A stretch of DNA of 64,000 nucleotides, from positions 719,550-783,549 of the forward strand of contig MU006094.1 of the NCBI GenBank assembly GCA_010093705.1, read 5' to 3'. The notes beneath the pieces are model-generated. The model saw only the letters and a program-made list of their open reading frames with translations. It had not been told where the DNA came from and did not search any database. The first letter of the stretch is position 1, and each line of letters begins with the position of its first letter. The DNA is from Patellaria atrata CBS 101060. Its lineage: Eukaryota. Positions 1-64,000 of the stretch are shown here, piece after piece. A program made the position numbers and the translations under genes.

Positions 1-1537
1 CCCGTCTACTGGCCTGTCTCAATACTTACCACCGTTTGTGGTAATCTGTTGATAGTACTAAAATTCTTGTTTCTGAGATAGTCCTGTACTAAAATAAAAT
101 TTAGCATATTCCTTTCTCTTTCGTCATTAATTTCCGGCAAAATCCGGATCGGTTTTGTCTGAATTCCTACCAGCCATCTTGCGCGATGGCTTAATCTTAG
201 ATTATTACTTAAGTAAAGCTTTTTTCATGATCATCATTCAACTCCTTGAACTACGATGCGCGTGTTCTTTAACTACTATGTTCTACCATGTTTTCGTCTT
301 TTCGTATGATCCACAAGTCTACGTAGAAGGTACGTAAATTTCGATATCAGAATGAGTGAGACTATGATAGATGCTAACTGTAGCAATTCTGAAACTCTAT
401 AAGAGAAGGAAATGACCAGTATACCTCTTCAAATTCGTGTAGCCGGCTGTCGGGCATTGAAAATTTACCTTTCAGGGAAGCGAGTGCTCCCAAAATTGCA
501 GTAAGCTCTGTCCATTCATGTACTGTGCGCATAAGCTGACCTATAAGTTTGTTCAGAGCTCAGAGTGGCGTCTTTAGGAGTGTAGACTGACTGTTCAATC
601 TATCTCACGAGTAGCGAATCATAGTTGTCCCTATCTCCCAGTCTTTCTTAGGTTAAGAGTGGACGACTCCACCCAAAAGCTGGCGCCCACAGTCGACTGT
701 CCCGGGTCTGGAACATGTTACTTCTGCGCTTACCCGAAAATTTAACTCCTTTAGCCGTTTATAGACCAATGAGTTGTACGAAAATCGCCGAGGGGAAAGG
801 AGACTAATCAATGCGACGTTTACACTCGCTAAACCAACTAGAACCCACCCATATCTATAGTATAAACATCGTAGATAAGGTACCCCTATGCCATTACGAT
901 CAAACATCTCGGGTTTAGCATCACGACACCCAACAGTACAGCTGTGTAAATACTACCCACCTGATCTGGGTACTACGCTATAGCACGATTATTGTCGACT
1001 TTTCCTCATGGCCAAGCTTGGAATTTAGTTACATGTGTAATTCCCATCAGTGCGGTTGTGGGATTCTCGTTGTCGATGCACGACTCAACACTGTCGGTAT
1101 CACCTCGGTGCGATCCGTAAGGATCCAGGCCACTCCCAGAATCCCGATCAGATCCATCCACCTGAGATTAGATAGGATGAAAACTTTTTCCACCCGACGT
1201 CCGACCTCAGTCCAACCTCAATTCATCAATAAGACGCTATTTTCCGAGGAACCACTTCTTATTGTAGTCTATAACCAAGAGTTAAGAAGTCAAAGACCTA
1301 GGGAAAATTGAGGAGTTAGATCATTTCGCGAAATGCTATGATGTTTAAGAAGTGATAATGTAAAGATTCTAACATTTTCCAGCTACCTAAGAACATCACT
1401 GTACGCCAGACAAGCTTAATACATTATTCAGTGACAATCGTACGCTAAAGGCATTCCAATTACACCATCTCTAACATTAAGAGGGGAAAAACTCCGTGTC
1501 ATGTGACGCTCGAAAAACAAAAGGACGCGCCGATTTG

Positions 1538-2655
1538 TCAGTACAAGATCTTTGTCATTTCACGGTGGAAGTCCAATGCCGTGATGTCTGGGAAATGCGC
1601 CGGGTTCTCCTCGGTGACGAAATGCTTGATAGGACCAACGGATGCTCCTCTGTGAGCCTTGAAGAAGAAGACTGAGGAGTAGCGCTCAGGAATGCTACCA
1701 TCTTGCTGGTTCTGCAATCCCGGAGGGGTGTTGACCTGGTGCAGACCGCCGGTAACGACCTTGTTGGTCCATCGAGTGAAAGTATCGCTGGTGTTGACTA
1801 CCATCACGTTCTCTCCCGGGTTCACTGGGACAGGGGCAAAGCTGAATGGTTTGCGCCTGTCCTCGCATTCGAGACCACCTAGGCCGTCTTGGAAGAGAAG
1901 GGTGATGATACCGAAGTCAGTGTGGGGCCAAGCGCGCTTAATGAGACCCTTCTTGAGAGTCTCCACAGCGACTTCTGGGTAGTAGAGCATGCGCAGCTCG
2001 CTAGCCGCAGGGATACACTTCTCGACGAGAGTTCCGGTTTCCATGTGGAAACCGACTTCGCATGCGCGCATGATATCAAGGCATACATTCTGCGCAGCCT
2101 CGAAGTACTCATACACGAACTCGCGGAATCCTGGGAGATCCTCATCAGGGAAAAGGTTGGGGAATTGAGTCTCTTCCTTAGGACCGCAATCGAAGTGTTC
2201 CTAGACATCTTTAGCATTCGTTCTGCAATACCATCTGAGAGAGACAGTGATGTACCTTCTCATCGAGAAGTGTGGTCTTGGACTTATCTACACCAACATA
2301 GTTCTCCTTGCGGAGCTTAGAAGTTGTTTCGAGCCCCTTCTTGCTCCAGCCACGCTGCGGGTCAGGCCCTGGTGCGTGGTAGATCTTCAACTTCTGCTCC
2401 TCAGTCATTGCGAAGAACTTCTTCTCCTGTTGTTTATCAGTTAGAAGAGTGGAAGCTAATGATTGCAAGATGAGTGGACTTTACCCATTTCCAGATGTTC
2501 TGGACCATCTCATCAGTGATGCCGTGGTTCCTTAGCCTGACGAAGCCATGCTTGATGAATGATTCAACAAGAGCTTCACCAAGTTGTAGGCGCTCCTCAG
2601 GAGTACCGTTGTGGAAGAGATCGAAGTCAAGAAGGGGCAAGTCGAAGTCGGCCAT
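1538..2655 (-). CDS. 2-oxoglutarate/Fe(II)-dependent dioxygenase (IPNS/DIOX_N fold), resembling fungal amino-acid hydroxylases of the EcdK/GloF/PhqC/UcsF type
   Basis: Three exons (2655-2485, 2426-2256, 2200-1538) joined by GT-AG introns give about 334 aa. It has the DIOX_N start LPLLDF...HGFVRLRNHG, the HxD motif (WPHTDFG), a distal His (GLHQV) and the RxS 2OG-binding motif (RYSSVFF). Confidence 0.9.
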
Positions 2656-3211
2656 TTTTGCTATTGATGTTTAACCACGGAAAGATGGATGAAGAGAGCT
2701 GTTCAGATTCTTTGCTGAAGAAGAGGAGTGTTTGAATGCTTGAGTTGCTTGAGTTGCTTGAGCAATGTAGAATAAGTGATGCCTTCTCAATGCCTCTTTA
2801 TACCCACAAGAATACTCACAAGATTTACAGATCTACATCTTTCCGCCGTTTTTCACACATATCTGCGTATACCCAGAGTCAAGATCATGAATCATCTCAT
2901 TGTAGTACGTGATACAATTTCCCGATTTAGGCCTATGCAGCTTATAGCTGAGAAGGTAAGGCGGAAACCATATTCTTCGGTGGGTCTTACCGTTTGTGGG
3001 ACTGATGATGAGGCATTTCTCCTCATGCTGATGTTTCAGAACCGGATCACCGCGTGCACGGTCTATGGAGAGAATGAATCGAACGATCAGTGACGAAAAG
3101 CGCTGGAGCTAGTCATGGTCTTTTGCTGGTCATCAATATCTCAGTTGTGGGATCTTCGGAGCAGAGTTACGTGATGTATCATTACTTGAATCTAGAATAC
3201 GAAATCTAACA

Positions 3212-4132
3212 CTAATTTGCTTTAGGCTCCCTACCAAGCTCAAAGACCCGGTGTATCGCCTGCTGGATGGCATCTGTATAGACACTTTCTACGGAACCTG
3301 CCCTCAGAACTCTAACACCGCGCTCGGTGCACCCGTTAGGTGTCATTACTCTTTCCTGTACTGTAGGAGGATCATCCCCTCTCAAGATCATCTCTGCAGT
3401 ACCTTTCATAGACTGTGCTGCCATACGTAGAGCAACTTGTCGATCCAAACCAGCCTTCATAGCACCCTGGACGATTCCTTCCAAGGCCTCTGCAAAGAAT
3501 GCAGGTGTCGATGCTGCGGTAACACTCGCCGCATTCATCTCATGTTCCCTGACCTTAGTTACTGTTCCAATGCTCTCGAATACCCACATCGCTAAAGCTT
3601 CCATGTCGGCGGGAAGGGGTGATCCCGCCGTACTAATGATGGTAGCCGATTCCCTTACACCGCTTGCGGTGTTTGGCATGGCGTGCACGATGTGGGGCCC
3701 CTCCCCCTGCACCATAGATTCAGCGTCACCGTTGATGAGACCCTGGATCTTGGAAACGGATAATCCGACGCAAATGCTAAGCAAAAGCTTACTTTGTAAA
3801 TTCGCGCGCAAACCAGGGTTTGACAGGATTTTTGCAGCCTGACTGGGCTGGCATGCTAAGAGAATGATGTCGGCGGCTTTTACAGCCTTGTCATTGCTGT
3901 TCTGCCAGACTTCGATGGAAGGAGTACCGTGATCGACGTATTCCTTGTACTTGTTTTCGAGTGGCGCGATGGACTCGGGACGGTTCACGCACGCAATGAA
4001 GCGGGACGGGAGAGCCGTTAGAGGAAGTTTGTTTTTGGTCCGTGTACCTTCTTTCAAGGTGGTCAGGATCCCATCGAGGATTGCGGTACCCATGTTACCG
4101 CACCCCAAGATTGTCATTGTTGTACCGCCCAT
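3212..4132 (-). CDS. Pyrroline-5-carboxylate reductase-like imine reductase (ProC family), cluster-associated paralog
   Basis: Intronless ORF with ATG at 4132. Rossmann GCGNMG, ADIILLACQP, HAMPNTA, AAQSMKGTA and VMTPNGCT correspond to ProC motifs. Confidence 0.88.
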   Translation of the reverse strand: MGGTTMTILGCGNMGTAILDGILTTLKEGTRTKNKLPLTALPSRFIACVNRPESIAPLENKYKEYVDHGTPSIEVWQNSNDKAVKAADIILLACQPSQAAKILSNPGLRANLQSKLLLSICVGLSVSKIQGLINGDAESMVQGEGPHIVHAMPNTASGVRESATIISTAGSPLPADMEALAMWVFESIGTVTKVREHEMNAASVTAASTPAFFAEALEGIVQGAMKAGLDRQVALRMAAQSMKGTAEMILRGDDPPTVQERVMTPNGCTERGVRVLRAGSVESVYTDAIQQAIHRVFELGREPKAN

Positions 4133-5890
4133 CTTGTTGGGTGCAGATCTCACGGTGGTAGTACTTCAAATCTGTGTGTAACGAACTTTGATGTAATCAC
4201 ACCGAATGTGACGTGCGGATCTTCGAACCGAGGCTGAGATTGGACTGGCAAATCCGAAAATGATGACACTAGATTGTGGGGGGTGTAGATATGGAGGGGG
4301 TTTACGAAATTACCAACATTAGGCGCGTACTTATAAGCATTTTGGCCGTTCTACGTGGCTGACATGATAGAGCAAGGAAGAAATGCTTGTATCGACGTAC
4401 TCGGTAGGGAAAAGCAACCTCAATCTGACAACCATTTCACGCCGATACTGCGCCGATCCAGAGGTTCCGGGCACTTGGCAGTTGGAGCGACTGTGGTGGT
4501 ATAACAAAATGACTACACATATAAGCGGTGTTTGAGTGAGGTTACTTCAGATAAACGGTAAACCGCCGCTTTCGGACCTAGCGATTATCGGATGTTATTG
4601 TTAGTAGAGCTAAAGTAGCTTAGAGAGAAGCTATGACGCCGGGGATGCAGTAGTTAAAATATCGCAAACACATTAAAGGGAGTTATTTAATATTATTTCC
4701 TCTTGACCTTTCTTCAATTGGCTAACGTGCCGTAAGCATTACTTTGCAGCTATTAGTTAAGGTACCTAAGATACGATTTAGCTTCGGTGAATATAACAGT
4801 GGCGTATTCGGAGCGCGAGTCAGTCAAGGTGGGACGAACTTCGATTTCTTTTTTCACCTGTCTTCGCCTGCGTTAGCTCGATTTGGAGATTTAGTTACCA
4901 AAACTTTATATTGATGTCCTATCTCTGTGCTTTTAGTGCTGTTGATCTCGGACATCATCGTCCAAGTCTTTTTTAGAATAATCACAGGCAAAATACCGTA
5001 TCAATCAAGTGCGATATTGGTCCATAATAATAGACAAGTCCGATGTAGCTTCAGCGTTTCGTCATAGTCAGCTTGTGTAGCATCACTTTGGAACAAGCGC
5101 AATCGCGTAATATTCTCACCTGAGAAATTATTATTGAGGGGAAAAGGGATAATAATGCTACTGCAGCCGAACGAACAAATGGCCCCGTCTCCACATCGAG
5201 CGGTGTACTGTACAAGTAAGCGCTTCGTTACGTATATAATACCATGCAGGGGACCTGAGATCTATGGTGGATACGACATCGGCGCGAACCCCTTGCTTTC
5301 CTGAGACCTGGCCTGAGACTGTCTTTGATGAACCCTTTCAGCTCCTAGGTCGGATTTGATGTGCACGGCGGTACCACATCGTCAGCGCGATGCGAGAAAC
5401 CCGATACCGAAATGCAAGTGCCGGGATCCCGGCGCGCTCGGGGCTTGTCGATCAACGCATATAGCTTCCCAGTCGTTCCAACAATAGTCGATTTTTGGGC
5501 GTGTCTAACCCGTCGTGTGCCTGAGCCTGGTATTAAGCACCAGAATAATTACCGAGGCTCGATTATTATTTTTTGGATAGCTACGTGTAAAGATTTTTTG
5601 TTTACTTGCTAACACGTAGTTGTTATTCTTGTGTAGAACTATATGAAAATATTACCAAAATGCTACTAAACATAAGGATATAAAACTGAAAATAACAAAT
5701 TGCGAATTCACTGAACCCCAGGTCTCCATGAAACAATCAAATTCGACTACCACAATGTTCAACCCAAAGAAATTCGTACCCATCAACAGAAGTTTCCTGT
5801 CGCGCCATAATACTAACCTAGTCAAGCAATGACTTTTGATACCTTACCTTACCTTGCTCGTGAGAGCGTTTGAGCGAAGAAGCACAGCAT

Positions 5891-7752
5891 CTAGCTCTTG
5901 TTCTTTCTTTTCCTCAATTGGTGAAGCTTCTTCCAGTCCATCCCAAGGATGCCCCAGACTGAGTTCGCTCCCAGAATCGTACAGGTATACCAAACCCAGA
6001 CCAGCGCATAGTTTATCGCGTTGATAACCGTAGCTTGGTCTTCCTTGGACACAAGATTTCTAAGATTGGTAGCACCGGTGCTAATGATATCGTGTGGATC
6101 GAGGCCAGTGACTGTATTCCCCAATCTCTGAGAAAGGCGCTGTATGAACACGTTCTGGGCCACAGACACCATGATCGCGGGGCCTGATGCCTGGAAGAAG
6201 GTGACGACAGCAATACCAAGGGGAATATCCTCTACCCGAAGCGTATGTTGGATAATAACAGCAGCTTGTTGCATACCTAAACCAATACCAATACCGACCA
6301 TGAGCTGGTATCCAATCCATTCAGCAGGTCCAGAATTGGGCGTGAGGGTGGATAGTAGACCACATGCGATGGAAGTTATGATCGTAGAGAGGATGACAGC
6401 GGGAGCAAAGAGTCCAGTTTTCCTCACAAAGAGTCCTGCTATGACGGAAAATGTGAGTGCTCCCACAAGCTGGGGAATAGTACGTAGACCAGACTCCAAT
6501 GCCGATGTACCCTGGGCTGCCTGGAAGAAAATCGGAAGCTAGATGCGAAGGTTAGAAAATGGTTTACTTGCACACAACAAGAACTCAGGGGACGCGTTTG
6601 ACTTACGAAGTAGGCAATAGCATAGTAGGGTGCATCAATGCACAAGACAAAGAAAGAGGCAGAAATAACAGTCCTGTTCTTTGCGATGCGCGGGGGCATA
6701 GTGGCAGCATCTCCCAGATATATCTCATTTGCGGCGAAAGAGAGAATAAAGACACCAAACAAGGTAAACAATGCAATGACTCGTGGGCTATCCCAGGGAT
6801 CGGATGTACCTCCAAATTGAAGGCCGAAAATTAAGCATACGCATGCGGCAACGAACAGAACTAGTCCGAGTGGGTCCAGTCTTTGGATCTGCTTTAACAC
6901 AGTCGCTTTCTCGCGATACACCGTCGGAGGGTGGTAAAGGAAGAAAAAAACAGCGGCTACAATGGCTCCAAATGGTAAATTGATGAAGAAGCACCTGAAT
7001 TTGATGTTAGCCCGAAGTCGGCTTTAGAATGAGGCTCAAAAATACCATCTCCATGTCAGCTTATCGGTAAACACACCGCCTAAGAGCGGGCCTCCAATGC
7101 CTGCCACAATACGGATCGAGCTCACTCCCGCTGTGTAGAGTGGTCTGTCCGTCAGAGGAACAGCTTTGGAGATAATAATCAGGACACCGCTGATTATACC
7201 ACAACCTCCACCACCCGCAACAGCACGCCCTACGATCAAAACGCTCGAACTTGGAGCGACACCGCAGAGAAGTGATCCTAATTCGAAAAGGGCGATTGAG
7301 ATAATGAATACCCATTTCGTGGAATAGTCTTTGTATAGCTTTCCGAAATGAAGTTGGAAGCAACACATGGAAAGCAGATATGCGGATCCATACCAGCCGA
7401 CATCGTTAATTGAGTGGAATTCATCGGTAATCCTTGGAATCGCGGTAACTATGATAGTCTCGTCGATGGAGATGAGGAAAATTGCAAGCGCCATAGCAAC
7501 GCACATGACAATAAGCTGCCTACGGTCAAGGTGGATAGTGACTTCTGCAGGGGAAGGCGGGCCATGGTTGCTCTTCGACTCCGACTTCTCCAGGTCGGTA
7601 TGCTCTGAGCTGTCCACAGGAGCAATTTCTGTAGTTTCACTTCGACTACTCTCAATCTTCTCCTGGATAGATTTCTCCTCCATGGAACTCTCTGATTTCT
7701 CTGACTTCTCGCTCGGATCTGGCGAATGGTCTGGCGCTCGATTTTGGGTCAT
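5891..7752 (-). CDS. MFS drug:H+ antiporter (DHA2, 14-TM; secondary-metabolite efflux type)
   Basis: Exons 7752-7046, 6994-6607 and 6538-5891 splice in frame. Motifs DETIIVTAIPRITDEF, VGWYGSAYLL, GRAVAGGG, LTWRWCFFINLP and LPIFFQ are present. Confidence 0.92.
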
Positions 7753-9059
7753 GATGACAACGAAACTGTGGGGAGAGTCGTCTAAGGCCCGTGCCGTAAG
7801 GAATTGAAGCTTGAGGGGAAGTAAGGGGGAAGGATGGTAAAGCGACGCTTAGGAGAGTGAGAATGGAACAAAAGAGCTCAGACTTAGCTTCCGTCGGATT
7901 ACACGCGAAAGCTTACGCTGAGGGACAAGAAGGAGTTTGGAGAGTTAAGCTTCAAGATGAGAAAGAAATTCGGGTGTGCTTCCCAGTTGTGCCATTAAAA
8001 CCATAATATTCATTATTGCTACCCTGTATTGTGACACTAAATCAACTGGGGAACAAAACGTTACGATAAGCTTCTGCCGCGTTGTCGCCCTCGTCGCGGT
8101 GTACGATGGGGTGGTAGCTTATCACGATTCACATAGTTCACCATGGGCCAATACCGCTTCAGATTACCGTCTGAGGTAATCCGTGCATATGACACAATCA
8201 TCGTGAGTTTGCGCTAATAAATTCACTGTGATGGCCAGCTCGTCAAGGATGAGCCGGTAAACGTGGTGGGGTTAGCAGGATATGCGCTCCTGAAGGGGCA
8301 GGCGAAGTTGGGTTAGGGTTGCACATCATCGCGAAAACCTCAGCCGTATCTTTCCCAAAAGGCCCCCCACGGGGCAAGCAGATGCGGGCGGCACGGTTGG
8401 CTTAAACGCCTCGGTGACGGCGTTGCTTAAAACGTCCAAAGGCGGTCTTGGTGATCTTGGGTATCCTTCCTTAGGCCCCTCTGGCTTCCCAGTATGAGGT
8501 CATAGCCCCTGCCAATACCAGCCAACCCTTTAAACCTGTTGGGCTGACTCAGATTCCAGTTTACCCTCCGATCTTATCATCCTAACCTCAACATCCAATG
8601 ATGATCCCATCGATGGTCGATGTCATGATTGTCATCCTAAGCTCTGGCACCTCGTACACATATCGAATAACTCTAAAACCGCCCTAAGTCCCTTGCTGCA
8701 TTGCGTCTTACATTGCATTTGACGCGACTGGCCCTGCAGCTGCAACACATCCCAATATCAGATACTTCAACGCTTAACGTCATGATCAACTGTGTTTCAC
8801 AGCCGAGTTCGGTGGTGAGCAGCCGAGCAAGCCACGCGCGGGAACCGTTGGTGGGACCCGTTCATGGCAGCCTCGTAAGTTCCAGAGTCACCGCTTCTAA
8901 AAGTTGCTGACAAGTCTATCCGTGAGAGTTTACATTATGAGCGGTACCTCACGCTGAATGTGGATTAAAAGAGCTTTCCTCACGTTCTTCTCTACCTCTC
9001 TATCATCCCCTTGGCAGAAGTGAATGTCTTCGTGAGCGAAGACAAAGTGGCTGGACCAG

Positions 9060-12000
9060 ATGACTCCAGCGGATGTGGTGGGCATAACGACCCCTGATTC
9101 AGGGGAGTTATGGAAGTTCTGTGAGGAGAACAATGTGCCTCCAGCGTCGCTCTTCAAGTTGGCCTGGGCCATCGTTCTGCACACTTACTTCGATACCCGC
9201 TCCTTTCTCGTCAAAGAAGAGCTCAGAGACTCTACGAACAAGAGTGGTCTAAAAGACATCGGTGTGATTAACTTCGCCCCTGACTTGTCCAAGACCACTC
9301 CCACTCTTTCTACCCTCCAGAATGTTGGAACGAAGAATGATAGCCCGGAGGTAGGACTGCATCAGGCCAGCCCCAACGGCTACGACAATTCTCTGGTGAA
9401 GTTGCGGAGTGAGCTTCAAATCATACATCGAGAATCTGATGAAATCGGACGGAATAGCTATTCTGCGAATGATTTCAAACAAGTATGATGACCCCTATTT
9501 GTATCTTCTATTCTTTATACTGATTTCTCTATAGTCTCAAATCACAGTAATCATAGAACTAAGTAGATCGAAATCTACCGGTTTCATATATTACGACCCG
9601 AAATTAAACGAAATTAACGACCTCAACAACTCTGCAAGAGTATTTGCTGAAGTTGTAAAAAGCATCTTAACGAACGCGGCCCCTCACATTGACGACATCA
9701 ACCTCGTCAGTGAATATGACAAGGCGAAAGTTTTGGAGTCGAATTCCAAGACTCTCTCTTCCGTCATCGACTGCATGCATTTATTGGTCTGCAAAACGGT
9801 GGCCGAGAGACCGGATGATACAGCACTGATCTCTTGGGACGGTCAACTCACCTATCGAGAGCTGGATCGATACTCTTCAATTTTAGCGCGTCATCTAATC
9901 GAAGAATTCGGGATTGGTCCCGAGAAAGTTGTACCACTATGTTTCGAAAAGTCCATTTGGGCTGTAATAGCTATGTTAGGAGTGTTGAAGGCGGGTGCTG
10001 CATACTGTTGTATAGATCCAGCCCTACCAGCAGCAAGACGGAATTACATGATTGAATTGGTTGACGGGAGCTTGGTATTGACGAGCCCGATCTATTCCGA
10101 ACTCATGGTGGATTTCCCAACATTCGCAGTCGACGCAGATTTGTTTTCAGGCCTCAATTACCCGGAAACTCTGCCTTCGTCTGGCGTTAAGCCGACTAAC
10201 ACTTGCGTTATAGCTTTCAGTTCGGGGACAACGGGAAAACCAAAGGCAATTACGCATACCCACATCTCAGTGTGCAGTGGAATTGATGCGAATGCCCCGG
10301 TTCAAGGTCTCAACCAAGTTCGGAAACGGGTTTTCCAATGGGCCGCTTATACCTTCGATGTCAGTATTACTGAAACGTTTTCCCCTCTCATTCATGGCGG
10401 GACCGTTTGTATTCCTTCCGAGGAAGAAAGGCTGAACAACGTTGACGAATGCATGATTCGTATGGATGTGGATTGGGCATATTTCACCCCTACATTCGCA
10501 AGATTCTTCCGACAATACACGATTCCTACGCTCAAGACCCTTATCCTTGGTGGCGAGGCGGTGACCATTGATGATGTTAGAGGCTGGGTTAACAAAGTAC
10601 GTGTTTTGAACGCTTATGGGCCAGCTGAAGCCATCACTTGGTTTTTGGAACCTCAGGCGGGTATCTCTAATACTATCTCCATTGGGCGTCCCATCAATAT
10701 GTACGGCTGGATTGTGAACCCGGATAACTCGGCTCAATTGATGCCAATCGGCGCTATAGGAGAATTACTTCTTGAAGGGCCCAGTCTCTTTGAATACTAC
10801 ATCAAGAATCCGGAAAAGACTGAGCAGCAATTGATTGAACCACCTCCTTGGCGCATTGCCGGCAACCTAACTTATGTTGGGAAGATGTATAAGACTGGCG
10901 ATCTGGTCCGCTATCTTCCTGATGGCACAATGACATACGTCGGGAGAAAGGACACTATGGTCAAGCTTTATGGCCAGCGCATGGAGCTGGAAGAAGTCGA
11001 AGTCACAATGCGCCGACATATTCCAGAGGGCATCAATTGTTCGGCGGATGTGATAACACCAGCGGGCGATAAAGAGGAGCCGGCGCTGGTCGCCTTTCTG
11101 TCTACACCTCCCCATACACCAGATTTCAATTTCCACGATCTCAGGATTCATCTGCAAACCAAGATTGCTGAATCGCTACCGGGATTCATGGTTCCAAGAA
11201 TATACATACCTATGGAGACACTCCCTTACAATTCTTCTCGAAAACTGGATCGTACGAAGTTAAGACAGTATGCCTCTAGTTTGACCCGCGGCGAGCTGGT
11301 CGACCTCATCAAGCAACCCGAGACAGAGAAAAAGGAAGAGAATGAATCAGAGACTCTGACCCCAGTAGAGAGTGAACTGCAGCAATTGTGGGCTACCGCG
11401 CTTTCATTGGAACCAAGTCAAGTTCGTCTAGACAATAATTTCTTTTCTCTGGGAGGAAACTCTGTCCACGCGCTGAAGGTAACGTCACGGGCCAGAGACA
11501 AGGGAATCATAATCACTCATGCGGATTTGTTCCGAGCTCCCTCGCTACGAGCTCTTGCTAAGGCTGCGAAGACCGGTTCGAGCAGTGCGGAAACATCAAC
11601 ACCACCGTTCAGTCTCATTGATGATAGCGTACGGTCTGCTGTAATTGCGGACGCTGTAGCTCAATGCGAGGTGCCTGAAGAAGCGATAGAAGACATCTAT
11701 CCCCAAGCTCCACAGCAGCAAGGTCTATGGGCACTCTCTTTAGCACATGATGGGGCTTATCTAGGACAATTCATTCTGGAAGTGAGCCCCGAAGCTGACC
11801 TCGAGAGGCTCTTGAGCGCTTGGGAGGCCGTATTAAAGCATTTGCCCACACTTCGTACTCGATTTATTGAGACTGAGTCCGGATCCTATCAGGTTGTGGT
11901 GAAAGAGGAGATACAGTGGCAAAGTTCAGATCGAACCGAAGAATATTTAGCAGCGGATGTTCAGAATAACGAGGTCGAGTTTGGAAAACCGCTTGTACGG

Positions 12001-15000
12001 CATGCAGTCATATCAGAAGATGGCAAACACAAGATTGTGTGGAGCATACACCATGCGTTGTACGATGGAGACTCGGTCCCGATGTTCCTCAACATGGTTT
12101 CTAAAGCATATGATGGTGTCCTACCCGATCCTCAGGCTGGTCCATTCAACCACTTCATCAAATATACGATGAACTTAGATCTCGAGTCCGCTTCGAAATA
12201 TTGGCAATCTCAGTTTGATCCCATAAACCCTGTACAGTATCCAGCGCTGCCTTCCCCAACATACCGGCCGAACCCTGCATCAATCCACAGGCGACCTATT
12301 CGGTTCGCTCGACGACTTGCATCAACTATCACAACTGCAACACTGCTCCGAGCAGCTTGGTCCCTTACAGTGGCTAACGCCGCAAAATCCGCGGAGGTAT
12401 CGGTGGGAGTAACTCTTGCCGGACGCACAGCACCTGTGCCTAATATCGAAACTGTTGTCGGTCCAACATTCGTTACCCTCCCTACACGTGTTGCGTATGA
12501 TCCTAGTGATAGTGTCGTTGGATACTTGCAGCGAACTCAATCCTACATTGTTGATATGATGCAGTTTGAGCACACCGGTATCCAGAAGATTCAGGAATTC
12601 AGCTCCCAGTGTCAAAGTGCATGTCAGTTCCAGAATATTCTTCTTGTTCAAACTGAAGGTGATCTGAGCTATCGAAAACTCCTCGGTTATGACGACACGA
12701 CGGGCGGATTTGGCAGGTTCAACAGCCACTCTCTGATGTTGCTTCTCTTCCCCAGCAACGAGGGCGTTGATGCTGTCTTTAGCTTCGACAGTTCTGTGAT
12801 TAGCGGGGAGCGGGTCGCTCAGATTGACCAACAACTGGAGCATTTTATTCACATACTATGCTTGGAAGAGGACAATCGCCCAATCTCTTCAGTACTCAGC
12901 AGTGAAGTTTCTCAGGAGTTTAACGCCACGGGAGTTGTTCAAAGCTATCAAGAATCTAAGGAGGCCTCAGAAGAAGTCTCGAAACCAAAGGAAATGCCAA
13001 ACGGACTGCCAAATGGAACAGCTTCGGCTCAGAAATCGCCACCCAGCACAGAACAAGAGATCCTTTTAGCTAAGTTATGGGCTGATGTGCTCAGAATCTC
13101 CCAAGCAGATGCTATCAGTGTTACGGACGAATTCTTCAGCACCTATGGAGGTAATTCTCTCTTCAGTTTGAACCTTGTACAACGTTGCCAGAAGAATGGG
13201 TACCGCCTTACGGTCAAACAAATCTTCCAACATCCTAGGCTCGCTGACATGGCAAATACTATGAAAAAGATAGCCGCGGGTGAGAAAAAGGCTGCGATCA
13301 TCCAACCCTTCGCCTTACTTGAACCCAATGGATTGTCGAAGAAGGCTATTCTGCCAGAGGCCGCACAATCATGCGGTGTCTCGGAAGAAACGATTGTTGA
13401 CATTTATCCCTGCACCCCCTTACAAGAGGGATTGTTAGCGGTCTCACAAACACAACCGGGGTCTTACATCTCTAAGACCGTGCATGAACTTGCTGATGGT
13501 ATTGACATTGCTAGATTTCGTCTGGCGTGGGCCAAAGTGTACCGGGATATGGAGATTCTAAGAACCAAAATCTTCCAGCTTACTAGTCCACAGAAGTCCT
13601 TGCAAGTTGTTCTATCCTCTGATATGGAATGGCAGGAATCCACAAGTCTACCTCAATACCTCGAAGAGACCAAGGACATTGAGATGGGTTTCGGGACAGC
13701 CCTCAACCAATTCGCAATTATATACGACGAGAACTCGGCTAAGACATACTTTTCACTCATCATACACCATGCGCAATATGATGGCTGGTCCATGCCCTTG
13801 ATGTTCAACAGGGTCTATCAATCATACATTGAAGGCTCCACGGTACCCCGTGGCATCAGTTTTAATAACTTTGTCCAAGTTGTAACTTCACAAAATCCCT
13901 CGAAGCAAGAGGAGTTCTGGCGAACACAATTTACCGACGCTTCACCTATTCACTTCCCAGAACCTTCTCCTTCTGGTTCAAAGCCGGGCAGCCAGATCAA
14001 TATCGAGCATTCAATCAAAGTCTCAAAGCCTAAGAATTCTAGCATCATAACCTCTACCATTCTACGTGCTGCTTGGGCGATGCTCCTAGGGTCATATACA
14101 AACTCTGAGGACGTTACCTTCGGAGCAACATTGTCAGGAAGGAATCTACCTTTGCCAGGAATTGAAAACTTAGCAGCTCCAACGCTGACCACGGTTCCCG
14201 TTCGGGTTCAATTTGAAAGGACAGAGCAGGTCTCAGACTTTCTGCGTCGGGTGCAAGACCAGGTTACAGACATGATCGAGTTCGAACATTCCGGTTTGCA
14301 ATCAATCCGCAAACATTTCCCTGAAGTCTGCAATTTCGAAAACTTGCTAGTTATTCAACCGAGGGGCAAAGAGATGGATCAGTCAAGGCTATGGACTGCA
14401 ACTCAACTGGGAGATACATCACGCTTCCTTAGTTATCCTCTCGTCCTTCAATGCACGCTCGAGGACGATATCGATACAATTCAAGTTACAGCCACTTATG
14501 ATCCGAAACGCATTGCGCACACTCAAATGGATAGAATCCTCAAGCAGTATGGGACTGCAGTATCTCAATTAATGTCTGCGGAAGATAAAACTACCCTTGC
14601 TCAGCTCAATCTTATCAGCGCGGATGATGAGCAAACCCTCAAGGATTGGCTCCAGGAGCGTCCCGCACCTGAAATTGTGGACAGATGCCTACATGCATTG
14701 ATCACTGACCAGGTCTACGATCATCCAAAATCACTCGCTATAACATCCTCCGAAGGACAGGAACTGACGTATGGGGAGTTATACGAGTTCTCTTGCAGAC
14801 TACGTCACCTATTAGCTGAGAACGGTGCTCATCCTGGGATGAAGATACCAATAGTCTTTGATAAGAGCATATGGGCAATCGTTGCCATGACAGCTGTTCT
14901 TTATAGTGGAGCTGCTTTCGTACCCATTGATCCCGATCATCCTGCCAGTCGTCGCAACGCACTCTTCGACCAACTCAACCCTTCTATTATCCTATCTTCG

Positions 15001-17975
15001 CCGAAATATGCAGATCTGTTTAAGACTTACACAACCTTTGGTGTGGACCGTGGTTTCCTCGAGAAGCTGCCGTCTGTTAGGAACGGCGAGAGAAAGTACA
15101 GCCCTGTGCTGGTCTCTCCAACAGATCCCGCTTATGTTCTCTTCACTTCCGGCAGTACTGGAATTCCCAAGGGTGTGGTTATCTCCCATGGTACCGTTTC
15201 TTCATCAGTCAAGGCTCATGGAGGCGCTATGGGTATGAGCGAGAACACCCGAGCGCTACAATTCTGCTCTTATACCTTCGATGTCTGCATAGCTGAAATT
15301 TTCGCAACCTTGGTATTTGGCGGAACCATCTGCATACCCACACCAGAAGGTCGTATGAACAATCTCGCAGGCGAGATCCAGATTCTGAAGCCGAATTGGG
15401 CTTTCTTGACACCAAGCGTTGCAAGATTGGTTGATCCTTCCGAGGTGCCGAGTCTTGAAATCCTTGTCTTAGGCGGAGAGGAGGTCAAACCGAGCGATAG
15501 CTCTAGATGGAATGGGAGCAAAGTTCGTCTTATGAACGGTTATGGGCCTACAGAAGCTTGCGTGTTCTGCGTTACCAGCGATATCGATACCACTGCGCAC
15601 TCTAGGACAATCGGTAGAGCCATCGGCTGCTCAGCTTACATTACCGATCCAGAAGATCATACTAAGCTAGCCCCCATTGGTACTATTGGAGAATTGCTCG
15701 TTGCCGGACCTATTCTTGCCACTGGTTACCTTAATAGCCCCGAGACCACCTCAAAGGTCTTCATTCAGGCACCAGCTTGGGCCGAGAGGGTGAAGAGAGA
15801 CGCAGTCGCACCTAGGAGATTTTACAAGACAGGTGACTTGGTACGATATGATCACTGCGGAGAAATCGAATACATGAGAAGAAAAGACACACAGGTGAAA
15901 GTGGGTGGCCAAAGAGTGGAGGTTGATGATATTAACCATTGGATTCTCACCGACAGCGAAGTCAACCATTCCCTTGTACTCTTACCGAAGAGTGGCCTCT
16001 TCAGTGCGAGGAAGCAACTTGTCGCCGTCTTCTCGAAGAAACAGGATACTGAGTTCGGTGTACCCCTGAAATTGGTACCAAATGCTATTTCACAGCCAAA
16101 GATCTCAAGCCTCAAGTCAACACTAGCTGATAATCTCCCGACATACGCCGTTCCTGCTATCTGGATGGCTGTTGAGAAGATTCCTTTGTCGGCAGCCGGT
16201 AAGATCGATAGAAGACGAGTTCGTGAATGGGTTGAGAATATCTCCAAAGAGGAATACCTGGAAGTTACCGCGGCAAACACGCAAAATAGTAGCTCGGTAC
16301 AACCAAAGGGACCGCTAGAAGAGAAGTTGCAAACTATCTGGGCCTCTGTTCTTGAAATCCCGGTGGAAAGTGTATCTGCTGATAGATCGTTTTTCAGTTA
16401 TGGTGGTGACTCAGTAGGTCCCTTGAGCTCAACGTTTCTCACAATATCGATTCTAATATCCTCTAGATTTCTGCTATCCGAGTCGTAAAACAATGCCGCA
16501 AACAATTGATTGACGCATCAATTCAAGATTTGATGATTGCTCGAGGAATCTCGCATCTCGCTAAGATCGTAAATTCCAAGGAATCCACCACTATTCCCGT
16601 CAATCCTCCTGCCAAAGCGATCATCTCTCCCATGAGCACTGAGGCAGTTGCACAAGCAGCCAAGATAAGTAATCAGAACCCCGAAAACATTGAGAACATC
16701 ATGAGGTCCACACCTTTACAAGAGGCCATGCTGTCAAAGAGGTCTGAAGGATTCTATAACTTAGAGATGCTACTTGAGATCGAGTCCAGAGAACCACTGG
16801 ATATCAACCGCTTACAGGGAGCTTGGAACCAAGTCCTTAAACGTCATGCCGCGCTTAGAACCATCTTCGTCGAGCAGAACGGAAGAGCGGATCAGATTAT
16901 TCTCAAAGACATCGAATCGACGCTTTCTGTAGAAGAAGTGGAAGAAATTCGATCCCGCTCAAGGGAGAGCTCTATTAACCGTAAACCCGCCTATCCCCAG
17001 AATGGGCCATACCACAAGCTATCCGTCGTCAAGTCCGAAGGCAAACCGTTCGTGAAGATTGAAATTTTTCACGGTCTAACAGACGCCGTCAGTCTAGGGA
17101 CCGTATTCCGCGATCTAGCGCTCGCATACGACAGCAAACTTCCCTCGACCCCGGCTCCCCAGTTCTCAGAATACATCAACTACATCACCAACCAATCCGA
17201 GCAAGGCACAAAGTACTGGAACGAATACAGCGCAGGCGCTTTACCATCTCTCATCGCGCTGACGCCAGAAACCGACGCTACCGAGATGACACTCCTTCAC
17301 ACTGACGTGGAAATCGCACGACAGAGTGAAATAGCTTCATTTTGCCGACACCACGGCATCTCCATTGCGAACTTCTTCCACGCCACCTGGGCGCTCGTTC
17401 TCAAATCTTACATTCCATCCAAGGAGGTGACATTCGGCTACCTCGTCTCCGGCCGCGACATCGACATCGACGGCGTCGAGGAAACAGTCGGCGGTCTCCT
17501 CTCAGCCCTCGTCTCGCGACAAGCGGTGGATGATCAGACGTCCCTGACGCAGCTCCTAACGCGCATCCGAGACGACAGCGTGCAGAGCTCCGGGCACAAG
17601 TTCTGCGATATCGCGAAGATAAACCCGTTGTTTAATACTATGGTTAATTTCAGGTATTTTGCGTTCCCCTTTCATTTTCTAAAGCTGAAATCAAATCACT
17701 AACATGAAAACAGAAAATATCCCACCCCAGTTAAAGATGCGGATATTTCGATCAGTTTTGAATATAGAGAAGGCTTTGATCCGTGGGGGTACGATATCAC
17801 GTTGTTAATACAGGAAGGGGGGGATAAGATGGATGTTTCGTTGGCGCATTGGAATACTGCTTTTTCGGCTGCAAAAGGGAAGGAGATTGGGGATTGTTTT
17901 GGAAAGGTCGTTGAGGGTGTGCTTGGGGATGCGTCGCAGAGCGTTCGTAGTCTTTTGGGTTCGGTTAGGGCGTAA
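9060..17975 (+). CDS. Nonribosomal peptide synthetase, (partial C)-A-T-C-T-C-A-T-C(terminal)
   Basis: Exons 9060-9482, 9535-16413, 16467-17653 and 17714-17975 splice in frame. A1: FSSGTTGKPK, YGPAE, YKTGDL. T1: FFSLGGNS. C: HHALYDG. T2: FFSTYGGNS. C: HHAQYDG. A2: FTSGSTGIPK, YGPTE. T3: FFSYGGDS|I. Terminal C: FHGLTD...DPWGYD. The exact start codon is less certain. Confidence 0.93.
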
Positions 17976-18953
17976 AAAGTAATGGTGGGATTTTGGGTGG
18001 TTGTATATATAGAGTATTAATAGTTAATGAATCCCGTAATGAATGACTGTTGTGTTACTGTTAGGTTCTCTTTGTATTTGGACTGCTGGAGTTGATGGTC
18101 TGGAACTAGATCCATAGCACTGGAGCATTTTCGGTTTTATAGACTACCCGATTAGGTTAAAGCCGGACTAGTGTCAGATGCTGGGCTGGCTACTGTTCAC
18201 AACATCCTTTATCGTTCCTCCGCGTTCTTTATCGTCCAATTCTCTTTATGCAAATAAATTCCCTTTGTGGAATTGAAGAATACCTGATATAATAAGACGC
18301 GTGGCTATAGGAAGGATCGCATTGTCCAACGTGTGCAGCAGGATGCTGTAGGCTCTAATCGTGGTGCTGGCTTGAACGATTATAGAGCCTACGTCGTTAT
18401 AATACTAAAATAGCTCTATGATATTGATAGTATCCGATAGAGGGGAAGTCCATAAGTAGAGAGCTAAACATACTGGAAGGTTAGGTCAGTAAGTAGCAAG
18501 ATAGTGTGACTACTATTTCCCGTCAATACTTGGTTGTAGAAAGTATTCCTATAAGTATTTCGAACTACTAGGCGACAAAGCTGCTTGAAGGATAGTGCTG
18601 AGATTAGTAGCGGCTCATATATTTTCCCGGCCTAGCTTCTATCTTGCATTGACAGCAGCCCGTATGACATTGTTCGAAGCGGTCGTCAGTTCCGTAAAGG
18701 CTGTCAAGAAGTCTATATCTCGTGCGGCGGCGAGATCTATTCGACGAGTCGCAACCTCAAGGTCTGGTGTACCTTACTGGTGATTTGGATGTCTTTGTTT
18801 CGCCCTTCGATAGATATCTTGGATATTCTTGAAGCTGAACTTGAAGCTTTATGGGATATGTGTATGCCTTGTACTGTGTTCGAGTGTAAGGTTGAGGCGC
18901 AATTGGGCCCAAGTATTGGCCTATTTCGAATAGGAAGATACTCATCGTCGCAG

Positions 18954-19973
18954 CTACTCCCTGTTAGTAACCCCACGCTTCAGCATTGCCATATAATCTT
19001 CACAGCCTCCGTTATCGCGCGCCAATACCGAGTATGGGTAAGGGATATGACAGCTGCGACACACACATGGAGAGATAGAATAGCTATTGAGATGGTCTAT
19101 GACACTCAAGTAACGACTGGTGAATTGGGGATGCATACAGCGATATCTCAACTGATCTTGGCACGTTATGAGTGCTTTCTTGTGTTGAACGAAGTCATAT
19201 ATGGGCTTGTCGAGGTATTCACCGAGCATGAGGTTGCGCTGAATAGTCTTAATTTCTGCTGCGATCTCCCTGGCGCTCTGATATGTCCCCTTCCAATACC
19301 CAAGGATAACAGATTTGAGTAAGAGGTGATCCGTCTCCGGAATCGCTCCCCTTGCATAGCGGCCTTTTTGATCATCTTCATCGATCCCCGCGTAAGCCTT
19401 ATGGGTAGTAGATATCTGATAGATAATCGGGCCAAGTGCGAATAGCTCTGACTGCACTGTTGGTACGCCAGAGTTGTCTAAATCGGGGTGCTCAGCTTGT
19501 CCGCTGACCGTCACGGAGGGTTTATTTTCATCTATCCAGCTACTGGAAAAGTCGCAGTACTTGACATTGTCATCCCATTCAAGCAGCAAGTTATTGAGTG
19601 AGATATCGGCTTGGAAAACTTCCTTCTCGTACGTCCCTTCTGCTGCCTGAGCGGACCATCTCATAGTTTCCTCTGGTGTGGGAGTAGCACCTTTATGCTG
19701 AAGTATGAAAATTGGGACGCAGAGAGGGTACATGAGGCGCTCGAAAATAATTGCACGCTCGCGCGAGTATAAGTACTTTGCGATTCTGGGATGCTCGCCC
19801 AAGCGTTTGCATATGCTTCGTTCGACCATCAGGTCCTTGATGCGCTCCTCTCCGCCATAGAACCTTTTCACCACGGAGTAATCGTTAAGGGGAAAGGCCA
19901 TGCCGGATACTCCTGCGTTGAGCAAGAGGGTGTTCCAGGGCACCTTCGGTAGCTCAGGCGTGGATTTGCTCAT
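18954..19973 (-). pseudogene. Degenerate fungal protein-kinase-like ORF (probable pseudogene or pseudokinase)
   Basis: VVK, LGEHPRI, RWSAQAAEG, QADISLNNLLL (HRD position), KYCDFS (DFG position) and SELFALG are recognisable. The usual LxYxH before the catalytic loop appears shortened, the C-terminal tail looks non-homologous, and the flanks are rich in TA and stop codons. Confidence 0.55.
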
Positions 19974-20597
19974 CCTGATTCTTGACCGATTATCAAATCT
20001 AGTGAAAACTTCTCTTCTCACAATGGGATAAACTGTATAGTTGCGGTCTTTAGCCTTCTTCAGTCTTCTCGTAACCTGTTATCATATAGGCTTTGATTCG
20101 TCTCCTGAATCTCTAGGTTAGTCGAAGTGATTTCGTTAACCTAGTATGATGGAAAAATAAGGTAAAAGAGTGACTATTGTAATGAGAGAGACAATCCCAG
20201 ATCAATCTTGGGCCACCGTATATGCGCCTTTGGATAGAAAATATGCGCGAATGTTGCATTTGATTCGTTAAAGTAAAATATAACCAAGAGAGTAGAAGGT
20301 TAGCAGCATGAAATTTTCAATTACAGAACAATGAAATCGAGATTGATGCCCCTTACGGATGGCTAACTCCATGTAGTTTAGAGAGTGGATATAAAGACGT
20401 TCACAGCATCCGATTTTCTAGTCAGTCTCTAACAACTACCTTCTATGCTTAACATATCTTGTAGAAAAGAAATGCCGTATAAGGCGGTCCAGACACAGAA
20501 AGAAAATGATTCTGACGCCGAAATTCCTTCGTGAATCATTTCGCAGACGCTGACACAGTTCATAGGGTCCAACATCAGCCTGTCCCAAACAAACGGC

Positions 20598-23039
20598 TCA
20601 AAGGGATACCGTCTTCGGCGGGACCCCATACTGCGCCTTCTCCCTTAAAGCGTCAAGATCTCCCTGCTTGAACTCCACCCACACCGGCTCCACGCCCACA
20701 ACCTCCCTCCCCAGTAACGCCGGTGCCCAGTACATCGTATCGCCCGTACTGCTCTCCTCGACGGCCCGCACATCGATGCCCTCCTTCTTCAGCGGCACCT
20801 TGTTCTGCTTGTTGTTGTGCATCGGGACGATCTCCTTCAGCAGGCGCAGGAAGATCGGGATCGCGTACTTGGGCATCGCTTTCCGGCAGTACGCCATGAG
20901 CTGTGCGAGAAAGGTCGCCATGGAGGCCGGAGCGTGAGAGGCCCGGATGAAGATCGCAGCGCAGCCGGCGCGGCCGTCGAATCCGGGGACGAGCACGCCG
21001 TACACAATTGCTTCGAGGATCGCCGGGTAGGCGCTGAGGAGGGAGGCAATTTCGAGTGTCGAGACGTTTTCGGATTTCCAGCGGTATGTGTCACCGAGTC
21101 TGTCATGCGTGTGTGAGTAGTTGTAATATCCGAGGATAGGAGAAGATATGGAATTACCTGTCAAGGAAGAACCATCGACCATCAGGGGTTCTCCTTAACG
21201 CGTCTCCGCTCCTGTACCATAGATCGCCATGGGCGAAGACGTCTCTCTCGAACTTAGACTGCGTCGCCTTCTCATTCTCCCAGTAACCCACGAAGACTTT
21301 CTCGTGAGGTAATTTGACGAGGATTTCTCCTCCCTCTTCGTACGGTTTTCGCCTGGCAAATCCCGTCTTCGGATCCCGCCAGATATCCCCCGTCTCACCG
21401 TCCACCTCAACGGGTACGATCTTATTCCTCAGCATAAGCCTCATCAGCGCGCCGTGATAGCCCACTGCATCCTTCCTATATGGGCCCCTGCTCGCATTCA
21501 ACAAACTTGGCATGCCCTCCGTGCTATTGAAAAACTCGCAAATATACTCAACACCGAACCTCTCACTGAACTTCTCCCACACATCCGGTCTTAGTCCATT
21601 TCCGAACATCATCTTGACCCTATGCTGTCTATCCTTAGGAGTTAGAGGAGCTGCTAGTAGATATCTAGCAGTTTCCCCAACGTAGACAAAGGCTGTGGCG
21701 TCCGAGTCCCGGATATCGTCCCAGAAGCGGGAGACGGAGAATTTTTTGCCGACACAGAGAGTAATACCGCTGATCATACAGCAGACGGCGGTGGTGTTCC
21801 CGGTTCCGTGGTACAAAGGCATGCAGATGTACCATCGATCTCCAGATGGGCCGGCCTTCAGGCCGAGGGATTTCATGCGTGGGGTGCCGAGAACAGAGGT
21901 GCGGATCATTTGGAAGGCGCAAGCTTTGGGAAAGCCAGTTGAGCCGCTGTAATTTGTGTTAGTTGTCGATTTTCTCGTCTTTTCAAGGTTTTGATAGGAG
22001 CAGAACTAAGGGAGTTCAGGAGTAACCAACCTTGTATAAAGCAAACACATCGGAAACTCCGGCGGGATATTCTCCCTATACTTGTCCTCCGGTCTCTTAG
22101 GCTCTAAAGCATTTATCTCACTTTTCGCCGCCTTATCGAGCACTACAATCCTCATGCCCAACTCCCCTTCAATCCTTCCTCTCACCTCCTCTATCCTCTT
22201 TAAACACGCTTCATCGTCGTCCACCAGAATGACTTTAGCCCCACTGATTTTCAAACAATGCACCAGACCGTCACCACCGAGGTTGTAATTGATGAGCGCA
22301 GGTGCAGAACCGACAGCCCAGCTCCCCAACGTGGCGAACATAAAGTTAGGGGAGTTTGTCAGGTAAAAGGCCATGAGCTCCCCGGATTTAACGCCCCGGG
22401 ATATCAGAAATTGCCCGTACCTGCAAGATTGGGCGTACGCGTCGGACCAGTTGTAGCAGCCATCGCGGGACCAGATGCAGAGATGGGAGTCGCGGTATTT
22501 GAGCGCTTGCTCTTCAAAGCGGTACCAGATGCATACCCGTTTGTTCTTAGCTGAGATGGTGGTTAGTGGGATTCAAAAGAGTATTCGTTGGGTTCTTGAC
22601 TGTTCATCAACTTTTGGCATCTGATAATGAGTGGGAAGAGGAGGGGCGGAGGAGATATGGACAATACCATGCTTTGCATATTGCCTTGCCGCGGACCAGT
22701 CCCAGTATAATGTCTTCACGTCCTTAGCTATTTGAAGTTTGGCGTCGAGATATGCTGCTGCTGCACCTGTTGCTGCGATGGCGGCTGCGCTTGTGGCTAC
22801 TAATTTTTAGGAGTGATTGTTAGCACAATTCATAAGGTGGTTTCCCTTCTTTTCTAATCGTGGGCGGCCAAACACTCTTTTTGTATTCTTTTTTGGTTTT
22901 TTCTTTTTCTTTTTCTTTTTAGCTAAAGTGTAGACTACTCAAGCTCTCTCATCGCTATCGCCATGAAATAAAAAAGCAGTGGAGAGGTGACCGAAAGTTA
23001 AAGAGATAAAAGATATGTACATCACTTACCGAGCGCCAT
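20598..23039 (-). CDS. Fatty-acid transport protein / very-long-chain acyl-CoA synthetase (Fat1/FATP family)
   Basis: Micro first exon ATGGCGCTCG|gtaagt at 23039, then AAAAYLDAK, PALINYNL, LLYT|SGSTGFPKA (split by an intron), PLYHGTG, YVGETARY, GNGLRPDVW, NSTEG, DR|LGDTYRWKSENVST. Confidence 0.9.
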
Positions 23040-24065
23040 CTCTCCACCCTAAGACTCACTTCTCTTCCTCGTCTTATCTTGTGTTTCTCTTGTAGCTCTT
23101 TACACAGTAGCTCTCCCACGTAGATTCCCTTGAATGGAGTCGAGGAAGAAGGCCAATTCTATCGATGCGCGAGTAACACAACGGTATGGGTCCCGAAAAC
23201 GACAATTGCTCCAGTATTGAAGTAGTTCTAGTGATACACGATGGGTGTAGCGGCGCACAAGGAGCTGATAACAATCGTCAGACACAAATTGGGACAGCTA
23301 TGGCTTTTCAATGACAATCATCTGCATCGACATGGGCCATAGTTCTACTGCATGCGCACGGTTTCCAGCATGTCTTGAATGATTTTATTGCGTGCATACA
23401 TGGGGCACGAGCAAGCGTGCCCAAGTCAACCGTAAGTACTTCCTATTCGCAGTACACCAGCAGTAATGCGAGTAAAATGTCCACCGTTCTTCTTTCGTAC
23501 AGGTACAGTACATTACAGTACATGCTGAAGGATACGGTAAGGCAGTTGGGTGATCTTTCAGCTATTGAAAGGATTCGGACGAGATGAGGGAAATGTGGGA
23601 GTGAAAGCCGGGAAAGTTTGAGGTTATCGGCCGGCAATAGCGCTTCACCTTCTCATGCAGGCATCGCAGGAATGTGGGGTTTGACAGCTTTTGAGCCCTT
23701 TAGCTCCGGCAGTTGAGAGCTCGAGGGCCGGCGAGAGCTGCAGCCTCGGTATGTCGGTATATCTGTGTAGGTATAGAGGAAAAGTACAGAAACATACAGG
23801 TACCTCTACTTTTAGCCTAATATATGACTGTAGTCATAGTCCGTAGTGTAAAGTCCAAGTTCTACTACTCTATATACTGTATGTTTTTAAGAGGGATATA
23901 TGTAAACTGAATTCATGCTCTAAATACAATAGCAACGCTTTCCCATCCATGAGATTTTTGTCTTCAACGTCAATCATATGCTTATGAACTAAGATCTATA
24001 CAAGATGAATTTTCTAACGTACTGTACAATACAACGACACAGTCTCACTAAACGCTCCACGATAA

Positions 24066-25223
24066 CTAAATGGCGATTAGACCAGCAATAGCACCCAAAA
24101 CCGCAACCACAGCACCATTTCCCCCGCCATAAACCATGACGCCACCCGCGGTCGACACCTCAGCCGGTTCTGTCGCGCTCGCGTTGGGTTCTCCTGATAC
24201 ATCCGGCGCAATAGTCGTCACTAGCGTGGTAGTTGGCACCACCCTTGTAGGACCCTCCACCAGAGTCGATGCGTCTGGGTCAGTGAATATTGGGCCCTCC
24301 ACCTCAGTCGTCGTTGCAGCTCCGTCGTCTGTTGGTTGTGGAGCAACTACGACTGGGATGGAGCGGGTGATGCTGGGGAGCTCTGTTTCGACTTGCTCTT
24401 CTGAAGATACGATGCTTTCCACCGAGGTCGTCTCCGCCGGGGTCTCAATGGGTCGAGTGGTAGGGACGGCGAGAGTACGTCTTGTTGTTATTGTTGGTGT
24501 CTCCACGACTGTCTCTTGCGGTGTGCTAATCGGCGCCTCGGTGCTCTCGGGGATGTCTTCAGTCGGCTGGGCACCACCGTTGTTGCCGTTACAACCGGCA
24601 TTGCCCCCGAGGGCGACTTCGATTCCGGTACCAGCAATAGCCCCAGTATTTCTGATGATATTCGAGTTCGCTGCTATAAATGCTTCGACATCGATCTCAT
24701 CACCTGCAGCTGGGAAATCCTGCAGTTGCGCATTTCGCCTTTGGCCGAACATGAGGAAGGAGTACTGTCTTGTCCCCTTTTCGTTGAGTTCACCAGGCGC
24801 GGTGTAAGGGACCTCGGCGCTGCTGTCGGACGAGATCTGTGTTTTGAAACCGCTGGGTTGGAAGCCCGACCGGATGTAATGCACTATCCGTCGATCGCAT
24901 GTCGTGTCTAGCATCATGATAATAAACCTGGCATTCGTATTTACACCTGAGCTGTCCCCGAGACTGAAATCAGGTACTTCAGCACAATCTGGGGTGCGTA
25001 AGCAATTATTCATTTGAGCGGTCTTGGACGAATGCTTACCTGAAGCTCTCACTGTGGACCCATCCGGAAGGCCCTCTGAAGCGTCCCCTGTGAAACTGAT
25101 TTGCAGTTGCGTGTTGGTGGAATCGAATTCCCCTCGTAAATCGGACGGAATGGAGTCCTGTGCATGACTGAGGCCGAGAAGGGTCGCAACGGCCACGACT
25201 TGAAAAATATGCTTGCTCAACAT
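24066..25223 (-). CDS. Secreted, probably GPI-anchored protein with a PEBP-like N-terminal domain and a Ser/Thr/Pro-rich stalk
   Basis: Signal peptide, then IIMMLD...IVHY...PYTAPG...RQYSFLMFGQ (PEBP-like), a Thr/Glu/Pro-rich linker and a hydrophobic C-terminus. Probable in-frame 51-nt intron at 25039-24989. Confidence 0.7.
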   Translation of the reverse strand: MLSKHIFQVVAVATLLGLSHAQDSIPSDLRGEFDSTNTQLQISFTGDASEGLPDGSTVRASGKHSSKTAQMNNCLRTPDCAEVPDFSLGDSSGVNTNARFIIMMLDTTCDRRIVHYIRSGFQPSGFKTQISSDSSAEVPYTAPGELNEKGTRQYSFLMFGQRRNAQLQDFPAAGDEIDVEAFIAANSNIIRNTGAIAGTGIEVALGGNAGCNGNNGGAQPTEDIPESTEAPISTPQETVVETPTITTRRTLAVPTTRPIETPAETTSVESIVSSEEQVETELPSITRSIPVVVAPQPTDDGAATTTEVEGPIFTDPDASTLVEGPTRVVPTTTLVTTIAPDVSGEPNASATEPAEVSTAGGVMVYGGGNGAVVAVLGAIAGLIAI

Positions 25224-26599
25224 CTTTTAAAGTATTTTCTTAGGTTTTGGATATGAATGAAGAAAATAAGATGAGATTTGAAGAAATTAAACTGGCCAGC
25301 AGGATTGACAAACGAAAGATAGGACGGAAAAAAAATTAGGTACCGTCAAGGTTCTAACGCATAATGAAGATAGAATTTGTAAAAAGAGTAGACTGGAATC
25401 ATATATACGTCTAAATATTTGTAGGTAACCCAGATGTGGGACCTCGTCACCTGAACTCACCTTGGGGCGATGTGAGGGTGGTTGCGTCTCAGGTCTGTTT
25501 CGGGAATCGCCCATCGGTTGCAAACAGACACTACAACCTTACACCTCAGGTAGGAGGAGGTCTCTCCGACCTATCTTAAGCTCAAGGTTCTTTAATCGTG
25601 ATGATCTGGTCTTCTTGTCCTCTTGGTTTGACCTTCGGATGCCCAAACCCGAGCGATCTCGAACAGTAACCGCCAATGATTGCCTCCATCTAAGAAACAT
25701 TGCGATGGCGGAGTAGTGACGAGACAAAACTGGAGTCACAAGTCTCTGGTACTATTTATGCTGATTAAGGTTAATTATAAGAAACAATCCGAAAATAGTA
25801 GAATTGAGGTATTGTTAGATGAGTTGACCGGGAAAAGAGGACAACATGAGCGTCGTATCTTTTGATCTTTTCCCTTCGACACTTGAATCTCCATTCGATA
25901 TGCGTACGATATGACTATTTCCATTGAATCCCATGAAAAGGCCATTGTGGAGCCTCCAGCGTCGCGTCGCGCAGTTAATAGTACTTTTGTACCGTAAAAG
26001 AGGCTTACCTGATCGCTCGTGGAACCTCGCAGGATTGTGATCGATGTGCTATCATTTGGCTTAAAACACGAAAGAAAGATAGAACACCATGGACGTCAGC
26101 ACGATAGATACTTGTAGAGGATGTACAGTCTGAAGGCAGATATGTGTCGTGATTCTTCGTTGTTGACGCGGTACGAGTATGAGTTGAGGTTTTCGGAAAC
26201 TCTCCGTCGGGTCAAAGAGTGCACCCGAGACTTGTACAACTGTACTGTACAATTAAGGTACTCCTTATTCGCAATACCGTGAGCTCAACATTTCTGACTT
26301 CTCTCTTGGAAGTGAGCAATGGGATATATTCCAACTATCATTCCAATTTTGCATTTCGCTACAAAGTAGCATCATGCTGCTCCACACAGCGGAGGTAGTG
26401 CTCCGACGATCCAACAGCTGTCACTACGATGTGAGAACAGAATCAAAAGTTATTACACAATCGAGCATATTGATACTCTTGTCATGCCTCGTTCGCGCGT
26501 AGTTTGCCCCGTATCGGAGGACCGCCCATATCTTTCTCCCCAAATCTCGTTCTCCAAACCTCTTAACACAACATAAACCGCCCTCGCTGTAAACTTACC

Positions 26600-28601
26600 T
26601 CACCATTCATCCTTATCATCCTCATCATCTACCGATAGATTAGCTTAAATGTCTCATCATAAAATAAAAGTAAATCAACTTACCACTGTGACTGACTTTG
26701 CTCTTCCTCGCCGCAAGCGCACTCGCTAATGCTCCTGCCAATCCCCCGTCTGCCGCATTCGCACCCGCAGGAGACGCAGTGGGCCCCCCAGCAGGCGCTT
26801 CCTGACCTGGTACCATGGCACCACTACGATCTCTCTTCTCCGTGTCGCTGACTTTCTTGAGCCTTGCGCCGCCGCGAATGTCGGCTAGTAGATTGCCTCT
26901 CTCGCGGGAAGGTTTGGGTAGAGGAGCACCGCCGGGTGGTGGGGGGGGTGGGGGAGGACCGCCACCTGGCGGCATTGGAGGAGGTGGAGGCGCGCTGCTC
27001 ATTGGTGGGAGAGGAGGTGGTGGAGGAGGCCCGGACGATGAAGGTAGTGGCGGAGGTGGAGGAGCATTGCTGGTTGGTGGCAATGGCGGTGGCGGTGGGG
27101 GAGGCGGGATAGAAGAAATTGGGGGAGCAACTTGGTGTCGCGGAACAGTTGGGAGAGGTGGTGCAACGGGCGGGGCGTTATTGAGCGGAGGTAAGGGTGG
27201 TGGCACAGGAGCGGCATTTGTCTTAGGAGGTAATGGTGGAGGTGCAGAGGGAACTGCTTCCCTCGCTACTATATCTCGGGTAGGAGGTGGCGGCGGAACT
27301 GTTGATCGAGCTGGTGGTGGAGGCGGTCCTGAAGCAACGCGCTTGCCCTCGAACGGTGGCGGTACGTGAAATCTACCGCTAGGACCTTCGTCATCGTCGA
27401 CCGGTGTTTTGGGTGGTCGAGGAGGTGGGGGAGGGCCTGGATTTGCAAGAGAGGCGGAACCAGCTCGTGATCTAGATATTGGGGCCGACAGCTCGCGTGC
27501 AAATTTGCCTGCATCGGCAATTGGAGGTGGAGCACGGAACTTGGGGCCTGGAGGGGGAGAAGGCGCCCTAGGAGATGGAGGGGCTGGACTGGGAGATGCA
27601 TGGCGTTGAGGTGCGGCCGGGGGCTCGTTCCGAGTTCTTCTCGCTGGCGGAGGTGCAGGAGGAGGTCCTCTCCTCCCTGATGATGATGTGCTTCCGGTAT
27701 TTTGAGGGCTCAGTGAAACTATGCTACCTCTGCCTGGAGGAGCGGTTGGGGGAGGTGGTGGTGGCGCTCTCGCTCGTTTTTCTTCCGACGCTGCTTCGGC
27801 GGATTTTTTCTGTTCAATATACATCTTGATAAAGTCGGCATTTTCTTCAATCTGGTCGTCTGTTATTCCCATTTCCAACAATTCCTTCAATAACGGTTGC
27901 CACGATGGATCCGAAGTATCCAAAACAGAACTTCGGTTACTTGTCGATGCAGGACTGTGATACGTAGGTGAGGGTACTACCGATATATCTCGAGGAGGAA
28001 TTATAGACTGGGGAGGTGGTTGATGGGAAGCGGAAGAATGCCTATGTCCAAACAATCCGCCGAGGAGACCATGCCCATGAGATTTACCATTGGTAGCACC
28101 GTGTGATGCATGAGAGCCCGGACCAGAAGCTCCGAATGGTTTTGATTTGGTGTTCTTATGTGCATTCTTTTCCCTTTCGTCGACCTTTTGTTTGAATTTC
28201 TTTGCTTCTTTCTCGTCGTTGAAGGAAAAGGCTGCAAGGCAGTCTTGGAGTTCGAACGAGTGGAAGAAAACCCTATCCTGATTGTATTGGAATGTATCAT
28301 AGATCTCCTGGTCCCATATTACTCCTCTAGCGGAGGGCTATCTAAGAGTTAGTGATTGCACGTGTGCGCCATAGTTTCTCTACCGAGAAGTACTCACCGA
28401 TATATCTACTAGCTTTATCCAGAAAGCATTACCAACCAAGTCATCAGCAAGAACAGCGGCTCCCTGAAGGCCTGTATACGTCCATTTCTGACGGTTTGGG
28501 TATGCGATATACAAGCGCACAACAGCAGCTGCATGGATCTTGTTCACTTTCTTCGGAATTGTCCTCTTGATGATTTCTTTATCCTCCGGCGTAAGAGTCA
28601 T
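26600..28601 (-). CDS. LAS17: WASP homolog (Las17/Bee1/Wsp1), Arp2/3 activator
   Basis: WH1 domain (AVVRLYIAYP...WTYTGLQGA...WDQEIY), polyproline tracts, WH2 (RGNLLADIRGGARLKKV) and an acidic last exon DDEDDKDEW-stop. Two introns. Confidence 0.93.
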
Positions 28602-29067
28602 TTTTTGATTTGGTGAATCCGCTATCCAGAAGCAAATGTTATTTTCGAGGTATTGGAAAGACTCTGAGTAGGCAATCGCATATATTTGGAATTTATGATC
28701 TGGGCCTTAGTGCTATGACTGAAGGTGCCGCCTCGTGCCTCTAGTGGGTAAGCTGCGGCTGTGAGGTTATTAATAAAATACTTCGTTTGGAAGCTCTTCG
28801 TAAAGAGAAATAAGACGGCGGATGGTTCTGATATGTGTTTGAATCGAGAGTCGCGGTGTACTGTACAAGGACGTATGGGCTGGGAATAGGGAAGCTATGG
28901 AAGTCATTGGGTGGGAGTCGTCAGCCGCTGTCCACGAATTCGTACATCATGCCAAGAGTGCCATAGAGGAATTCGCGATATCCAACCCAGATACCTCCTT
29001 GCTCATTGTGCAGTACACTTTTCAAAAGAATGTGAAAGAGCATGACATAATTTAGGTTGAAGGCCCT

Positions 29068-29658
29068 CTATTTGGCTAATTCCTGACTACAGGATCCCAC
29101 TTCTTCTCCGGCTTCATCACCTCTCCAACGACTCTTGGACTGCTCCGATTTATCATGCTGTTGCAGCGGAGCCGCACGGATGTCGAGCCGAGGATTCTGC
29201 CTTTGAAGAGTGTCCATGAGTGTTTTACAATCCATCTTCAGTTGCTCAAACTTTACAGTCAATAAGTTCGGCCGCCCAACAAATACTAAAGAGCCCTTCA
29301 ATCCAGGCTTCGCAGTCTCAAGGCGTCTACCATTGGCATCCAATCCCCTCCCCTTCAAAGCCTCTATAAAGGCCTCACGCAATCGGCGCTTGCACCACGA
29401 TCGTACTACGCGCTTCTTTGAAATATCCAACCCCACTCGTATCTGCCACCATAGAGTCTCTGTGTCTCTGCTCTCGTATGAGCGACGCGTACGGATGATT
29501 AAAGGGTTAAATGGCTCGCGGATGATGTCTCTTGCGGCCATGCCCATCGCAGGCCGCGGGCTATATCGTGCATTATAGCTTCCTGATGCTGGAGCTTTGA
29601 TGTACTTCAAATAGTCTGTTTCGCGCATCAGGGTATTGAGATTGTTCGGTACGCGCAT
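29068..29658 (-). CDS. Small basic protein with a bacterial RNase P protein (RnpA)-like motif; function unknown, possibly mitochondrial
   Basis: 196-aa ATG-initiated ORF containing SKKRVVRSWCKRRLREAF followed by LVFVGRP...FEQLK. This resembles RnpA KK..AVxRNRxKRRLRE and DxVxxAR...F.EL. Confidence 0.6.
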   Translation of the reverse strand: MRVPNNLNTLMRETDYLKYIKAPASGSYNARYSPRPAMGMAARDIIREPFNPLIIRTRRSYESRDTETLWWQIRVGLDISKKRVVRSWCKRRLREAFIEALKGRGLDANGRRLETAKPGLKGSLVFVGRPNLLTVKFEQLKMDCKTLMDTLQRQNPRLDIRAAPLQQHDKSEQSKSRWRGDEAGEEVGSCSQELAK

Positions 29659-30153
29659 GGGAATGGAAAGGAGATATGGGCGGAGTAAAACTCGTCGAGG
29701 GAGGCGTGAGTATTTCGGGTTATGAAGAATCGAGGTCTATGTGCTTAGTTCTAGAAGAAATAAGTACATTGTTAGCAAATAGATAAACCATTAGATCAAG
29801 AAATATTATTGTACTAGAAGCCAGATACCCAGGGTAGAGAGGAGAGAAGAGTATCTGATGGACATAATTGAAGCGTATGTAGATGTACGCTAACTTACTC
29901 GAGAACTAGTGCTGTTCTCCATGGGCCTTGCAAGGCTGCCTGGTCACTAGTGCCAAGAACCCCTCCAATGCCCGCCCACATCTCATCAACCCTCCGCTAT
30001 GAATTATGACTATGCAACTAAACCCATCACCATCACCATTGACACGGACCCAACTACGAGACCTTTACTATCATCTTTCGGTATTGGCGAAGTACTCGAA
30101 GCATCTTAGAAAGGAAAAGGAACTCAAGAACTCTTTGATCACTCAGGCTCAAT

Positions 30154-30782
30154 ATGCCTAAAAATAAGGGAAAGGTGCGCAAAACTACCGCTCATGTTCT
30201 ACCTTATAACGCTAAAATAAGGTATAGGGAGGTAAAAATAGGCGCAGGGGAAAGAACGAGAATGATAACGAAAAGCGAGAATTGACGTTCAAAGAAGAGG
30301 GTCAAGGTACATTCATCTCCAACGTCCACCCCTCAATCCTCGCCTCTCGCCCCTTCTCACCTATAAAACGTCACTGGGTGTTTTGCCCTCTTCCTAAACA
30401 TCATACTAACCACACCCGCTCAGAATACGCCCAAGTAATCAAAATGCTCGGCAATGGCCGTCTCGAAGCGCAGTGTTTCGACGGCGCGCGCCGCCTCGCC
30501 CACATCCGGGGCAAGCTTCGCAAAAAAGTTTGGATCAACCAAGGCGACATCATCCTGCTCTCGCTCCGGGACTACCAAGAGAACAAAGGCGACGTTATCC
30601 TCAAGTATTCGGCCGATGAGGCCAGAAGTCTGAAGGCGTATGGAGAGCTGCCGGAGAACGCCAAGATCAATGAGACGGATACATATGGTGGGGATGACCA
30701 GGAGGGTATTGGGTTCGAGTTCGATGAGGATAGAGATGAAGATTCTAGTGATGATAAGGATGTGGATATTGATGATATTTGA
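30154..30782 (+). CDS. TIF11: Translation initiation factor eIF1A
   Basis: [20 protein letters not shown]...[16 protein letters not shown]...[12 protein letters not shown] and an acidic tail ending DIDDI. Two introns. Confidence 0.96.
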
Positions 30783-31268
30783 GATGGGACGGTAGGGTTC
30801 ATATTCATTCTATTGGCGTTATCATCATTGAGCATGGTTGGGAATGTGAGGTCGGTAAAAACGGAAAGGGGACAGACAGAGACCATTCACCCGATCTCAT
30901 CATGCTTGATCTGCTCTAGCATTAGACAGTATGAATAAATCTCAGAATAGAGGATGTCCAACGTCGCAGTAGGGTTCATACTCGCTATTTAGCAGGTTAA
31001 GGTCTCGTTCGTTATCGCAATTAAGCAGACAAATCACTCCACCAACTAAGAACGGCCATGCACCACCACCTTTGAAATCAAGAAAGAGCTATCAATCTGT
31101 CAATCCTCGTCAAATCTGGACCTGGTGAGTTTCCCCCTGTCGAGTCAAATTAAGCCGCAGGCTCCCCATTGTGAGATGCCTTCTCGCCACATCTTTCGAT
31201 CGGCGTTGGACTATCAAAATACTATTCATCAATCATGCTCAACTCTTAATCGTCGTTCATAACCAAAC

Positions 31269-34210
31269 TCATTCATCGTACACGTTTTTCTCAAAGAACC
31301 TCGTTACCCGTCTAGCCACTTCTTTACCCACTAATTCCGCAATGCTCTCTTCTTCCATATTTGCCAGTGCCTGCACACTCTCCACCTCTAGCGTGAGCCT
31401 ACTCATATTCTTATCCGTTATCCCCGGCACCGTCCTCAGCATATCGCATGCGGTCTGATTGAACGTCCTCGTCTGCTCCGGGCTCTCGCCCGCTTGCAAC
31501 CCAATCTGTACGGCTCTCAGCGGATCCGGCTCCTCCTGATTCGCCTTTAACGCCTCAAAGATTTCCGCCGTCTGGTACGGGCTTGATGACCATATGATCC
31601 TCAAACGTGGAAAAGCGAGTGTCAGAAGGACGAGTTTACTCTGCACGTCGGACGCGTGGACGTTACTGCTCGGGGCAGAGAGATCGGCGAACGGCTCGAG
31701 CGTGAAAGACTTGTTTTGCTCAAACTCAATGAGCAGCATTGGGTTCTTGTAATGCTGCAGCATCGTCTCGGCTTGGTTGTATAAGCGGCCGTTCGCGAAG
31801 GAGCCGATTAGATCTTTGATGGATTTGCGCTCGATGCAGATGGTAGGGGTAAGGACGTAGTCGCCGACGGTAAGCATGCAGGGGACTACAACCATATTCC
31901 GCCCGTGTAAGAGGGAGGGGAGGGAGGAACGGAATTCGCGTACGTCGACGACGACGCGAGGTGGTGCTGCGGTGGCAGCGAGACGACCCCCGCCTGCGAT
32001 GCGTGTGTTGATCGTACGCAGAAAGTGCTCTTGCGGGTCGAGGTTCGCGGTACTATCGATTGTGAGTGCCATAGATCCGCGCTCACGGATAAACTTGGTA
32101 AACGCGTCTTTCTCTCGACGGACAGCAGAGAGGTAGCGCTGTTCCTCTATCGAGCCGCCATAGTACATGAAGTAAACACGGATATTTCGGTCGTTGTGCG
32201 AGGAGCGGTAGACCTCAATGCGGCGGATGAAGGCCGCGTCGGGCTCGTACATGATCACGTAGCGAGGCTTTACTTCTTCTAGGATGTGTTCGTCCATGTC
32301 GCCGTCGTAGGGGTGGATTATGAGGAGAGAATTCATGTCGTAGAGCTCATAGTATGAGTCCATGTCGTCTAGGGGGTCCGCGCCAATTTCACCCTTTTGC
32401 ATATTTTCCACTTCTGTAGGTTCTAGTTCTGCGAGGAGGTTAGCTATGTGAGTCTCACGATCCCCTGCGACGACGACGCTGCCACCGGCAGGCCTGGTTG
32501 TAACACTACCGGCCGCACCGCCTCCTCGCACTCGTCGACGTTTGTTGGCTGGGGCCTTTCCGCGATTTTGGGCTGCCTTTGGATTGGTCTGGCCGTTGAT
32601 CGATTTCTGGTTTTCTGTGAAAAGAGAGGCACTGACTTTGGCAAAGTCTCGTTTCCAGTTTAGATAGTTGCGTAACCGTCTTCGCATGAGAACGTCAGCA
32701 GAATACCCTTCATTATCCTCGTCATCTTCATTCTTCGCTTTCTCTTCCGGTCGTATATGCATTAGTTGCAAATATTCTCGTAGTTGACTACAAGTACCTT
32801 GATCACCGCACATAATGAGGATCGTGCCGTTAGAATCATCGTTAGGAATAGGGTTAAAGTAGACTTCTCTCTCAATCTCTTCCAGAATCTCAGCTAAGAG
32901 TGCCCACTTGGGCAACTCTTCAAGTACTGGATGAAGTGAATCGGGTACAGTTTTAGAGCCAGTGCCGATTTCGCTGTCCTTGAACTTCCCTGTGTAGACT
33001 CTACGCTTTGCCGTATCAAATATAACGTGGGCAGCGTCCAGAAAAAGCCATGGCGATTGCGAGGACCGCGTTGATCCTGGGGGTGGCGCAGAAGCCGCGA
33101 GCACAGTATCTAGGTACCTGTTGAAGCTGACGGCATCGTAGGTCAAAAGAGCACTGTAATTGTTAGTTTAGGATAATTTAGTGCGAATCTGACAACGTAC
33201 TGGAGTATGGTACGAAGTAAAGTCAAATCTCGTACGATCTGCTTAGTACGGAAACTGGTCCTATGCCATACCGGATCCAGCTGCCTTCTAACTATCTGAT
33301 CGAAGCTCTTATGTAATGCACTGTCTAAAGTCCAATCGTCCATTTCTAGCCCAGAGTTGGCCTTTTTGAGCTCTCCAATGCTGACTTCCACACATTCAAG
33401 TACGGCATTTTGAATCGCCCTCATCCCATCCGTCATAGGGACTTCAAGTTCGATCACCTCCGCCTTCTTTTTCCCCTCTAATGACTTAGCCACATTCACA
33501 TGGAATCGTGGATAGAGCGACGGCGTTTGTAGAAATAGATTTCTCATCATAGTCGTCAGAGGAGAGAAGCCCCTAGTGAACGGTTCCGGACGATCCGAAA
33601 GTGCCTTTAAGAAACCGACTTTATTCTTTTGACGGTATATCCGAACGATGAACGCTTCAAGGGAAGTTGCAACGACGTTCTCAGCATGTAATACCACAAT
33701 ACCAGTAATGCTCGCCGGGTCAAGCAAACCCGAGAGCAAGTCCACAATGAGTATGCGAGATGTGATGCTAAATATACCACCCTGAGAATACATCTTCTCT
33801 CGCGTACCGACGCTCATTAGATCGGTATTGACGAGACTTAGCCCTCTGCATTTCGGCGCCATGCTAATGGCAGCATGCTCTGCGAGGGCCTCTCCGATCC
33901 AGCCATTCTCACGATCATCTGCTCCAATGAGCAGTATTAGGTTATTCCCAGCCGCATCGTAGGAATGTAAAAGATTCGTTACGAGCCGAAGAAGGCCTAA
34001 CCCGCGCGCAATGATGAGGAGCTCGTCTTGGTCCCTTAGTTCATGGAAGATTTCTTGTTGAAATTCCTAAGGATAGTCAGCTAAGAGTCGAAAAGAGTGA
34101 TATACCTTCCCTTCCTATGGCACCCCATAGGTTGAGGAGGGATACGGGATAAATGTTACCAGAGGTAGAGATAGCTTCACGGGGGCTCCGTCATTTTTGT
34201 CGGCGGGCAT
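31269..34210 (-). CDS. RAD1: XPF/Rad1/MEI-9 structure-specific DNA repair endonuclease
   Basis: Helicase-like N-terminus (SRILIVDLL, LYPRFH) and ERCC4 nuclease domain (VDVREFRS, VGDY, ERKSIKDL), then a C-terminal HhH region. Introns near 34159-34068 and 33200-33148. Confidence 0.93.
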
Positions 34211-35890
34211 CTGTGCTGGAATGATGCCAGAGTATAAGTTGATTCCTCCAGTGCTGCGATGCCTACCTTACGTCCAGTCGCACACTAGGTCCAGATGAGT
34301 TAAATAGTTTGGCCGCGACGGTGACCGTAGAACTTCGTATTTCGACAGTATAGTAAGCCGTAGTGTGTAGTCTTCATCTCTGCTCGGTAGAATGAAGAAC
34401 CGGACTCCGTACTGGGGTGATATTCCCGTCCACTCGCACCTCACTTTAGTCACTTACGGTATACATCTTCTTCCTTTTCACTTTTCATCCTTTACTTTAT
34501 ATTATCCCAAGACCCTATAAGTCATTTTGGGTGTAAGTCTAGAGTTGACTTAGAAAGGAAACTGACATGCCTATACCTTGTACAGTACAGTACAGTACAG
34601 AGTACCTGGTTCTTCCAAGTACTTGTCCTACAGCGCTGTCACAAGAGACGCTTGAACATTTACAAGAGGAGGCTCTCCCAAAACGTCCGCACAGTGCGAT
34701 CATTTCCTTTTATTCATCTACAGCGAAACCAATCACTTCATCGGCTAGAATGTATTCTGCCGTAGCATCTCTTTCCGTCGATCATGTCGCCTCCCCCTTT
34801 TGCTATCGCCGCCGCAACAGGGGAAGCATGGCGGGGGAAGGTCGAGGGTTCAACATAACCCATACCTCCACCGTTGCGCTGGAGCGTTACGACGTCTTTA
34901 ATTAAGTCTAGCTCTACACTTTGTGGTCTGCCATTCAGGGTGATACATTTTCAAATAATACAATCTACCGAACCTCCCGTCAGGCCTCGCTTTTGCATCC
35001 AAAAGTCTCTATTTGTCGAACGGGGATGACAACTCCTCATGTTGCTATGTGGTTTTCCGCACACAGTCCTGAAACATCAGCCACGGATGTCTAAAAGGTA
35101 ACTGTAGCTTTACGGCAGAGACATTAAGATGGTGTCAATCTAATTTCCGTTTATCTTCTCAGTCAGAACGTCTTTCCTTCAAAGCTCCACCGTTATGCAT
35201 TCTTATCGTCTGGGAATCATCTCTTCTCCCCTATTGCCGGGAATGACTTGACCCTGGAAGTTTATTGCGACATTCAACAAGATCTCAACGACCTTCTCGA
35301 TAGAGGGGATCGATAACCAATTCCCTGCCATAAGGGTTCAGGCTAGTCACAGGATAACTCGCAATAGTCACTTACCCAAAGTGCGCCTCATTCCCTGCGG
35401 CCATATCTGGATTTCCGAGGCTTACTTTCGGTATCGATATCGATTTGCAAACTCGCAAATACAAAAATTATGCCACGCCCAATTGGGAAGGTTAAAATAC
35501 AGCAGGGCCAAGACACCCTGGCAGATATATAGTGCCCAGGAGAAACAGAGCTAGGGTAGCAACACCACTTTGTCACAGTCACTGGAGCACCACGATAAAT
35601 CCTCTCACATTTCGCTCCGTTTAGGTCCTCTTCAAAGCGGTCCTAATGCTTGAAGAGGAAGTCATGATGATTCCTTTGGGGCTCAAAGATTCAGGCGTCA
35701 AATGTATGGTACCCAGGCGGTATCGCTGGCCGTTAGTAGACGACGTGGGTTGAGGGGATGATATTGTAAAAGAGATGGTATATATAAGTATATAAAGAGC
35801 AGATGGGTAGGTTGAATTTATATCTTCACCCAGGCTCGTTTGCTTCATCCTCACCAAGGCATATCATCTCCCCTGGGGCTACCTTTGGAA

Positions 35891-37940
35891 ATGCTGTCAG
35901 TCGTTCTCATCTCTCTGGCCTCTTTGGCTCTCCCCGCGAGAGGACATCCTGTTACAGATACCTCGCATAGTCTTGCTCGGCGCGTTGTCGATCTCGATGC
36001 CTTCCGTCTGATCTCCACCTCCGAGTACAGTAACTCGACTGAAGTATCTGCCGATCCTAGTTTTTCCCTGTTCAGACGAGCAGACCCTGCCGAGACCGCC
36101 ACAGAGCTTGTGAAGACTACCGTTCCTGGAGCTACCTTTCGTCTTGTTAACGACTTCTGGACTGGTGACAATGGCGTTACCCATCTCAACTTCAAGCAGA
36201 CAGTTCATGATCTCGATATAGACAATGCGGACTTCAACGTAAATGTCAGTTACCAAATTTCCTATCATACGAGTTATACTGACTTTCAATAGATCGATAA
36301 GAACGGTGAAGTTTTCTCATTCGGAAATTCGTTCTATACCGGCCCCATTCCGGAAGACACCTCTCTGCTAAAGCGAGATGCAATTGATCCGGTTGATGCT
36401 CTGCAGGGTGCTGTCGGTGTGCTTCAGCTACCTGTAAAAGCGAACAGCGCATCAGCCGAGCCAACGGATGGTACCGAAACTTATACGATCAGCGGCTCCA
36501 CTGGTGCCGTTAAGGCACCAGAAGCTCGCCTTATGTATTTACAAACTCTGGAGAATACTCTTGTCCTCACCTGGAGAGTGGAGACTGATATTCTGAGCAA
36601 TTGGTTGTTGAGTTATGTGGATGCGAAAGACAGCGGCAAAGTTCATGCTGTTGTGGATTATTCGGCCGACGCCACATATCAAGTTTTGTAGGTTATCTAC
36701 ATTTCATGTATGGCACTATACCGCTAACTGTAATAGCCCTTGGGGGATCAACGACCCGACAGAAGGTGACAGAGTTGTCTTAACAGATCCATGGGACTCA
36801 ACTGCCAGCGAGTTTGGATGGCAAAGTACTGGTAGCGAGACTTACACGGTCACTCGCGGCAACAATGGAATTGCGCAAACCAATCCCAGTGGCGGATCAT
36901 CTTACCTGAATAATTTCAGACCGTCAAGTCCAAACCAAGATTATGAGTATCCGCTCTCGCTGACTTCGGGTGGCCCTGCCAGCTATGCCAATGCATCAGT
37001 CACACAGCTCTTCTACACAGCTAATATGTATCATGATCTCCTCTATGAACTTGGCTTTACGGAGAAAGCTGGTAATTTCGAGATGAACAACAACGGACAA
37101 GGTGGCGCTGGTAACGATATGGTTATCCTCAACTCTCAGGATGGATCTGGTACAAATAATGCTAACTTCGCGGCTCCTCCGGATGGTCAAAACGGTCGCA
37201 TGAGGATGTATATCTGGACAACCGCCACGCCAAACCGTGACTGCGCTTATGAAGCAGGGGTCGTCATTCATGGTAAGTAGCTACATCGCATTATGCATGT
37301 CTACATTTTCTAATTTTGCTCTTCAGAGTATACACACGGCCTCTCCCAGCGTCTCACCGGCGGTCCCGCCAACTCAAACTGCCTCAATTCCCTCGAAGCC
37401 GGCGGCATGGGCGAAGGCTGGGGCGACTTCATGGCCACTGCCATCCGCCTCAAGCCTAGCGACACCCGTACTAAAGACTATCCCATGGGTGCCTGGGTCA
37501 ACAACAACCCCGGTGGCATCCGCCTCTACCCCTACTCCACCTCCCTCACCACAAATCCCCACACCTACACCGACGTCAACAAGATCACCAAGGTCCACCC
37601 CATCGGCACCGTCTGGGCCACCATGCTGTACGAGGTCCTCTGGAACCTAATCGACAAGCACGGCAAGAACGACAACGCGAGGCCGACCTTCAGCAACGGC
37701 GTCCCGACTGACGGTAAGTTTTTGACCATGAAGTTGCTCGTTGATGCGTTGGCGTTGCAGCCGTGTAATCCGAATTTCGTGAGCGCGAGAGATGCATTTT
37801 TGGACGCCGATAAGGCCCTTACAGGGGGTATGAACTCGTGTGAGATCTGGAGGGGGTTCGCGAAGAGAGGGTTGGGGACGGGGGCGAGGTATAGTTCAAC
37901 TAGCAGGACAGCGAGTACGGCTGTTCCGGCTGGGTGTTAA
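35891..37940 (+). CDS. Fungalysin (M36) extracellular metalloprotease
   Basis: Signal peptide, propeptide (FRLVND...NADFNVN), YQV|PWGINDP, HE|YTHG zinc motif split by an intron, [24 protein letters not shown]. Confidence 0.95.
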
Positions 37941-37956
37941 TGATTGAATGGGGTTC

Positions 37957-38021
37957 ATGAGTATATAGTTGATGAGTATATAGTTGATGAGTATATATTT
38001 GATGAGTATATAGTTGATGAG
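37957..38021 (+). repeat. 15-bp tandem repeat (ATGAGTATATAGTTG) x4.3 in the fungalysin 3' region
   Basis: Read directly from the sequence; the third copy has one substitution. Confidence 0.9.
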
Positions 38022-39142
38022 GCGTGTCTGTGGGGTGTTAAGTTGTTTTTTTTCTATGTTAGATATTCATCATCGCATCTGAATGTGAGCGTAGATTTAA
38101 CGAAACGAATCATAATAGTTTTCTGAATGGTCGCTTATTTGTTTTCATATCTACCACATATCTGCCCTGCTCTTGCCAACATAGAAGTAGTAAGGTGTGA
38201 CTGTATCAGGAAAAAGGAAGCGCCACCTCCTCTCGACGACTGTGGTCATACCGTATATCCCCCCCCTTTATCCTGAAAAGCTAGATATAAAGATCAGGGC
38301 TCTTCCCTCACGTCATATTCAATTCCAGTTAGAAAACTTTCAACAAACCCGCGATAGTCAAGTTGGTAGGAGGTCAGGCTCTTATCTGCAACAGAACTTG
38401 TGCACGCGGTCTCTCGAAACGCCCTGTGTTCAATCCTCGGCGGTACCATTTTAATAATGGCGGGAGGGGACTCAGAGGATAGCCGCTGAGAATGATGCGG
38501 AGGGGAGGGCCGTATCGAAGGAAATATTTCCTTTTTGCAATTTTTTATCTTTTATTGTTTCCCTTGTTATTTATTCTCTTCTTTTTTCTTCTTAGTTCTT
38601 TTTCTTTAGCTGCTTGCTACGCGTCCCGGTGGACTTCTCCCGCGCAAGGCTAAAGAGTATGTGTGCTGTGTATCCCTGTTCTATTGGGTTATGTACTTAC
38701 TGTACCTTACTATATCCAGTTGTGTGTATCTCCGGTTGCGGATCTAGTTTCTTTGTGGGAATGAGCGCGTAGGTGGAGTGAGGGGTGCGTGTACAGTGCT
38801 GTGCTGTACTTTACTGTACTGTACTGTACAAGAAGCTCGGGGACGAGAGGGGAGTGAGTGCGGATAGGATGGACATTGGATTGACCTGGTGAATTAAGTA
38901 TAGGTGGGAGTGAGATGTCGGATTGGGGATTGTACTGTACTGTACGGTATCCTGTACTTCGATACGGTGGAGCGAGTTTGGTCTCTACCATGACAAAGTA
39001 CGACGTTTAGAATGTGCCTGTCCCATGTCTCTGAGAGCGGTCATATTACTAAAGGCTCGCGATATGAAAAGAACGAGCATTCGCACATGAATTTCCTCCA
39101 GAGTGTATTTACTCCACCCCCTTCCATCTCCACCTCTCCAAG

Positions 39143-40599
39143 CTACCAATTCTGCGTCAAAAGATCCGTATACGCATTATAAGCAACCCCACTATTCGGT
39201 TCAATGCTATACATATAATCCGCCCACCACGGCCCGGCACTCCACCACACCGCACCCATCCACACATCGCTATTCGCCGTCATATAGTTCAACATGCCCT
39301 TAACCGCATTCTTGCACTGCTGGTTATTCCCGCCCGCGAACTCGCCAATGAGTCCCAGTTTGCCGTTCTGCTTCAGCCACTCGGTGGCCCGCACGATGCG
39401 CTCCTGGCCGATGGTGCCCGAGACGCAGTTGGGCGAGGTCCCGGACCCGTCGGAGTCGAGGTATTGGTGCATCTGGTAGATGAGGAGGTCTTGCGGATCG
39501 GTGAGGGCACCCATCGTGGCGGCGTTGTATTGGTCCCAGGTCCAGGCGCCGGTCCAGGCGTTGCCTTCGGCGGTGATGTATTGCGTTGTGGCGCCGGCAG
39601 CGCGGATGCCGTTGATGGCGGCTTGGTTGAGGTTTACGACGAGTTGTTGGTCCATGTCGTGGTCTATGGAGAGGTTAGATGTGGGGTATAGGGTGGAGTG
39701 GGATGCGAGATGGAAAGGGAGAGGGTGATGGTGGTGGGTGGTGGCTTACATTCGTTGTTTGTGTCGAAGATGACCTTGGAGTTGGACACGAACTGCGCGG
39801 CGACGTTCTGCCACCATGTCTGGAAGCCGTTGACGTCTGTGATGACTTTGTCGTAGAAGCGACCGTAGTTGTGGGGCACGATCATGGCGTAAGCCCCTTT
39901 GTTGGTGATGTAGTTGACCGTCTGGTTAGAATGTTAGGATTTGGTGGGAAATTTGGTTCAGGAGCGGGACCTACGTCTTTAAGGTCTTTTAGATATGCCT
40001 GATCGAGATTCGCGGTGAGTTGGTTCTGAGTCAACCGTTCCATCTGGATGTTGATGCGGAAGGTGTTCATGCCGCGGTTGATATACGTCTTACACAGAGT
40101 CAGCATATTTACTAATTGTAATTTCCGGTCGTAGAAGCTTATATGAGGCAAGAAAGAAGACTGTCATCTTTGTATACGTCTCAGGGGGTTGCGCGTAGAT
40201 GAATGTGATTGAGGGGCCATCTGGTAACCCAGATACATATTTTGGTAGTCACATTGCATCAAAGGTCAGAGAGTTGTTTCCCTGGAACTGGGGCTAAGGG
40301 ATCTGGGAGGATATAACTAATGTGAAGAGAAACCAGACCTACATCAATAGTACTCAAGGTCGGCCAGACATAGTCCTTCCCTTTGATCCCTGGAAGATTC
40401 TTGTTTCCGAACTCAGGACCGGCCTCGTTCACACCGACGAATTGCTACAGTTGAAGTTAGTAATATCATCTCCAGTAATGAAGAAACATTCCGGTATTCT
40501 TTGACCCACCAATTTCGAGGCTCGCTTCTCCTTTAGGGCTGGAGCGCTAGCGACGAGCGAAGCAGTGCTTGCCGCAAGAATGATGGATGTGAGACGCAT
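39143..40599 (-). CDS. GH5 (subfamily 5-like) endo-beta-1,4-glucanase without CBM1
   Basis: Signal peptide, [34 protein letters not shown] acid/base motif, [16 protein letters not shown] nucleophile, WWSAGPWW. Several introns, one of about 250 nt. Confidence 0.93.
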
Positions 40600-41115
40600 G
40601 TGGAACGACTGATCTCTATGGAATTCTCTTGACAAAGGTTCTGAAAAGTTCGACGAGCAGATAGCTTGGGAACCTTTTAAGCTTATGCTAAGTTTAATCA
40701 AGAGTTCGAACAAGACTTAGCAAGGCTTGTGCGGAGGTACCCATCCGTCGGGGTATGGATCTAGCAGCCATATTGCGCTGTGACACTATAGAAGCCATAG
40801 AAGTTCTATATGGAAGAGACGCTTCAGAGCCTGAAGAAGAGTGGTCATAAGGGACCAAGAGGACCAGTGTTGGGCCAGCATTTATGGGGGAAGCGGGGAT
40901 CAACCCCTCACGTAAATGAATTTTAGAGGAGAGAAGAACGGTTAACGGAAAAGCGAAAGATAAATGTCAGATATTTCATATCGGGAATTGTTAAAGTGGC
41001 ATTGGTTGTCCCAAAGAACACTTAAAGCGCATGACCCAGAGAGTAAGAGATAGAAAGACTTAAATTAATATAGACTGGCTGAGAACAACCACTGGGTTCA
41101 TTGATGAAAGATGAA

Positions 41116-41198
41116 TTCTGCTTCAGTTTTGAGCATGTTTTTCTAGAGCAGAGTCCTGCTTTAACTTTGAGCATGTTTTTCTAGAAACGAGTTCTGCT
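41116..41198. repeat. Imperfect tandem duplication of about 39 bp (core TTTGAGCATGTTTTTCTAGA x2)
   Basis: Two adjacent copies are visible upstream of the GH5 gene. Confidence 0.8.
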
Positions 41199-42265
41199 AT
41201 TAGATGGATCGCAAATTCTACTCCTCGACTCTCCTATTATCGCTCGTACATAGAAGTTGTTTGATAAAGTAGAAGCTATAATTCCACAACCGCATCACTA
41301 GAATGATCAAGGAGTACAACGCGGGTTGACACGAAGCTTGGTGGTGGTATTGAAGCCTTATGTCTCGAAGGCTTCCAAATGAGACCTTCCTAGTTTTAGG
41401 AAACAAGAACTTTAATGATTAACAATTGGGGTTAAGATAGATGAGAAGTGTGACATGAAATCCAATGAATTTGAGAAAGGGAAGATAAACTGTACCGTAA
41501 GTTACCTCCGTGCCTACTAACGGGGAGGTTTGTGGGGTGGGACCGTGGGGCACCCGACGGGTTAGGTTGGACCTCGGACCTTCCGAGGGGAGACCTTAGC
41601 CCGCATGTGTTGTGAAGGTATCGTTGCACTGTGCGGAGTACGATATACATACAGCTCAAGGTAGTGGTGGAGGCGTCTTAAGGTAGTACTTCAGAAGTTC
41701 AGTGAAGCTCAAGAACAACTTTTTTAAGTCTCCAGATAGAATAGTTGACTGTTCAACGTACCTGGTCTAGCCTATGTCGAGTATAAATTCCGATAAGAAC
41801 CTTCCCATCAGGTCCCCAGCTCACTAATTTACTTTCAAGTAGAATAGAGAATACCTTTGGCATGGAGCATAGAGGGAATCAGTGCTTGGAATGTAAAGTA
41901 AGAACAGAGGTTGCTTTTCAAGTGTCTATTTGATAATTTTTGCTTGGGAATGTCATCATCCAATACGAGATAAGTCAATTACAATGTGTACGTATCTGCA
42001 CAAATTAAAAGGGCTCGGGCGGGAATAAGTTCGTGCAATAAAAAAGATGTCCTCTTGGGAGATGGCTCGACTCGAAAAAGTATATATACAATATATACAC
42101 CACTGAGCATCTGCTGCAGCCAGCTACCAAAGAAGCAAGAAGAAGTGTCAAGTGACAAAGAAAAAATATGTAAGAAGGTTCTAAGATTCCTAGCCACCTT
42201 TTACAGGAATTCCAAAACACCATAGACTCATCACATTCATGATGTCCTCCAACTCCTCCCAGCGC

Positions 42266-43090
42266 TTAGATAAGATTGCAAGCCCACTGGCCAGACCAGG
42301 GGAAACCACGCTCCTTCTTACCCTGAGCACCCGGGTTGTCGCTGTAAGCGCAACCGATCTTGGAATAGCTATCCGAGTTCAAGATATCGGCGTGACCGGT
42401 TTGGCCAGCGACGTTGAGGCTGAGGATGTCGGAAACAACCTCGCTGCACCAGTTGATACCACCGTCATTGGTTAGAGCAGAGGTTGGGACTTCGCACAAC
42501 CAGCCGGTATAGACAGCCTCGAATGCGTTTCCGCCTATAGCCTTGAGCTCCTGGTTGCTGAAGTTGGGGCCGGGGCAGATGACCTCAGCAGTATTGTGCC
42601 TGGCACCGGGGTGGTGCTTCATCTGGACACCACCTTGGTTGATGTCGGTGGTCTCCTGGGAGATGGACGCAAGCTCATCATCCCACTTGAAAGGAGCCTT
42701 GCCGGCCTTCGCACGCCAGTAGTTAGCAACCTCTAGGATGTTCACACCGTCTACCTGAGGGCCTTGGTTGCCAGAAGAAGCCGGAGGGCTATAGGTCTCT
42801 GGCTCGGGCTCGGGCTCTGGGGTATAGACAGGTTGGGGGGAGGGCTTAGCAGAAGAAGGCTTTGGGTGGTAGACGATAACCGGCTCTGGTTCAGGTGTAG
42901 GGGTAGGAGCAGCGGGTGCTACATATCCATGGGGTACAGTGACGGTGACGACGTGGACAACAGTCTCGTATTCGACAACCTCAACGACCGGACCGCCACG
43001 AGGATGACGGTGGGCAAGCTTGGGCTTGTGGGCGGAGACAAGGCCGAGGAGAGCAAGGGAGATTCCTCCGAGGGTGGAAAGAGAAGGCAT
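42266..43090 (-). CDS. Secreted CAP/SCP/PR-1-like protein with a Pro/Glu-rich N-terminal linker
   Basis: Signal peptide, PEPEP linker, ANYWRAKAGKAPFKWDDELA, GHADIL...YSKIGCAY...WACN. Confidence 0.8.
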   Translation of the reverse strand: MPSLSTLGGISLALLGLVSAHKPKLAHRHPRGGPVVEVVEYETVVHVVTVTVPHGYVAPAAPTPTPEPEPVIVYHPKPSSAKPSPQPVYTPEPEPEPETYSPPASSGNQGPQVDGVNILEVANYWRAKAGKAPFKWDDELASISQETTDINQGGVQMKHHPGARHNTAEVICPGPNFSNQELKAIGGNAFEAVYTGWLCEVPTSALTNDGGINWCSEVVSDILSLNVAGQTGHADILNSDSYSKIGCAYSDNPGAQGKKERGFPWSGQWACNLI

Positions 43091-46000
43091 GATGTCTGTT
43101 TATGATTATGAGCCATTGACTTTCGAGAGGGAGGAAAGTGGCTCACTTGGTTGGGAATTTGGGGTATGGAAATATCAAAAGTGATGGGCAAAAAGCTTCA
43201 GTGAAGAGTCAAAGAGATCGCAAGGGACTGACTGTAAAATCTATGAGTCTAGATCTCAGTCCTGAGTGGAGAAGGATACACTTACCTCGAATAAGCGGCT
43301 CCAATCAAGGATCGTTCTGCAGAAAAGTAAAATGCTATCGTAGTATAATCAGCGTCTAGTTCTCCAGGAACTTAATAAAATGATAGTAAGAATGAGGAAA
43401 ATGACTATTATATGTGATGGAGAAGATCTGCAAGAGTGAATTTTTCCTTTGTGTACACGTTGTGTCTATGATTAAACCGGGACAACAGCCTATTCTTCTC
43501 ATGCGCTTTGTCATGTAGGTGGTCATGTAGGTCAATTGCGACAACAAGAGAACAATATAACAAAGAGTCTTTGAGTGAAAGAAAGAAAGTACAGGCTCCT
43601 GCTATATTGAGGTTCTGAGGCCCGATGATGCATCGGAGCGATGGTGATGGATGTAGTAAAGGGGAGGGTTGCACTTACAGTGTGAGGCGCCTGTCCTACG
43701 TTGCTTCTAAGAATCCGAAGATCTGATGTACGGTATATGAGTATATATACTGTTCGAAGATGCAATGCCAGCACAAGGCGGTTGTAAAAGAGTGTAGTTG
43801 CAGAGCGACAGCTGTAGAAGCAGGAAGAGTGGCTACCGTAGGAGTCTTGTGGGTTTTGTGTATTTGCGACAGGGATGAAAGAGGATGTTTAATGTGATCA
43901 AGGGGGAGATTTAAGGAATCCGGGGCACAACTTGGCTGCCACGAATGGATGGACTGGCCGCGCGCTTGAGCCTTGCCATGACCTGCCATGAACGTCCAAC
44001 CGTTCAAAGAGGAACAAGTAAGCAGACTAACTTTCAGGTACCCGGCCTGTTTCAACGGCCTCGATTGGTTGCTAGTGAGATCTAGGTCGATCATGTTTCT
44101 GACTTGTTCATTTAATTATTGGCACACAAGGATCTTTTTGGTACAAAATAAGGGGTAAATAATTTGCACAAGCACGGATATGAAGTACTGAAGAGGTGAA
44201 CAAAACGGTACGAGTCTCTTTTGAGCTCATCGATTCAGCGACCGTTGGACCAGATAAGATCCGCTCGCACACAGGGGTAAGAAAGTCTCTCTAACTCAGC
44301 GGTTATAAAAACTATCTTCGGACGTCTTGTCATTCTCCCCTGGCTCACGTATTGTAGACATGCATACACCCTGATGCAGAGAAAAGAAAACTTTGAGGGG
44401 TTTGGACTTGGGACTTGGAGACTGGATCGTGTGTGGATGTAGCGGATGGAAAGTTTCATGTTGATGTTCTTCGGCTGCTCAGCGTGGATGAGGGATTGAA
44501 GTTGGCGTTGGTTAGGTTTAGTTTCTAACCTTATCAGGCTTAATCGCGACCTAAACCAGGCGAATCGCTCAGGGGTCCAGATCAGAAAAGAGAAGAAGGG
44601 AAAAGTGATCGCCAGGGGAAAAAGTCTACCTTAGCGGTGGCCCCGTCCTGCCGCCCTTCTCTCTGATAGAAATAAAAGAGCCAGCTGTCAGCACCACACG
44701 AACTGCCATGACCTGTCCAAAAATCTGACAGAACAGACTGCTGGTTTACGGTTAAGGGTCCATCGTGAAACGTACTTGTATGTACCACCTACCTGGACAC
44801 GTGGATACCGCCGAAACGCTGAAACAGATGGCGATATCTGTAAATAAACTGCATGTCCCGGCCGACATGCTGCGAGACACAACATCAATTATCGAGCAGA
44901 AAATGAATCTTGTCATTCCTTGAGATCTTGGAAACATCGTAGTTCTACCAAGAAAGGAAGAGACGAAATTCATGCGCTAGAGATGCTGTTCTGACTTCTG
45001 CATATGGTCATTGGTCCAACCTCCACGGTCGCATCACATCTAATTTCACGATAATGAGCTGAGACCTTTCTGTACCACTGCGTAGTGCGTACAATAAAAC
45101 GAGCAACATCATCCGACAAGTGTTGTGTAGTCTTGTACATCCTTATATACTTTGAAGGAATAATATTTGAAGAAGAACGGAGATTGTTGAGTTTGTAATC
45201 AAGGTCATCTGTTAGCACTGTAGAAGAGCAAAATAGTGCTGGACCCTGCCATGACCGCCCAAATTCCGCTTTGTCCTTCGCTCACCCAAATAGGTAAGGT
45301 AGACCTTGGGTGGCCCGAGATCCCGTGATCCCGTGATCCCGTTCATTTCTCCGAATTCCGGGAGGGTAGGCCTAACGTCAAAAAAAATCTCCTTCGTAAC
45401 GTCTGCTCTTGAACCTCACATGTATCATCTTATCACTTCATCGTCGTTCATTTCAGAAACATCAAAGACTACTTGCCAAAGCAACTAGATCATTATACTT
45501 CATACCTAGCCTTACTAGAAATTGTAGTTCTGAGATGGATTCCCCTCTCTCTTATCTCGGTTTCGATCGTTGCCTTGATGATTTCGTAAAGCAGTATCGT
45601 GAGATTCGTACTTTCGTCATATTTGTGTGGTTTTGATCATATACATATAACATTCGATTCCGAATGTATTGTCAATGGAGAGAAGAGCAATAGGCTTGTA
45701 CAATGAAGAAGTGGCTCGCGTGTGAACATCATTCCTGAAATTTGTGACCTGCGCTCGTGACAACCACATTCCTGTGAAGAAGTCATGAAAACTTCTATAC
45801 AAATAGCCAAAACCGGTTAGAGCGCTCATTCCCATATTTCCCGCGGCGCTCTTACCTGCCAACTTTCGCACAACTGTCTTTCAACTCTCGTAGCTTCACT
45901 TGCAAATATTCTCGGGCCCTTCTCAGCGCTCATTCATTATTTCAATCCTCTTTACAGAGGCAGTCACTACCACTCTTTCATTACAACCACATCTCCCTTT

Positions 46001-46156
46001 TTACACGTTCCTTGTCGTGTCCAGAAATAAACCCTTTTCTATTCTTCCCACTACTCATATTTACTGGTTTCGCAACGGTACAGCAAATTGTTCATAAGCG
46101 ACCGCACCACATTCGCTCTTCGCTCAAGCTTAATATTTGGATAAAGTTATTATGCT

Positions 46157-46286
46157 ACGCGTTGCAAATTTTCCTTGACATCTCGGTGACGGAGCGCGTT
46201 CTCGGGTTGACTCATTCGAGTCGCGTCTGTAGACAAACAACAGTCCGTGACGTACCTTAGCTTGTTTTTCTACAACACGTACGCGT
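46157..46286. promoter_or_regulatory. Cluster of MCB-like boxes upstream of the Gin4/Hsl1-like kinase
   Basis: ACGCGT at 46157 and 46281, plus CGCGT cores near 46195 and 46222. Function is inferred only. Confidence 0.4.
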
Positions 46287-46352
46287 TTCCTCTCAATCTC
46301 GTCAAAACACTTCTGGACGTTCTTGGATATCACCATTTGCACCCGCGCGGAG

Positions 46353-49300
46353 ATGGATCGATATCCAGCTGGCCGACCGCCATCACGTAGGCAGATCTTG
46401 AACGATGGGACATCAAAGGCAAACGCTACTTCTCATCCACAGCGCTCACGTAAATATGATATGACATTCTCATCTTCAAGGCCGTTGCCGCATGACCAGT
46501 TCCTCGTTCCCAACGGCACTCTTGGAATCCGACACGCATCATCATCTCCACAGAAACCAAAGGGGGAGAATTTACGACTTGCCGCGACCACTAATAACGA
46601 AGACGACGAGATGAAGAGAGATTCCGAAGTCTCTCAGGAGTCAACCAATGTTTCGGATTCTGCGAGTAGACGACGGAAGACCCATATCGGGCCATGGCAA
46701 TTAGGAAGAACTATCGGAAAGGGTGGATGTTCAAGAGTAAGAGCGGTTAGGCATCGAGCGACCGGGCAAGTTGGAGCAGCCAAAATCGTTTCCAAAGCAG
46801 TTGCTGAGGACCTGCGTGCTGTGAGTTTGGCCAACTTGATCAAGAGCACGGATGAGGACCACCAAATGTTCGCTGATGGTAAAGTGATGCCTTTCGGCTT
46901 GGAACGAGAGATTGTGATCATGAGGCTCTTGGAACATAAGAACATTGTCAAGTTGTATGATGTATGGGAAAATCGAAATGAACTGTAAGTCTTCTGTCTT
47001 GATAGGTCTACGAGATACTAATACAACACCAGCTATCTTGTAATGGAGTATGTACAAGGTGGTGAATTATTTCACTATATTGAAGAGCAAGGAGGCCTTC
47101 TGGAAGTCGAGGTTGTGTACCTCTTCAGGCAAGTCATCGCGGCCTTACTCTATTGTCATCGTATCCACATCCATCATCGAGACCTGAAACCTGAAAATAT
47201 TCTACTTGATCGTCAAACATTCGAAGTCAAGCTCGTGGATTTTGGCATGGCGGCGCTTCAACCCTCTGGTAAATGGTTGAGTACGCCATGCGGTAGCCCC
47301 CATTATGCGGCCCCTGAAGTCATCCGCAACAGACCTTACGATGGTGCCACAGCGGACATATGGAGTTGCGGTGTCATACTTTACGTGATGCTCACCGGAT
47401 CTCCTCCATTTGTGAATAGCGGTGATGATCGCGATATTAGGAACCTATTTAGACTGATATCAGCAGGACGATACTACATACCTGATGACCTGAGTGCTGA
47501 GGCAAGAGATTTAATTCAACGAATTCTAGTCCCAGAGCCTAAACATCGGATCACTATCGAAGGCATTTGGAGGCATCCGTTCCTCCACAAATATGATAAG
47601 GAGTTTAACTTCACCGAGGACAACTCTTCCGTCGACGTACTTATTGGTCCATATCCACATATTAAGCAATGGGACATTAAGAATAAGAAAGACATAGATC
47701 GTGAGATCTTCCGTAATCTACGCACGCTTTGGCATAGCGAACCAGAGGATGTCTTGATCCAACGACTCCTTAGCAATGAGTAAGTTTTATACCCTCGCAT
47801 TCTGTGGGAAGATTTCCCTAACTTTTGCACAGGGGAAATCACGAGAAGTTTTTCTACAATGCTCTTATCAAATTTCGTGATGAGAGGCTTCAAGATTACT
47901 GGAATACTGGCGACGTCGCATATTCTGCCAGTGACAAACACCATTTCAGACCGCTTAAATCAAGGACTATGGCCAGACTGGCCTCAAGCCGTAGAGCTCA
48001 ATCGACATCCCAGTTCTCCATAATGAATGACGAACATCTTAACTCTCGACATAGCTTTATTGAGTCGCCTCCATCGGAAGCAAGCTATGATCCATACCGC
48101 GCCTCCAAAGATCCTATCATCTCAGGCGATGGTGATGGTTATATGAACGTAACCGTTCACCGAGGAGGTTCTACACAAGGTAACCGGATGCGAAATGGAG
48201 CCGTACTTCCTGGTGTTCGTCAACCGAGTTCTCTCAGAGCGCAATCTCTCCGTATCGAAACCCTGAAGCGAGTCAGTCGCAGGAGCTCAATACTATCCGA
48301 CGATCCATCGGCGAGATCTATAACTTCAAGAAGCAATATACACCGCGTTTTCTCACAGGCGTCATTCGTGAGTTCGGTGTCGCCCCATAGCCCGCCCGGA
48401 AGACTACGTCCTGTTGCTCAGTATAAACGTAATGTCAGCTTCACTCATCTGCGACGAACCTCCACGGCGAGCTCTCTTGTTTACAGTCCTCGAAATACTC
48501 CAGAGAGGCCCGACCAGAGATCATATCGGAACACGGATATTGTTGTCCCGGGAGAATCGTCATGTCCTCCGGCGGATAGAGTACACAGGTCAGCAAATCC
48601 CGCCGAGGAGATACGAAGTGCAAAGTTACGCTCTGACAAACCACGAACTTTTAGTCAATATATTGAAACCGAGACCAGGAAGGTGAGTACAGAACTTGGC
48701 TACATTTGTGACAGCGCATTCATGAATGAGTCGGGGAGCTCTGTCGCGCGTACGTCTCTTACAGATAGACCCGACCCGTACAATATGGAGACTCCTCCAT
48801 CTTCAATCTCGAACCGCGGTTCCAGAACTAGGTCCTCACACGCCGTACGATTCAAGGATCGACCCTTGCCTCCTTTACCTATTGAGCCAAATGAGGAAAC
48901 CCCAAACACCTTCATAAGGCGAGAGCTAGCGGAGACCCGTGAACGACTCGCTGCTAAGTGGGCTGAGCAACAGAGGTCGGAAGAGCAGCGATATAGTACC
49001 ACCAGGCACTTCGATGAAGTTCTTGCACAACTCGATCGCTTGACTAGTCAAGCTAGACAAGACGGGAGGAGGATCTCATCCGCTCCGGTAAAGACCCCAG
49101 ACTATCTCGGCCCATTACCGATGATATTTGAAGAAGGCCGTTTTGCAGATGCAGATGAGCGTAGTAATGGACGCCATGGTGGTAGAGCTGTAACCGATCC
49201 TGTGGGAAGGTTTCACGCTGATGGCACGACTATCCGTATGGTCGAGTATTCATCACCCATCCCGTTAACACCTTTACATCCTAAACCCCTGACTATCAGG

Positions 49301-50407
49301 AAGAAGAGCAGCACCCCTCAGATTGCTCAACCAGAGCTACCGAATCAACCTGATCTTACTTTGAACCCTATTCCGACGCTCAGGTTCCCTCAAAATCCTG
49401 GTTTCGTGATTCACGAGGATACTGCCACGGACAAAGGTAAAGACAAGCGGTCTAGCGCTGATACCACTTCAGAGAAGGCCAAAGACCAAACACTCAGGAA
49501 GAAGAAGAGTAGTTGGTTCAGACGCTCTAAGACGGATGATAAGGAAAATCAATCAACCGAATCCGCCCGACCAAAGGTCCCCGAGACCTGGACAGCTTTC
49601 GACAACAATCGAGCCAGGAACGTTTTGAACGATGGTTCGGTCTTGAAGCATACGAAGAGGGAGAGCGATGAGACCAGCGAGTTTCCCCGCAGGGCAACAG
49701 TGAACAGCAAAGCTACTGGCAAGCGTGGATTCTTGAAACGCTGGTTGGGTAAGAAGGACAATGTCGGCATGAGCCTTGGATTGGGCTTAGCGTGTAAGTG
49801 TTATTGGACATTTCGTATCATGGACTTCTCTAACCAGACCTTATAGCAACCGCAAACCTTTCTAACACTAGTCTTGGATCCTTCGACTATGATCTTCGCA
49901 ACCCAGATCCTAGAGATCGCCTAGCTGATGGTCAGACCAACTGGCTCTCTCGCTTCTTGCATTTCAAACCTGCGTGCAAAGTTATTTGCTTCAAGCTCGG
50001 CCGCGGGCGTGCTCGTCAAGAGACTGTGCGTCTCCTTCGTGAATGGCGCAAATACGGTGCTCGTGATGTCAAGTTCGACCGTCGCACTAATGTCATCGAG
50101 GCGAGGGTTGACAAGAAGAATTGTAAGTCCAATCCAGACAGGGTTTTTCTACAACGTAGCGGACGACCAACCTAACAAATGTATAGATCTCCGCATCAAG
50201 CCAGTCAGCTTCGTCTGCGAACTCTTCGTAATCCTCGAACACGGACGCCGTTCCAATTTGACCATTGCCCGTTTCACCCAGACCAAAGGCGCCGCTGCCT
50301 CGTTCCGAAAGGTCATTGATCTCGCCGAAGAAGTCTTGGAACGCCGTGGTCTCCTCGTCGAGGACGACGCCAAGAAGTCTGCCATGGCTGATGTACTTCA
50401 CGGCTGA
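46353..50407 (+). CDS. Nim1/Gin4/Hsl1-family Ser/Thr protein kinase with a C-terminal KA1-like domain
   Basis: IGPWQLGRTIGKGG, AAKIV, EREIVIMRL, HRDLKPEN, DFG, CGSPHYAAPE, LRTLWH, and C-terminal NWLSRFLHFKP...RFTQTKGAAASF. Four introns. Confidence 0.9.
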
Positions 50408-50648
50408 TATACTTTTGCTCAACAACATACTTCTCGGATAACCCTACTCGTGTTTACTTGGCGATATCGGATCTATCGCCTACAAGACAATTACTCTCAC
50501 ATAACCTCTACTCGACTTTACCTGGTGATATAGGAGGTTATTACAGGAGAGCTTATTGGATCGGAAAATTCGTGTGCTTATATTGGATCGGTTGATTGAA
50601 CCACGGTGGGACTTAATTATTGGATGTCGCTACCCCTTTATTGGGCTT

Positions 50649-50669
50649 TACTACTACTACTACTACTAC
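50649..50669. repeat. (TAC)7 microsatellite
   Basis: Read directly from the sequence. Confidence 0.9.
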
Positions 50670-52672
50670 GGTGATTTGGTCTTGGATTGCGACGACAATG
50701 TGTATATTACAGGTAAGGCGGAGTCAACATCAGCATCATGCAGCATTTGAAGTGGCAAAAAAAAAAAAAAGTGTCAGCGAGTAAACCTTTGGGTACTCCG
50801 CTATGGGCAATCACATCTGGCTTTTCACACACGAAATTGTACGAGAGGCGGACAGTTATGGTACATATTCCCGAAAAAAGACATCCGAAAAAAAAATCAT
50901 CTGTGAGTGTGTGTGCTTGGTGCTTTTGGAGGCTTGTAAAGGGTAGCCAGTTACGAAGAGTAGCGATTGTAGTAGATACTTATTTGCAGGAACCCGCCGC
51001 CCCCACCACCGAAAAATACAATATTGCAAAATTCCCATGGTGGAAGACTGAAGTGAATTGCTTGAGCTGCCGTGATACCTTGGACGTTCTTCATGTCTAC
51101 GATGGGATACCAATCGCCGCAATCGCCAAGGTCTTGTCACCCCGTTCGACGGAAAATGGGAGCATTGTCCTACTTGGGAATGGTCTGAAGGCCGGGAGAA
51201 CTACTGGACTCAAATGAAATGTTTGATGAGGTTGCAGGGTCTGCTTCTCACGCTTACCTTAACTTTCTACTGAGCCCTTAGGGTAGGCTGACTGATGGTT
51301 TGGAAGGGAGGACATCATGGTGATCAAGTGGTCCTCCGTTTCAAGCCGCGATTGGAGCGGGGACGCGTGTATGCATCTCGGAGGTGGTTGAGGCTCTGAG
51401 AGATCTAGGGATATAATGGAGGTGGAGTAGGTGGGGTTGGGACGGAGGTAAGTTTTTATTTCCGGTGGATGGGATTGTTTGGTGTGGGGTCCGGGGTAAC
51501 GGGAGACTAAGAAGCTACCTTAAGGTAAGGTAGGTGCGTTGTTGGAGGTAATGAGGTCAGGGATTATTGGAACCGTGAGGGGCTGGGTATAACGGAGGTT
51601 GTTGGATCTAATATTAAGCTTAGTATAGTTTTTGTGGGTTGGAAAAGTGGAAAGGGTGAGGTGGGTGGATTTGCTGCTTGCGGGATGAATATTATGGAAT
51701 TGATTGGATCAAGAAGGTCAATGATCTGAATCACTATCTATTTTAGTTCCTGGAGCTTATGGAAGTTTTACTATTCTAGAGCAATGAAAATACCATTGTA
51801 GTCCTTTTGAACATTTCTGGTCACGAAGCCCCACCTACACAAGAGAAATACGTATGTAATAGCTGATGCGGGTTTCTGACCCCGGAAAAGCAACCGCTCT
51901 CATACTCATATCGAATGCTTCCAGTAGTCGATGCAGCAACTGCAAGAGTCTTAAGACGGTGTGTAAAGACATCAATCCAAATTTACCCAGAGCCCAAACG
52001 GATATGTTCTAGCGCAAGAGAAGAAAACGACAAGAAGCAATCAATTAATTCCAGCACGTCTAAGGAGCAGAGCGAAGAGGAAGAGACATAGATATGTCTG
52101 CAACCTCTGAAAGGTAAATTCTTAACTAGCGGTTGACGTGAGACAACTTGCACTACACGCAGGAGCTGTAGGTAGGAGGAACTGGTCATTGAAAGATCAA
52201 GGTGTACAACCGTTTGATTTCGAAACATCATTATATTAAAAAGCACTACGTCTTTTCTTCGTGGATGCTACTCTAGGTAAAGGCGGACGCTCGTAGGACA
52301 CATTCGAGATGTGGATAGACGGATACACGAAGGTGCTAAGCCAACCAGGTCAGAAACCTGCGTCAAAATCGGCTCTTATCTACACTGTCGCTTGACATTG
52401 TTAGTATGATATGTGCTTGTTTCGAAAATGTAATGTCGATTTAAAGGTATTTTACTCACTGAAAGCTCTATCATGACCGAAATTGCCGGATACAAGTGAG
52501 CTGGACACAAGCAGGAAGGGAGGTGTCATCTGAAGCATTTGACAATGCACGCATCATTTTAAAGGGATATCCATGGTATCCTTCCTTTGGTGTAGTTCCC
52601 CGGAGGTTGCATCATACAGTGCGAATGGATACGCGGTGTTATTTCAGCACATCTGATCCACGTCCCACGCAT

Positions 52673-53225
52673 TCATACGCTTTGTTGGCTTTCATCCACA
52701 ATATAAGCCCTAACTATCCTGACTTCTTCCAAAGGCCTATCCTCCGCATCCGTCTTTATTAAGCCCATCCTCTGCACAATCCTTAGCCCATTCTTTACTC
52801 TTCCAAAAATTGTGTGCTTCCCGTCTAACCACGGTGTGGGCGCTAAGGTGATAAAGAATTGGCTTCCGTTGGTATTAGGTCCACTGTTTGCCATACTCAG
52901 AATTCCGGCTCCCGTATGTTTCAATGAGCTACTGATCTCGTCCTCAAACTTCTCGCCATAGATGGAAGCACCACCGCGTCCAGTACCGGTTGGATCGCCC
53001 GTCTGAATCATGAAGTTGGGAATGATACGATGGAAGATAATGCCATTGTAGTATCCACGAGATGCGAGAGTGGAAAAATTCTGACAGGTCTTCGAGGCGT
53101 GGTTAGTATATAGTTCGACCGTGATGGTGCCCTGGTCGAGATCATACAGTCAGCGTGAGCCATTGCGCAGAATGAAAAAGGGATAAACAAACCATGCTTG
53201 TTTCTAAAGCAACATTGGTGGTCAT
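52673..53225 (-). CDS. Cyclophilin-type peptidyl-prolyl isomerase, PPIL1-like
   Basis: [19 protein letters not shown]...[22 protein letters not shown]...[34 protein letters not shown]. One intron. Confidence 0.93.
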
Positions 53226-54433
53226 CGTCGGGTATAATTATCGGAATGCTAGATTTAGATATAATTCCAGTGTGTACTATTGATATTGAAGAGCAATGAA
53301 AGTCTGAGGTACTTCTGTACTTCGCCAAGGGACTGCGAGGATTTTCTAGGTTTCAAATTCATCCAATCACATACTGGAAGGCTTATGTACTACATTGCCT
53401 TACTTTCATCGTTCCAATCAGATGTTATTTCCCTATAAATAGTGGACAACCGATAATGTTCCGATAGCAGTAGTACGTATAAATATTCGACCCGCCCCTT
53501 GGGCTCCACCTCTTTCCTCTACCTACCGTCGTCTCCGTATTGCTTTCAGCTCTAGTCCTTGTATATATCCAGACTAGGTCTAAGGTACAGTGAGATCTTC
53601 AAATACAGTAGAGTACATAATCTTAGAGTTGAGCAACCCACTAAAAATGGGAATACTTTGCTAGCGTAGGTGACTTGTTTGCTATCCCAACTTCAATTCC
53701 GTCCTACACGGGCCTTCGAAGATAGATATGCAATATGGTAGAATGGTAAGATGGTAAGTAATGGCAATATCAAAGTACTTTGTTACTTTGAAATCCAGCT
53801 GCACAAATTTTCTCAAGTTGATTTCGTTCTCTCTGGACTGTGGATCATCATCTTTTCTTCGTAAGTTAAAGGCTTGCTTTTTCAACTCTATCAATCATAC
53901 ATCACCATTTACGTCAAAATCAACCTCTCTGGTTGTAATAGATATCCAAACATCCAGGATGCAACCGGCACTAACCTATCCAGTCGTATCGGGTGTGTAC
54001 CTCTACGACAGCCCTAGCTCTCGTCGTTGAAGGCGTATCAGAAAGAAAATAGTTTAATTGAAGATGATATTGCCGATTTGAAAATTTTTCTTACTTTCTT
54101 AATACTAGTGTAAAAAGTTTAAGACCTAAGACTCACGCTCGAGGGAGGTACACATCAACTCGGAAATTAGAGCCAAGCTTCTGGTTGCTACGACAACCAG
54201 CTCGAGGCGAGAGTAACTGAGCATATTATTCCAAAATCACAGCTTGTTAGTCATCTCAATACGCGCTAGAGCTCAAATCGTCTTTGTCAATTTTTCAAAT
54301 TCCTTGCAACTCCATCAACTTAACTTCTCCATTGCATCACCTCTCAACACACCCAGTCTTTTCCTTGCTTTAAGCACCCCCGCTTTTCTCAAGCTCAACC
54401 ACACCTCATTTTCACACGAGTCCTTTTTCGAAA

Positions 54434-56578
54434 ATGCCACCCTTCGTATCGCAAGATCCGGAAATCGCCTCGTCCACTGAAGGTCCGAATGCGTCTGAAG
54501 GTCCGAATGCGTCTGAAGGTCCGAATGCGTCTGAAGGTCCGAATGCGTCTGAAGGTCCGAATACCTCTGAAGCTTCGAATGTCTCTGAAGCTCCGAATAC
54601 CTCTGAAGCAGGGAACCCGATCGAACTACATCGCGTTAATTCGACAGACGGTACCAGTGATCAAGGTAACCGCGACCGCGATCGTAACGATGCTGCGGCC
54701 TTAACCCTCAGCATCCTCGAGCGTAGCGGGGTTTACGGGGTACGTTGACAGAGCTTATATGCTGGATGATCTGCTAACGAAATAGATGACAACTGCAAGG
54801 TATATGTCAATGCTGGGTATGCTCGGTCTCATAATCGTTCGGGCAATTGCTAATGCTCTCTGTAGCAATGGCCTTTTTGTTCACCGGAGCTCAGCTCCCT
54901 ATCTTACTCTACGGAACCGTGTCACCATTCATTATAATGGATATTGGTGACGCCCACGGGAAATTCATCTGGTTTGTACTGGCGCACATGATTGCCACAG
55001 CTTCTATCTCGCCATTTGTGGGCAGCCTGTCGGACCAGATTGGCCGTAAGTATGTCGCCCTTCTAGGGGCCTTCTTTATTATCCTAGGCTCGCTAATCTC
55101 CTCAACCGCTTCAAATATATCTGTTCTTATAGGTAAGCGGATTTGTCTATAGTTCGCCGGTCTTGTTTTGACGGAGCTAACAAAACACAGGTGGGATGGT
55201 TGTGGCTGGAATCGGTTCTGGAATCGCTCAGGTGGCAGCAATAGCCGTAACGTGTGAGCTTAACCCTAGGCCCGCTCGTGGAAAGGCCATTGCATTACTA
55301 CTTCTTCTCCTGATCCCAATCTCGCCTGCTGCGATGTACAGCCACCTTGTAGCGAAACAGAGCAGTTGGCGCCACGTGGGTTATCTCCCTGGGGGTTGGA
55401 CATTCCTCGGAATGATTCTAACGAGCATCTTCTACTACCCGCGTCCAATTCAAGAAGACTATAGGGAGGGGTTGAAGAAGGTGGATTTCGTTGGAGGCAT
55501 CTTGAGCACACTCGGCGTAGCTTTCCTACTAATTGGTCTTCAATGGGGAGCTTTTATGCAAGTGTGGAAGACTACAAGAGCATTGGTCCCACTTCTCCTT
55601 GGGATTATTGGATTAGGCAGCTTTGTATGCTGGGAGATGTATGGCCCCGAAAATCCAATACTTCCCAAGAGGTTGCGTCAAGATACCCGAACCTTGGGTA
55701 TTGCTCTCTTCATCATGTTTATCGCTGGTGCGAATACGGTTAGCGGTTTGATGTTCTGGCCGGTCGAAACATTCAATATCTATGATCAAAGTGCAGTCGC
55801 CATTGGGCTCAAGACGTTAGCTCTCGGACTTGCGGTCGCGACTGGAGCTATTGTGATGCTTTTTCTGATCAGCTTTCTTAAGGGCCGAGCTAGAGAGCTA
55901 CTCGTTGTTTCCACTGTTTTCACGGTCATTGGTATGTTCTCTCCTAATTTACTCATGAGAGAGTGATATTGATAATTCCGCAAAGGTAGCGCAGGTTTAG
56001 TGAAAGCCGATCGAGACAACATGGATCTCATGTGGTTTCCGATGATAGTCATGGCGTTCGGCCTGGGTGGATCGATCATTCCAACCCTGATCATCACTAC
56101 AATTGTCTGTCCAGATGATCTTGTTGGGACAATTACAGGTTTGGCGACAACGGTCCGTATAGTTGGATCTGGAATCGGTTATTGCGTCTACCAAAACATA
56201 TTCTTGAATAAACTGGGAACGGCTGTGACCCATCGTAAGTTCAAACTAGGTTATGATATATAGACACGATTAACACAATTAGATATTCCCGAATATTTGT
56301 TTCCTGCTCTAAACATCACCGACGCCTCTCACTGGGATATTGAAGAAGTTCTCGAGGTGATGATGAAATACACGAGCGGTATCTCTGACCTTCCTACTCT
56401 CGCTGATATGCCGACCATGGGCGAACACATCAAGATTCACATTCAACTAGCTTTTGTAGACACATACAAGTGGGTTTATTTCTCGAGCTTGGGCTTTGGG
56501 ATCGCAGGTGTTGTAGCCGCCTTCTTCATCAAAGACATTCATCGCTACATGAACGATCGCGCTCCGTTTGTTGGATGA
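54434..56578 (+). CDS. MFS transporter of the fungal Tri12-like efflux family
   Basis: Multi-exon gene with spliced MTTARYMSML|AMAFLFTGAQLP, PFVGSLSDQIGRKY, SWRHV, DFVGGILS, LQWG, YKWVYFSSLGFG. Confidence 0.82.
54477..54609 (+). repeat. Coding 18-bp tandem repeat (CTGAAGGTCCGAATGCGT; encodes EGPNAS), 4 perfect plus about 3.4 degenerate copies
   Basis: Read directly from the sequence, inside exon 1 of the MFS gene. Confidence 0.95.
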
Positions 56579-59500
56579 GCCATGCCTGGACCTGGCCTAC
56601 CCTTTTACAGACGGTCAAGAAAATACCTTGAATATCAGATTGTACGCATGAAGTCTTTCGACGTCAGAATACCTTGTCAAGGAAACATGGAGCCAAAATC
56701 TGGACGGATACGTTTCGAAGCAACATTTACTAGCCTCCTTGTTAGCAAGCTGGAGAAAGAAGAGTGATTGGGAAAGAGCACTTATGATTCCATGGATCTT
56801 ATTCGGATGTTGAGGTTTCCCGCTCAGCGACACTATTTTCTTTTCTTTGTCTCTTTTCCCATTTGTGGATTGAGCATGGCTACGGCCTTACTTCCTGTAA
56901 TGCTTTCATTGGCCTGAAGTCTTCGGTCTGGTCTCTAGGCCCGGCCTCACTGTCTGCCCTTGAAGCTCCTCTTCAGACTGTTTGTACTTTACTTCTCTTT
57001 CTCATCCAGATGCTCTAGGTTCTCCACGATTCGCCGGTGTTTCATTTGGACAGCTCCTCCACGGATCATCGAACATTTCGTTACGCATACGATCCAGGTT
57101 TACAGTCAAGGTCTACTACAACTACGATGCGAATTCAAGGATGGTTCAGAACAGCATCGCCACTTTGGTAGCACCGCGGCCACATCTATTGTGCCGATGG
57201 ACGCTACCTCGTGAAGGCTTGGACATTGGAAAATCAAGACACCCTTCAAAGGCCAGGGATAGTGGACTTGATCTAGTCATGTTTCTCGCATGCTAGGAGA
57301 ATCATTTATCGATGTATGGTTTCTCTAAAGCATTAGCTAAAAAGACAGGCCAACGATATACGACCACCATCACCAACACTTACGGCGCGCCCTATCAATA
57401 TCCGGAAGGTAGTAAGAAGGTAGCAGGAATATGTCGACGGCGACTAAATGTCAAGGAGAACCGTCTAACGGTATGGTTTCTCCCAAGACATTAGTGTGGA
57501 GCCAGATACAGGAGAGAGAAACCCGGGAACGCTAGGAATATATGACGGACTCTATCGATCTCCCTACCTTTCGTCGACGGGGTATGGAGACGATGAAGGT
57601 AATTGAAGGCAACTTGGTATTAAGGGCAACCATTTATCGGTGTGTGGTTGCTCTAATACACCAGCATAGAGCCAGAGAAGAAGAATCACACAGCCTATTG
57701 TTCGTAAGAACACAACCGACGAGTCCCATCACTGTCCGTACTTATCAACTGTGGTATGGAGACGATGGCAGCATGTCGAAAAGCACCTACACGACCGAAT
57801 AGAACTAAGGAATCACTCGATGAGTGAGCTTGTCCAGATACGACACGTCTATCTGCCTCAGTATTCCCCATGAACAACCCTTCGTGCAGCGCTCATCGCG
57901 AGGCAGAATCGAGCTTTCGAAGAACCCATCTTTAAACAGCGAGCGTTACCGAAACATCAGGTCTTTCTAAACAATGGGTCGGAGATTACAAGATATAATC
58001 AATCCTGAATCTATAGCAATATCTTTAACAAAAACCAATATATTTCATATTTAGTATGCAGTCTTCCAACCATCAAAACCATCAATCACGAGTGATGCTT
58101 GTAAATCGGATCTGTTGCAATGTAGCTGCGCCGCACGTTCTATGGTCTTGTATCGCTAACAGCATAATACTTCCAGCTCAAGTAAGATTTTTACAAAGAT
58201 TGATGAATGTTTTTCATTTATCGATTCACGAGTTGATCGATACTCAATTATTGAGCGATAATGCAAAGCTCTAGATCATGTTTCAGCTCGCTTCACAGGG
58301 CCTCTTTGGTACTTGTACTTGATGTACAGAACAATACAAGCGCCCGCCGGCCGCCGCCAACAACGAATGAGCAGCGCGTGGAACGTGCGGCTCCCAACCC
58401 GAGGTCTCGGAGCAAGCCAACAAAGCCATATCCAGCCCGAAGGCTTGCAGATGCTCATGAACCCTAGTCGAGACCCGGGATGGGCTTTTTACCCTTTATC
58501 TTTTTCTTTTTCTGACTTGGATCTTTTACCGGCGACTTTGATCAGTACATAAGTGATCACAAGAGATAGGGGAACGATGAGCCTAACCGTCTAAAGTAGT
58601 TATAATACTCAAGGAGGGAAGTGGTGAACGAAAAGGTGTGCGAAGCGATGATTCTGGGAAGGAGCCAAGTCGCGACTTTCAAGAAGATTCACCCAGAACA
58701 TCAATCATCAGCATGAAACTAACAAGTTTTTCGTTAAACCTCACAGACATTCATTATTATTATTACAGTATTTCACAGGACCACGGTTGATCTCATCTGC
58801 GTGATCTACAAATTCTTCCGCCTCCCGACGAGATTCCGGTTTTAGCTTGTCACACGTTCACCGAGATTGGTACTCCGCTCACAATCGTACATCGATCTCC
58901 TATCCACTCTTCATTCCTCAAATTTCTTACCTCTCACAACGTCTTACTCAGGTTTCGTGCAAGAGCAAAAAGTTTAGCTGGACTGCCAGATCAGGCTACA
59001 GATGAAACAGAGACTACGGCAGGAGAGAACTTAATCATCATCACCCGCATGCACCGCAGGCATCAAGCATCGCAAGCATCAGGCGTCACAGACCAAGAGC
59101 GAAAAGCGAAAAGCGAAAAAGCGATCACCTTCGATGGAGCTTGGGCGAATCAACTGACGCTACAGCCGCTTACGAGCGGGATCAGATCGATATTCCCTGG
59201 CCCCATCCCACGTGCCATCTCCAACTCTGGGTCTATTTTTGTAGCGCTGTTATGCACTGATGCACTTGTGCCATCTCTGGAGTCTCTGCTGATATATGAA
59301 GTGCCCACGGACCATATCACGGGTGCAGAACTTGCAGCTGAGCCTGCTGAGCTACCCATCCTGGTAGCAGGTAAGCATTTTTGGTCATAGCAACTGATAA
59401 TCTGTGTTTCCCCCCACAAGGGCACCACAATACCCGTGTGTTTTAGGAGGAGTAATAATATACAGTATCAAAACATCAATTGATCAAGGAATATCATTTG

Positions 59501-61562
59501 GATTTTCACCTTGATCGAAATGTCCAAATGTTCAAAAATGCGAAGAGACGCGATAGATATATACATCTGGGTCAGCGTCATCGCCCTTTTGCGCGCAACA
59601 CCGGCACCATCTCCCAAGCACCGATTTTCACTCTTTTGTATCGCCATGGCTTGAGGGAAAATGGTCAGAGGCTTGTAACGATCAATCTCGCGGCAACAGA
59701 AAATTACCGAGTGTCTGGGTTTTGGCTGAATCCAGGAAATTCAAGACACCTGTCAATCCTTCCATGCAACCCCCTTAACAGAGAATTAGTATCGCAGTTC
59801 ACGACGGAACTTCCCACAGGTCTGTCAGTGCCTAACCCTCGTTCCAAACTTCCAATTGATACCCTTGCCAATTTGATAAAATGTCATTGGGTGGGGTACA
59901 AGAATCTGTTGCCGCACCAAACACTTGGGAGTTGGATACAGTTTATTGTCTGGTACTGTCATATCGGAATATCCCTAAACACTCTTCCTCTGCGATACTG
60001 TAGAACTACAAGGGAAGATCCAACAATAGAGGGATGCATAAGAGACAGTCGTACGAAAGAAAACGAAAAAAGGAAAATGAAAGTGCAACATCAAGTTCTG
60101 TATATGAGATGGGGAAAGAGGCTCTCTCTTATCTTCTTTTTGTACTCTGTTGTTGTTGTTGTTGCTGACGGGTGGAGTTAATTTGAGGGCATGAAGGGTC
60201 AGCTCTCTTCTCATACCTTATTCTTGATTATCGTTTTAAACCCCGCCCCGACTGCACGGATGATCGCTTAGCCATGTCGACTTCTCCCAGCGCTAGAATT
60301 ATGTCAAGCGACTCAAGCCTTCAAGCGATGCAAGCGTGGGTTTAGGTAGAGACTGATATGCAGCGGTATGCAGTCGTGAGTCCAGCTATGCAGAAAGTCG
60401 CAAGGATTGAACAGGTGGTTTCCCTTAGCTTCCTGGCCAATATGCCGCCAGAAGCACCGCCAGTGTACCGCTAGTGCGCCGCTAGTGCACCGCTAGTTCT
60501 CGGTCCTGGCGCTCGGACTCGTCCATTTGTCAAAAACTCAATAACCTTCACGGTTTCTTGTCAGTGCTTCACTCGTCTTGCACTCTTTCACGTCCCTTCT
60601 CGCCGCATTTGGTGACCCAATCTCCCAATCGCTCCCAATCTACCGCCAACCCTTCAAGCCGGCCTTTGGTTTGATTGGCCGGAAGTCCTTTTTTTTTTTT
60701 TCTTTTGTTAGGCTTGTCCTACCCCAAAGTTACCCGCTCCAAGGGAAATCTGATGCCCTCGTTCTCACCAGAAGTGACCAGACTCCCTCGCACTTTCCCG
60801 TTGCTGAGACTCGCGCATACCAAACTCAGCAAGGTCAGAAAGCGGAAGTCGCGCATCCATCATCCCAGACTTGAGACTTTATTAGGTTCCAGGTTCGTTC
60901 TTGCGCTTCTCCGATCCAGATCATCTTTAAAAGCTGTGGAAGCTCGGACGAACCCTATGGGCTGGAGTACGGGAGATCCCAGAAGTAATCAGCCACGCGA
61001 AGGGGGACGCTGGGGGACAACTGGGGGATACCCATCAGAGACCCATCATACCCCTTGACGCGGCGTACATAATAGTTAAACTCACTCCCAACCCGCACGA
61101 AAGAGAATCGAAAGACAAAGCCAGCACGGCCAGCCTTGAAGCCTTCCCGTCCCTAAAGACGCCAGGCACCTGAGCTTAACAAAGGATCGCCACCTCTCTC
61201 AAGCCTCTCCGCACTTCCACACTGTTCACCGTGATCACTCGAGCACACTTTCAACCTTTCACTCACCTTCACTACAGTACACTCCAGCAGTGCGCAATCC
61301 TCTTGGTTTGCTTCGTGCAGTCGACAAGTTCTCTTACCGTGACCTTGGGATCCTCTACCTGTTGCTCTCCTACGGGTGTCTCTGTGTGTCTCTTGTGGAT
61401 TTCGGTCTTCCTCGCATTGTGCACTGTACTTCCTCTTCCTTGAGCTGGTAGAACCCGGACTACCATTCCCTGATCTTTTGGACAAGGCCTGTTCGTTGAT
61501 CATCGGATCCCTTTTCCACCCTCAGCACGGTCTTCGATCTGTTCCAGATATCATCATTACTA

Positions 61563-61564
<2 letters not shown>

Positions 61565-61606
<42 letters not shown>

Positions 61607-61633
61607 CATCCTCGTCCTCGTCCTCCTCCTCCT
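61565..61633. repeat. (CAT)13 microsatellite grading into CCT/CGT triplets
   Basis: Read directly from the sequence. Confidence 0.92.
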
Positions 61634-62314
61634 CTTGTAGTACTCCTTCATCGCACTGCATCTGCACGACCAGGCATCCGGGTTTTCCAACCTCATTGCC
61701 GTATTGCCCTGGGATACTGTGGCACTCTCGCCCTTGGAATTAATTCTTTGTACGCCCATCTCCTGAAAGTGGACTACTAGTTGTCCAGTAATTATTTGAG
61801 CTGACTGGGGTTTTCTAGAAGATTTCTGGATTCGCCTGCATTAACTCGTGTCACTGTTATACAAGACGGCGCAGGAACCAAATCGACTTGCGTCGACCTC
61901 GCGTTGCCCGCTATCTTTAATCTTCGGTGCACCACCCATTGCCGGAAAGTGACAGGCAGGATCATTCTAGGGAACACTGTTTTCTAATATCGATCGGGGC
62001 GAAAGAGTTTTACTTCATCTCCGCAGGGGCCCGTCTGACTTATCTTCATCTACTTTGCACCTGCAATTCGACCTAGTATCGCAGCACGCTCATTCTGCTT
62101 TCAGAATCATTCCCCCCTTCGAAAGCTTTTTGTCTAGCACGAGCTAGATACGACCGCACTCCTGGATTATCTACAGACCCAACGTGGTCATCTCTGGCCT
62201 GGTGCGAGCGTCCCCTCGTTATCAATCCCTCATTCCCAGCAGGTCGGTTTACCTTCTCCCCCATCGTCGGAAGTCGGAGGGCCAATAGGCCAGTATCAAG
62301 ACCAATCCGTCACC

Positions 62315-63728
62315 GTGGCTGCCGCAGTTGCTCATCCGTCCCTTATGCATTCTGGGCCGGAAAGTATGGGAGCCCCATCAAGCTTCACTGCTCGAAGGAA
62401 CCATGCTTCACAGTTGCCTAACTTCGAGCTTCCGCCACCGCAACTGTCGAACCTCAACAAGTTTCATCATTTTGCGCCCGTCAACGCGACCCAGCCATCA
62501 CCAGCGCCACCGGGGACCAGCGCAAGCGTGGGTAGCTTGCTCACTCCCCCAAGTAATATTCCAGGTGATGGATTAAGTCCCATTTCATCTAGTGTCGGTA
62601 GCACCACCAGCTCTAGTTCAAATCAAGTAGCACCGTACACTCCAAACTCATATGTCTGGTCACAGAATCATCAAGGAGGTGCTCCATATGGTTTCCAATC
62701 CAACTCATCCGGCCAGCCTTTCATCCCTGGACGTGGCCTGTTTTCACCATCTCTAAATCCATCCATCAACTCGATCGCTCGAGGACCTTCAAATTCACCG
62801 ACAGCAGGTGAAGGGCTTCAAGGTCCACCTTATGAACTCAATCTACCTCCATTCCCTTCATCAGCACCAATGTCAGCACCAGCAACTTTACCCACAATGT
62901 CATCACATCCCCCTGCAATGTCGCATGTGATGATGAACGGTCAACCACCCGTAACATCTTCATCCGCTCAACCGTCACCTGTACACGCTCAAGAAGCATT
63001 TCACCACAGACCACCCCCAACCCCTACTTACTACAATACACAACAAAACGGTACACCGCAGCAGTCAAATTTTCAATATTCCACAGGACCATCCCCGACT
63101 CACCCAAGTCCGATCAGTGCAGGTGGATCGTTAACAAGGATGTCACCAGTAAGCGCTGGATCAGGCCATCATATGCAACCACCTGCGCAGTCTCCCAACC
63201 AATATCAACGGCCATTCAATGGTTACCATGGCTTACCAGGACCCGTACTATCGAATATCAACAATCCACACGGCCAAATGGCTCTGGTAGGCGGAATGCC
63301 CCACGGAATCATGTCTGGAGGATTTAACAGTGGCCATGCTGCGAGCATGCAACATATGTACGGAGGCCATGCCGCTCAACAAACACCACCGAACGATCGA
63401 CCCTTCAAATGTGACCAGTGTCCGCAAAGTTTTAATCGCAACCATGACTTGAAGCGTCACAAGAGGATCCATCTTGCCGTGAAGCCGTTCCCTTGCGGAC
63501 ATTGCGACAAGAGTTTTTCACGAAAGGATGCGCTCAAGGTATGTTGACATCTAGTGCACCGTCAAGAAAATGCTTAACTGATGATTTTAACAGAGACATG
63601 TCCTAGTCAAGGGTTGCGGTAAGGGGACCACCCCAGCCGAAGGCGACAAGAACGACGGCTCAGCCTCTCCTGCCGCCAAATCGATCAGTGAAACCGGGGA
63701 CGTCAAACCCATGGTTGCAAGCCATTAA
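62315..63728 (+). CDS. C2H2 zinc-finger transcription factor (two C-terminal fingers, Pro/Ser/Gln-rich N-terminus); start codon uncertain (GTG 62315, ATG 62345 or ATG 62366)
   Basis: FKCDQCPQSFNRNHDLKRHKRIH and FPCGHCDKSFSRKDALK|RHVLVKGC. Intron 63539-63593; stop TAA at 63726-63728. Confidence 0.9.
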
Positions 63729-64000
63729 TCACCTTCTATCTACTGGGCGTCACATTCAATATTCCCCACCCCATTGTATTACTTACACTCAAAGTTGATA
63801 ATTTATGTGTCCGGTGTCTAATTTCCCAATCATCCGGTTTGTGAATATTTTAGCGGGAATCCTGGAGAAGTTGTCGTTTGGGTTGGTTGGAGTTATATAT
63901 TGATCCGACGGGGATCTCTGCTCGGAATATCGGTTCATCATTATTATTTTTTCTGTTGATGTTTCAGATACCTCTTTAAGTGCGCTGGACATTTCTTCCT

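What the first reader, a model, noticed from the sequence alone, without database searches (positions are those of the whole stretch)
1538..17975. Compact four-gene NRPS cluster predicted to make a small cyclic peptide containing a non-proteinogenic cyclic imino acid
Seen: a dioxygenase, a P5C reductase paralog, an MFS exporter and an NRPS lie side by side, all with intact reading frames and splice sites. The MFS and NRPS share a divergent intergenic region (7753-9059). Established: 2OG-dioxygenase plus P5CR pairs supply modified prolines in the paraherquamide (PhqC/PhqD) and UCS1025A (UcsF/UcsG) pathways. Inference: this is a minimal pathway whose NRPS layout I cannot match to a characterised fungal NRPS. 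No prenyltransferase, P450, PKS or transcription factor is visible, although the cluster could extend left of the window.
Basis: partly seen in the sequence, partly recalled or inferred. Interest (0 to 1): 0.8.

Follow-up and report, generated by a model that had tools for sequence, protein, structure and literature searches.

The report
Fungal NRPS cluster with methylproline-supply genes
Four neighbouring genes of the fungus Patellaria atrata (a peptide synthetase, an exporter and two enzymes that probably turn leucine or isoleucine into a methyl-proline building block) form a conserved, uncharacterised gene cluster of a familiar kind whose product is still unknown.

Summary
Four intact genes lie side by side: a 2OG dioxygenase (1538-2655, -), a P5C reductase paralog (3212-4132, -), an MFS exporter (5891-7752, -) and a 2916-aa NRPS (9060-17975, +). 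The window is from Patellaria atrata CBS 101060.

The dioxygenase's best solved-structure match is UcsF (E 5e-59). It is 44% identical to McfK, the leucine oxygenase of the 4-methylproline pathway, and has EcdK-type pocket residues.

The reductase sits in a separate clade from housekeeping fungal P5CRs and has a changed substrate loop.

The NRPS reads C*-A1-T1-C1-T2-C2-A2-T3-CT. It has two adenylation domains for three carrier domains.

Synteny is conserved. Aspergillus hancockii has NRPS, one unidentified gene, P5CR and dioxygenase on four consecutive accessions. Talaromyces stipitatus and Lepraria neglecta have NRPS, one gene, then P5CR. A metagenome contig carries MFS, P5CR, dioxygenase and NRPS.

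Best reading: a methylproline cassette, more likely making 4-methylproline from leucine, feeds an NRPS that builds an X-X-Y or X-Y-Y tripeptide, probably released by cyclisation. Product, expression and cluster borders are not shown. I found no characterised counterpart. This is a new member of a known kind, of moderate interest.

The parts
1538..2655 (-). Fe(II)/2-oxoglutarate dioxygenase of 334 aa, with exons 2655-2485, 2426-2256 and 2200-1538. It belongs to the fungal aliphatic amino-acid delta-oxidising family (EcdK/McfK/GLOXY4/UcsF type). The public record names it 'gibberellin 20-oxidase'.
   Evidence: The spliced model equals P0244 exactly. Pfam finds DIOX_N + 2OG-FeII_Oxy. The best PDB hit is UcsF 9ktp, E 5e-59. 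It is 44% identical to McfK and to OXY4 and 68% to its A. hancockii ortholog. The HxD..H and RxS motifs and the L/F/F pocket are conserved.
3212..4132 (-). Pyrroline-5-carboxylate reductase paralog of 306 aa in a single exon. It is the presumed reductase of the methyl-pyrroline-carboxylate made by the dioxygenase.
   Evidence: The ORF and its start are shown, and it equals P0124. Pfam finds F420_oxidored + P5CR_dimer. It lies in a clade separate from housekeeping fungal P5CRs (support 100, stem 0.95). Its substrate loop reads MTPNGCTERG, against STPGGCTIGG in 60 of 81 other fungal P5CRs.
5891..7752 (-). MFS transporter of the DHA/TRI12-like type, about 580 aa. My exon model is 7752-7046, 6994-6607 and 6538-5891. 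It is the presumed exporter and is divergently transcribed from the NRPS.
   Evidence: Pfam finds MFS_1, TRI12 and Sugar_tr on the three exon ORFs. The splice model comes and was not checked against an annotated protein. An MFS that is 43-60% identical lies beside the P5CR and dioxygenase in metagenome loci L001, L002 and L003.
7753..9059 (.). A 1307-bp divergent intergenic region between the MFS and NRPS start codons, presumably a shared promoter region.
   Evidence: The start codons are at 7752 (-) and 9060 (+). No promoter analysis was done.
9060..17975 (+). NRPS gene with 4 exons, encoding 2916 aa. Layout: C*(remnant)-A1-T1-C1-T2-C2-A2-T3-CT.
   Evidence: Exons 9060-9482, 9535-16413, 16467-17653 and 17714-17975 reproduce P0004 exactly. 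Full-length orthologs are 48-56% identical in T. stipitatus, A. hancockii and L. neglecta.
9060..9795 (+). N-terminal remnant of a condensation domain. It has no HHxxxDG motif and is probably not catalytic. All four full-length orthologs start at the same point.
   Evidence: Pfam finds nothing on exon 1. There is a weak local match (E 1e-5) to the second half of the terminal C domain. The ortholog N-termini are shown.
9796..11253 (+). Adenylation domain A1. Its ten-residue specificity code is DVTYIGATWK.
   Evidence: Pfam AMP-binding covers 9796-10800, and the A10 lysine motif is at 11230-11253. The code is identical in 6 of 6 orthologous A1 domains, and L001 has DVSYVGAAWK.
11374..11565 (+). 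Carrier domain T1, with the serine motif LGGNS.
11689..12855 (+). Condensation domain C1, with motif HHALYDG.
13066..13257 (+). Carrier domain T2, with motif YGGNS. It has no adenylation domain of its own.
13405..14640 (+). Condensation domain C2, with motif HHAQYDG.
14707..16212 (+). Adenylation domain A2. Its code is DVAFVGGVFK.
   Evidence: Pfam AMP-binding covers 14707-15732, and the A10 motif is at 16192-16212. The code is identical in T. stipitatus and L. neglecta. A. hancockii has I at position 8, and its gene model breaks the domain.
16321..16575 (+). Carrier domain T3, with motif YGGDS. It is split by the intron at 16414-16466, and its end is approximate.
16737..17972 (+). Terminal condensation-like domain (CT type). 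Its motif is FHGLTDAVS; the orthologs have SHAIIDAVS or SHAITDAVS. It is the presumed release and cyclisation domain and is split by the intron at 17654-17713.
   Evidence: Pfam Condensation covers 16737-17621. The motif is and the ortholog motifs from the sequences. That this motif marks fungal cyclising CT domains is recalled, not tested.

Best explanation
This is a small secondary-metabolite gene cluster in which two enzymes make a methylated proline that the NRPS then builds into a short peptide.

Inferred pathway:
1. The Fe(II)/2OG dioxygenase oxidises the terminal methyl group of an aliphatic amino acid twice, to the aldehyde. The substrate is more likely L-leucine than L-isoleucine.
2. 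The aldehyde cyclises spontaneously to a methyl-delta1-pyrroline-5-carboxylate.
3. The dedicated P5CR paralog reduces it with NAD(P)H to 4-methyl-L-proline (3-methyl-L-proline if the substrate is isoleucine).
4. The NRPS has two adenylation domains and three carrier domains. One adenylation domain, probably A1, loads two carriers (T1 and T2), as shown for the ferricrocin synthetase SidC.
5. C1 and C2 make two peptide bonds. The resulting X-X-Y (or X-Y-Y) tripeptidyl thioester on T3 is released by the terminal CT-type domain, most likely by intramolecular cyclisation.
6. The MFS protein exports the product.

Shown here: gene integrity, domain content, family placement of both tailoring enzymes, conservation of the gene neighbourhood, and conservation of both A-domain codes among orthologs.

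Inferred only: the substrate of the dioxygenase, which A domain takes the methylproline, double loading, cyclisation and export.
For: Gene models are exact or open.

Dioxygenase:
- UcsF is the top hit among 177,635 distinct PDB sequences (E 5e-59, aligned 6-329 against 3-328; about 39% identity by my hand count of the alignment). The next hit is thymine dioxygenase at 2e-40.
- It is 44% identical over its full length to McfK and to OXY4 of Phialomyces arenicola.
- McfK, EcdK and GLOXY4 are described as the leucine oxygenases of 4-methylproline formation (passages of PMC10832530 and of PMC7778625).
- UcsF and DetxE oxidise L-isoleucine to 4-methyl-P5C, which P5CRs reduce to 3-methylproline (passages of PMC8233208).
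- The residues at McfK positions 92, 209 and 291 are L, F and F in the window protein and in all 21 family members I aligned. PMC13366494 names L92, F209 and F291 as the EcdK pocket (passages). UcsF has L, L and L at the aligned places.

P5CR:
- A clade of 43 of 118 sequences holds all 37 close relatives of the window protein. It has support 100 and a long stem.
- The substrate loop differs from the housekeeping type.

Co-location:
- P. atrata: dioxygenase KAF2839731 and NRPS KAF2839734.
- A. hancockii: NRPS KAF7592009, P5CR KAF7592011 and dioxygenase KAF7592012.
- T. stipitatus: NRPS EED18482 and P5CR EED18484.
- L. neglecta: P5CR KAK3171194 and NRPS KAK3171196.
- By equal contig length, 10 contigs (the window's own included) hold both a P5CR paralog and a dioxygenase of at least 63% identity. 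Two more follow from cluster members.
- Metagenome locus L001 has MFS, P5CR (45% identity), dioxygenase (57%) and the NRPS start (42%) in a row. L003 has MFS, P5CR and dioxygenase.

NRPS:
- All three carrier serines and the C1 and C2 HHxxxDG motifs are intact.
- The A1 code is identical in 6 of 6 orthologs, and the A2 code is the same or differs at one position in the 4 that cover it.
- Inter-modular loading by one A domain is shown for SidC (abstract and section headings of PMC10192304).
Against: - No product, expression or enzyme activity is known. Only DNA runs of the source genome were found.
- No dioxygenase of T. stipitatus or L. neglecta appeared among the 120 listed of 371 hits. The full four-gene set is therefore documented only in P. 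atrata and A. hancockii (one gene unidentified there) and, in a more distant form, in L001.
- Several fungi hold the dioxygenase ortholog while no NRPS ortholog of theirs was listed: Penicillium subrubescens, P. waksmanii, P. canariense, A. leporis and Microdochium trichocladiopsis. One contig pairs the dioxygenase with an unrelated three-module NRPS, P0075, whose A-domain codes resemble neither A1 nor A2. The cassette is therefore not tied to this NRPS alone.
- The A-domain codes match no specificity code I can recall, so which domain takes methylproline is open.
- The L/F/F pocket is invariant across the whole family I sampled, so it may separate UcsF from the rest rather than leucine from isoleucine. 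DetxE, an isoleucine enzyme, could not be compared.
- A head-to-tail cyclic tripeptide is strained, so release may take another form.
- In P. atrata the terminal domain motif begins with F where the orthologs have S.
Confidence: 0.6

Rival explanations
1. The cluster logic is the same, but the dioxygenase works like UcsF and DetxE. It oxidises L-isoleucine at C5, and the product carries (3S)-3-methyl-L-proline instead of 4-methylproline.
For: UcsF is the best solved-structure match. UcsF, like this enzyme, has a P5CR-type reductase (UcsG) in its cluster, whereas the echinocandin clusters have none (passages of PMC8233208 and of PMC7778625). DetxE is only 42% identical to UcsF yet uses isoleucine, so identity levels around 40% do not fix the substrate.
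Against: Identity to the leucine enzymes McfK and OXY4 (44%) is higher than to UcsF (about 39%, hand count). The window enzyme has F where EcdK has its named pocket residues F209 and F291, while UcsF has L at both.
Confidence: 0.22
2. The two enzymes do not make a methylproline. The dioxygenase either acts on another free amino acid (for example lysine or an arginine-type substrate giving P5C or P6C) or tailors the finished peptide. The P5CR paralog reduces a different cyclic imine, such as a piperideine carboxylate to pipecolate, or simply boosts the proline supply.
For: The paralog's substrate loop differs from housekeeping P5CRs at several positions, which would fit a different ring. The family also contains enzymes of unrelated function: thymine dioxygenase, an ethylene-forming enzyme and TropC are among the PDB hits. 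The related locus L001 holds two further dioxygenases and an isopropylmalate-synthase-like gene, so the chemistry in this cluster family can be more varied.
Against: The nearest characterised relatives, by a margin of nearly 20 orders of magnitude in E-value, are amino-acid delta-oxidising enzymes. The tight pairing of dioxygenase and P5CR on small contigs is what a two-step building-block route predicts.
Confidence: 0.12
3. The genes are neighbours without a shared pathway, or the cluster is a silent relic. The NRPS, whose T-C repeat recalls siderophore synthetases, would then make an unrelated compound.
For: A-T-C-T-C units appear in print only for ferrichrome- or NPS6-type siderophore synthetases (passages of PMC6563098, PMC3091305 and PMC5148876). 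No expression data exist.
Against: Gene order is conserved across three classes of Ascomycota and in L001. All reading frames and catalytic motifs are intact. No ornithine monooxygenase or acyltransferase, the genes that hydroxamate siderophore clusters need, appeared among the ORFs scanned.
Confidence: 0.06

Closest known systems
UcsF/UcsG of the UCS1025A cluster (Acremonium sp.)
   Same: A 2OG dioxygenase of the same family sits with a P5CR-type reductase inside a secondary-metabolite cluster and supplies a methylproline. UcsF is the window enzyme's best solved-structure match (E 5e-59, about 39% identity).
   Different: UcsF uses L-isoleucine and feeds a PKS-NRPS that makes a pyrrolizidinone (passages of PMC8233208). 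Here the partner is a pure NRPS with three carrier domains, and the pocket residues are of the EcdK type. UcsG could not be compared because no sequence was available.
EcdK / GLOXY4 (GloC) / McfK, leucine oxygenases of the echinocandin-type clusters
   Same: They belong to the same family. McfK and OXY4 are 44% identical to the window enzyme, with the same HxD..H, RxS and L/F/F pocket residues. They oxidise leucine iteratively to the aldehyde, which cyclises to a pyrroline carboxylate (passages of PMC7778625 and of PMC10832530).
   Different: In those clusters the reductase is not encoded in the cluster (PMC7778625), and the NRPS is a six-module lipopeptide synthetase. Here a dedicated P5CR paralog is adjacent and the NRPS is small.
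PhqC/PhqD of the paraherquamide cluster
   Same: A 2OG-Fe(II) oxygenase and a P5CR gene lie side by side next to an NRPS. This is as listed from MIBiG in passages of the preprint 10.64898/2026.01.29.701693.
   Different: That cluster also has prenyltransferases, P450s, an FAD monooxygenase and an A-T-C-A-T-R type NRPS (the layout is recalled). None of these is in the window. No sequence comparison was possible.
DetxE plus housekeeping P5CR (destruxin/isaridin, Beauveria felina)
   Same: The chemistry is the same two-step route: a dioxygenase, then a P5CR, to a methylproline used by an NRPS (PMC8233208).
   Different: There the reductase is the primary-metabolism P5CR and is encoded elsewhere. 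Here it is a diverged paralog in the cluster.
SidC-type nonlinear NRPSs (ferricrocin/ferrichrome synthetases)
   Same: They contain T-C units without their own A domain, and one A domain loads several carriers (abstract and headings of PMC10192304). The substring A-T-C-T-C-A-T-C occurs inside their layouts.
   Different: They are much larger (for example A-T-C-A-T-C-T-C-A-T-C-T-C-T-C), use N5-acyl-N5-hydroxyornithine and lie with hydroxamate genes. The window NRPS's nearest non-orthologous hits are ordinary multimodular NRPSs at 33-39% identity.
NosE/NosF and GriE/GriF/GriH (bacterial 4-methylproline routes)
   Same: They convert leucine to 4-methylproline for an NRPS, with a P5CR-like last step (passages of PMC4946873 and of PMC8233208).
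   Different: The oxidising enzymes are different (a zinc dehydrogenase, or GriE plus a separate dehydrogenase), the reductase can be F420-dependent, and the hosts are bacteria.

Membership tests
Fungal Leu/Ile delta-oxidising Fe(II)/2OG dioxygenases (EcdK/GLOXY4/McfK, UcsF, DetxE) | DIOX_N plus 2OG-FeII_Oxy domain pair | tested here: met
   Pfam finds PF14226 (8.9e-20) and PF03171 (7e-11) on P0244. McfK has the same pair.
Fungal Leu/Ile delta-oxidising Fe(II)/2OG dioxygenases (EcdK/GLOXY4/McfK, UcsF, DetxE) | HxD...H iron triad and RxS 2OG-binding motif | tested here: met
   H207/D209, the His of GLHQV and R-Y-S align with those of UcsF. They are invariant in the 21 aligned members.
Fungal Leu/Ile delta-oxidising Fe(II)/2OG dioxygenases (EcdK/GLOXY4/McfK, UcsF, DetxE) | The nearest characterised relatives are members of the family | tested here: met
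   UcsF is the top PDB hit at 5e-59, against 2e-40 for the next protein. McfK and OXY4 are each 44% identical over 334 columns.
Fungal Leu/Ile delta-oxidising Fe(II)/2OG dioxygenases (EcdK/GLOXY4/McfK, UcsF, DetxE) | Hydrophobic pocket residues named for EcdK (L92, F209, F291) | tested here: met
   L, F and F occupy the McfK-equivalent positions. That McfK and EcdK numbering coincide is inferred from the matching letters; EcdK itself was not available. The pocket residues come from passages of PMC13366494.
Fungal Leu/Ile delta-oxidising Fe(II)/2OG dioxygenases (EcdK/GLOXY4/McfK, UcsF, DetxE) | Iterative oxidation of free L-Leu or L-Ile to the cyclising aldehyde | not testable with these tools
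   This needs an enzyme assay.
Pyrroline-5-carboxylate reductases | N-terminal NAD(P)-binding Rossmann domain plus P5CR dimerisation domain | tested here: met
   PF03807 (6e-12) and PF14748 (2.5e-27). Solved P5CRs match at about 1e-22.
Pyrroline-5-carboxylate reductases | Housekeeping-type substrate loop (fungal consensus STPGGCTIGG) | tested here: not met
   The window has MTPNGCTERG. The 37 close relatives mostly have MTP[N/K]GCT[E/A]RG, with a few variants (T at the first position, G or H at the fourth, other last residues). Of the 81 other fungal P5CRs, 60 have STPGGCTIGG. It forms a separate clade. It is therefore a diverged paralog, not the primary-metabolism enzyme.
Pyrroline-5-carboxylate reductases | Orthology with the cluster reductases UcsG or PhqD | not tested
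   No UcsG or PhqD sequence could be obtained from a tool, and neither name appears among the 120 listed hits.
Fungal NRPS with a terminal cyclising CT domain | Complete A, T and C core motifs | tested here: met
   Two A domains have D235- and K517-equivalent residues, three T domains have the serine, and C1 and C2 have HHxxxDG.
Fungal NRPS with a terminal cyclising CT domain | The terminal C-like domain has the altered active-site motif typical of CT domains | tested here: inconclusive
   The motif is FHGLTDAVS in the window and SHAIIDAVS or SHAITDAVS in the orthologs. The CT consensus is recalled, not taken from a tool, and no CT-specific model was available.
Ferrichrome/NPS6-type siderophore synthetases | T-C units without their own A domain | tested here: met
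   T2-C2 follows C1 with no A domain between them.
Ferrichrome/NPS6-type siderophore synthetases | Neighbouring ornithine N5-monooxygenase or acyltransferase genes, and membership of the siderophore-synthetase lineage | tested here: not met
   No such domain appears among the ORFs scanned in the 64-kb window. The nearest non-orthologous hits carry no siderophore-synthetase names. No formal NRPS phylogeny was made.
UCS1025A or paraherquamide clusters as such | PKS-NRPS (ucs), or prenyltransferases, P450s and an FAD monooxygenase (phq) | tested here: not met
   None of these domains appears among the ORFs scanned in the window.

The most novel reading that the evidence does not exclude
The NRPS uses A1 twice to place two methylprolines and then closes a nine-membered cyclo-(MePro-MePro-X) ring. 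Such a ring is chemically feasible only because the residues are imino acids. It would be a scaffold outside the fungal cyclic tripeptide types covered in the review passages I read, and none of my methylproline search terms occurs in that review. In addition, the dioxygenase plus diverged-P5CR pair would be a portable two-gene 'methylproline cassette' that has been attached to different NRPSs in at least four classes of Ascomycota. The paralog's altered loop would be an adaptation to the methylated pyrroline.
Probability: 0.15. Interest if true: 0.6.

Novelty: new member of a known kind. Interest (0 to 1): 0.4.

Why it matters
Methylprolines stiffen peptides and protect them from breakdown. 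They occur in echinocandins, leucinostatins, destruxins and griselimycins.

This cluster is a compact, conserved four-gene unit that appears to carry both steps of methylproline supply together with a very small NRPS. That makes it a convenient system for three experiments:
- finding a new small peptide by heterologous expression;
- testing whether a diverged P5CR is specialised for methylated pyrrolines, since in the echinocandin and destruxin pathways this step falls to a reductase encoded outside the cluster;
- studying double loading of carrier domains in an NRPS far smaller than the ferrichrome synthetases.

It also corrects a public annotation: the 'gibberellin 20-oxidase' is an amino-acid oxidising enzyme.

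None of this overturns current understanding. It extends a known theme.

Tried and rejected
- RNA evidence: the look-up of sequencing runs listed no RNA holder. The two runs found hold the whole 20 kb as unbroken contigs without joints, so they are DNA and probably the source of the assembly. Nothing on expression or splicing follows from them.
- Whole genome: none is held, so a housekeeping P5CR in P. atrata and other clusters could not be looked for.
- Earlier findings of this scan: three look-ups returned nothing.
- Identity of the gene between NRPS and P5CR in A. hancockii, T. stipitatus and L. neglecta: a representative search with MFS exon 1 and a cluster look-up of its ten best hits returned proteins of other fungi only. 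That this gene is the MFS ortholog stays an assumption.
- Dioxygenase of T. stipitatus and L. neglecta: not among the 120 listed of 371 hits. The A. hancockii one surfaced only as a member of the A. leporis 90% cluster.
- Literature: six accession numbers gave 0 papers. The layout strings gave only ferrichrome-type layouts. Two searches on methylproline, P5CR, NRPS and fungi listed 12 and 10 papers, and by their titles and abstract openings none describes this cluster. A search on tripeptides and heterologous expression found none either. Four searches aimed at a paper on the UcsF structure drowned in 'UCSF' hits or found nothing useful, and PMC13336071 proved irrelevant. The library lacks most subscription journals, so 'not in print' holds for these searches only.
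- ESM Atlas: only generic 'Fe2OG dioxygenase' clusters.
- Guilt by association for the A domains: NRPS P0075 shares a contig length with a dioxygenase ortholog, and P0058 shares one with a 55% homolog. Neither has an A-domain code resembling A1 or A2.
- Stachelhaus-type reading of the codes: I mapped the ten positions from the alignments to LgrA using recalled PheA numbering. As a check, the LgrA glycine domain read DIANLCIIYK against the recalled glycine code DILQLGLIWK. Neither window code matches a specificity code I can recall, so I make no substrate call.
- Exon 1 against C2 gave no significant match.

Full report
**What is there**

The window is fungal. The large NRPS exon is 100% identical to a 2916-aa protein of Patellaria atrata CBS 101060 (KAF2839734.1), a member of the Dothideomycetes.

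Stop-to-stop ORFs and Pfam scans show four genes between 1538 and 17975.

- NRPS: I rebuilt the gene model from the sequence. Exons 9060-9482, 9535-16413, 16467-17653 and 17714-17975, with GT..AG introns, translate exactly to the public protein.
- Dioxygenase: exons 2655-2485, 2426-2256 and 2200-1538 on the minus strand translate exactly to the 334-aa protein KAF2839731.1.
- P5C reductase paralog: one exon, 4132-3212 on the minus strand, 306 aa.
- MFS gene: my three-exon model (7752-7046, 6994-6607, 6538-5891; 580 aa) is open and has consensus splice sites, but I could not compare it with an annotated protein.

The MFS and NRPS start codons face away from each other across 7753-9059.

**The NRPS**

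Pfam scans of pieces of the protein give the order A1 (9796-10800, A10 lysine at 11230-11253), T1 (11374-11565), C1 (11689-12855), T2 (13066-13257), C2 (13405-14640), A2 (14707-15732, A10 at 16192-16212), T3 (from 16321, split by an intron) and a terminal condensation-like domain (16737-17621 and on into exon 4).

All three carrier domains keep the phosphopantetheine serine. C1 and C2 keep HHxxxDG. The terminal domain has FHGLTDAVS, where the orthologs have SHAIIDAVS or SHAITDAVS. From memory, this altered motif is typical of fungal terminal cyclising (CT) domains, but I could not test that.

The first roughly 240 residues before A1 have no Pfam hit. They match the second half of a condensation domain only weakly (E 1e-5; no match to C2). 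All four full-length orthologs begin at the same point, so this is a conserved remnant without the catalytic histidines.

The enzyme thus has two adenylation domains for three carrier domains. For SidC it has been shown that one A domain loads carriers of neighbouring T-C units (abstract and section headings of PMC10192304). The simplest reading is therefore a tripeptide X-X-Y, or X-Y-Y, on T3.

**Adenylation-domain codes**

I mapped the ten specificity positions from the alignments to LgrA using recalled PheA numbering. As a check, the LgrA glycine domain reads DIANLCIIYK, close to the recalled glycine code DILQLGLIWK.

- A1 reads DVTYIGATWK in all six orthologous A1 domains available, and DVSYVGAAWK in the more distant locus L001.
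- A2 reads DVAFVGGVFK in P. atrata, T. stipitatus and L. neglecta. In A. hancockii it has one conservative change, and that gene model is broken in A2.

Both keep the aspartate and lysine that bind the amino and carboxyl groups of an alpha-amino or imino acid. I can assign neither code to a substrate.

**The dioxygenase**

It has the DIOX_N and 2OG-FeII_Oxy domains. Against all solved structures the best match is UcsF (9ktp): E 5e-59, aligned end to end, about 39% identity by my count of the printed alignment. Thymine dioxygenase follows at 2e-40, and everything else is above 1e-20.

Among the sequence hits, one 90% cluster contains McfK of Coleophoma empetri, and another hit is 'OXY4' of Phialomyces arenicola. 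Both are 44% identical to the window protein over the full length.

According to the passages I read:
- EcdK, GLOXY4 and McfK are the leucine oxygenases that start 4-methylproline formation in the echinocandin-type pathways (PMC7778625; PMC10832530).
- UcsF and DetxE oxidise L-isoleucine to 4-methyl-P5C, which P5C reductases reduce to 3-methylproline (PMC8233208).

A 2026 paper names L92, F209 and F291 as the hydrophobic pocket of EcdK (PMC13366494, passages). McfK has exactly these letters at these numbers. The window enzyme and all 21 family members I aligned have L, F and F there, whereas UcsF has L, L and L at the aligned places.

This, together with the higher identity, makes leucine and 4-methylproline somewhat more likely than isoleucine and 3-methylproline. 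The pocket is invariant in my whole sample, however, and I could not include DetxE or EcdK itself, so the call is soft.

**The reductase**

It has both P5CR domains and matches solved P5CRs only at about 1e-22.

In a tree of 118 fungal hits, a clade of 43 holds the window protein and all 36 hits listed right after it (37 of 37 rows), plus six more divergent sequences. The clade has SH-like support 100 and a stem of 0.95 substitutions per site. This is a FastTree tree with several long branches flagged.

In the loop that binds the substrate carboxylate in solved P5CRs (the role of this loop is recalled), 60 of the 81 sequences outside my close-relative group read STPGGCTIGG. The window has MTPNGCTERG, and most of its close relatives have MTP[N/K]GCT[E/A]RG. 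It is a diverged paralog, which fits a changed substrate.

**Is it a cluster?**

Three lines of evidence bear on this.

(a) Accession numbers in annotated genomes:
- P. atrata: dioxygenase ...731, NRPS ...734.
- A. hancockii: NRPS KAF7592009, P5CR KAF7592011, dioxygenase KAF7592012 (68% identical to the window's). This is the same order as in P. atrata.
- T. stipitatus: NRPS EED18482, P5CR EED18484.
- L. neglecta: P5CR KAK3171194, NRPS KAK3171196.
- M. trichocladiopsis: P5CR KAH7027595, dioxygenase KAH7027598.
- Alectoria fallacina: both genes on a contig of 124,320 bases.

- 10 contigs, the window's own included, hold both a P5CR paralog and a dioxygenase of at least 63% identity. Some are only 3.5 to 9 kb long.
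- 5 of the 10 NRPS hits at ortholog level share a contig with a P5CR paralog.
- 4 of the 10 share one with a dioxygenase ortholog.
- No dioxygenase hit below 63% identity shares a contig with a P5CR paralog.

(c) Direct reading of metagenome DNA:
- Locus L001 carries MFS (43-60% identical by exon), P5CR (45%), dioxygenase (57%) and the start of an NRPS (42% over residues 20-730) in one row. It also has an isopropylmalate-synthase-like gene and two further dioxygenase genes.
- L002 is a shorter copy of the same arrangement.
- L003 has MFS, P5CR and dioxygenase.

The NRPS orthologs span Dothideomycetes, Eurotiomycetes and Lecanoromycetes. The cassette also occurs in Sordariomycetes.

**Results against a simple four-gene unit**

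- No dioxygenase of T. stipitatus or L. neglecta was among the 120 listed of 371 hits.
- Several Penicillium species, A. leporis and M. trichocladiopsis have the dioxygenase ortholog, but no NRPS ortholog of theirs was listed.
- One contig pairs a dioxygenase ortholog with an unrelated three-module NRPS whose codes differ.

The lists show only one representative per 90% cluster, and only proteins within set length limits, so these absences are weak. Even so, they suggest that the dioxygenase-P5CR pair is a sub-cluster that can serve different synthetases.

**Borders and the rest of the window**

To the left only 1.5 kb remain, with no recognisable domain. To the right lie a kinase-like ORF (18957-20078, below the Pfam threshold) and an acyl-CoA-ligase-like gene (20601-22572). 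After those come housekeeping genes: a WASP homolog, eIF1A and an ERCC4 nuclease. Whether the ligase-like gene belongs to the cluster is open.

**Known or new?**

The public names are generic ('putative nonribosomal peptide synthase', 'gibberellin 20-oxidase').

- Searches for six accession numbers found no paper.
- The layout string occurs only inside ferrichrome-type layouts.
- Three topic searches listed no paper that, by title and abstract opening, describes this cluster.
- In a 2017 review of fungal cyclic peptides, none of my methylproline search terms occurs, and the passages shown name the cyclic tripeptides aspochracin, JBIR-15 and the sclerotiotides (PMC6150023, passages).

The library lacks most subscription journals, and I could not run MIBiG or antiSMASH. 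A characterised counterpart therefore cannot be excluded.

**Verdict**

This is a real, intact and conserved NRPS cluster of a known kind: a building-block cassette plus synthetase plus exporter.

The unusual points are the very small nonlinear NRPS and the dedicated, diverged P5CR.

Product, expression, substrate assignments and release chemistry are inferred, not shown.

Noticed in passing
window 20601-22572 (-) and 18957-20078 (-): An acyl-CoA-ligase-like gene (AMP-binding plus AMP-binding_C on three ORFs) and a kinase-like ORF (Pkinase hit below the Pfam threshold) lie directly downstream of the NRPS. They could extend the cluster, for example by supplying an acyl group.
   Followed up: no
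L001:4681-6255 (-), L001:859-1830 (-), L001:2992-4103 (+): The related metagenome cluster carries an isopropylmalate-synthase-like gene (HMGL-like + IPMS_D2) and two extra dioxygenase genes beside the MFS, P5CR, dioxygenase and NRPS row. This hints at a further unusual, possibly chain-extended, amino acid in that relative.
   Followed up: partly
proteins P0278, P0283, P0277, P0276: Purpureocillium lilacinum, P. takamizusanense, Tolypocladium ophioglossoides and Drechmeria coniospora each hold a homolog 52-53% identical to the window dioxygenase, with the same L/F/F pocket. The leucinostatin paper states that the origin of 4-methylproline in P. lilacinum is unknown and lies outside the lcs cluster (PMC4946873, passages). 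These homologs are candidates for that step.
   Followed up: partly
protein P0006 (A. hancockii NRPS, 2813 aa): The public gene model lacks part of A2. My profile splits that domain at residues 2197/2200 and the tenth code position falls in a separate piece. The model probably has a mis-called intron.
   Followed up: no
window 1538-2655: The public name 'putative gibberellin 20-oxidase' is a misnomer carried through many fungal records of this family. The nearest characterised relatives are amino-acid oxidising enzymes.
   Followed up: yes
window 35816-37937 (+): A fungalysin (M36) metalloprotease gene with an FTP propeptide motif, spread over several exons.
   Followed up: no
window 39146-39745 (-), 42269-43099 (-), 52676-53149 (-): A GH5 cellulase fragment, a CAP-domain (cysteine-rich secretory) protein and a cyclophilin gene.
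   Followed up: no
window 46251-50404 (+): A large Ser/Thr protein kinase gene with a C-terminal fungal KA1 domain.
   Followed up: no
window 55181-55963 (+) and 62138-63544 (+): A second TRI12-like MFS transporter, only 22% identical to the cluster MFS over 112 residues, and a C2H2 zinc-finger protein. Both are far from the cluster.
   Followed up: no
protein P0256: A dioxygenase 66% identical to exon 3 of the window protein is filed under the tree Carpinus fangiana. An NRPS hit (P0049) is filed under Quercus suber. Both look like fungal contamination in plant assemblies.
   Followed up: no
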